Sequence record: SRR31156797_10280
DNA length: 41,240 nt
Reading direction: 5' to 3' (one strand)
Positions 1 to 41,240 of this stretch are shown here, one piece after another (within the stretch, counting starts at the first letter, position 1; each line of letters opens with the position of its first letter). Both the position numbers and the translations under genes were made by a program. The notes below the pieces were generated by a model that saw only the letters and a list, made by a program, of their open reading frames with translations, was not told the DNA's origin and searched no databases.

Positions 1-46
1 ACTACGGATATGAGCCGTATGCTCTAACCACCTGAGCTACACCGCC
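1..46 (-). tRNA. tRNA-Met(CAT), elongator type, 5' portion (truncated by window edge)
   Basis: Reverse complement GGCGGTGTAGCTCAGGTGGTTAGAGCATACGGCTCATATCCGTAGT: D-arm GCTC..GAGC, anticodon stem TACGG/CCGTA with loop CTCATAT. The G1 start and lack of a GGG/CCC anticodon stem argue against initiator tRNA. Confidence 0.9.
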
Positions 47-96
47 AACAGGGATAATTGATATACCCCATCTTTTATGTTCAGTCAACCAAAAAC

Positions 97-1215
97 TTAT
101 TCAGCAGGAACAAATTCACCATTTTTTATCTCTGCAATGATGAAAGAATCTTTTGAGAGACCTGTGTGATCTTTGTCAGACATATTGAACTCGCCAGCAG
201 TTCCCATAAAGCCTTTTACCTGAGAAAGTGCCTCTGCAAGTTCTACTCTGTCATTGCCTGATTTTGCTATAGCAGCAGCGAAAAGTCCGAATGCATCGTA
301 AGAGTGACCACCGAAAACAGATACTGCGCCGCCAAATTTTGACTCGTAGTCGTTTTTATACTTCATAAGCATAGATTTAAATCTGTCACCGTCAGAAAGC
401 TTGTCAGCGACGATGAGCCTGCCCGCTGTGAGTTTAATGCCGTTAGCAGCATCGCCAGCGAGACCGATAAACTTTTTAGAAGCGATACCTTGTGTCATAT
501 AGAGATCGCCTATGCCGAGAGCTTTTGCGTTTCTAGCTACTATGGCAGGAGCCGCACCAGCCGCCCAGCAGATGACTGCATGAGGCTTTGTAGATTTTAT
601 CTTAGAGAGCTGAGCTGTCATGTCTTTGTCGGTGTCCATGAATTTTTCGTCAGCAACAATATTAATGCCGAAGCGGTGAGCATGTTTAAGAACTGCCTCA
701 CGCCCTGTGGCTCCGTATCCGCTCTGAGCTGAGATGAGTGCGATGTTTGTTTTGCCGTGAGCTTTGAGGTAGTCGAAAAGCTTCTCTGCCACGTGGATGT
801 CGGATTGTGGCGTCTTATATACGTATTTATCAGCAGGTGTAACGATCTTAGCAGATGCCGCACATGCGATGAGTGGTAATTTATATTTAGAAGCGAGACC
901 TTTTATAGCGAGAGCGCAACCAGTACGGCTAGGTCCGAGGACTGCGACCACTTTATCTTTTGTTGCGAGTCTTTTAAAGTAAGAGATAGCTCTGTCTTCA
1001 CGACCTTGTGTATCATATATATAGAGCTTAATTTTTTCACCGTTGATTCCGCCAGCTTTGTTGATCTGGTCAACGAGCATTTCTGCGGTGAGTTTCTCAG
1101 GATTTCCGAGGAAACTGGCTGGACCTGTTACTGCAAAAAGTCCGCCGAGCCTTATCTCTGCAAATGCTGTGATAGAAAAGCAGAGGATCAATGTTACGAG
1201 TAATAATTTTTTCAT
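97..1215 (-). CDS. ABC transporter periplasmic substrate-binding protein, LIV/Peripla_BP_6 family (RPA1789/CouP-like), copy 1
   Basis: 372-aa ORF with signal peptide (AFA-E), motifs TGPASFLG, GGINGEKIKL, GHSYDA, DHTGL. Paralogous to the two upstream genes. Confidence 0.9.
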   Translation of the reverse strand: MKKLLLVTLILCFSITAFAEIRLGGLFAVTGPASFLGNPEKLTAEMLVDQINKAGGINGEKIKLYIYDTQGREDRAISYFKRLATKDKVVAVLGPSRTGCALAIKGLASKYKLPLIACAASAKIVTPADKYVYKTPQSDIHVAEKLFDYLKAHGKTNIALISAQSGYGATGREAVLKHAHRFGINIVADEKFMDTDKDMTAQLSKIKSTKPHAVICWAAGAAPAIVARNAKALGIGDLYMTQGIASKKFIGLAGDAANGIKLTAGRLIVADKLSDGDRFKSMLMKYKNDYESKFGGAVSVFGGHSYDAFGLFAAAIAKSGNDRVELAEALSQVKGFMGTAGEFNMSDKDHTGLSKDSFIIAEIKNGEFVPAE

Positions 1216-1415
1216 TGTTCAACACCCCTTAATTATTTTCAAATACTGTTATACACAATAGACATTCTTTTTAAAAGTTAAAAAGTAAAGTTTTTTCAAT
1301 GAGAGTATACATGAAAGTTCGTCTATAAAACTAAAAGTGTTGATAAGCAAGGATTGTATGAATTGTAATCTAATGTTTTGTTAAGTTTTACCGAACAGGG
1401 TTAAGAGTGTAGACG

Positions 1416-1451
1416 AAAAAAAAAGGCGGTCAGATATCTCTTTCCGCCCTT
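1416..1451 (-). terminator. Intrinsic terminator after SBP copy 2
   Basis: GGCGG...CCGCC stem followed by a 9-T run on the minus strand (A9 on +). Confidence 0.6.
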
Positions 1452-1472
1452 GAAGTTTAATTCATATTGAAC

Positions 1473-2591
1473 TTATTGGAGTGGCATGAATTGACCATCT
1501 TTGATCTCAAGCATTATTGCAGCTCCCTTTGATAGTCCGTTATGGTCAGTCTCTGTCATGTTAAACTCACCCGCTGTGCCGAGCTTACCTTTGAGGGTCT
1601 GGACAGCCTGAGCAAGCTTTGTTCTGTTGTTGCCAGCTATCATGTATGCTTCTTTGAAGAGCATGAAAGCATCGTAGGCGTGTCCGCCAAAAGGTGATAC
1701 AGAGCTTTTGTACTTAGCCTCGTAAGCCTTTTTGTACTCCATGAGGAGAGGCTTATATTTGTCACCGTCTGCGAGCTTATCAGCCACCACGATACGTCCT
1801 GCGGCGAGTTTTATTCCATTAGCCGCCTCACCAGCGAGCTTAATGAACTTAGGTGAAGCTACACCGTGAGACATATACATGTTTTTAATGCCGAGCTGTG
1901 TAGCGTTTCTGGCGACTATGGCAGGAGAACCGCCAGCCGCCCAGCAGATAACAGCGTCAGGCTTTTTATCTTTAATCTTAGACAGTTGAACAGTTACATC
2001 TTTATCTTTATCCATGTATTTTTCGTCAGCAACGATCTCTATGCCGTAGGAACCTGCGAGGTTGAGCACTGCCTCACGTCCTGTCTGGCCGAAACCGTTC
2101 TGGACAGATATAAGACCTACTTTCTTTACACCGATAGCTGACATGTAGCTGAAGATTCTTTCTGCGATGTGAGTGTCTGACTGAGGTGTCTTGTAAACGT
2201 AAAGGTTTGCAGGTGTTACGATTCTTGCAGATGCGGCACATGTTATAAGAGGGATCTTGAACGCAGCCGCACGAGCCTTAATAGCTAGTGATTCGCCTGT
2301 TGTTGAAGGTCCGAGGATAGCGAGAACATTATCCTTTTTAGCGAGCCTGTTAAGGTAGTTGATCGCTCTGTCTTCACGGGCTTGTGTGTCGTATACAAAT
2401 AGTTTGATCTTTTCGCCGTTGATTCCGCCTGCGGCGTTGATCTCTTCAACGAGCATCTCAGCTGTAAGCTTCTCAGGGTTTCCGAGGAAGCTTGCAGGGC
2501 CTGTTACAGCGAACAGTGCGCCTAGTCTGATCTCTGCGAATGCTGTAAATGAAAAACAGAGCATAATCGCAATAAGTGTGAGCTTTTTCAT
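1473..2591 (-). CDS. ABC transporter substrate-binding protein, LIV/Peripla_BP_6 family, copy 2
   Basis: 372 aa, signal peptide, same motifs (GPSTTGES, GHAYDA, DHNGL), GGGAG SD. Confidence 0.9.
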   Translation of the reverse strand: MKKLTLIAIMLCFSFTAFAEIRLGALFAVTGPASFLGNPEKLTAEMLVEEINAAGGINGEKIKLFVYDTQAREDRAINYLNRLAKKDNVLAILGPSTTGESLAIKARAAAFKIPLITCAASARIVTPANLYVYKTPQSDTHIAERIFSYMSAIGVKKVGLISVQNGFGQTGREAVLNLAGSYGIEIVADEKYMDKDKDVTVQLSKIKDKKPDAVICWAAGGSPAIVARNATQLGIKNMYMSHGVASPKFIKLAGEAANGIKLAAGRIVVADKLADGDKYKPLLMEYKKAYEAKYKSSVSPFGGHAYDAFMLFKEAYMIAGNNRTKLAQAVQTLKGKLGTAGEFNMTETDHNGLSKGAAIMLEIKDGQFMPLQ

Positions 2592-2640
2592 AGTTATCTC
2601 CCTTTATAAAATCTTTAGCTGTTCTACATCAGCTAAAAAA

Positions 2641-3759
2641 TTAGTTTATAGGTGTGAACTGACCGTCTTTGATTTCAAGCATGATCGCCGCTTCTTTAGT
2701 GAGCCCGTTGTGGTCTGTTGCTGACATGCTGTATGTACCTGTTGTCGCCATGACATTTGTAAGTGTCTGGAGTGTGTTGGCTATTTTTGTTTTGTCCTTT
2801 CCAGCCTTCTCTACTGCCGCTTTGAAGAGCATAAATGCGTCGTTTGCATATCCGCCGAAAGGTGACACTGTTGTATTGTATTTCGCCTCGTAAGCGTTCT
2901 TGTAAGCCATGATAGTTGATTTATATTTGTCGCTGTCGGAGAGCTTCTCTGCTACTCCTATACGTCCTGCGGCGAGCTTTATGCCGTTAGCCGCTTCACC
3001 AGCGAGCTTGATGAACTTAGGTGATGCAACACCATGGGACATATACATATTATCTATACCTAGCTGTGCCGCATTTCTGGCAACGATGGCAGGTGAACCG
3101 CCAGCCGCCCAGCAGAGGACAGCGTCAGGTTTTTTCGCTTTGATTTTAGAAAGCTGAACAGTTACGTCTTTGTCTTTATCCATATATTTCTCATCAGCAA
3201 CTATCTCTATACCGTAAGACTTTGCTATATCCATCACTGCAACACGTCCTGTAGCTCCGAAACCGTTCTGTACAGTGATGAGTCCGAGTTTTTTAACGCC
3301 CTGCGCTTTCATATAATCGAAGATTCTACCTGCCACGTGTACGTCAGACTGTGGTGTTTTGTATATGTAAGTATTTGCTGGTGTAACGATTTTTGCAGAT
3401 GCCGCACAGGATATAAGAGGGATCTTAAACCCTGCCGCACGAGCTTTGATAGCGAGTGATTCGCCGGTTGTGGATGGTCCGAGAATAGCAATTACTCTGT
3501 CCTTTTTTGCTAACCTGTTCAGATAGTTAATGGCTCTGTCTTCACGCCCCTGTGTGTCGTAAACGAAAAGCTTGATTTTTTCACCGTTGATGCCGCCAGC
3601 TTTATTTACCTGGTCAACAAGCATCTCAACAGTTAATTTTTCGGGGTTTCCGAGGAAACTTGCAGGACCAGTGACGGCAAACATTGCGCCTAGTCTGATC
3701 TCTGCGTAGGCGGAAATGGAAAAACATAGAATCATTAAGGTAATAAGAACTCTTTTCAT
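2641..3759 (-). CDS. ABC transporter substrate-binding protein, LIV/Peripla_BP_6 family, copy 3
   Basis: 372 aa, signal peptide, same motifs, GGGAG SD. Confidence 0.9.
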   Translation of the reverse strand: MKRVLITLMILCFSISAYAEIRLGAMFAVTGPASFLGNPEKLTVEMLVDQVNKAGGINGEKIKLFVYDTQGREDRAINYLNRLAKKDRVIAILGPSTTGESLAIKARAAGFKIPLISCAASAKIVTPANTYIYKTPQSDVHVAGRIFDYMKAQGVKKLGLITVQNGFGATGRVAVMDIAKSYGIEIVADEKYMDKDKDVTVQLSKIKAKKPDAVLCWAAGGSPAIVARNAAQLGIDNMYMSHGVASPKFIKLAGEAANGIKLAAGRIGVAEKLSDSDKYKSTIMAYKNAYEAKYNTTVSPFGGYANDAFMLFKAAVEKAGKDKTKIANTLQTLTNVMATTGTYSMSATDHNGLTKEAAIMLEIKDGQFTPIN

Positions 3760-3937
3760 TAAAACTCTCCCAATTAATACATTAAATTTATTGTCTTAGT
3801 TAAAAAATATTACTCATTATTCAGAAATGAATCACCTCTAAACCATTTTCTGAAAAAGTCCCCGAGTATACACTAAAATTTCATAAAATTAAACAGTGTT
3901 TAGTTAGATTTAATATTTTTTTCGAATTTTTCGAACA

Positions 3938-3965
3938 TTGACATGTTAAGGATAAAGGCTATTGT
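3938..3965 (+). promoter_or_regulatory. Putative sigma70 promoter of the RTX-like gene
   Basis: TTGACA-16 nt-TATTGT, immediately preceded by the dyad TTCGAA-TTT-TTCGAA (3921-3935). Confidence 0.45.
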
Positions 3966-3990
3966 TAAAACCATTGATTGGAGGAATGTC

Positions 3991-4638
3991 ATGAAAAGAA
4001 GGCGTATTATTATAATTGCGATTATTTGTGTTTTAGCATTTATTTTTTTCAGCAGGGATAACCGTAAAGATTTTGCAGCTAAATATGCTATGAATGGCGG
4101 CTCTACAACTGGGTTTGGTGTTGTGAGCGGCGGAAGCGGTAACGACACTATCAACGGCCACGGGGTATTAAGCGGTGGCGATGGTGACGATACAATCAGT
4201 GGTAACGGAACAATCAGCGGCGGGAACGGTAATGATACCCTCACGGGGAATGGGGTTCTGGATGGCGGTGCTGGCGATGACATTATAAATGTCCACAATG
4301 GCCTGGTTATAGGCGGAAGGGGCGATGATAAGATAACTGTTCTTTACGGTAAGTTCTCAATTGGCGAAGACTGTGAGATATCATATAAGAAGGGCGACGG
4401 GGACGACACTGTGATAACTAACGGTCAGAAAGTGACGTTGAAAATGAAGAATATATCTAAGAAGAATGTAGAGATTATAAAGACTATGAATAGTGAAACG
4501 GGCTATGAGGAGCTGTCTGTTAATATGAAGGATGGAAGCGGAAGCATCACCTTTGTTTCGAGCAGAGAGCATAAGAGCATTAAGTCTTTTCTGCCTGATA
4601 AAGTAGAATTTGCTGATGATACTCTAAAATTTAATTAA
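3991..4638 (+). CDS. Small Ca-binding RTX/hemolysin-type repeat protein with N-terminal signal or membrane anchor
   Basis: GGAGG SD before ATG 3991 (the ORF track starts at 3943). KRRR plus hydrophobic helix, five GGxGxD motifs, C-terminal segment ending KVEFADD. Confidence 0.75.
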   Translation: MKRRRIIIIAIICVLAFIFFSRDNRKDFAAKYAMNGGSTTGFGVVSGGSGNDTINGHGVLSGGDGDDTISGNGTISGGNGNDTLTGNGVLDGGAGDDIINVHNGLVIGGRGDDKITVLYGKFSIGEDCEISYKKGDGDDTVITNGQKVTLKMKNISKKNVEIIKTMNSETGYEELSVNMKDGSGSITFVSSREHKSIKSFLPDKVEFADDTLKFN

Positions 4639-4661
4639 GTATAATTCTCTTTAACCGATTA
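4635..4661 (+). promoter_or_regulatory. Putative sigma28 (FliA) promoter
   Basis: TTAA-15 nt-ACCGATTA versus consensus TAAA-N15-GCCGATAA, just upstream of the yjfB-like gene. Confidence 0.6.
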
Positions 4662-4683
4662 GACGATTAAGGAGAATATGCAC

Positions 4684-4890
4684 ATGGATATGACAACATC
4701 TCTTATAAGTTCGATATCTGATATGAAGACCGCTGAAACCTCTTATGAGGCTAGTATAAAAGTTGCGAAAAAGGCTCTTGATGTGCAGAAGCAGACAGGT
4801 GAATCTGTTATGAGACTGCTCGAGAGTGGTGATGTAAACAGAGCGAAAGAGGGTGCGCCGACAGGCTCGAACATAGACCTTTTAGCTTAA
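4684..4890 (+). CDS. YjfB-family putative motility protein
   Basis: Short ORF with SIKVAKKALDVQKQTG...LLES...GSNID, typical of the family. AAGGAG SD spacing favours ATG 4684 over 4678. Confidence 0.7.
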   Translation: MDMTTSLISSISDMKTAETSYEASIKVAKKALDVQKQTGESVMRLLESGDVNRAKEGAPTGSNIDLLA

Positions 4891-4899
4891 GCTTTATAG

Positions 4900-4927
4900 A
4901 AAAAGGGAGCACGTGACAGCGCTTCCT
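4900..4927 (-). terminator. Intrinsic terminator between convergent yjfB-like gene and ispF
   Basis: Minus strand AGGAAGCGC-loop-GTGCTCCCT followed by a T run. Confidence 0.5.
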
Positions 4928-5012
4928 GCTATGCCGTTTTTATGGTTCAGCCATATGTTTTCTCTCTGGAATAATAAACAGAAGATAAATTATAATGACT
5001 GAAAAAAGTTTG

Positions 5013-5489
5013 TTATTTTATTAAGGTTGCAACTGCCAGAGAGGCGATACCTTCACCACGACCGGTAAAACCCATTTTTTCAGTGGTAGTAGCTTTAATG
5101 GTGATATCGTCAAAGTCGATAGAGATGACTTTTGAAAGAATTTCACGCATTTCAGGTATATATTTTGCCATTCTAGGCTTCTGAGCTATTATTTCAGCAT
5201 CGATATTTGATATTTCGTAACCAGATTCGCGAATTAGCTCTACAGCATCTTTTAGAAGTATTTTCGAGTCGATGTTTTTATATTTATTATCTGTATCCGG
5301 AAAGAGGTTGCCTATGTCTTTGCCTAATGATGGACCAGCCAGCGCATCAACAATGGCGTGAATAAGCACATCCGCATCGCTATGTCCATCAAGCCCTATG
5401 TCGGATTCTATTTCAACACCGCCAATGATAAGTTTTCTGCCTGCTTTAAATCTGTGGGCGTCAAACCCTATCCCAGTTTTTATTTTCAT
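5013..5489 (-). CDS. ispF: 2-C-methyl-D-erythritol 2,4-cyclodiphosphate synthase
   Basis: GIGFDAH, GHSDADVLIHA, DIG..FPD, KATTTEKMGFTGRGEG motifs. Confidence 0.97.
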   Translation of the reverse strand: MKIKTGIGFDAHRFKAGRKLIIGGVEIESDIGLDGHSDADVLIHAIVDALAGPSLGKDIGNLFPDTDNKYKNIDSKILLKDAVELIRESGYEISNIDAEIIAQKPRMAKYIPEMREILSKVISIDFDDITIKATTTEKMGFTGRGEGIASLAVATLIK

Positions 5490-5542
5490 GTGCTATCCTC
5501 TAGCTATATAAATACAATATTTAATATAAAAGCGGTATTCAA

Positions 5543-7150
5543 ATGTGGAAAAAATATTTTGTAGTGATTTTACTTGGACTGTTAGTTTTTTTCAATGGAA
5601 GTTCGGCTGCAGAGGCTAAGCCTGAATCAGTCACAATAGCTTTCATAGAGCATGTTCCCCCTTCATGGTATCGGAATTCAGAGGGTGACCTTCAGGGGAT
5701 AGGTCCTGACTACTGGAGGCTCTGGAGTAAGAAAACTGGTATCAAGGTTATTTTTAGAATATCCTCTTGGCAGGATTCTCTCGATGCTGTTGCAGGTGGA
5801 GAAGCGGATATACACTCCGGTATGATCCCCTCAGATGAACGGCGTAAACTTTTTGATTATTCGGATAAAGAGTATTTCACAACCGAAGAATTTTTATATG
5901 TGCGTAAAGACCTTGGAATAAGCTCCCCCATCAGCCTTGATAAAATTCCGGTTCTAACTGATGGCGGTATCTCTATGAAAATGCTTAAAGACAGATATAA
6001 AAATATCATTCTGATAAACGCTGAGAGCTATGATGTCATTGTGGATCAGATAAAGAATAAAACCGCCGATGCCTTTGTTATGGATGACATTATAGCTGCT
6101 TATCATATGGCTAATGTCGATTCTATCATTAAATACGAAAAGATATACTCAGTTTTCAAACAGTCGCTCATGCCAGCTGTACAAAAAGGTAATAGTGAGA
6201 TGCTCAGGGTGTTAAACGACGGGCAGAATCTCATAACTGATGAAGAGTACAATTTAATATTAGAGAAGTATATCGCAACAAGGGTTGAATACCCAGAGTG
6301 GTTTGCGAAATATTTTCCGATAGCGCTGATATCTATGGTTGGCGTTCTTCTTTTAATATACGCTTTTCTGCTCAGGTTTCAGGTGATGCATAAAACGAAA
6401 GAGCTCGCAGAAGCTGTGGAGAGCGAAAGAGAGCTAAGGCTTGAGAAGGAGTATCTTCTTATCCAGCAGAGCAGGCTGGCGAAGCTTGGTGAAATGGTAA
6501 ACGCAGTAACCCACCAGTGGAAACAGCCGCTAAATGCTATATCTATGCTGGCAAGCAGCCTTCAGGACGTTGAGTTTGAGGAGAAGATTGATAAGCGGTC
6601 GATCATCAGAGACGCAAACGATATTAGCAAGCAGGTAGATTTCATGGCGAAAACCATGGATGATTTTTCAGGATTCTCAAGCCCGCAGGGGCATCTGGAG
6701 GTTTTCTCTCTTTGTGAGGTGACTAAAAATGCTTTCAGTCTGATGGAATCCACTATCAGGTATAATAACGTTGATGTTGATATAGTATGTGTGGAAAATG
6801 TAGAAGTATGCGGTCCGAAACACGATTTTATCCATGTAATTCTCAACCTTATAAGCAATTCTCTCGAGGCTTTCAGAGCGAATGGTGTGAATAATCCTTT
6901 GATATCAATAAGTGCAGCCAGAGAAGATGAACACGAGGTTAAGCTGACATATTCAGACAATGGAGGCGGGCTTAAAGGTGTGACCCCTGAAGATATTTTT
7001 GAACCGTACATCTCAACAAAAGTTGATAAGTCGGGCTCAGGTATAGGTATGTACCTTTCAAAGAATATAATTGTAAAGCAGTTCAACGGCTCGATAGAAG
7101 TTGAGAGCAGCGGAGACACTACAACATTTTACATTGTGCTAAAAGGCTGA
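5543..7150 (+). CDS. Sensor histidine kinase with periplasmic family-3 (PBPb) binding domain
   Basis: Signal peptide, SBP_bac_3-like domain, one TM helix, H-box THQWKQPLN, N-box NLISNS, G-boxes DNGGG and GSGIGM. Confidence 0.9.
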   Translation: MWKKYFVVILLGLLVFFNGSSAAEAKPESVTIAFIEHVPPSWYRNSEGDLQGIGPDYWRLWSKKTGIKVIFRISSWQDSLDAVAGGEADIHSGMIPSDERRKLFDYSDKEYFTTEEFLYVRKDLGISSPISLDKIPVLTDGGISMKMLKDRYKNIILINAESYDVIVDQIKNKTADAFVMDDIIAAYHMANVDSIIKYEKIYSVFKQSLMPAVQKGNSEMLRVLNDGQNLITDEEYNLILEKYIATRVEYPEWFAKYFPIALISMVGVLLLIYAFLLRFQVMHKTKELAEAVESERELRLEKEYLLIQQSRLAKLGEMVNAVTHQWKQPLNAISMLASSLQDVEFEEKIDKRSIIRDANDISKQVDFMAKTMDDFSGFSSPQGHLEVFSLCEVTKNAFSLMESTIRYNNVDVDIVCVENVEVCGPKHDFIHVILNLISNSLEAFRANGVNNPLISISAAREDEHEVKLTYSDNGGGLKGVTPEDIFEPYISTKVDKSGSGIGMYLSKNIIVKQFNGSIEVESSGDTTTFYIVLKG

Positions 7151-7189
7151 TATCCTATAAATAACAAAATTTTTTAATTGGATGTTCTG

Positions 7190-9097
7190 ATGGAAATACC
7201 GATATTAGCTGACATTACCGTGATATTCGCCACAGCCGCAGTATCACTTGCGATATGCTCTAAACTTAAAGTACCTGAGATACTTGGATATCTCATCACT
7301 GGTGTACTTCTGGGGCCGCACGGGCTCTCTGTAATTCACGCACTTCATGAGATAGAGATGATGGCGGAGATAGGCGTTGTCCTTCTCCTTTTTGCTGTGG
7401 GGCTGGAGTTTTCACTTTCGCACCTTTTAGCACTTAAGAAGCCGGCTCTACTCGGAGGTGGTTTTCAGGTCGGAGTGACCGCTCTTGTGGGAGGCGGGGC
7501 TGTGTATTTTCTCGCAGGTCGTAATGTCCAGCTTGCTGTTCTGGCTGGGATGATGATATCTCTCTCATCTACAGCTATAGTTTTAAAGGTTCTCGCTGAA
7601 AGGGGGCAGACGGATTCACCCCACGGGCGTTTGTCCACTGCTGTTCTGATTTTTCAGGATATAGCAGTTATCCCTATGATGCTCGCTATACCTGTGCTGG
7701 CTGGTAACGGCGGCAATGTTTATACAGAGCTTGGCATCACAGGGCTTAAGGCTGTTCTTATCGTTGGTGCTGTCTTTGTCGGTGCTCGTACGCTTGTGCC
7801 GAAGGTTCTTTATCACGTGGCGGCTTCGAAGAATAGGGAGCTGTTTCTGCTGGTTGTTGTACTTGCCGGGCTTGGAACAGCATCACTAACATATAAGGCT
7901 GGGTTATCACTTGCACTCGGAGCTTTCCTCGCTGGTATTATGGTGAGTGAATCCGGATATGGTCAGCAGGCGTTAAGCAGTGTTATCCCGTTCAAAGATA
8001 TATTTACAGGATTTTTCTTTGTGTCTATCGGTATGTTGATAGACTTTCACATATATGCGACCTATCCGATACTTATAGTGTCTACTGCGCTTCTTATCCT
8101 TTTTGGTAAGTCTCTTATCTCGGCTTTATCGATACTGATACTGAAATATCCGCTAAAGACGGCGGTGGTGACGGGGCTTGCGCTGGGACAGGTGGGTGAA
8201 TTTTCATTCATCATGGCAAAAACAGGCGTTAGCGCCGGCGTGCTGACAGATGAGTATTATAAGTTCGCTGTTGCTGTGATAGTTCTCACTATGGCGGCGG
8301 CTCCTTTCGCTATCAAATACGGCGATGCTATCGCTATGAAGGTAGTTAAGCTCCCTTTCTCTAAAAAGGTAAAAGAGGGTGCACAGTCACTTGTCACAAG
8401 ACCTGAGAGGAACTTTGAGGATCACATAATTATCGTGGGCTACGGTTTAGCCGGACGACAGCTTGCAGCATCTTGCAGGCGTGAAGATGTTAAATTTATC
8501 GCCATAGAGATGAACCCTGAGACAGTTAAGAAGGAGTATGCGAAAGGGACCGACATCATGTACGGTGACGCTTCTTCAATTGAGGTTTTAGAACATGCTC
8601 ACCTCGGCTCTGCAAGGGCTATCGCTGTTACTGTTCCGGATCCTATAGCTGTTCGTAAAATAGTTGAAACCGCCCGTACGGAGCATCCTTATATACACAT
8701 AGTAGCGAGAACAAGATACGCTCTTGAGCTTGCGCCACTAAAAAAACTTGGTGCAAATGCTGTTATCTCTGAAGAGATAGAGTCAGCAAATCAGCTTGTT
8801 ACAGAGGTTATGGGGCGTTTCGAAACTGCCGGAGTAGATGTTTGTAATGAAGGGCTTCCGGATATTAATACCCGCAGGGTGACTGTTCCGGTAGGGTCAA
8901 AAGTTTGCGGTAAAAACCTGCGCACACTCGACCTTCGTTTCAGGCACGGCGTGACTATTCTCTCTGTTACCAGGGGTGGGAAGGTTCTGCCTAATCCCGC
9001 TTGTGATTTCACACTGATGGAGAGAGATGAGCTTCTTGTCATGGGTAGCGAAAAGTTTATTACTAAGCTTGGAGTTCTTCTAAAGGGGAAGGTGTGA
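7190..9097 (+). CDS. CPA2-family (Kef-type) K+/H+ antiporter with TrkA-N and TrkA-C domains
   Basis: SSTAIV, FQD, FFFVSIG, GEFSF motifs, GYGLAG Rossmann motif, C-terminal TrkA-C. Start ATG 7190 or TTG 7178. Confidence 0.9.
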   Translation: MEIPILADITVIFATAAVSLAICSKLKVPEILGYLITGVLLGPHGLSVIHALHEIEMMAEIGVVLLLFAVGLEFSLSHLLALKKPALLGGGFQVGVTALVGGGAVYFLAGRNVQLAVLAGMMISLSSTAIVLKVLAERGQTDSPHGRLSTAVLIFQDIAVIPMMLAIPVLAGNGGNVYTELGITGLKAVLIVGAVFVGARTLVPKVLYHVAASKNRELFLLVVVLAGLGTASLTYKAGLSLALGAFLAGIMVSESGYGQQALSSVIPFKDIFTGFFFVSIGMLIDFHIYATYPILIVSTALLILFGKSLISALSILILKYPLKTAVVTGLALGQVGEFSFIMAKTGVSAGVLTDEYYKFAVAVIVLTMAAAPFAIKYGDAIAMKVVKLPFSKKVKEGAQSLVTRPERNFEDHIIIVGYGLAGRQLAASCRREDVKFIAIEMNPETVKKEYAKGTDIMYGDASSIEVLEHAHLGSARAIAVTVPDPIAVRKIVETARTEHPYIHIVARTRYALELAPLKKLGANAVISEEIESANQLVTEVMGRFETAGVDVCNEGLPDINTRRVTVPVGSKVCGKNLRTLDLRFRHGVTILSVTRGGKVLPNPACDFTLMERDELLVMGSEKFITKLGVLLKGKV

Positions 9098-9879
9098 ACC
9101 TATTCATAAGAGATGAGAGGTATCCATTCGTTGAACTTAGACGGACAGAGGACAATCCTGTCCCTTTCAAACCGCACTCACACGGTGAGCTTCTGTCCAT
9201 AGGTGCGGAGTACGACGGCGAGACTGTCATGACATGTGACGGTGAGGATATTCACCTTAAAGCTGGCGATGTGGTTTTTTTCAACCCTAATGTTATGCAT
9301 AGCTGTAACCCTGAGAAGGGTAAAACCCGCTCTTACTGGATGATGCATCTCGATACTGAGTGGTGTGCCGAGATTCAGCGTGGTATCTTTTCACACGATG
9401 GTGGCTATCTTCCTGTTGATGTAAGACTTCTGAATGATCGTGGGCTATTCGAAGATTTTTGCGCTATATGTGAGGCTTTCCCTGACGACGGGGTAGATGA
9501 TCTTGTGAGATTTCTATCATCGATATTTGAGAGTTACTGCTCATTACAGCTTCGTCCTGATATACCTTCTATATTGATCTCTGAGGTGGCTGAATATATC
9601 TCAGATAATCGGTACGGGAATATCTCACTTGAGGAGCTGGCAGATAAATTCCGCCAGAATAAATTCCACCTGCTTCGCTCATTCCGCTCTGTTTACGGTC
9701 TCCCTCCTCACGCTTATCAGATGGATATAAGAGTTCTTCGGGCTAAGGAGCTTCTGAAATCCGGTATGGCGATAGCAGATGTCGCTCTTGAAACTGGCTT
9801 TACCGATCAGTCTCACTTCCACAGAGTTTTCAAAAAACACACAGCAGCAACCCCCGGCGAGTATGTGAAAGGTCAATAA
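9094..9879 (+). CDS. AraC-family transcriptional regulator
   Basis: N-terminal cupin (PHSH, HSC) and C-terminal double HTH GFTDQSHFHRVFK. GTGA overlap with the upstream gene. Confidence 0.92.
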   Translation: MNLFIRDERYPFVELRRTEDNPVPFKPHSHGELLSIGAEYDGETVMTCDGEDIHLKAGDVVFFNPNVMHSCNPEKGKTRSYWMMHLDTEWCAEIQRGIFSHDGGYLPVDVRLLNDRGLFEDFCAICEAFPDDGVDDLVRFLSSIFESYCSLQLRPDIPSILISEVAEYISDNRYGNISLEELADKFRQNKFHLLRSFRSVYGLPPHAYQMDIRVLRAKELLKSGMAIADVALETGFTDQSHFHRVFKKHTAATPGEYVKGQ

Positions 9880-9917
9880 CGTACAATTTTTTTTCAGCTT
9901 ATCTCTTCATAGTTAAT

Positions 9918-9978
9918 GTCATCCTGAGTGAGACGAAGGATCTGAAGTCATCAGGCTCTTTATTAAACTCAGAGTGAT
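9918..9978. repeat. REP-like palindromic element, family A
   Basis: GTCATCCTGAG...CGAAGGATCT...CTCAGAGTGAT. Ends shared with the copy at 16777-16862. Confidence 0.7.
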
Positions 9979-10001
9979 TAATGTTATGTGGGGATATTTC
10001 T

Positions 10002-10610
10002 ATGACCGAGTTCACATCTATCGCTTTGGCACACTTTCTCGCACTGATAAGCCCGGGACCTGATTTTTTCATAATCATATCTGTGGCACTTCGTAACGGT
10101 TCACTCAGAGCGTCGTGGACTTGTCTGGGTATAGCTATTGCAAACGGTGTCTATATCATTTTTGCGCTGGTCGGCTTTACGCTGGTGCGTGAGCATGTCT
10201 GGCTCCTGAATGTTATCAAGGTGTGCGGTGCGCTATTTCTCTGCTATATCGGTGTGATGCTTATCAGGTCAAGCAGACGTGAGCTTTTCGAAGGTGTAGA
10301 GGCGGCAGATGGCGAGAGCAGGGCGGTGAAGCTTTTCACCACAGGCTTTATGTCTGGTATCCTTAACCCGAAGAACCAGATATTCTATATAACCCTCTAT
10401 AGTCTTTTTGTAAGCTCAAGCACAACGTCGTCTGTTCAGATGCTCTACGGCTTATGGATGTTTTCCGTGGTTCTCCTCTGGGATATATTCATCGCCTTCT
10501 CTATTGGCAACAGGCTGGTGAGGAATATTCTTGACTCATATACCTTTAGAATAGAGCAGTTTTCAGGAGGTATAATCATAGCACTCGGAGTTTTTATTAT
10601 TTTTCAGTAA
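10002..10610 (+). CDS. LysE/RhtB family amino-acid exporter
   Basis: SPGPDF and LNPK motifs, hydrophobic. GGGGA SD before ATG 10002. Confidence 0.92.
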   Translation: MTEFTSIALAHFLALISPGPDFFIIISVALRNGSLRASWTCLGIAIANGVYIIFALVGFTLVREHVWLLNVIKVCGALFLCYIGVMLIRSSRRELFEGVEAADGESRAVKLFTTGFMSGILNPKNQIFYITLYSLFVSSSTTSSVQMLYGLWMFSVVLLWDIFIAFSIGNRLVRNILDSYTFRIEQFSGGIIIALGVFIIFQ

Positions 10611-10618
10611 TAGTGGGC

Positions 10619-10648
10619 TTGCTTAAATGTATAGACATTTAGTAAAAT
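10619..10648 (+). promoter_or_regulatory. sigma70 promoter, probably giving a leaderless mRNA
   Basis: TTGCTT-18-TAAAAT, 6 nt before ATG 10655, with no SD. Confidence 0.55.
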
Positions 10649-10654
10649 AGACAG

Positions 10655-11767
10655 ATGAATGAGATACAAACCGTAATAATATTTTTTACATTCTTATTTG
10701 CGGGCAGTCTTTTATATTCTGCCAAAAAGAAGCGCGAGTCACTTTTCAGCTTCCTTGTGAATCTGGAGCTTGAATACGTGGTGGTTGGTCTTGTCCTCTT
10801 TTATATGACAGATAAGTTGCCTATGCCGATGAGCACTTTAAACGGTATAATGCATCTGCTGCTCGCTTTCATGGGGCTTGCACTCGGTACACATTTCAGT
10901 CTTAAGCTACTTATGGGAGTGCCGAGCAGGTTTTACAGTTATACTATTACTGTATATCTAGTTATGCTTCCGCCACTTTATTTCCTTTTAAAATACACCG
11001 GATGCGCTAATCCGCTTATCATGTCGATAGCACTTAATACACTCATGCCTTACTCTTTGAACCTGTCGATGAAGCTTTTCCGTGTGCCGAAGGATAAGGT
11101 ATTCGTTTCAAATCTAACGTCATCACTCTTCCCGCTGGCTACTTTAATCACTTATAGTATAGCCGCAGGAGCTGTTGACTACAGACCTTTTGATTTTATG
11201 AAGTCCATGGTTGCGGCATTCCTTATGTCTACCCTTTTTCTTCATTACGGAAAGTCAAAATCTAAGAAAAATGTTCACAATCTGAGTATTCTTTTTGTGG
11301 TGCTTATTTCAGGTATAGCAATATATTACAAGATTTCTCCTCTGGTGCTCGGTTTTCTCACAGGCTTTATTAAATCCGACACTAAGTATGGTAATATTTT
11401 TCAGAACATATCTATAAGTTTCGAGCGTATTTTATATATTTTCTTTTACGTGGTGCTCGGTGTTATGCTCGGCTATGGTTTTAAGCAGGGGCTGACTTCG
11501 GTGCCGAATGCGGTTGGTATGTATATATGCTTTGTTGTTGTTCGTGTGTTCTTTGCAAAATTCCTCGCTAATAAGATTATGCCGACTAAGGACGAGTGTA
11601 TATGCCTTATCTCTACGGGTATTTTGCCCGCAGTGCTTATGCTCGATTTTGGCACACGTCACGGTTATGACAGCATCGCAAAGCTATTTGTTCCTTTCTT
11701 CCTGTTACATCTGGCAACTGAGATAACAACATATTTTATGGTTAAAAATGAAAGAAAAACTGATTGA
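10655..11767 (+). CDS. Polytopic membrane protein, probably a divergent cation/H+ antiporter (CPA) homologue
   Basis: About 11-12 hydrophobic segments, ISPLVLGF..G and ERILYIFFYV..G resemble CPA helices. Overlaps the next antiporter gene by 20 nt. Confidence 0.6.
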   Translation: MNEIQTVIIFFTFLFAGSLLYSAKKKRESLFSFLVNLELEYVVVGLVLFYMTDKLPMPMSTLNGIMHLLLAFMGLALGTHFSLKLLMGVPSRFYSYTITVYLVMLPPLYFLLKYTGCANPLIMSIALNTLMPYSLNLSMKLFRVPKDKVFVSNLTSSLFPLATLITYSIAAGAVDYRPFDFMKSMVAAFLMSTLFLHYGKSKSKKNVHNLSILFVVLISGIAIYYKISPLVLGFLTGFIKSDTKYGNIFQNISISFERILYIFFYVVLGVMLGYGFKQGLTSVPNAVGMYICFVVVRVFFAKFLANKIMPTKDECICLISTGILPAVLMLDFGTRHGYDSIAKLFVPFFLLHLATEITTYFMVKNERKTD

Positions 11768-12998
11768 TATACTGTCTTTGACAGCAGGACTTTTTTTATT
11801 GTACCTAATACAGACAACTGGAGTCTCAGAGCGTCCTGAGTCACTTTTTATGGTGTTTGGTATAGCTCTCTTTATGGCTTTTGTCTCGGGTAGGCTCCTC
11901 GGCAGTTTCGGTCTGCCCTCTATCACAAGCTTTCTCCTTATGGGGGTTCTGCTGGGGCCTTATGTGATGAATGTTTTCACTACTGATATGATAAATGAGC
12001 TTCGCTTTGTGGACGATGTGGCGCTTAGCATCATCGCCATGACAGCGGGCGGAGAGATAAATTTCCGTAACAGCCGTATAAATCTGGGAAAGGCCGGTAT
12101 ATTTGTTGTTATACAGGTACTGGTGATATTTTTTATGGTTTTCGGTGTGCTTATGGTTACAAAAAATCTCTTCCCGCAGGGGATATTTGTTTCGATGGCG
12201 GGTGTTGTTTTCATGGCTGTGATAGCGAATGCTACGTCACCGTCAACCACTGTGGCGGTTATCATCGAGTCTGAGGCGAAGGGTAAGATGACTGACTACA
12301 CCCTCACCAGTGCGATCATGAAAGATATCCTTATCATAGTGATGTTTGCATTTTTTCTTTCAATATACAGCTCCAGCGGAGATGTGACTGTGGGCTCTGT
12401 GATAATGAAAGAGACTTTATCAATGTTTGCAGGTTTTATCCTTAGCATAATTGTAATCGCTTATAAGAAATATGTTGGCGCTAATCAGGGTGTTTTCATA
12501 ATACTGTTTACGATAGTAATGACTTGGCTGGCTAAAAGTATGCACCTTAACCCGCTTCTGGTATTCCTTTTTGCTGGTATAGGTGTGAACAACTTTTCCA
12601 AATTTGGTCATTCACTCGTCCAGAATATCGAGGATAATTCAGGAATTATTTATCTGATCTTCTTTTTCATCGCTGGGACGGTGGTTAACCTCCCTGCCCT
12701 TAAGGTTATGTGGGCGGCGGCTCTCGGCATAGTTTTACTCCGTACATTTGCGACATTCGCTGGCTGCTTCATAGGCGGGATGGCTATTAAAGAAGATAAA
12801 TATATAAAGAACTATTCATTTCTTGGTTTTATAGGTCAGGCTGGGGTCAGTATTGGCTTTGCGAAGATTATCGGTGCGAGCTTTGACGGCTGGGGTGTTC
12901 AGTTTCAGACGCTTGTTCTTGCTATAGTCGCTATCAATCAGATAGTGGGGCCTATCGGTTTCAAGTGGGCTCTTAGAAAAGCTGGCGAAGCAGGTTAG
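11748..12998 (+). CDS. Cation/H+ antiporter (Na_H_Exchanger family) without cytoplasmic domain
   Basis: GLPSITSFLLMGVLLGP, AGGE, ATSPSTTVAV, KD, IFFFIAG, QAGVSIG motifs. Confidence 0.85.
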   Translation: MKEKLIDILSLTAGLFLLYLIQTTGVSERPESLFMVFGIALFMAFVSGRLLGSFGLPSITSFLLMGVLLGPYVMNVFTTDMINELRFVDDVALSIIAMTAGGEINFRNSRINLGKAGIFVVIQVLVIFFMVFGVLMVTKNLFPQGIFVSMAGVVFMAVIANATSPSTTVAVIIESEAKGKMTDYTLTSAIMKDILIIVMFAFFLSIYSSSGDVTVGSVIMKETLSMFAGFILSIIVIAYKKYVGANQGVFIILFTIVMTWLAKSMHLNPLLVFLFAGIGVNNFSKFGHSLVQNIEDNSGIIYLIFFFIAGTVVNLPALKVMWAAALGIVLLRTFATFAGCFIGGMAIKEDKYIKNYSFLGFIGQAGVSIGFAKIIGASFDGWGVQFQTLVLAIVAINQIVGPIGFKWALRKAGEAG

Positions 12999-13005
12999 TA
13001 CCTGC

Positions 13006-13073
13006 TGGCTTGTCACTACACTGTGAATCTAATGTGTTATCCCTCGTTTTAACCTCTCGATGGTCGCTTAAAG
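13006..13073 (+). repeat. Intergenic repeat family B, copy 1
   Basis: TGGCTTGTCACTACACTGTGAATC...CCTCGTTTTA..CCTC...GTCGCTTAAAG, alignable by eye with 13511-13578 and 14118-14183. Confidence 0.65.
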
Positions 13074-13148
13074 CGGCTTTTACTTTACAAATGCAGGCAT
13101 TATCAATATATATGTAACAACTAAAAGTAAAATTTCAGGAGAATATAG

Positions 13149-13496
13149 ATGATCATCAGAGGAAGCGAACTAGACCAACAGACAATGGAAAAGCCGAGAG
13201 GCGGAGAAGGGAAAGCGGTCAGAATGGCTTATGAGGCGGCGGCAGGCTTTAACGGTGAGGTTACAAACTTCGCTATGATGCAGCTTGAGCCGGGCAGCTC
13301 CATAGGTTATCACAAGCATGAGGGAGATATGGAGATGTATCTCATCCTCGACGGTAGCGGTGCGGCTAATGATAACGGTCAGGTTGACAGGCTTAACGCC
13401 GGCGACCTTATGATTACGAAAGATGGCGAGAGCCACTCACTCACTAATGACACTGGCGAGGCACTTACGTTCCTTGCGGTTATTATCAAACACTAG
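13149..13496 (+). CDS. Cupin domain protein
   Basis: PGSSIGYHKHEGDMEMY and GESHSLTN cupin metal motifs, AGGAG SD. Confidence 0.88.
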   Translation: MIIRGSELDQQTMEKPRGGEGKAVRMAYEAAAGFNGEVTNFAMMQLEPGSSIGYHKHEGDMEMYLILDGSGAANDNGQVDRLNAGDLMITKDGESHSLTNDTGEALTFLAVIIKH

Positions 13497-13510
13497 TGTG
13501 TAGCACCCAC

Positions 13511-13578
13511 AGGCATATCACGATACTGAGAACCTGTGCTGAATGCCTCGTTTTACGCCTCCTGTTTGTCGGCTAAAG
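13511..13578 (+). repeat. Intergenic repeat family B, copy 2
   Basis: AGGCATATCACGATACTGAGAACC...CCTCGTTTTACGCCTC...GTCGGCTAAAG. Confidence 0.7.
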
Positions 13579-13696
13579 AGTAATTAGTTGTATAGTTGTT
13601 AATATTCATTGGCTGACACTTAAAGGTCTTGATTATAGCAGTTCATTGTGATAATGAATCTTGCTAACTAAAAAATAATTTATATGGAGATATAAA

Positions 13697-14110
13697 ATGG
13701 AAAGAACTTTTGCAATCATCAAACCAGACGCAACAGCAGCAGGAAACGCTGGTGCTATCCTTACAAGAATCGAAAAAGAAGGTTTTAAAGTAATCGGTCT
13801 TAAAAAGATTCACCTTTCAAAGAAAGAGGCTGAAGGCTTCTACGCTGTACACGCTGAGAGACCTTTTTACGGCGAACTCACAGACTTCATGTGCTCAGGT
13901 CCATGTATAGTTATGATCCTCGAGAAAGAGGGTGCGATCAAAGCTTGGAGAGATCTTATGGGCGCTACTAACCCTAAAGACGCTGAGGAAGGCACACTTA
14001 GAAAAGAGTTCGGTGCTAGCATCGACAATAACGCTACACACGGTTCTGATGCTACAGATACAGCCGCTTACGAGATGGCTTTCTTCTTCTCAGAACTCGA
14101 ACTCGTTTAA
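13697..14110 (+). CDS. ndk: Nucleoside diphosphate kinase
   Basis: ERTFAIIKPD, FY..H..RPF, GATNP, NATHGSD. Confidence 0.98.
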   Translation: MERTFAIIKPDATAAGNAGAILTRIEKEGFKVIGLKKIHLSKKEAEGFYAVHAERPFYGELTDFMCSGPCIVMILEKEGAIKAWRDLMGATNPKDAEEGTLRKEFGASIDNNATHGSDATDTAAYEMAFFFSELELV

Positions 14111-14117
14111 CAACGAG

Positions 14118-14202
14118 AGGCGTATCACAATACTGTGAACGTGGTCTGAGAACCTAGTTTTTCGGCTCATGATATTCGCCTAATTTTGTATTATGATAAA
14201 CC
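14118..14202 (+). mobile_element. Repeat family B, copy 3: MITE-like element with imperfect terminal inverted repeats
   Basis: GGCGTATCACAATAC (14119-14133) versus GTATTATGATAAACC (14188-14202), 12/15 inverted match. Confidence 0.55.
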
Positions 14203-14225
14203 AAGGGGGCATTGCCCCCTTTTGG
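14201..14225 (+). terminator. Intrinsic terminator after ndk
   Basis: AAGGGGGC-ATT-GCCCCCTT followed by T residues. Confidence 0.7.
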
Positions 14226-14236
14226 TGTTTAATGGA

Positions 14237-14347
14237 GTATCTAGCCGCAGGACAGCGGCTCACGGAGCGAACCGGAGTTAAGCTTTTGCTTACGAAGGTT
14301 TCAGCAGAGTGAAAGTGAAGCCTCGACTTGTTGAGGCGTAACGATAC
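14237..14347. repeat. Multi-hairpin structured intergenic element upstream of thrC
   Basis: Hairpins AGCCGC/GCGGCT, TAAGC/GCTTA and GCCTCGAC/GTTGAGGC, closed by GTATC/GATAC. Confidence 0.5.
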
Positions 14348-14390
14348 ATAAAAATTTTAGGACTAAATTTTTATGCAGGAGTGGTTAATT

Positions 14391-15764
14391 ATGAACTATA
14401 TCAGCACAAGAGGACAGACAGGCAAGGTCGCATTCAAAGATGCCGTTATGATGGGGCTCGCAGAGGATGGGGGACTCCTTTTACCGGAATCCGTACCGTC
14501 AATCGCCGGCAGATTAGAGGAACTCGCTGGGCTTACTTATAATGAGCTTGCTTATGAGATTATCTCTCTATTCGCTACCGACATCCCTGAAACCGACCTG
14601 AAAGAGCTGATCAGTAAGAGCTACTCTACATTTGAAACATCTGAGGTTGCTCCAGTTGTTAAGAAGGGTGACGTATACATTCAGGAACTCTTTCACGGCC
14701 CGACATTCGCATTCAAAGACGTCGCACTCCAGCTTCTCGGAAATCTTTTTGAGTACATACTCAAAGAGCGTAACGAACAGTTGAATATTATCGGTGCAAC
14801 ATCCGGCGATACTGGTTCGGCGGCTATCTATGGTGTTCGTGGCAAGGATAATATCAATATATTTATCCTTCACCCGAAAGGTCGTGTTTCCGCTGTTCAA
14901 GAGATGCAGATGACATCTGTAACAGACGAAAACGTTTACAACCTCGCCATCGAGGGGACTTTTGACGATGCACAGGATATAGTTAAAGCGGCTTTCGGTG
15001 ATATAGATTATAAGAAGAAATATAAGCTCGGTGCGGTAAATTCTATCAACTGGGCGAGAGTTCTTGCTCAGATCGTTTACTACTTCTACGGCTATTTTCA
15101 GGCTCAGAAGCAGGGCGCAGAAAACGTACGTTTTGTGGTGCCGACAGGCAACTTCGGAAACATCTTTGCTGGCTACTTCGCTAAGCAGATGGGGCTTCCG
15201 CTTGATAAGATCATTCTCGCTACTAACGAAAATAACATCCTCTCACGCTTCATCGCTGACGGCGACTACAGCACAAAGGATGTCGTCCAGACATACAGCC
15301 CTTCTATGGACATTCAGATCGCTTCTAACTTTGAGCGTTATCTATACTTCCTGCTTGGCAAGGATTCTTCAGCCGTTTGTGCGAAGATGGACGAGCTTAA
15401 GGCTAATGGCAAGATGACATTCTCCGCCTCTGATATGGAGAAGGTGCACGCAGAATTCGGTACATTTTCCACATCTAACGAGCTGACAGAGAAGACTATC
15501 AAGACATTTTTTGATGATACTGACTATGTCCTCGACCCGCACACAGCATGCGGTGTGGCGGCGGCTACCGTTATGGCTGATGCTGATTATGTTTGCCTCT
15601 CAACAGCTCATCCGGCGAAATTCCCGGATGTGGTAGAGAAAACGACAGGCAAACCACCTGTGAAACCGGAAGGGATCGCAAAGCTCGAAGCACTCGATAA
15701 GAAATGCATAACAATTGATAACGACCTTCAGAAGGTAAAAGATTTCGTAGCTTCAAATGTGTGA
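14391..15764 (+). CDS. thrC: Threonine synthase
   Basis: MNYISTRG start (AGGAG SD), LFHGPTFAFKD PLP lysine, ATSGDTG, NSINWAR, PTGNFGN, TAHPAKF. Confidence 0.97.
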   Translation: MNYISTRGQTGKVAFKDAVMMGLAEDGGLLLPESVPSIAGRLEELAGLTYNELAYEIISLFATDIPETDLKELISKSYSTFETSEVAPVVKKGDVYIQELFHGPTFAFKDVALQLLGNLFEYILKERNEQLNIIGATSGDTGSAAIYGVRGKDNINIFILHPKGRVSAVQEMQMTSVTDENVYNLAIEGTFDDAQDIVKAAFGDIDYKKKYKLGAVNSINWARVLAQIVYYFYGYFQAQKQGAENVRFVVPTGNFGNIFAGYFAKQMGLPLDKIILATNENNILSRFIADGDYSTKDVVQTYSPSMDIQIASNFERYLYFLLGKDSSAVCAKMDELKANGKMTFSASDMEKVHAEFGTFSTSNELTEKTIKTFFDDTDYVLDPHTACGVAAATVMADADYVCLSTAHPAKFPDVVEKTTGKPPVKPEGIAKLEALDKKCITIDNDLQKVKDFVASNV

Positions 15765-16770
15765 TAAGACACCAATTACTGACTTCGACTTTGAACTTCC
15801 TGATGAGATGATAGCGCAGCACCCTGCTGAGAAGCGTGGTACGTCCAAGCTTCTGGTGGTCAATGGCGGCTATCACGACAAAACTTTCAGTGACATAGTT
15901 GATCTCATAGACGACAATTCGTTTCTCGTGGTGAATTCCACTAAGGTGATGAAGGCTCGCCTTTACGGGCAGAAACCTACAGGTGGTCAGGTGGAAGTTC
16001 TCATCCTCGAAAAGTTATCCGACAACACGGCTATGGCTATAACCAAAGGTAAAGTCAAAGCTGGAAATCAGATAAATATAAACGGCTATAAGGCTGTGGT
16101 GAAAGAGATTCTGGAAGACGGCTCACGAATAATCGAGTTTGACTCTGATGTCAGTAAGGTTATGGAAGAGTGCGGTCACATGCCTCTCCCTCCGTATATA
16201 GAGCGTGAAGACAGCGAGGCTGATGCAGATAGATATCAGACTATCTATTCAAAAGAGGAGGGCTCTGTTGCCGCTCCGACAGCAGGTTTGCACTTCACTC
16301 CGCAGATTATGGATGCTATCAGGGCGAAAGGCGTTGAAGTGTTAGAGGTAACTCTTAACATCGGGATCGGAACATTTCGTCCGGTAAAAGCTGACTACCT
16401 TGAAGACCACGACATGCACACTGAGAAATATTTTATATCTGGTGACGTGGCGAAACGCATTAATGAACTGAAATCTGCTGGTAAATGTCTAGTAGCAGTG
16501 GGGACAACCGCTGTACGTGCTTTGGAATCCGCATCACCTGAGGGTGTGGTGGAATCTGGATACGGAGAGACTAATCTCTTTATTAAACCGGGGTATCAGT
16601 TTAGAATAATAAGTGAGCTTATAACAAACTTTCATCTACCTAAATCGACACTTTTTGTGCTGGTTAGCCAGCTTGCGGGTAGGGAGAATATGTTAGGCGC
16701 TTACGAACACGCCAAGGCTAACGATTACCGTTTCTTTAGCTACGGTGACTGTATGATGATTAGGAAATAG
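15757..16770 (+). CDS. queA: S-adenosylmethionine:tRNA ribosyltransferase-isomerase
   Basis: FDFELP..IAQHP, PLPPYI, AAPTAGLHFT, TNFHLPKSTL, YRFFSYGD. Confidence 0.97.
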   Translation: MCDKTPITDFDFELPDEMIAQHPAEKRGTSKLLVVNGGYHDKTFSDIVDLIDDNSFLVVNSTKVMKARLYGQKPTGGQVEVLILEKLSDNTAMAITKGKVKAGNQININGYKAVVKEILEDGSRIIEFDSDVSKVMEECGHMPLPPYIEREDSEADADRYQTIYSKEEGSVAAPTAGLHFTPQIMDAIRAKGVEVLEVTLNIGIGTFRPVKADYLEDHDMHTEKYFISGDVAKRINELKSAGKCLVAVGTTAVRALESASPEGVVESGYGETNLFIKPGYQFRIISELITNFHLPKSTLFVLVSQLAGRENMLGAYEHAKANDYRFFSYGDCMMIRK

Positions 16771-16776
16771 TATTTT

Positions 16777-17995
<1,219 letters not shown>

Positions 17996-18322
17996 ATGTT
18001 TAACAGTATAGCTTACGCAGCAGACGGTGCGGCTTCAGGAAGCCCACTTGCTCCTTTCATTCCACTTATCGCAATTTTCGCAATTTTTTACTTTCTGCTT
18101 ATCAGACCGCAGCAGAAGAAGCAGAAGCAGCACACTGCAATGCTTAACTCTATCGCAGTTGGTGACGAGATCATGACTGGTGGAGGTATGTACGGTAAGG
18201 TAACAAAAGTGATCGACAACAATACATTCATAGTCGAGATCGCTAGCGGTGTTACTATCAAGCTCGCTAAAAACGGTATCGCTTCAAAAGTTACTGGTGA
18301 AACAGCTGAGGAGTCTAAGTAA
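17996..18322 (+). CDS. yajC: Preprotein translocase subunit YajC
   Basis: FYFLLIRPQQKKQK, GD.I.T.GG.YG, located between tgt and secD. Confidence 0.96.
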   Translation: MFNSIAYAADGAASGSPLAPFIPLIAIFAIFYFLLIRPQQKKQKQHTAMLNSIAVGDEIMTGGGMYGKVTKVIDNNTFIVEIASGVTIKLAKNGIASKVTGETAEESK

Positions 18323-18324
18323 CA

Positions 18325-19872
18325 ATGAACCTTAAACTTCGTTGGGCCACTATTGCAATAGTAGTAGTATGGGCTCTTTTCTCGATGTTTCCGCTCAACG
18401 AGAAGCTCAAGCTCGGTCTTGACCTTCAGGGTGGAATGCATGTTGTGCTTGGTGTGGACACAGACAAGGCTGTTGAAGCTAAAGTCGAGTCCATCGCTAA
18501 TCAGCTGAGAAAGGAACTCGCATCAGAAAAAGTTGACTTCGCCTATGTGCAGAAATCTGACCAGAAGAGTGTTTCTATCTCTCTTAAGTCAGCTGATGCT
18601 TTTGAAAAGGCGAAAGAATTAGTAGCGGAAAACTACCCGTCGCTTCAGGATATCAGCATATCAACTGAGAATGTTCTCTCTTATATGCTCGATGAGAAGT
18701 CAGCGGACAGGGTTAGGGAATACGCTGTTGAGCAGTCACTTGAGGTTGTGAGAAACCGTATCGACGAATTCGGTGTTTCCGAGCCGGTCATCCAGAGACA
18801 AGGTACAGATCAGGTAGTTGTTCAGCTTCCTGGTGTTACCGATCCGGATAGGGCTATCGGGCTCATCGGTAAGACTGCACAGCTTAAATTCTATATAGTC
18901 GATGACAATGTGAGCGCAACTGATGCGCAGAGCGGGAATATCCCGTTTGACGACGTTATCCTCTATCAGAAGCAGACAGACCCTGCTACAGGTGAGGTTG
19001 TAAACCGAGTACCTTTTGTTCTTAAGAAAGACGCAGTTCTTACTGGTGAATATCTTGAGGATGCAGAGGTTAACCTCAGCAGTACATATAACACGCCAAT
19101 CGTACAGTTCAGGCTGGATGCAGCGGGGAGCAAGCTCTTCGAAGAGATCACAGGTGATAACATAGGTAACCGTATGGCTATCGTACTTGACGATAACGTT
19201 TACTCTGCTCCTGTTATCAAATCACGCATCCCTGGCGGTTCTGCATATATCGATGGTATGGATTCTATGCAAGAGGCTAAAGACCTCGCTATTGTACTGA
19301 GAGCTGGTTCACTCCCTGCTCCTGTTACCATCGAAGAGAACAGAACTGTCGGACCATCACTCGGTCAGGACTCTATCAACAGCGGTTTTAAAGCTGCTCT
19401 GATCGGTCTTTGCCTCATAGTGATTTTTATGCTCATATACTACCGATTATCCGGTGTGGTAGCGAACATCGCTCTTGCGACTAACTTCGTTATCATCCTT
19501 GGCGTTATGAGCCAGTTTGGTGCTACGCTGACACTTCCGGGTATTGCAGGTATTATCCTGACAATCGGTATGTCTGTGGACGCGAACGTTCTTATCTTTG
19601 AGCGTGTTAGGGAAGAGATCCGCATGGGTCGTACACCTCTTAACGCTCTTGAGTATGGTTATGAGAAGGCTTTCTCAACCATTATGGACGCTAACATTAC
19701 AACAATAATCGCTGCGATTGTACTCTTCCAGTTTGGTACAGGTCCTATTAAAGGATTTGCAATCACTCTGTCGATAGGTATTCTTGCATCGTTATTTACA
19801 GCTATCTTCGTTACCAAGGCTGTCTTCTGGACATTCATGGCGAACAAAGATGTGAAAAAACTGAGTATCTAG
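18325..19872 (+). CDS. secD: Protein translocase subunit SecD
   Basis: LGLDLQGG, RIDEFGVSEP, VGPSLG, LTLPGIAG, VDANVLIFER. Confidence 0.98.
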   Translation: MNLKLRWATIAIVVVWALFSMFPLNEKLKLGLDLQGGMHVVLGVDTDKAVEAKVESIANQLRKELASEKVDFAYVQKSDQKSVSISLKSADAFEKAKELVAENYPSLQDISISTENVLSYMLDEKSADRVREYAVEQSLEVVRNRIDEFGVSEPVIQRQGTDQVVVQLPGVTDPDRAIGLIGKTAQLKFYIVDDNVSATDAQSGNIPFDDVILYQKQTDPATGEVVNRVPFVLKKDAVLTGEYLEDAEVNLSSTYNTPIVQFRLDAAGSKLFEEITGDNIGNRMAIVLDDNVYSAPVIKSRIPGGSAYIDGMDSMQEAKDLAIVLRAGSLPAPVTIEENRTVGPSLGQDSINSGFKAALIGLCLIVIFMLIYYRLSGVVANIALATNFVIILGVMSQFGATLTLPGIAGIILTIGMSVDANVLIFERVREEIRMGRTPLNALEYGYEKAFSTIMDANITTIIAAIVLFQFGTGPIKGFAITLSIGILASLFTAIFVTKAVFWTFMANKDVKKLSI

Positions 19873-19888
19873 GTCGAGGTATAAATAA

Positions 19889-20821
19889 ATGTTTGAGTTG
19901 ATAAAACAGGGAACAAAAATTGATTTTATGTCCAAGACCAAGATATTTTTTGCAATATCGGCGGTCTTATTCGTACTCAGCCTCGGCACTGTCGTCTCCA
20001 AAGGTTTTAACTTTGGTATCGATTTCGCAGGCGGTACAATCATCCAGATGAAATTTGAATCTGCTCCTAACGTGGACAAGATCAGAAGCACAGTGGATGA
20101 CCTTAATATAGGTGAGGTTGTTATTCAGAATTTCGGTTCAGAGAATGACATTCTTATCCGTGTTGAAAAATCAGAAGAGGGCGACCTTAACAAAGTCGCT
20201 AATACTATAAAAGCAAGCATGGCTAAGTCTTTTCCTGATAATAATTTTATTGTGGAGAGGGTAGAGCAGGTCGGACCGCAGGTCGGTTCCGAGCTTAAGA
20301 GTAAAGCTTCATACGCTGTGATCTACGCCCTTATCGGTGTTCTGGTCTATGTAGCTTTCAGGTTCCAGCTTGTGTTCGCAGTTGGTGCGGTTTTAGCTAT
20401 TTTCCACGACGTAGTGATTACGCTTGGTATATTTAGTATCACAGGTAAAGAGATCAGCCTAACTATCATCGCTGCGCTCCTTACTATCGTTGGTTACTCG
20501 CTAAACGACACAATTGTTGTGTTCGACCGTATTCGTGAGAACATGCGTGAGGCGAAAGGCGAAACCGGACTTAAGGAGATCATCAACAAGTCGCTAAACG
20601 AGACACTAAGCCGTACTGTGCTTACATCTCTTACAACGCTCCTTGCTGTTGGTGCGCTCTATATATTTGGTGGTGCGGTTATCAACGGGTTTGCGTTTGC
20701 GCTTCTTATCGGTGTGGTTATCGGTACTTACTCTTCTATAGGTATAGCTAGTGCTTTTGTGTACATTCTTACCAAAAATAAGCAAGAGACACAGGATACA
20801 GCGGTAGCAGAAACTAAGTAA
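19889..20821 (+). CDS. secF: Protein translocase subunit SecF
   Basis: GIDFAGG, VGPQVG, HDV, GYSLNDTIVVFDRIRE, GTYSS. Confidence 0.98.
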   Translation: MFELIKQGTKIDFMSKTKIFFAISAVLFVLSLGTVVSKGFNFGIDFAGGTIIQMKFESAPNVDKIRSTVDDLNIGEVVIQNFGSENDILIRVEKSEEGDLNKVANTIKASMAKSFPDNNFIVERVEQVGPQVGSELKSKASYAVIYALIGVLVYVAFRFQLVFAVGAVLAIFHDVVITLGIFSITGKEISLTIIAALLTIVGYSLNDTIVVFDRIRENMREAKGETGLKEIINKSLNETLSRTVLTSLTTLLAVGALYIFGGAVINGFAFALLIGVVIGTYSSIGIASAFVYILTKNKQETQDTAVAETK

Positions 20822-20850
20822 ATTTAAGCTTAAAGTTTAGATATATACAG

Positions 20851-20878
20851 AAGGGGGCTAGTTTTAGCTCCCTTTTTT
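20851..20878 (+). terminator. Intrinsic terminator after secF
   Basis: AAGGGGGCTAG-TT-TTAGCTCCCTT followed by a T run. Confidence 0.75.
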
Positions 20879-20934
20879 ATTCAATATTACGATTGGTTCA
20901 TGAGAAATCCTTAAACATTGATTAGTTATAGCCT

Positions 20935-20976
20935 GAGATCATCACGTCAGAAATAGAATTTCTTACTCATTGTGAT
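20935..20976 (-). repeat. Degenerate half copy of REP-like family A
   Basis: Minus strand ATCACAATGAG-[AGAAAT..ATTTCT hairpin]-GACGTGATGATCTC matches the left arm of 16777-16815. Confidence 0.45.
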
Positions 20977-21034
20977 AGGATTCAGTGACCAGCGGGAACG
21001 GTAAGGTTATTAAGTACAGAAAACTTATAAAACT

Positions 21035-21063
21035 TTGTGATATGCCTGCCGGTGCTGACCGGC
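21035..21063 (-). repeat. Repeat family B terminus (copy 4) with preceding hairpin
   Basis: Minus strand GCCGGT-CAGC-ACCGGC then AGGCATATCACAA, starting at the stop codon of the DUF151 gene. Confidence 0.55.
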
Positions 21064-21539
21064 TAGCCGTGCCAGAAGGTGGCTGAGTGGTCGCTTATGA
21101 GTGAATCGAGTGTTTTGGAATCGAGAGCGCTTATACAGGTTTTGTCCACACACTTTTGCTCAAGTATTTCGTCTTCTACATAGATAGGGACGTCCATTCG
21201 AAGTGCAAGAGAGACAGCGTCCGTAGGTCGGCAGTCTATCTGTTTCTCTTCTTTATTGCAGTTAACAAAAACGCTCGCCTTATAAACGCCGTCTTCGAAC
21301 CTGTCAACGACAACTCTGTCGATGTTTACTTCGTCTAAAAAGCTGATTATGCCGCTGATGAAATCGTATGTCATAGGTCTTGGGGATTGGATTTTGTTAA
21401 GGATACAGTAGATAGATTCTGCCTCGAAATCGCCGATATACACAGGAACCATGTAGTGACCGCAAAGTGTTTCGAGTACAAGTATGTATCTTGACGTTAA
21501 TGGCTCTTTTATTACGCATTTAGCAGACGTTTCAATCAT
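21063..21539 (-). CDS. Bifunctional nuclease family protein (DUF151)
   Basis: PVYIG..EA, RPMTYD, IDCRPTDAVSLALR..PIYV. Confidence 0.9.
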   Translation of the reverse strand: MIETSAKCVIKEPLTSRYILVLETLCGHYMVPVYIGDFEAESIYCILNKIQSPRPMTYDFISGIISFLDEVNIDRVVVDRFEDGVYKASVFVNCNKEEKQIDCRPTDAVSLALRMDVPIYVEDEILEQKCVDKTCISALDSKTLDSLISDHSATFWHG

Positions 21540-21614
21540 TCGACAATCCCTCGCTATATCTCATTGACACCTTATAACATAATTCCGTAGCTTATGACCG
21601 CAATAGGAAATTTG

Positions 21615-22088
21615 CTATTTATTAAAGCTGTTCGCTACTACATCGAGCTCTTTCGCTGAGAGCGGACCGACTATGATGTCGAAAAGCTTGCCGTCAGGCT
21701 TGTAAATGATGTTTGTAGGGATGGTTTGTATGCCGTACTTAGAGCCTAGAGCACCGTCTGCGTGGTATACAGGATAGGTTACGCCAAACTCTTTCATATA
21801 CTTATCTACATCAGCCTTCTTCTTATCTACAGAGAGACCGATGATTACAAAACCTTTATCTTTATATTTGTTATAAGCTTCAACGAAGTCGGGTGTTTCA
21901 CCACGGCAGGGCGGGCACCACGATGCGAAGAAATTCACTATCATAGTTTTCCCTTGATGCTCTTCTTTCAACTGATCGATAAATCCGACTGTAACTGATT
22001 CTATCTTCGAAGCTTCCTGAGTGCTTTTATCGCCGCCGCAGGAAACTGCCATAATCATTATAAAAAGTGCCACTACTAATCTTTTCAT
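21615..22088 (-). CDS. TlpA-family thiol:disulfide oxidoreductase, lipoprotein
   Basis: Lipobox AVSC, NFFASWCPPC..E.P, cis-Pro motif IPT. Confidence 0.9.
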   Translation of the reverse strand: MKRLVVALFIMIMAVSCGGDKSTQEASKIESVTVGFIDQLKEEHQGKTMIVNFFASWCPPCRGETPDFVEAYNKYKDKGFVIIGLSVDKKKADVDKYMKEFGVTYPVYHADGALGSKYGIQTIPTNIIYKPDGKLFDIIVGPLSAKELDVVANSFNK

Positions 22089-22153
22089 ATTTTATCTCCC
22101 CTATTTAAGGTTAAAATTATACTATGCAAATAAGCATATGTTTTCAATGAGTT

Positions 22154-23038
22154 TTATAGATAAGTATCAATTTTTTCGAAAAAATCTCCACGCTCGACAT
22201 CTAAAATCTTAAAAGCATCATCTGTTTCGCAAACATTTCCCTCGGTTAACATAATGAACTGGTCACGTGTGATAGGAAACCAGTCAGTTTTTCCGAGAAG
22301 TGATATACCCATGCTTATCGCGAATTCAGGCACAGGGAGAAGGATCATATTTTTACCAATCGCTTTGCCTACGAGCTTGAGAACTTCTTTATAGGTATAG
22401 TTATTAGCACCGCAGAGAGGATATATCATTCCTTTGGTTGCATCATTATCGATAGTTTTAACAAAACATTCAGCAACTTCGTCAACATGTATCGGAGCCA
22501 TAGGGTATGAGCCATCACCAAAATAGGAAAATACTGGTGTCTTTCTCATATAGCCCACAAGCATGTTTATGAACGAGTCCCCTTCGCCGTAGATGAGTGA
22601 TGGGCGCAGGATAGTATAGTCCAGATTATTGCTTCTGACCTCATCCTCAGCGAGCTGTTTTGTTATGTGGTAACGGCTGACAGCTCCGTGCCTTGTGCCG
22701 TTTGCAGACATTTGTATGAAACGCTTAACACCACTTTCTGATGCCGCCTCTGCGATATTTTTAGTCGCTTCGTAGTGGAGTTTTTCAAAGGTAATCCCCC
22801 TTGAAGGAAATTCTCTGATGATGCCGACAAGGTTTATCACAGCGTAAACATCTTCAAGAGCTTTAAGGAGGCATTCTTTGTCCAGGATATCGCCGAAGAC
22901 TACTTCTGTCTCATGCTGGAGCTTTGCCTCGCTCCCCTTACGAACAAGGGATACAGGTGCGTATCCGTGTTTATTGAGTGCCTTTAGAACCGCATTACCT
23001 ACAAAACCAGTTGCGCCGGTGACCAGTACTTTTTTCAT
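22154..23038 (-). CDS. NAD(P)-binding atypical SDR (complex I NDUFA9-like)
   Basis: TGATGFVG, NLVGII, MSANG, YHITK, RPSLIYG. Confidence 0.88.
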   Translation of the reverse strand: MKKVLVTGATGFVGNAVLKALNKHGYAPVSLVRKGSEAKLQHETEVVFGDILDKECLLKALEDVYAVINLVGIIREFPSRGITFEKLHYEATKNIAEAASESGVKRFIQMSANGTRHGAVSRYHITKQLAEDEVRSNNLDYTILRPSLIYGEGDSFINMLVGYMRKTPVFSYFGDGSYPMAPIHVDEVAECFVKTIDNDATKGMIYPLCGANNYTYKEVLKLVGKAIGKNMILLPVPEFAISMGISLLGKTDWFPITRDQFIMLTEGNVCETDDAFKILDVERGDFFEKIDTYL

Positions 23039-23049
23039 AGTTATCTCCG

Positions 23050-23718
23050 TCAGATTACCTGTTCGCGTTTAAAGCTGAAGAAACCTTTTTTGCTGATAAT
23101 AATATGATCAGCGAGATTTATATCAAGTGCGCCTAGCGCCTGAGTCAGCTTATCTGTCAGTTCTATATCGTCCCCGGAAGGTTTCAGCCCTCCTGATGGA
23201 TGATTGTGTGAGACGATCACATGTGTAGCTTTCAGCTCTATAGCTTTCTGGGCTATCTCTCTCGGATAGACAGCCATCCTGTCCACCGTACCTTTAGAGA
23301 CTGTCGCAACACCTACAAGCTTTTTATTGATATCGAGGAAGAGTGCTATAAAGTGTTCTTTGTCGCTGTAGCCTATTTTATTTTTAAGGTAGGCGACCGC
23401 TTTCTCAGGCTTGTCTATCATCACAGCGTCACGCTCAAGCTCTTCGAAGCCTATGCGGGTGAACATCTCTCTGAGCGCATCAAAGAATATCTGCGCCTCA
23501 CTGCCGAGACCTTTCACTTTTGTCGGATCGAAGCCGAGTATCGCACTAAGCTCTCCTGCCTTATCAAGAAGCTCTTTAGCCTGAGGCTTAACATCACGCC
23601 CACGCAGGACATAGCCTAAGAGAAGCTCAAGAAGCTCATAGTCGTAAAGTGATTCCGGCTCCTTTTGAAACCGTTTTTTCAGCCGGTCTCTGTGACCGTG
23701 ATAATGTTCTTTAGCCAT
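23050..23718 (-). CDS. radC: RadC / UPF0758 JAB-domain protein
   Basis: GHRDRLK, YELLELLL, VYPREI, HNHPSG...S..D, DHIII. True start most likely MAKEHY at 23718. Confidence 0.93.
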   Translation of the reverse strand: MAKEHYHGHRDRLKKRFQKEPESLYDYELLELLLGYVLRGRDVKPQAKELLDKAGELSAILGFDPTKVKGLGSEAQIFFDALREMFTRIGFEELERDAVMIDKPEKAVAYLKNKIGYSDKEHFIALFLDINKKLVGVATVSKGTVDRMAVYPREIAQKAIELKATHVIVSHNHPSGGLKPSGDDIELTDKLTQALGALDINLADHIIISKKGFFSFKREQVI

Positions 23719-23723
23719 GAACA

Positions 23724-23752
23724 AATATAACAGGGCGGATAATTGGTGTAAA
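23724..23752 (-). promoter_or_regulatory. sigma70 promoter of radC, probably leaderless
   Basis: TTTACA-17-TATATT with extended TG, 5 nt before the ATG, no SD. Confidence 0.55.
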
Positions 23753-23861
23753 CAAGCTTTATAAACTCTTAATAATTGATATACAACTTGCATTTTGTGG
23801 GGATTTTAATATTATCAAAATAGCCGTTAATTTCGATGGCACTATACACGAGGTTAGATAT

Positions 23862-24164
23862 ATGTTCGGACTGGGAATGTCAGAGATAATCCTTATCATG
23901 GCTGTGGCACTTATCGTCATAGGCCCTAAAAAGCTTCCAGAGGTTGCTAAGGGGATGGGTAAAGGATATGCTGAATTTAAGAAATATATGACAGATTTTA
24001 AAGAGGCAGTTAATATTGACTTAGATGCGGAGCCGAAGAAACCTACACCTAAGAAGGCGAATGCTGATGATCTTTATGATGAACACTATAAGGATGTTAC
24101 AAAAGCAGAACCTGAAGAGGAAAAGGGAGAAAAAGCTGATGATAAGGTGAAAGAGGATGCCTAA
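23862..24164 (+). CDS. tatB: Sec-independent translocase subunit TatB (TatA/B family)
   Basis: MFGLGMSE...IGPKKLP (E8 and GP hinge are TatB-like), upstream of tatC. Confidence 0.8.
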   Translation: MFGLGMSEIILIMAVALIVIGPKKLPEVAKGMGKGYAEFKKYMTDFKEAVNIDLDAEPKKPTPKKANADDLYDEHYKDVTKAEPEEEKGEKADDKVKEDA

Positions 24165-24939
24165 AGATAACGAGCAGGATGTAAATGAACAAGGTGTAGA
24201 GTCGGCGCTGCCACTTACTACTCACCTTGAAGAGCTTCGTAAAAGATTAATAAGGGTGCTTATTGTTCTTGTTGTTGTGTTCTGTGGTGTTTATTCGCAG
24301 AGCCAGATTTTCATGGACTTCATCACAGCACCTATAGTTCCTATACTTCCGGAAAACTCTACAATGGCTATACTTAAGCTGACTGAGGGTTTTTTTACAG
24401 AGCTTAAACTTTCTGCAATTATTGCAGTGTTTTTTAGTATGCCGATCATCTTTTATCAGGGTTGGAAGTTTATCGCTCCGGGGCTTTACGCTCAGGAGAA
24501 GAAGTATGTGTTTTCCTTTGTACTGATGTCGTCGGTGCTCTTTTTTCTCGGTGCGGCATTTGCATACTATGTTGTTTTCCCTTTCGGTTTCGAATTTTTT
24601 CTTCAGTACGCTGAAGGTTATGTGACAGCAAACCTGTCTATACAGTGGTATCTTAGCTTTGTTACAAGGCTTATTATGGCTTTCGGGCTGGTTTTTGAGA
24701 TGCCTGTATTTGTCCTTTTCCTGGCTAAGATGGGGCTTGTTACAGCGCAGATGATGAGAAAGCACCGCAGGTACGCTTACTTTGGTATTATAGTCTTTTC
24801 GGCTATTCTGACACCTCCGGATGTTTTCACACAGCTTATGATGTCAGGTCCTATGGTAATCCTTTATGAGTTCAGCGTTATAATCGCAAAAGTTTTTGGA
24901 CGCAAAAGGGAGATAAAAGAAGAAGACGTTTATGCATAA
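24157..24939 (+). CDS. tatC: Sec-independent translocase subunit TatC
   Basis: HLEELRKRL, FIAPGLY..EK, FEMP, TPPD. Confidence 0.97.
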   Translation: MPKDNEQDVNEQGVESALPLTTHLEELRKRLIRVLIVLVVVFCGVYSQSQIFMDFITAPIVPILPENSTMAILKLTEGFFTELKLSAIIAVFFSMPIIFYQGWKFIAPGLYAQEKKYVFSFVLMSSVLFFLGAAFAYYVVFPFGFEFFLQYAEGYVTANLSIQWYLSFVTRLIMAFGLVFEMPVFVLFLAKMGLVTAQMMRKHRRYAYFGIIVFSAILTPPDVFTQLMMSGPMVILYEFSVIIAKVFGRKREIKEEDVYA

Positions 24940-25921
24940 AAATATGAAAGATAGGTTCGGCAGAGAGATCAGATACCTGAGAGTCTCTGTCACTGATAGA
25001 TGTAATTTCAAATGCAAATACTGTATGCCTAATGACAATTTTCAATGTATCCCACACGAAAACATCCTCTCATACGAAGAGATGCTTTTCGCTATCAATG
25101 TTTTTACCTCACTTGGGGTGCAGAAGGTTCGTGTGACAGGCGGTGAGCCTCTTGTGCGAAAAAATGTAGGCGAATTTCTCACTAATCTCGGCAAGATCGA
25201 CGGGCTTGAGGAAGTGACACTTACTACTAATGGCGCACTCCTGAAAAAATATACTGACGAGATCAAAGCGGCTGGTATCAGGCGTATTAATGTCAGCCTC
25301 GATTCCCTTAAAGACGAACGCTTTAAAGATATTACCGGCGGATTTAATCTTGAGACTATCATCGATGGTATTAAGCACGCCCAGAGGAACGGCATAGGTC
25401 CTGTTAAAACCAATATGGTAGTCATAAAGGGTTATAACGACGACGAAATTTTGGATTTTTGCGAATTTTCAGCTAAGAATAAAATTATTACAAGATTTAT
25501 AGAGTTCATGCCGGTTGGTAATTTCAATGAGTGGAAGGAAGAGAACATCATGCTTGGGGAAGATATTCTTAATATTATCAAGTCTAAGTATGGGGTTACA
25601 GAGGTACGGAAAGCGAAGCTCGGCGGTCCTGCTAGAAACTATGAGCTGGATAATGGTGCAGCGATAGGTATAATAACACCAATCTCAAACCACTTTTGCA
25701 ATGACTGCGATAAGCTGAGGCTCACTTCAGACGGAAAGCTCCGTCCGTGTCTACTCTCTGATCAGGAGATCGACCTCGTTCCTGCTATTAAAGCGGGTGA
25801 TAAAGAGGGGCTGATAAAGCTTATTGCTGATGGTCTGAATATAAAAGATGAAGAACACAAGGTGCTTTCGGAGAAGAGAGATGACGGATACAAACGAACC
25901 ATGCACAAGATCGGAGGCTGA
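24932..25921 (+). CDS. moaA: GTP 3',8-cyclase (molybdenum cofactor biosynthesis)
   Basis: YLRVSVTDRCNFKCKYC, TGGEP, RFIEFMP, second cluster CNDC...PC, C-terminal IGG. Start 24932 or 24944. Confidence 0.97.
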   Translation: MHKNMKDRFGREIRYLRVSVTDRCNFKCKYCMPNDNFQCIPHENILSYEEMLFAINVFTSLGVQKVRVTGGEPLVRKNVGEFLTNLGKIDGLEEVTLTTNGALLKKYTDEIKAAGIRRINVSLDSLKDERFKDITGGFNLETIIDGIKHAQRNGIGPVKTNMVVIKGYNDDEILDFCEFSAKNKIITRFIEFMPVGNFNEWKEENIMLGEDILNIIKSKYGVTEVRKAKLGGPARNYELDNGAAIGIITPISNHFCNDCDKLRLTSDGKLRPCLLSDQEIDLVPAIKAGDKEGLIKLIADGLNIKDEEHKVLSEKRDDGYKRTMHKIGG

Positions 25922-25922
25922 T

Positions 25923-27176
25923 TTGAAGATAGCTTACGGTGCTGAACATATAGATATAAATCTTAGTAAGCCTGCTGATGTGATCGAAATTAAGGCGGAT
26001 AAACCTGAGATGACAGACGAGCAGATAATGAAAACACTTGAAGGTGAAGGTGTTTACAGCTTCGGGATTAATGAGATTATCGAAGATGCTGAAAAGATTT
26101 TGCTTATCCTCCCTGATGGCACACGAAAGTCAGGTGCGGAGCGTTTCCTCTCCCGGATAATAAATAAAATAGAAGCTCAGGGTAAAGATTTTAGCCTTAT
26201 TGTCGCAGTTGGGACACACAGACAGCCTACAGAGGATGAACTTAAAACTATATTTACACCTGAGATTTACGACAAATATAAAGATAAACTGATCGAGCAC
26301 GACTGCGAAAATTATGACGAGATGGACTTTTACGGTGTTACTAAGCGCAAGACAACTATCCTCATAAATAAGGCTTATCGTGAGCACGATACAATCGTAA
26401 CAATTGGCTCTGTGAGTTATCACTATTTCGCTGGATACGGCGGTGGTCGTAAGCTCATTGTGCCGGGGCTTGCATCTAAAAAGACAATAATGAGCAACCA
26501 TAAGCTCGCCCTGAATACACTTTCAAGACAGCGTGACGATAAAGCAGTGACAGGCAACATGAAACATAACCCAGTTAATGACGACCTTGTTGAGATGGTG
26601 ATGATATCACGCTCGGCACATACGTTTTTTGCTGTTAATACTCTGTTAGGAAGTGCTGGCGAGGTGATAGATATGGTCTGCGGTGACATTTTCATGTCTC
26701 ATATGCAGGCTGCTGACAGGCTTGATGAAATATCTGCTGTAGCTACTTCTAAGAAGTATGATGTGGTTTATCTCTCAGCAGGCGGCTCACCGAAAGATAT
26801 AAATATGGTGCAGGCACAGAAGTCACTTGATAGAGTTACTCCTCTCCTTAATGAAGGGGCTAAAGTGGTATTTTTCGCTGAGTGCGCAGATGGTTACGGA
26901 AATAGCTATTTTGAAGAATTTTTCGACAGGGATTCTGCTGATGTTATGCTGGCTGAACTTCTTGACGATTATCAGATCAATAGACAGACAGCTTACAACC
27001 TTCGCTCAAACCTTGAGAAATTTGAAGTATACCTGTATTCTGAATTTGATAAGGCGGCTTGCGACAGGATGGGTTTTAAGAAATTAACTAACATAGACGA
27101 AGCAGTAAAGCTTGCGGACGGCGTAGAGGGTGTGGCTTTCATCCCGCAGGCTGATAATATATATCCGGCTAAGTGA
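25923..27176 (+). CDS. LarA-superfamily nickel-pincer-dependent racemase/epimerase (DUF2088)
   Basis: PDGTR, GTHR, H.FAGYGGGRK..VPG, NH, QAQK motifs. TTG start at 25923 preceded by GGAGG inside the moaA end. Confidence 0.85.
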   Translation: MKIAYGAEHIDINLSKPADVIEIKADKPEMTDEQIMKTLEGEGVYSFGINEIIEDAEKILLILPDGTRKSGAERFLSRIINKIEAQGKDFSLIVAVGTHRQPTEDELKTIFTPEIYDKYKDKLIEHDCENYDEMDFYGVTKRKTTILINKAYREHDTIVTIGSVSYHYFAGYGGGRKLIVPGLASKKTIMSNHKLALNTLSRQRDDKAVTGNMKHNPVNDDLVEMVMISRSAHTFFAVNTLLGSAGEVIDMVCGDIFMSHMQAADRLDEISAVATSKKYDVVYLSAGGSPKDINMVQAQKSLDRVTPLLNEGAKVVFFAECADGYGNSYFEEFFDRDSADVMLAELLDDYQINRQTAYNLRSNLEKFEVYLYSEFDKAACDRMGFKKLTNIDEAVKLADGVEGVAFIPQADNIYPAK

Positions 27177-27185
27177 TGGTGTGAA

Positions 27186-28136
27186 ATGAAAAGAATTTTA
27201 GTGACAGGCGGAGCAGGTTTTTTAGGGAGTCACCTTTGTGAAAGGCTTCTTGAGCAGGGGAATGAAGTCCTTTGTGTTGATAATCTGTTTACCAGCAGAA
27301 AAGATAACATCAAGATGTTGCTTGATAATAAAGATTTCGAGTTTCTGAGGCACGACGTGACCTTCCCACTCTCTGTTGAGGTGGACGAGATTTATAATCT
27401 TGCGTGTCCGGCGAGTCCGATACATTACCAGTTTGACCCTGTGCAGACGACTAAGACATCTGTTATGGGTGCGATAAATATGCTTGGGCTTGCTAAAAGG
27501 CTCAAGGCTCCTATACTTCAGGCGAGCACGTCTGAGGTTTACGGTGACCCAGAGATTCATCCTCAGCCTGAGAACTATAACGGTTCAGTTAACCCTATTG
27601 GTGTAAGAGCTTGTTACGATGAAGGTAAACGTTGCGCTGAGACTCTCTTTTTTGATTATAAGCGTCAGCACGATCTTGATATTAAAGTTGTAAGAATATT
27701 TAACACTTACGGCCCGAAGATGCACCCGCAGGACGGACGTGTGGTGAGCAATTTTATAATGCAGGCACTTCGCAGCGAGGATATTACTATTTATGGTGAC
27801 GGGAAGCAGACAAGAAGCTTCTGCTATGTTGATGATATGGTTAGCGGCTTTATTAAGATGATGGCTAAACCGCACGGTTTTACAGGACCTGTGAACCTTG
27901 GGAACCCTAATGAATTTACAATTTTACAACTTGCTGAACTTGTTATAAAGATTATCGGAAATAAAAATAACATAATTTTCAAAAGTCTGCCTCAGGATGA
28001 CCCTATGCAGAGGAAACCGGATATCACTCTTGCTAAAAAGGAGCTCGACTGGGAACCGGGCGTTATGCTTGAGCAGGGGCTGGTAAAAACCATTGAGTAT
28101 TTTGATAAACTACTCAGAGAAAAAGGTGTTGATTAA
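27186..28136 (+). CDS. UDP-glucuronic acid decarboxylase (UDP-xylose synthase) family
   Basis: [53 protein letters not shown]. Confidence 0.93.
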
Positions 28137-29467
28137 TGAATATATCAGTAGTAGGAACAGGATATGTTGGACTGGTGACGGGTACATGTTTCGCTGAGAT
28201 GGGTAATCATGTCATATGTGTAGATGTGAACGAAGAGAAGATAACAAAGCTTAAAGAGGGGATTATCCCCATTTATGAACCTGGCCTTGAAAGGCTGGTG
28301 ATAGATAATTACAAGGCTGACAGGCTCAGCTTTACAACAGATATAAAGTCCGCACTTGATGTTGCGGATATCTGCTTCATCGCTGTTGGAACACCTATGG
28401 GTGAGGACGGGAGTGCCGATCTTCAATATGTGCTTGCTGTTGCAGAGGAAATCGGCAAACATATGACCAAACATACTTACATTATAAATAAGTCTACTGT
28501 GCCGGTAGGAACTGCTGATAAGGTTCGCGAGGCTGTTAGTAAGGTACTCGCTGAGCGGGGTGTTGATCTTACTTTTGATGTCATTTCTAACCCTGAGTTC
28601 CTTAAAGAAGGCGCCGCAGTCAGTGACTTTATGAAGCCTGACAGGGTTGTTGTAGGTATAGATAACGAAGAAGCTCTTGAGGTTATGAAGGAGCTTTATT
28701 CGCCATTTACAGTTAATCACGAAAGATTTATCTCTATGGATGTGCGTTCATCTGAGATGACAAAATATGCTGCAAATTCTATGCTCGCTACTAAGATTTC
28801 CTTTATGAACGAAATTGCAAACATTTGTGAGCTTGTAGGGGCGAACGTAAATAAGGTAAGGATTGGTATAGGCAGTGACTCACGTATTGGCTATAGCTTT
28901 ATATATCCTGGTTGTGGATACGGCGGAAGCTGTTTCCCTAAGGATGTTCAGGCGCTTGTCAAAACTGCTAAGCTTAACGGTTACGAACCTAAGATTCTCC
29001 AGTCAGTAGAGGAAGTTAATTTTAACCAGAAGAAGAGCATACCTAAAAAGATATTTAAAAGATTCGGCGAAGACCTCACAGGCATGACATTTGCAATTTG
29101 GGGGCTTTCATTCAAACCTGAGACAGATGATATGCGTGACGCCGCATCTATTACGATTATAAAAGACCTTGTAGCGAAAGGTGCAAAGGTTAAGGTTTAC
29201 GACCCGAAAGCTTTCCACGAAGCTCAGACTTGCTATCTGAAAGATGTCGATGGGATAGAGTATGTGGATAGTAAATATACTGCCCTTAACGGCTGTGAGG
29301 CTATGGTACTCGTTACTGAGTGGAAAGAATTCAGAAGCCCCGACTTTGATGAAATAAAAAAGAGGCTTAAGAATCCTATAATATTTGATGGTCGTAACCA
29401 GTACAGCAGAAGAAAACTTGCTGATATGGATTTCGAATATTTTCAGGTCGGTGTCCAGCCTAAATAG
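28136..29467 (+). CDS. ugd: UDP-glucose 6-dehydrogenase
   Basis: GTGYVGL, KSTVPVGT, SNPEFLKEG, GYGGSCFPKD, FKPETDDMR, DGRN. Confidence 0.95.
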   Translation: MNISVVGTGYVGLVTGTCFAEMGNHVICVDVNEEKITKLKEGIIPIYEPGLERLVIDNYKADRLSFTTDIKSALDVADICFIAVGTPMGEDGSADLQYVLAVAEEIGKHMTKHTYIINKSTVPVGTADKVREAVSKVLAERGVDLTFDVISNPEFLKEGAAVSDFMKPDRVVVGIDNEEALEVMKELYSPFTVNHERFISMDVRSSEMTKYAANSMLATKISFMNEIANICELVGANVNKVRIGIGSDSRIGYSFIYPGCGYGGSCFPKDVQALVKTAKLNGYEPKILQSVEEVNFNQKKSIPKKIFKRFGEDLTGMTFAIWGLSFKPETDDMRDAASITIIKDLVAKGAKVKVYDPKAFHEAQTCYLKDVDGIEYVDSKYTALNGCEAMVLVTEWKEFRSPDFDEIKKRLKNPIIFDGRNQYSRRKLADMDFEYFQVGVQPK

Positions 29468-29509
29468 TATATTATAAGAACTTTATAAGTTTAATTACGT
29501 TACTAATAG

Positions 29510-29545
29510 AAAAGCCTCTGTGTTCGTTGCACAGGGGCTTTTTTT
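29510..29545 (+). terminator. Intrinsic terminator after ugd, overlapping the cysD -35 box
   Basis: AAAAGCCTCTGTG-loop-CACAGGGGCTTTT plus T run. Confidence 0.8.
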
Positions 29546-29555
29546 GATATAAACT
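29527..29555 (+). promoter_or_regulatory. sigma70 promoter of cysD, probably leaderless
   Basis: TTGCAC-17-TAAACT, 6 nt before ATG 29562, no SD. Confidence 0.6.
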
Positions 29556-29561
29556 ATCTTC

Positions 29562-30467
29562 ATGAATAACAGAACATTAACCCACCTGAAACAACTCGAA
29601 TCCGAGAGTATACACATCATCAGAGAGGCAGTTGCAGAGGCTGAAAACCCTGTGATGCTTTACTCCATAGGTAAAGATTCATCAGTTATGCTGCATCTGG
29701 CGATGAAGGCGTTTGCTCCCGGCAAGTTACCTTTTCCGCTTATGCATGTTGATACCACGTGGAAATTCAAAGATATGATCACTTTTCGGGATAAAATGGC
29801 TGAAAAGCACGGCTTTGACCTGATTGTTTATAAGAATGAAGAGGGTGTCGAGCAGGGTATAGGTCCTTTTACCCATGGAAGCAAAGTGCATACTGACGTT
29901 ATGAAGACGGAAGCTCTGAAAAAGGGACTTAATAAGCATAAATTTGATGTGATTTTTGGCGGAGCGAGGCGTGACGAGGAGAAATCCCGTGCGAAAGAGC
30001 GCATCTTCTCTTTCAGAGATAAAAACCACCGCTGGGATCCGAAAAATCAGAGACCGGAGCTTTGGAATATATATAATTGTCGAATAAATAAAGGGGAGAG
30101 CATCCGTGTTTTCCCTCTCTCGAACTGGACAGAGCTAGATATCTGGCTTTACATTCACCTTGAGCAAATACCTGTTGTTCCGCTTTATTTCTCCGAGAAG
30201 CGACCAGTAGTAAATAAGGATGGAGTGCTCATCCTTGTGGACGATGACCGAATGCCACTTGAGGGCTTAGAAGTTATAGAGAAGCTGGTACGGTTTAGAA
30301 CTCTCGGCTGTTATCCACTTTCGGGGGCGGTTGAGTCTGAGGCGGCTACTTTGCCTGATATCATACAGGAGATGCTGCTCACAAAGGTGTCTGAGAGACA
30401 GGGGCGGATAATCGATTTCGACCAAGCTGGCTCTATGGAGAAGAAAAAAATCGAGGGGTATTTCTAA
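29562..30467 (+). CDS. cysD: Sulfate adenylyltransferase subunit 2
   Basis: [47 protein letters not shown]. Confidence 0.97.
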
Positions 30468-32347
30468 TGTCGCATCAGTCAGACCTCATCGGTAAAGATA
30501 TACATGCATACCTGAAAGAGCATGAGAACAAAGAACTTTTAAGGTTTATCACCTGCGGAAGTGTGGACGACGGGAAGAGTACGCTCATAGGCAGGCTTCT
30601 GCACGACTCTAAGCTTATTTACGAAGACCAGCTCGCATCTATCCGTAGTGATAGTAAGTTCAGAGGGGATGGTGAGCTCGACCTCGCACTCCTTGTGGAC
30701 GGATTACAGGCGGAGCGAGAGCAGGGGATTACTATCGATGTTGCTTACCGGTTCTTCTCCACCAAGAAGCGTAAATTCATCATCGCAGACACTCCTGGGC
30801 ACGAACAGTACACAAGGAATATGGCGACCGGTGCATCCACTGCGAACCTAGCGATTATACTTATTGATGCCCGACAGGGAGTTCTGACCCAGACTAAGAG
30901 GCACTCGTTTATAGCAAGCCTGATGGGGATAAAGCACGCCATTGTCGCTGTAAATAAAATGGATTTAGTTGATTATTCAGAAGAGACTTTTGAAAATATT
31001 AAGGCAGACTATGAAGCTTTTGCAAAAGATATAGATATTAAAGATATACAGTTTATTCCGCTATCCGCCCTTAAAGGTGACAATGTTGTTGATAAGAGTG
31101 GGAATATGGCGTGGTACGATGGTGCGCCTTTAATGGAACTGCTTGAGAACATTCCGGTGGGTGATTCTTACGACTTTGATACATTTTGTATGCCTGTGCA
31201 GTATGTTAACCGACCTAACTTAAACTTCAGAGGGTACTGCGGGACTGTCGCCTCTGGTGTTGTTAAGCCGGGTGATGAGATAACTATTTTACCATCCGGT
31301 GTAGCAAGCAGAGTGAAATCTATTGTGACCTATGACGGTGATATCGATGAGGCTTTCCCCCCTATGTCTGTGACACTAACCACCGAGGACGAGATTGACA
31401 TAAGTCGTGGTGATATGATTGTGCATTCTGGTAGTTCGCCGGAGGTTGGTGACTGTTTTGATGCGATGATCGTCTGGATGAATGATGAGCCTCTGATAAA
31501 AAATAAACCTTACGACCTTAAGCGTGCATCCACAGTGGTGAACGCCTATGTCGATGAGATACATTACAAAGTTGACGTGAATACCTTAGAGCATAAACCA
31601 GCTGAAAGGCTGGAGCTTAACGAGATAGCTTATGTGCGGATAAATCTCTCCACAAAGATAGAATACTCCGCAAGGCGCAATGTTCGTGGCTTTATCCTTA
31701 TCGACAGGATAAGTAATAACACTTTCGGTGCAGGGATGATAAGCGACGTTCGTGAGTCGAAAAATGTTATCTGGCATGACCACAAGGTGGGAAAAGAGGG
31801 GCGTGTTGCGCTTAAAGGGCATAAGCCTGCTGTGCTATGGCTGACAGGGCTTTCCGGCTCAGGTAAATCTACTGTGGCAAATGAGCTTGAGGATAGATTG
31901 CAGAAGATGGGGGTTCACACCTATCTCCTTGATGGAGACAATGTCCGTCACGGTTTATGCAAGGATCTTGGCTTCTCTGACGCAGACAGGGTTGAGAACA
32001 TCCGCCGTGTGGGTGAGGTTGCGAAACTCTTTGCAGATTCCGGGATACTTGTGATAACAGCTTTTATCTCTCCATTTAAAAAGGACAGGGATATCGTCAG
32101 AATGATACTTCCTGAAGATGAGTTCATAGAGGTTTTTGTTGATGCGCCGCTAGAGGTTTGTGAGCAGCGTGATCCGAAATCACTTTATAAAAAAGCACGC
32201 AAAGGTGAAATTAAATCGTTTACTGGCATCGATTCTCCTTATGAAGCACCGGAAGCACCAGATATTCATCTTCGTACAGATAAGTTTTCAGTGGCGGAAT
32301 CAGCAGAAAGAGTTATGAAATTTCTAAAGGATAATAAATACATATGA
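30467..32347 (+). CDS. cysNC: Bifunctional sulfate adenylyltransferase subunit 1 / APS kinase (CysN-CysC fusion, NodQ-like)
   Basis: [19 protein letters not shown] in the GTPase domain; [34 protein letters not shown] in the kinase domain. Confidence 0.96.
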
Positions 32348-33159
32348 AATATGATGAAAAGCTTCTATATGAAGTGATAGAGATAGCTCAACAGGCGGGC
32401 AGAGAGATTATGGAAATCTATGTAAAAGATTTTTCTGTTGAGTATAAAGACGATAACTCGCCACTCACTGAGGCTGATAAACACTCTAATGAAGTTATAA
32501 TAGCTGGTCTTGAAAAGCTGGACAGGCAGTATCCTATACTGTCAGAAGAGAACAAAGCTGTAAACTATTCAGAGCGAAAAGAGTGGAAAACATTCTGGCT
32601 GGTTGACCCTATTGATGGGACAAAAGAATTTATCAAAAAGAATGGTGAATTCACGGTTAATATAGCACTCGTGGAAGATGGTGCACCAGTTATAGGTGTT
32701 GTTTATGCTCCTGCTATGGAGCTGCTTTACTACGGCATGAAAGGCTTTGGAGCGTTTCGTAAAACTGGTGATGTAGTTGAGAATCTTCCTGCTGAAAAGT
32801 GCTACGGAAAGGTTGTGCGTGTAGTCGCCTCTAGGTCGCACCTTAACGAAGAGACCTCAGATTTCATAGAAAAAATTGCTAGACAGTTTCCTGACTGCGA
32901 GATAGAGAAGGTGTCTAAAGGTAGTTCTCTGAAGCTCTGCATGGTGGCTGAAGGGAGCGCTGATATTTATCCACGTATAGCACCGACTATGGAGTGGGAT
33001 ACCGCCGCAGCGCAAGGTGTTGTTGAGGCGGCAGGGAAATCGGTATACAAATATGAACAATTTCCAGTAAACAGAATTGATTTTAATAGTGAACTAAATT
33101 GTGAAAAGCTTTGCTATAACAAAAAGGATTTGCTTAATCCATTTTTTATTGTGATTTAG
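32344..33159 (+). CDS. cysQ: 3'(2'),5'-bisphosphate nucleotidase
   Basis: [40 protein letters not shown]. Confidence 0.95.
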
Positions 33160-33228
33160 TCTACACTTAAATACAAATGAAAAAGCTCACCAAAAGATGA
33201 GCTTATTAGTCGGTATAATCTCCATTTT

Positions 33229-33280
33229 TAAAAAAAAGTGCACAGGGGCGGAGCCGAACCATCGATACGGGGATTTTCAG
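33229..33280 (-). pseudogene. Decayed duplicate of the 3' half of tRNA-Phe (att-like scar)
   Basis: Minus strand CTGAAAATCCCCGTATCGATGGTTCGGCTCCGCCCCTGTGCAC begins at a GAA anticodon loop. 33238-33258 matches 41220-41240 at 17/21, and both copies are followed by T8A. Confidence 0.8.
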
Positions 33281-33438
33281 ATAGCTAAACTCTGGCTAAG
33301 TTATTATTGGTCTTTAACTTATCTCTAAGGTTGTGCTGAAAAACATATCTACTGATTTACTTAATACTATAAGCGGTTTATTTTTCCGGAAATCGTCTTT
33401 TATACCAGTTTCGTTCACTGTGCCTAAGAGTACATTTT

Positions 33439-33465
33439 AATTTAGAACGAAAAATGTTCTGAATT
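33439..33465. repeat. 27-bp dyad site, copy 1
   Basis: AATTTAGAAC-GAAAAAT-GTTCTGAATT, followed by ATTATG. Confidence 0.7.
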
Positions 33466-33519
33466 ATTATGCAACAAAGTGGGGTAGTCGCAGTTAATTC
33501 AATTATTATCTAACAAAGG

Positions 33520-34869
33520 CTACTTTCTTAAGCGTCTGCTTAAAGTTGACTGAGATATCCCTATCATAGCGGCGGCTTTGGTCTGGTTATTCCCTGCCAG
33601 CTTCATGGCATCACAAATAAGCTGATCTACAACTTCGTCAACTTTTGGTAACGGACTATCATTAAGATCAATTTTTGTTTCATTGGATGTCAGGTAACTT
33701 TGCAGGTCTTTTGCCTGAATTTTATTTTGAGTACGTGCCAGAACATCAAAGCATATCGCTCTTAATTGACGCGTATTTCCGGGAAAAGAATAGGCGCTAA
33801 CTAAATCCAGAGCATCCTGAGTTATCTCAGGGACACTTCTCTGGAACTCTTGTGATGCCTGACTGATAAAATGATAAAACAAAACCTGAATATCCTCAGG
33901 TCTTTCCCTCAGAGGAGGTATATGTACAAAGTGAGTGTTCAGTCTGTAATATAAATCCTGACGAAACTCGCCCGCTCTGCATTTGTCCTCCAGATTTTGA
34001 TTTGTGGCAAAGATCAGTCTTGCTCGGGACTTAGAAGACGCATCAGACCCAAGCTGCTGGTACTCTCCATCCTGTGCGAGATACAAAAGCTTCACCTGAA
34101 GAGTATTTGGAAGATCACCTATTTCATCAAGGAACAATGTACCGTCATCTGCCTTTTGTATGGCTCCCGGGCGGTTTGAATCGGCACCCGTAAAGGCACC
34201 TTTCCTGTGTCCGAAAAGCGTATCAGAGAAAGCATGATCATCAAGCCCGCTCACGTTTATAGACACAAAAGGTCTGTCCGGGCGGGACAGTTCCGCCGTT
34301 GCTTTGGCGAGTACACCTTTTCCAACACCGCTTTCACCTGTTATCAGTATTGGGTAAGGGCTCACTGCTAAGGCTGTCAGATATTTAAATACCGAATGCA
34401 TACGGCTACTCTTAGTAATGAAGTCCTTAAACACCGGAAATTCCTCACTAATAGAAAACAGTCCGTCTTTCAGCGCATGATTTTCTTTTTCAAGCTGATG
34501 TATTTTTATAATGCGTTTAATATTACTTATCAGTTCTTCTATGAGAGATGTTTTCACCATATAGTCCATAGCGCCCAGCTTTCCGCAATTCAGCGCCATA
34601 TGGATATCGTTCACCCCTGTCATAATGATCACGGGCAGACGAGGAAATTTCTGTTTGATCCTGTGCAACACATCTTTTCCAGAGACATCTCCGAGCATTA
34701 AATCCAGAAAAACCAGATCTGTATCTCCCTTTTTTAAAATATCAAAAACTTCGTCTTCTCTTTGAGCCGTGCGTATATTTTCAGATGAAGTAATATCATA
34801 TTGCAAAAGCGTCCGTCTGAAAGAGACAAGCCAGTCCCTTTCGTCATCTACCAGAAGGATTGATGTCAT
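33520..34869 (-). CDS. sigma54-dependent response regulator (NtrC family enhancer-binding protein)
   Basis: Receiver LLVDDE...LDL, Walker A GESGVGK, GAFTGA, LFLDEI, FRQDLYYRL, Fis-type HTH. Confidence 0.95.
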   Translation of the reverse strand: MTSILLVDDERDWLVSFRRTLLQYDITSSENIRTAQREDEVFDILKKGDTDLVFLDLMLGDVSGKDVLHRIKQKFPRLPVIIMTGVNDIHMALNCGKLGAMDYMVKTSLIEELISNIKRIIKIHQLEKENHALKDGLFSISEEFPVFKDFITKSSRMHSVFKYLTALAVSPYPILITGESGVGKGVLAKATAELSRPDRPFVSINVSGLDDHAFSDTLFGHRKGAFTGADSNRPGAIQKADDGTLFLDEIGDLPNTLQVKLLYLAQDGEYQQLGSDASSKSRARLIFATNQNLEDKCRAGEFRQDLYYRLNTHFVHIPPLRERPEDIQVLFYHFISQASQEFQRSVPEITQDALDLVSAYSFPGNTRQLRAICFDVLARTQNKIQAKDLQSYLTSNETKIDLNDSPLPKVDEVVDQLICDAMKLAGNNQTKAAAMIGISQSTLSRRLRK

Positions 34870-36764
34870 AATGTCTCCTTAGGGAAGAATATCCTGACAC
34901 GTGTACCTTCCCCTTCTTCAGAATCCAAGATATAGTATCCCCGATGTTCTTTTACAATACTGGCGACTATTGACAGCCCCAGCCCCGTGCCGTTTTTCCG
35001 TGTAGTATAAAATGATTCAAAAGCTTTCTGCTTCACTTCGGGGTTCATGCCGCAGCCTTCGTCCTCTATTGAAAATACGACATACTTGCCGTCTTCAGAT
35101 TCGCTCAGACTGCATGTTATAGCCTGTTCACTATCGGTAAGGGCGTAGCAGGCATTTTGGATAAGGTTGATAATGATCTGCTCTATGTGCTGAGCGTGTC
35201 CCCTGACAGGAGCAACCGGTTCATCTATTCGACAAGTAAAATTTCTGGTGAAGCTTTTGACGAAATACCCCACAAAACGAACAGAATCATTAAGAATAAG
35301 TTTCAAATCCACAAGTGCATAGGCATCATCACGTTTTTTACTGAATGTTTTGAGATCATTAACAGTGTTTATGATGCGCAGTATATTTTCTGTAATAATT
35401 GTATGTGCAGATATCTCTTCCTGACGTGCATCAACCCAGCTAAGCCCGGCAAAGCGTCTTGATGAATCAGGTGTCTCCAGATTTTTATGTATATCATTTG
35501 AAAGCTTTTGCAGAAAATCGATGTTGTGCATGATTAGTCCCGCCGGATTATTAATCTCATGGGCTATATTTGCAGCCATATTTCCCAGTGCGGTCATTCT
35601 GTCTAAGACGAGTAACTCATCTCTTTGACGTACTTTTTCAGTGATATTAGAAGCAACAATCAAAAGCGGCTCACTGCCTTTTTCCAAAATAATACCCGAA
35701 ACCTCCCACGTCTCTGTATTGTCGAGGAAGAGTTTTGTTTCAAATGATTTGTTTGTGGCAATAGCCTGCTCTATCTCATTACTGATCAGCTCAATTTTAA
35801 AATTAGCATTGGAAGATGCCGCATTTGACCAGACAGGCATCCCATTTAAATTTATCAGGTAGATTTGCTCAGGCAATACATCCAGAAGCATCTGCAGTAG
35901 CCCGGTCAAAGTGTTGAGGGATGATGTCTTCTGCTGTACTCGCATGTGAAGTGATTTGTTCCATAAAAGTATGAGAAATATAGTGAGAACTACAGTTAGC
36001 ACGATATGTATTATATAATTATGCCACAGAGGCGTATCATGCGAACGTGACCACTTTTTCATTATTTCAAAATAGTCACCGGATGCTTTCAGCTCTTCCA
36101 TCGCATCGTTCAGTCTAGCATAGAGTGCACTATTGGCTTTATTCATTGCAAAGCCATATATCGTTGGTATTATAGGGAAACCGCAGATCTTTATCTCATA
36201 ATGTTTCGGCAGATTAAGAATAGCCGGAAGACTTGCAACGAAAAAATCACCTCTTCCAGCCAGGTAATCTTCAACCATGTCTTCATGGTTTTGATAACCG
36301 ATAAGTTTCAGATTATATTCATCTTTATTCTTCTGGAGATAGCTGTTTGTATAGCTCCCCTTCATGAAAAGTACAGTCTTGCCCCTCCAGTCCTCCATAC
36401 TGTCTATTGGAGGATCGTCTATCCTGTTCACTGCGTATCTGTATATTACTACAGACTGCTCTATGTATGCGGCAAATTGATCGGCTTCAGGTATCGGGGA
36501 AATGCTCATTATGGTGATCTCGTTGTTCTTCAGCTTATAAAGAAGCTCGTCTCGCTCACCTGAGGTGATAGAGTAGGTACATCCGGCCTTTTTAGCCATC
36601 TGTTTAAGAAGATCGACGTTCATACCGTGGGGTACACCATTGTCGTCGATCCATTCATAGGGTTTATATGGGTCAACCCTTAGCCCATAGACAATATTGC
36701 AGCTATCCTGTGCGTATACCGCAGCAGAAAGTAGAATAAAAATTAAGATAATTATATGTTTCAT
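34866..36764 (-). CDS. Sensor histidine kinase with periplasmic family-3 binding domain
   Basis: Signal peptide, PBPb-like domain, TM, PAS-like region, AHEINNP, NLIQNA, DEGCG, GTGLGL. ATGA overlap with the regulator. Confidence 0.93.
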   Translation of the reverse strand: MKHIIILIFILLSAAVYAQDSCNIVYGLRVDPYKPYEWIDDNGVPHGMNVDLLKQMAKKAGCTYSITSGERDELLYKLKNNEITIMSISPIPEADQFAAYIEQSVVIYRYAVNRIDDPPIDSMEDWRGKTVLFMKGSYTNSYLQKNKDEYNLKLIGYQNHEDMVEDYLAGRGDFFVASLPAILNLPKHYEIKICGFPIIPTIYGFAMNKANSALYARLNDAMEELKASGDYFEIMKKWSRSHDTPLWHNYIIHIVLTVVLTIFLILLWNKSLHMRVQQKTSSLNTLTGLLQMLLDVLPEQIYLINLNGMPVWSNAASSNANFKIELISNEIEQAIATNKSFETKLFLDNTETWEVSGIILEKGSEPLLIVASNITEKVRQRDELLVLDRMTALGNMAANIAHEINNPAGLIMHNIDFLQKLSNDIHKNLETPDSSRRFAGLSWVDARQEEISAHTIITENILRIINTVNDLKTFSKKRDDAYALVDLKLILNDSVRFVGYFVKSFTRNFTCRIDEPVAPVRGHAQHIEQIIINLIQNACYALTDSEQAITCSLSESEDGKYVVFSIEDEGCGMNPEVKQKAFESFYTTRKNGTGLGLSIVASIVKEHRGYYILDSEEGEGTRVRIFFPKETL

Positions 36765-36769
36765 CAGTA

Positions 36770-36798
36770 TTTATAACACATAAAAAAAATGAATGCAA
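36770..36798 (-). promoter_or_regulatory. sigma70 promoter of the kinase-regulator operon, probably leaderless
   Basis: TTGCAT-17-TATAAA with extended TG, 5 nt before ATG 36764, no SD. Confidence 0.55.
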
Positions 36799-36835
36799 TT
36801 TGCATTAATTATGCAACATGCAATGCGTTATGCAT
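36793..36835. promoter_or_regulatory. Putative upstream activator sequences: three TGCR-N3-TGCA boxes
   Basis: TGCA-ATT-TGCA (36794), TGCA-ACA-TGCA (36812), TGCG-TTA-TGCA (36824). Confidence 0.6.
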
Positions 36836-36886
36836 AAAAGGCGTCGTCGTTAAAACTTAAACTACTAATAGATATAGTCTTATCTT

Positions 36887-36903
36887 TTGGCAACAACTTT
36901 GCT
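36887..36903 (+). promoter_or_regulatory. sigma54 -24/-12 promoter
   Basis: TTGGCAACAACTTTGCT with exact GG-N10-GC spacing, next to an EBP gene. Confidence 0.85.
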
Positions 36904-36940
36904 TTATCTAAAACTGAAATATTTTTAACAGGAGCAAATT

Positions 36941-37501
36941 ATGCCGAGTTTTAAAAAATGCATAGTACCGCTGGTTTTGATTTTTGTCCTGACGCTATGC
37001 AACGTTGCCATATCAAAGGGCAATATACCTACCGAATGGAGCATGGATACTGATTGCACTTTATGCCACACCCACGAGGCAGATACTTTAAAAAATGAAA
37101 AAAGCCTTATCTACGCCCACAGTGATCAAAGCTGCACAGCATGCCATTCACAAGAAAAAAAGCTGGCTGTTTCGCACAGGAAAATGTCAGCAGATACCTC
37201 AAAACTGAAACGTCTGAAAAGAACTACCGTTGCTGAGGCGAACTGCGTTGCATGTCATGGCGAATGGGAAGACCTTGCTGAACAGACAAAGAATACAACT
37301 CTGGTAAAGGATTCTGAGGGAACAGTTGTCAATCCCCACAGGGTAAGGACAGATATAAACAAGAAGAATCAGCACGACCTGGTTACATGCACAAATTGCC
37401 ACAGGATGCATACAGAATCAAATATTGAAAAAGCTGCAAACGAGGAGTGCCGCACCTGTCACCACAAAGGTGTATACACATGCGGTACCTGCCACGATTA
37501 A
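36941..37501 (+). CDS. Periplasmic hexaheme c-type cytochrome
   Basis: Signal peptide and six CxxCH motifs (CTLCH, CTACH, CVACH, CTNCH, CRTCH, CGTCH), AGGAG SD. Confidence 0.92.
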   Translation: MPSFKKCIVPLVLIFVLTLCNVAISKGNIPTEWSMDTDCTLCHTHEADTLKNEKSLIYAHSDQSCTACHSQEKKLAVSHRKMSADTSKLKRLKRTTVAEANCVACHGEWEDLAEQTKNTTLVKDSEGTVVNPHRVRTDINKKNQHDLVTCTNCHRMHTESNIEKAANEECRTCHHKGVYTCGTCHD

Positions 37502-37564
37502 GCAAATATATAAGTGAAATAGACCTTACAGGTTTTATTGAAAGTAATTGTAAAGGAGATAAAT

Positions 37565-39268
37565 ATGTCTGAAAAAAAAAACGGTATTGGAAGCAAAATG
37601 TTATCCAAAAGAGATTTTATGAAGGTATCCAGCTTGACAGTTGGAGGTGCCATATTGGCTGCTGGTTGTGCATCGGCATCAATCGCTTCGACTGGCTCTA
37701 AACCTGTACAAAAGTGGGATTACGAAGCTGATGTTATCGTAATCGGTACTGGCCCTGCCGGGCTTAGCTGCGCCGCTGCTGCTGCTGAAAAAGGTGCGAC
37801 TGTTATTGCTATTGAAGCAAATGATAAGATAGGTGGTAAAGGTATTCTCTCAGGAGGTAACCTTGGTATTGGTGGCGGAACCCGTATGCAGAAAGCTCTT
37901 GGATTTGTAGAGAGAGCAGATACTATTTATGAAGATCGTACTGTTCCGAATCTGCGTAAAGATGCGACAATGACAGTTGAGACTGTTGATAACCGGAAGG
38001 TCACAATGGGTATGTGGCGTAAAATATCCGGCGCGGAAGATGGCGAAGGAATGTCTCGTGCTTTTGCCGACAACAGTCTGGATACATGGAACTGGCTGGA
38101 CGGAATGGGCTGCGCATTCGTAAAAGCTAAAAAAAGCAAAATGTCCCAAGTTTACCGAGGCACACGTTACTTTACTCTCACTGCACGTAATTTCATAGAT
38201 CGTGACAATGCAAAATCAGGTGACCTGAAATCAGGTGGAGCAGGTATTATATGGCCTCTCTACGACAGAGCAGATGAAAACGGTGTTAAGTTCATGCTCA
38301 GCTGCAAAATGACAAGAATTATCCGTGAAGAAAATGATGGCCGTGTTCTGGGTATAGAAGCAAATTACAAAGGTAAAACGATATATATGAAGGGCAAGAA
38401 AGCCGTATTTCTTGGCACCGGAAGCTGGAATGGTAACAAAAACCTTAAACAGCTCTTTTTGCCGTGGCTCACAAAATATCCACATATCACAGGCGAACCA
38501 TATGTGAAAAATGACGGTAAAGGTATCGAAGCTGCGATCCAGATCGGCGCATCACTTTCTACTGACCGTGGTAGTGACTGGCACGGTTGGCACCGCCACC
38601 CTGGCTCACGCTGGCACCGCTCCGGAGCACCATTCGGAATCAGGGGCTTCGAAGACCCGTTTCTTGAAAGCGAAAGCATCTATGTTAACGCCGAAGGTAA
38701 CCGATTTATGAACGAAGAAATAGGCGAAGACAACCCTGCGTGGGTAGGTGGAGCAAAACCATTTTACTTCGCACAAATATGCGCTACACAAACCATAGAT
38801 GAAGACGGCCCTGTAGTGTGGATCATCATGGATGAGACATCTCGTCAGAAACAAAAGCTCGAGTTTAAACCAGGCGACAATGTTGAAAAATTCATGTACG
38901 GCAAAGGCAACACTCTTCGAGAATTGGCATCAGCCATCAATGTTCCTGCTGATAACCTCACTGTTTCTGTTAAACGTTACAACGAACTCGTAGCAAAAGG
39001 AAAGGACGACGATTTTGATAAGCAGGAAATGACTGCAAGAATCATTAAGCCACCTTTCCATGCTATTAAATGGGGTATCCAAAAACACAATACTCTCGGC
39101 GGGGTAACAATCAACCCTCAAGCACGTGTTCTCGACTGGGAGCGTAACCCTATTCCTGGTCTTTATGCTGCCGGAGAATGTGCTGGCGCTATGGACCTTA
39201 TCGGGCTGGCAAGACCTTTGGTTTTCGGTCGCATTGCAGGTATGACAATAGCAAAAGAAGAAAAGTAA
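37565..39268 (+). CDS. Exported FAD-dependent oxidoreductase of the fumarate reductase/flavocytochrome c (FAD_binding_2) superfamily, substrate unknown
   Basis: AAGGAG SD before ATG 37565, SKRDFMK Tat-like motif, LAAGC lipobox, WDYEADVIVIGTGPAG, GNRFMNE, HNTLGG, GLYAAGE. Confidence 0.9.
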   Translation: MSEKKNGIGSKMLSKRDFMKVSSLTVGGAILAAGCASASIASTGSKPVQKWDYEADVIVIGTGPAGLSCAAAAAEKGATVIAIEANDKIGGKGILSGGNLGIGGGTRMQKALGFVERADTIYEDRTVPNLRKDATMTVETVDNRKVTMGMWRKISGAEDGEGMSRAFADNSLDTWNWLDGMGCAFVKAKKSKMSQVYRGTRYFTLTARNFIDRDNAKSGDLKSGGAGIIWPLYDRADENGVKFMLSCKMTRIIREENDGRVLGIEANYKGKTIYMKGKKAVFLGTGSWNGNKNLKQLFLPWLTKYPHITGEPYVKNDGKGIEAAIQIGASLSTDRGSDWHGWHRHPGSRWHRSGAPFGIRGFEDPFLESESIYVNAEGNRFMNEEIGEDNPAWVGGAKPFYFAQICATQTIDEDGPVVWIIMDETSRQKQKLEFKPGDNVEKFMYGKGNTLRELASAINVPADNLTVSVKRYNELVAKGKDDDFDKQEMTARIIKPPFHAIKWGIQKHNTLGGVTINPQARVLDWERNPIPGLYAAGECAGAMDLIGLARPLVFGRIAGMTIAKEEK

Positions 39269-39286
39269 ACATACTATATTATTAAT

Positions 39287-39316
39287 CTGGTGCGGCATTT
39301 TATATGCCGCCTCCAG
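39287..39316 (+). terminator. Hairpin (probable terminator) after the flavoprotein gene
   Basis: CTGG-T-GCGGCAT-loop-ATGCCGC-CT-CCAG with a weak T-rich tail. Confidence 0.55.
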
Positions 39317-39522
39317 GTTATTATTTCATCTGATTAATTTCACAACTCCTCTCTTATAGGTTGTGATATCACCGTCTTGTAAACGCTTAATAATCTTCAC
39401 TTAAACACCTCATAATAATTCAAATTATAATATTTGCTAATGAACAAATACATATTTATTGTCCATTATAAGATGGAGTTATCTAATTTTTGGTCAGTTT
39501 TGAGCGGAGTTAGTCACGATTC

Positions 39523-39549
39523 AATTCAGAACGAAAAATAGTCTGAATT
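39523..39549. repeat. 27-bp dyad site, copy 2
   Basis: AATTCAGAAC-GAAAAAT-AGTCTGAATT then GATTATG. 24/27 identical to copy 1, same orientation. Confidence 0.7.
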
Positions 39550-40006
39550 GATTATGTTGATGACTGTATTTGACAAGCCTAGTAAACTATTTTCAAATAA
39601 AAAAATAGTTCTTGCTATTATAAGTAATAAGGTTATTGTTGATATAGTCAATCTATCACTAAAGTAAGTTCTTAAGCTCTTAAGTTGTTACTAAATCACA
39701 TCAGATATTGAGTCATAATCGGCAGTTTACTAAGCCTACTTATTGGTACCTTTTAATATTCGCCATATAAATTTGTTCTAAGCCATGCTTCTGTAAGTTT
39801 CCTCACCTAGTAGACATTCAATAATTAGAGTTTTCTGGCAAAAGACAACAGTTATGAGGCTCGTTTTGAAGATGAAAGCAGGTAGAGGAATAACTGCTTT
39901 TTTCGAGTGGCACTTTTCCAAATCGATTAGTTTTTCTTAGATAAAAAGTTAACATGTGAATATCTTTTATTAGAGGTGGTAATTTCGCAGTTATCTGAGG
40001 AGTAAT

Positions 40007-40978
40007 ATGAAGTCTGATAATTATATTGAAATAGTCACATCTCCCATATGTGGATTAAATCTGATGCCACAGAAGACACTTGAGTCAATAAGAGAAGTTC
40101 TTGTTAATCATTACAGAAAAGTAAGAATTTCGATTATTCAAGAAGAAAATGACCTAATGAAACTTATTGAAAACAGTCCAGACATAGTAATTTCTGGAAT
40201 CAAATGTTTAGGCTTTGATTCAGCATCCATAAAGAGGGATTCCGATAAGAATATTTGGTTTTCTGAATATCTTGATCAGAATGGGATTAAATATTTGGGT
40301 TCTTCAAGGGAGGCTCTTGAGTCAGAATATAATAAGAGTTCCGCTAAGAGTATACTAAGAAGAAAGGGATTGAAGACTGCAGACTATTTTATAGCTCTTC
40401 CTGATCAATTCAATGCGAGTGAAATAGAACTTGAGTATCCGCTCTTTATAAAGCCATTATATGAAGGTGATTCAAGAGGAGTTGATGCAAAATCCTTAGT
40501 TTATGATTTTGAAAGTTATGAAGAGAAGGTTCGTGATGTATACGATAATCAAGGCACACCATCCATGGTAGAAAAATATCTTTGCGGAAAAGAGTACACT
40601 GTTGCAGTAATGGAAAATCAATATAAAAAACTTCAAGTATACCCTGTAGAGCTTCTTGCACAAAAGAACTGTCAGGGACTAAGAATATTAGGCTTTACAG
40701 ATAAAATTGAAGATAAAGAACGTGCTTTATTTATTGATGATGAGAACACCAGAGGGCTGATATCAAACTTTGCTTTAGATTGCTTTAACGGATTAGGGGC
40801 AAATGGATATGGAAGGATTGATATTAGAATGGATGAATTTGGGCGGCCAAATTTTCTTGAGGCAAATCTAATACCTGGACTAGGGCTTGGCTATTTCTAC
40901 AGATGTTACATGCTCAATGGTGGAGATAGTTATGAGCGGATGATTCTTGATTTAGTTGAGACTTGTCTTTCGGAATAA
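40007..40978 (+). CDS. ATP-grasp ligase, divergent D-Ala-D-Ala ligase-like
   Basis: YLGS, NK, YPLFIKP..EG.S.G, EKYL.G.EYTV, GRIDIR, FLEAN..PGL. GAGGAG SD. Confidence 0.85.
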   Translation: MKSDNYIEIVTSPICGLNLMPQKTLESIREVLVNHYRKVRISIIQEENDLMKLIENSPDIVISGIKCLGFDSASIKRDSDKNIWFSEYLDQNGIKYLGSSREALESEYNKSSAKSILRRKGLKTADYFIALPDQFNASEIELEYPLFIKPLYEGDSRGVDAKSLVYDFESYEEKVRDVYDNQGTPSMVEKYLCGKEYTVAVMENQYKKLQVYPVELLAQKNCQGLRILGFTDKIEDKERALFIDDENTRGLISNFALDCFNGLGANGYGRIDIRMDEFGRPNFLEANLIPGLGLGYFYRCYMLNGGDSYERMILDLVETCLSE

Positions 40979-41151
40979 ATTAAATGACTCTTTGCGATAT
41001 AGTTAATTGCTATGCAGCTAACAATACTATTATGTAGGTCTGTATAACTCATAGACTGAATCGCCACTGAATCAGTAGACACTTTTCTTGTTTATATCAT
41101 AGCTATTTTCTGGTTTTACTGGAGACAATTCTCAAGCATTTTTGTATCAAG

Positions 41152-41183
41152 AAAAAAAGACCAGTGCTTTCACACTAGTCTTT
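41152..41183 (-). terminator. Intrinsic terminator downstream of the tRNA
   Basis: Minus strand AAAGACTAGTG-loop-CACTGGTCTTT plus T run. Confidence 0.7.
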
Positions 41184-41217
41184 GTAAAATCTTTGTCGGT
41201 AGTAATTGTAAAAAAAA

Positions 41218-41240
41218 TGGTGCCCAGGGACGGAATCGAA
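41218..41240 (-). tRNA. 3' end of a tRNA, probably tRNA-Phe (truncated by window edge)
   Basis: Reverse complement TTCGATTCCGTCCCTGGGCACCA (T-loop, acceptor stem, CCA). Identity inferred from the GAA anticodon in the duplicate at 33229-33280. Confidence 0.8.

Follow-up and report, generated by a model that had tools for sequence, protein, structure and literature searches.

A divergently regulated cytochrome-flavoprotein gene pair with an altered fumarate reductase active site, probably a split flavocytochrome c for an organic electron acceptor

Four genes at positions 33520-39268 of the window, as we term the whole 41,240-nucleotide stretch of record SRR31156797_10280 that was analysed, probably encode a split flavocytochrome c that is induced by its substrate and acts outside the cytoplasm as the terminal reductase of an organic acceptor. 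On the minus strand lie genes for a sensor kinase and a sigma-54 activator, divergent from those for a six-haem cytochrome and an FAD flavoprotein on the plus strand; open reading frames, Pfam domains and a promoter match agree in this with the first-pass annotation, which had proposed divergent kinase-activator and cytochrome-flavoprotein operons with a sigma-54 promoter. The kinase frame overlaps the start of the activator frame by 4 nt, and 63 nt separate the cytochrome stop from the flavoprotein ATG on their shared strand. A Deferribacterales genome (locus L001) repeats this arrangement of four genes without change of order, and there they are flanked by genes for a molybdopterin oxidoreductase and for an OprD-type porin rather than by the cysQ and ATP-grasp genes of the window; because the order is kept despite the changed flanks, the four genes behave as a unit. 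To call the unit self-contained, as had been done, was too strong: it includes no quinol dehydrogenase or other quinol-oxidising partner, and no open reading frame of the window besides the cytochrome gene has three or more CxxCH motifs. Scanning the window for Rfam families and tRNAs gave no matches. The unit is no system of a new kind; it belongs, as a so far uncharacterised branch, to an enzyme family that is large and well known. Flavocytochromes split into FAD and haem subunits, and 'flavin reductases' with a linked regulator, are already described in the preprints cited below.

The flavoprotein frame is open from a TTG (37538-39268, +), and its likely start, an ATG at 37565, is preceded by AAGGAG and gives a product of 567 aa (37565-39268), the length of the four closest relatives. 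Residue numbers used here follow the 568-residue translation of 37562-39268; subtraction of 1 gives the count from the ATG. Export to the periplasm, as previously claimed, is borne out by a Tat-type motif, SKRDF, and by [KR]R-x-F followed by a hydrophobic stretch in 48 of 49 relatives (KRNF in the remaining one), all read by eye. A lipoprotein anchor was considered and set aside for this organism: a Cys occupies the relevant column in 30 of the 49 relatives and is absent from the closest, those of the Geovibrio group (P0002-P0005). Pfam assigns the protein to FAD_binding_2 (7.8e-44), with no FMN_bind among the domains found; there is no CxxCH motif and no fused haem domain. Its AF2 model (pLDDT 83, pTM 0.84) has the two-domain flavocytochrome fold, with UrdA, Ifc3 and Fcc3 as best Foldseek matches (E about 1e-34, probability 1.00), so that the FAD fold is indeed kept, as the sequence had suggested. 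Identity to any solved structure is nonetheless at most 26%, and every NCBIfam model scores under its cut-off (TIGR01813, 194 vs 285.45 bits; PRK06481, 122 vs 542): the protein does not cluster tightly with a characterised reductase. Look-alikes in the ESM Atlas were generic FAD-dependent oxidoreductase or flavocytochrome clusters only, and gave no lead. As to direction, the fold and the closest solved relatives are those of periplasmic reductases, which favours reduction; against it, the flavoprotein profile also matches cytoplasmic dehydrogenases well (PDB 4at0, 2.3e-44).

The active site was compared through single-sequence and profile HMMER alignments to the solved Shewanella Fcc3, Ifc3 and UrdA, and residue roles rest on these rather than on superposition. 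In both alignments the position of Fcc3 Arg402, the proton donor, is taken by Glu389 of IGEDNP, carried within RFMNEEIGEDNPAW and at least 90% conserved in 49 sequences. The Arg544/545 loop is missing: 'ganr' of Fcc3 aligns as an insertion against the family profile, the sequence in the window being AMDLIG, and the loop is short in all 65 near full-length relatives inspected. HNTLGG aligns with HHTMGG, which equates His504 with the invariant His509 and His505 with Asn510. The HP dipeptide aligns with Fcc3 His365-Pro366, with His346, conserved to at least 90%, as the counterpart of His365; DWHGWHR, the hinge rich in W and H, is identical in all 49 of the 49 family members aligned. Overall, the replacement motifs are invariant in the 49 sequences and present in 65 of 65 near full-length relatives inspected. 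Thus the features picked out by eye in the first-pass annotation (GECAGAMDLIG in place of the GANRLGGN arginine loop, the lost proton-donor arginine, the likeness of HNTLGG to HHTMGG, and a W/H-rich segment around the conserved HP) hold on alignment, and neither kind of alignment restores the arginines. Elsewhere, about 40 FAD-domain residues additional to those of Fcc3 and Ifc3 carry an invariant YRGxRY; several invariant arginines are kept outside the canonical positions, and several invariant acidic residues join the near-invariant Glu where anion-binding arginines would be expected. The two HMMER alignments disagree over the loop opposite Fcc3 Thr377-Arg381. Because of the missing arginines, with Glu at the Arg402 position and the second loop deleted, and the change of His505 to Asn, a canonical fumarate or urocanate reductase is ruled out, as is enoate chemistry of the canonical sort. 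The loss does not by itself establish a new substrate class, as the earlier claim of a new organic substrate had supposed, since three Arg-less clades, CirA, CirC and CrdD, are described as reducing ordinary cinnamates through clade-specific residues (Little et al., bioRxiv 10.1101/2022.12.26.521950). Urocanate reductase was likewise an unsuitable example of an altered site, UrdA being described as keeping both arginines.

The flavoprotein family is tight, at 54-92% identity with the next relative at 37%, and its hosts are Geovibrio/Deferribacterales, Desulfitobacterium and Coriobacteriia. A homologous multihaem frame, typically six-haem, adjoins the flavoprotein gene in seven of ten related loci: it has six CxxCH motifs in L001, L002, L004 and L007, three plus aligned variant motifs in L009, and is cut by contig ends in L003 and L006. 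The three loci without an adjacent cytochrome are L005, where the contig ends upstream, L008, where both flanks are present, and L010, where the match extends only to query residue 487. Regulators vary from phylum to phylum: five of the nine Coriobacteriia loci have a divergent gene of LuxR type, the window and L001 a kinase plus sigma-54 activator. Such a swap fits the pattern described for acceptor-induced respiratory flavin reductases (bioRxiv 10.1101/2022.12.26.521950). Beyond cytochrome and regulator, nothing is conserved among the neighbours in the ten loci, and they offer no clue to the substrate. The single contig scan for related loci returned none from Desulfitobacterium or Geovibrio thiophilus, and a literature search found nothing on Geovibrio flavocytochromes or on Desulfitobacterium flavin reductases with respiratory electron acceptors.

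The cytochrome (36941-37501, +; 186 aa) begins with a signal or lipoprotein-like sequence and has six CxxCH motifs, part of it matching Cytochrom_c3_2 (2.2e-07, residues 93-175). Among 33 homologues every one of the six motifs is conserved, as are five His and Cys20; a Desulfitobacterium name appears in none of 30 cytochrome-family matches, most of which are nameless. Foldseek found no match in the PDB for its AF2 model (pLDDT 83.5) at E <= 0.001, the weak top matches being the Fcc3 haem domain (E 0.6-0.9) and a small tetrahaem cytochrome. It is presumed to be the electron donor to the flavoprotein; prediction of a complex between flavoprotein residues 48-568 and cytochrome residues 28-186, made without alignments, scored 0.00 and speaks neither for nor against such a pairing.

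The activator (33520-34869, -; 449 aa) is a sigma-54 enhancer-binding response regulator comprising a receiver, an AAA+ domain and a Fis-type HTH (Response_reg 1.1e-19, Sigma54_activat 2.3e-52, AAA_lid_14, HTH_8), with GAFTGA and GESGVGKG in its translation; no NCBIfam equivalog reaches its cut-off, the best being ntrC (307 bits vs 558.6). The kinase (34866-36764, -; 632 aa) consists of a signal/anchor helix, a periplasmic family-3 solute-binding domain (SBP_bac_3 4.1e-16, residues 32-239), a transmembrane helix, a linker, an H-box (HisKA at 20.7 bits, under the Pfam cut-off of 26.9) and an ATPase domain (HATPase_c 8.9e-23), and has an orthologue in L001 with 57% identity over 611 residues. 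Its sensor domain resembles amino-acid-binding proteins and the kinase sensor 3h7m (1e-17 to 1e-19). When this domain is aligned pairwise with a glutamine-binding one, the positions of the backbone-contact Arg and Asp, which we take to be the alpha-carboxylate and alpha-amino contacts of GlnH/HisJ-type proteins, are Asp and Ala; this replacement disfavours an ordinary amino acid as ligand and names no other. The domain may sense the substrate of the flavoprotein, as the first-pass annotation had supposed.

The sole match in the window to TGGCA-N6-TTGCW, TGGCAACAACTTTGCT (36888-36903, +), forms a -24/-12 promoter of sigma-54 type whose 3' end lies 38 nt from the cytochrome ATG. By chance 0.36 matches are expected, and at least one occurred in 30 of 100 shuffles, which leaves the match by itself short of significance; L001 keeps the TGGCA and TTTGC blocks at the corresponding position, with a changed spacer. 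Some 50-100 bp upstream of the -24 element lie two imperfect palindromes with ATGCAA/TTGCAT as their basis, one at 36788-36810 (91% complementary), the other at 36809-36837 (79%); their ATGCA/TGCAT blocks also recur in L001, and they are candidate binding sites for the activator. A pattern search with ATGCAANNNTGCAT, its spacing off, missed these palindromes, both of which the repeat search located. At the other end, 12 nt past the flavoprotein stop, a strong RNA hairpin (39280-39323, +; -22.4 kcal/mol, z = -6.15, none of 200 shuffles as stable) likely marks the end of the operon; the T-run downstream is weak, and a consensus terminator scan did not include this hairpin.

These parts suggest how the unit might work. 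A periplasmic small molecule would bind the family-3 domain of the kinase, which would phosphorylate the activator; this in turn would bind the ATGCAA/TTGCAT palindromes and open the -24/-12 promoter. Cytochrome and flavoprotein genes, given their spacing and shared strand, would be cotranscribed as far as the hairpin. To judge from their signals, the flavoprotein would be exported by Tat, already folded with its FAD, and the cytochrome by Sec. By analogy with Shewanella flavocytochromes, electrons would pass from the quinol pool through a quinol dehydrogenase encoded elsewhere to the six-haem cytochrome and on to FAD, from whose N5 a hydride would be transferred to an organic acceptor other than fumarate or urocanate. 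The proton might come from an invariant His/Glu set (His341, His344, His346, Glu389, His509) instead of the usual arginine, and the substrate might be bound by residues particular to the clade (Tyr198-Arg199-Gly-x-Arg202, Arg336, Arg345, Trp340, Trp343, Trp351), roles that we infer from conservation and alignment.

Within the reductase reading, the enzyme might be an ordinary 2-enoate reductase of the cinnamate, acrylate or methacrylate type, its substrate class known and its carboxylate held by relocated arginines (Arg199/Arg202 of YRGxRY, Arg336 or Arg345). The invariant arginines off the canonical positions, the retained His346 and His509 and the precedent of the Arg-less cinnamate reductases all speak for this, but the acidic residues that stand where an anion should be bound do not, and the named matches among the 120 listed flavoprotein relatives (most are nameless) include none from Eggerthella lenta, so that nothing closely related to the characterised cinnamate reductases came to light; we consider it possible, if somewhat doubtful. 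We would also advance, tentatively and as an unlikely case, that the DWHGWHR/Glu389 family carries out non-enoate chemistry, reducing or, like Ber, reductively cleaving a neutral or cationic and probably aromatic compound, an acceptor not yet recognised, and that the enzyme-cytochrome pair has moved among the Deferribacterota, Bacillota and Actinomycetota, its hosts each adding a sensor of their own.

It is improbable that the enzyme works in the opposite direction, as a periplasmic dehydrogenase of the KstD, cyclohexanone dehydrogenase or TcuA type that oxidises an organic donor and sends electrons through the six-haem cytochrome to the respiratory chain or to extracellular acceptors. Dehydrogenases of these types likewise have no fumarate reductase arginines; the profile match to 4at0, a 3-ketosteroid delta4-(5alpha)-dehydrogenase, shows close similarity in the N-terminal FAD segment (residues 42-118, 58.8 bits) and is accompanied by matches to KstD and cyclohexanone dehydrogenase; and the NCBIfam matches include KstD and TcuA models. 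Those scores nevertheless fall far under the family cut-offs (PRK12844, 144.8 bits vs 789; PRK07843, 119.8 vs 788). Moreover, non-respiratory members of the superfamily are described as mostly cytosolic and devoid of a signal peptide, which characterised respiratory reductases mostly have (bioRxiv 10.1101/2022.12.26.521950), and the other hosts, Desulfitobacterium and Coriobacteriia, are described as anaerobes noted for their many reductase paralogues. That the enzyme is after all a fumarate (C4-dicarboxylate) reductase, as suggested by relatives named 'fumarate reductase/succinate dehydrogenase flavoprotein' and by best PDB matches that are fumarate reductases, is hardly credible when no examined family member has either of the two arginines or His505 and TIGR01813 and sdhA_frdA (34.7 bits vs 567) fall under their cut-offs.

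A terminal reductase for an organic acceptor thus remains our preferred reading. Organic electron acceptors of anaerobes are still being found enzyme by enzyme, and most members of the superfamily have no assigned substrate. The clade is a good target, with its sharp boundary (54% to 37% identity), strong conservation over three phyla and six-haem partner of its own, and the Geovibrio version adds a periplasmic ligand-binding sensor that could be screened directly for the inducer. With the substrate identified, anaerobic respiration would gain one more acceptor, and it would become apparent how an active site uses His and Glu for two arginines; should the substrate prove to be an ordinary cinnamate or the like, the result would be incremental.

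Among known systems, Fcc3/FccA and Ifc3 (PDB 1qjd, 1d4d, 1qo8) are periplasmic like the window enzyme, share its FAD and clamp-domain fold (TM up to 0.65) and the equivalents of His365 and His504, and have haems of the same Cytochrom_c3_2 type; they differ in sequence (23-26% identity), in the residues at Arg402, Arg544/545 and His505, and in having a fused four-haem domain where the window has a separate six-haem protein. KstD, 4at0 and cyclohexanone dehydrogenase (8am3) share the superfamily fold, resemble the window enzyme in their N-terminal FAD segment and, like it, lack arginines of the fumarate reductase type; they are cytoplasmic dehydrogenases with no known cytochrome partner. UrdA (6t85-6t88), an extracytoplasmic respiratory reductase, has the same catalytic fold and gave the top Foldseek match (6t86, 1.9e-34); at 22-23% identity, it differs from the window protein, which lacks both arginines in the alignment to 6t85, in that it is described as keeping Arg411, Arg560 and His520 (bioRxiv 10.1101/2022.12.26.521950; 10.64898/2026.04.22.720169) and as receiving electrons through a flavinylated FMN domain (bioRxiv 10.64898/2026.04.22.720169), for which the window has no Pfam match.

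Shewanella oneidensis has split flavocytochromes c (SO_3056/3058, SO_3300/3301 and others), periplasmic proteins whose FAD and haem c subunits are, as in the window, encoded by separate neighbouring genes and whose acceptors came to be known only recently; they are described as keeping the Arg/Arg/His triad and as having in their operons a lyase that makes the acceptor (bioRxiv 10.64898/2026.04.22.720169), whereas the window has no linked lyase, has lost the triad and has six haems. CirA, CirC, CrdD and the benzyl ether-cleaving superfamily member Ber, of Eggerthella lenta, are described as secreted, substrate-induced FAD_binding_2 proteins of gut bacteria with clade-specific active sites and an adjacent two-component or LuxR-type regulator, and Coriobacteriia orthologues of our family have the same divergent LuxR-type neighbour; compared by description only, the active-site residues named for them do not include DWHGWHR or a Glu at the Arg position. 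On the regulatory side, NtrBC-type sigma-54 systems with a periplasmic family-3 sensor (e.g. PDB 3h7m, sensor match 8.8e-18) have the same domain order, a GAFTGA activator with receiver, AAA+ and HTH domains, and a -24/-12 promoter, the window sensor departing from GlnH/HisJ-type proteins at the presumed amino-acid-backbone contacts. With an FAD_binding_2 enzyme that has an export signal and an adjacent regulator, the window resembles the respiratory flavin reductase module in the sense of Little et al.

The unit comprises two divergent gene pairs, called as four ORFs that occupy 33520-39268. On the minus strand a response regulator of the sigma-54 activator type (33520-34869; 449 aa), with Pfam receiver, Sigma54_activat (2.3e-52), AAA lid and HTH_8 domains and, in its translation, GAFTGA and a Walker A motif, overlaps by 4 nt at its start the stop of a histidine kinase gene (34866-36764; 632 aa) with an SBP_bac_3 domain at residues 32-239 (4.1e-16), HATPase_c and a sub-threshold HisKA match. 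Across a 176-bp divergent intergenic region, on the plus strand, lie a 186-aa cytochrome (36941-37501; Cytochrom_c3_2) with six CxxCH motifs and a flavoprotein (ORF 37538-39268; FAD_binding_2, 7.8e-44). The most likely start of the flavoprotein is the ATG at 37565, since AAGGAG precedes it and the resulting 567 aa match the length of the four closest relatives; residue numbers here are those of the 568-residue translation of 37562-39268, one more than in a count from this ATG. ORF calls, Pfam domains and active-site alignments all uphold the unit as the first-pass annotation had observed it.

The same four genes, identically arranged, are present in a Deferribacterales locus, L001, whose kinase and flavoprotein are 57% and 84% identical to those of the window. 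The genes that flank them there encode, on one side, a molybdopterin oxidoreductase and a 4Fe-4S protein and, on the other, an OprD-type porin (L001 254-3544 and 10272-11567), whereas the unit in the window lies between cysQ and an ATP-grasp gene. A multi-CxxCH ORF adjoins the flavoprotein gene in 7 of the 10 loci where a family member is encoded, downstream of it in Coriobacteriia but upstream in the window and L001. The cytochromes of the related loci align with that of the window over all six haem motifs and also at five conserved His, the one from the Coriobacteriia locus L009 having a spacing variant in three of the motifs; in L009 a further multihaem cytochrome gene lies 2 kb downstream (11944-12654). 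Cytochrome Cys20 is at least 90% conserved and in Coriobacteriia stands in a context (LAGC or ACAP) that resembles the lipobox consensus, and for this reason the cytochrome is probably tethered to the membrane on the outside. Of 30 homologue clusters found for it by profile search, few have a source name; those that do come from Geovibrio or Coriobacteriia, and none of the 30 bears the name Desulfitobacterium. The regulator is not conserved: in 5 of 9 Coriobacteriia loci a divergent gene for a LuxR-type protein of about 500 aa takes its place. Since the cytochrome adjoins the flavoprotein across loci and the regulator is exchanged, the two form the stable core, to which a host-specific sensor is added. 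To call this module self-contained, as had been proposed, is too strong, because the unit has no quinol-oxidising component and the window no other multihaem ORF; an electron link to the quinone pool would be encoded outside the unit.

The flavoprotein active site was examined in three ways, by phmmer against PDB sequences, by a 49-member family profile against the same library, and by Foldseek with an AlphaFold model (pLDDT 83, pTM 0.84). All three gave as nearest solved proteins the Shewanella fumarate reductases Ifc3 (1qo8) and Fcc3 (1qjd, 1d4d) and the urocanate reductase UrdA (6t85/6t86), at 22-26% identity and a Foldseek E of about 1e-34, followed by 3-ketosteroid and cyclohexanone dehydrogenases. 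Counting residues along the 1d4d alignment gives the literature numbering His365, Thr377, Glu378, Arg381 and Arg402, and PDB titles among the Foldseek matches name mutants at precisely these positions. In the profile alignment, Gln363-Ala-His365-Pro of Fcc3 corresponds to His344-Arg345-His346-Pro347, of which His344 and Arg345 are invariant in the family and His346 is at least 90% conserved. The proton donor Arg402, with Asp403, is replaced by Glu389-Asp390, Glu389 being at least 90% conserved and followed by a 15-residue insertion, PAWVGGxKPFYFAQ; His504-His505 becomes His509-Asn510, both invariant. The Arg of GANR (544 by alignment count, 545 in literature numbering) has no counterpart, as it lies among residues inserted in Fcc3 where the flavoprotein reads AGAMD-LIG. 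The loop aligned to Thr377-Arg381 varies within the family, and the phmmer and profile alignments disagree over it. The proton relay of Fcc3 is not kept in recognisable form. The motifs quoted in the first-pass annotation are all real and, at the level of the phmmer and profile alignments, had been correctly interpreted.

The family that shares this site is sharply bounded. Among the matches listed by a word-indexed search, 74 clusters (9 of them fragments) lie at 51-92% identity, beyond which identity drops abruptly to 37%. Named members are Geovibrio thiophilus (86%), Desulfitobacterium hafniense, D. chlororespirans and other Desulfitobacterium (69%), and Coriobacteriales/Coriobacteriia genomes (54-71%). 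When 1.84 billion representatives clustered at 50% identity were searched exhaustively, 10,238 members of the superfamily reached E <= 1e-3; the sole full-length representative of the family, P0065, scored 631 bits, and the first full-length match after it 270 bits at 37% identity. All 49 aligned sequences share Y198, R199, G200, R202, D335, R336, G337, D339, W340, H341, G342, W343, H344, R345, R381, M383, E385, K508, H509, N510, T511, E539, M544 and D545, and the hinge DWHGWHR occurs together with the short loop in all 65 near full-length relatives inspected. Relatives at 37% identity have looser forms of the hinge (DLHGWHRHWG, DHHSWHR, DEHVWHR); of the roughly 45 that follow beyond the family, most have the short arginine-free loop and just a few the classical HGANRVGGNA with HHTMGG. 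A quick FastTree analysis of the window flavoprotein with 65 family sequences and 4 outgroups nests the Geovibrio group within the diversity of other lineages, which tentatively fits lateral spread.

Several relatives depart from the common form. Seven (P0050, P0051, P0054, P0056-P0059) are versions of about 680 aa, longer at the C terminus by about 110 residues; this extension, in which Ala, Lys and Val are abundant and CxxCH is absent, looks like a surface or Ig-like tail, not a cytochrome. In two loci from Coriobacteriales/Coriobacteriaceae, which may hold pseudogenes or assembly errors, the flavoprotein frame is split between two ORFs, 243 and 417 aa long, that overlap (L007 2919-4720) or its match ends at query residue 487 (L010 7117-9227). 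Also among the matches listed is a separate, much more populous family (P0078-P0120) of exported flavoproteins of about 596 aa, 30-34% identical to that of the window; it shares the short arginine-free loop, lacks the hinge motif and has motifs of its own (GGGTS, HDTRSGL, GGFSLHGLARC). Some of its clusters exceed 100 members; none has an informative name.

The periplasmic domain of the kinase has matches (1e-17 to 1e-19) to amino-acid-binding proteins and to the Geobacter-type kinase sensor 3h7m. In proteins of the GlnH/HisJ type an Arg binds the alpha-carboxylate and an Asp the alpha-amino group; at these positions, in an alignment of about 20% identity to the glutamine-binding domain 6h30, the sensor has Asp and Ala. 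A standard amino acid thus seems, weakly, disfavoured as the ligand, and no specific ligand is favoured. A second SBP_bac_3-sensor histidine kinase (5543-7150, plus strand; 535 aa), about 20% identical to the first, is followed by a Na+/H+ exchanger gene with TrkA domains; no response-regulator domain was found in the scanned ORFs that neighbour it.

TGGCAACAACTTTGCT (36888-36903), the sole match to TGGCA-N6-TTGCW in the 41-kb window, ends 38 nt before the cytochrome ATG. Chance would supply 0.36 such matches, and one or more turned up in 30 of 100 shuffles, so that the weight of this putative promoter comes from its position and conservation; the orthologous intergenic region of L001 retains the TGGCA and TTTGC blocks with a changed spacer. 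Also kept in L001 are imperfect palindromes, inverted repeats on ATGCAA/TTGCAT, which lie upstream of the promoter (36788-36810 and 36809-36837) and are plausible candidate activator sites. Downstream, 3' of the flavoprotein stop, a hairpin (39280-39323; -22.4 kcal/mol, z = -6.15) is likely a terminator, albeit one with a weak T-run and absent from the calls of a consensus terminator scan.

Beyond this hairpin, 39324-41000 may be foreign DNA, as its G+C is 35% against 41-46% elsewhere; it includes a 680-bp stretch with no ORF of at least 60 aa and no Rfam match, then the D-Ala-D-Ala-ligase-like ATP-grasp gene (40007-40978), which falls below all NCBIfam cut-offs. Directly upstream of the unit is a sulfate-activation cluster (29562-33159, plus strand) of cysD, fused cysN/cysC and cysQ, the last being the only one of its genes checked to reach an NCBIfam equivalog cut-off. 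Further off are TatC, MoaA and LarA-like (lactate racemase family) genes in a row (24157-27176, plus strand), the LarA-like start being probably later than called since its ORF overlaps MoaA by 74 nt, and three tandem paralogues on the minus strand (97-1215, 1473-2591, 2641-3759), each encoding a 372-aa Peripla_BP_6 periplasmic binding protein of the branched-chain amino-acid type.

The unit probably encodes a terminal reductase, inducible and located outside the cytoplasm, whose organic acceptor is neither fumarate nor urocanate, and the earlier interpretation is supported in part; sequence does not decide between an ordinary enoate and a different class of compound. As a sub-case of the terminal reductase, an ordinary enoate with a new mode of binding is possible if rather doubtful. 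According to a 2026 preprint (10.64898/2026.04.22.720169), 2-enoate reductases of the S. oneidensis flavocytochrome type conserve the Arg/Arg/His triad, and Little et al. (bioRxiv 10.1101/2022.12.26.521950) report that three clades other than that of UrdA reduce cinnamates through different essential residues. That the acceptor belongs to a different class of compound is rather unlikely; Bess et al. (bioRxiv 10.1101/357640) show benzyl ether cleavage by Ber, a homologue of fumarate reductase beside a divergent LuxR regulator. A dehydrogenase role is improbable.

A literature search of limited coverage found no report of the flavoprotein family. The terminal reductase that we favour has parallels in print. 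Little et al. (bioRxiv 10.1101/2022.12.26.521950) describe secreted FAD_binding_2 flavin reductases whose neighbours are regulators of the two-component or transmembrane LuxR type and whose own acceptors (urocanate, itaconate, shikimate, resveratrol, cinnamates) induce them, with the two arginines conserved in one clade only, UrdA included. Several S. oneidensis flavocytochromes have their FAD and haem subunits encoded by separate genes, and most of their substrates are still unknown, as stated in the 2026 preprint (10.64898/2026.04.22.720169). The window unit is a recognisable instance of this known design; its particulars are an unusually sharply bounded clade, the His/Trp-rich hinge, Glu where the proton-donor Arg would be, a six-haem partner of its own and a sigma-54 system whose sensor is of family 3.
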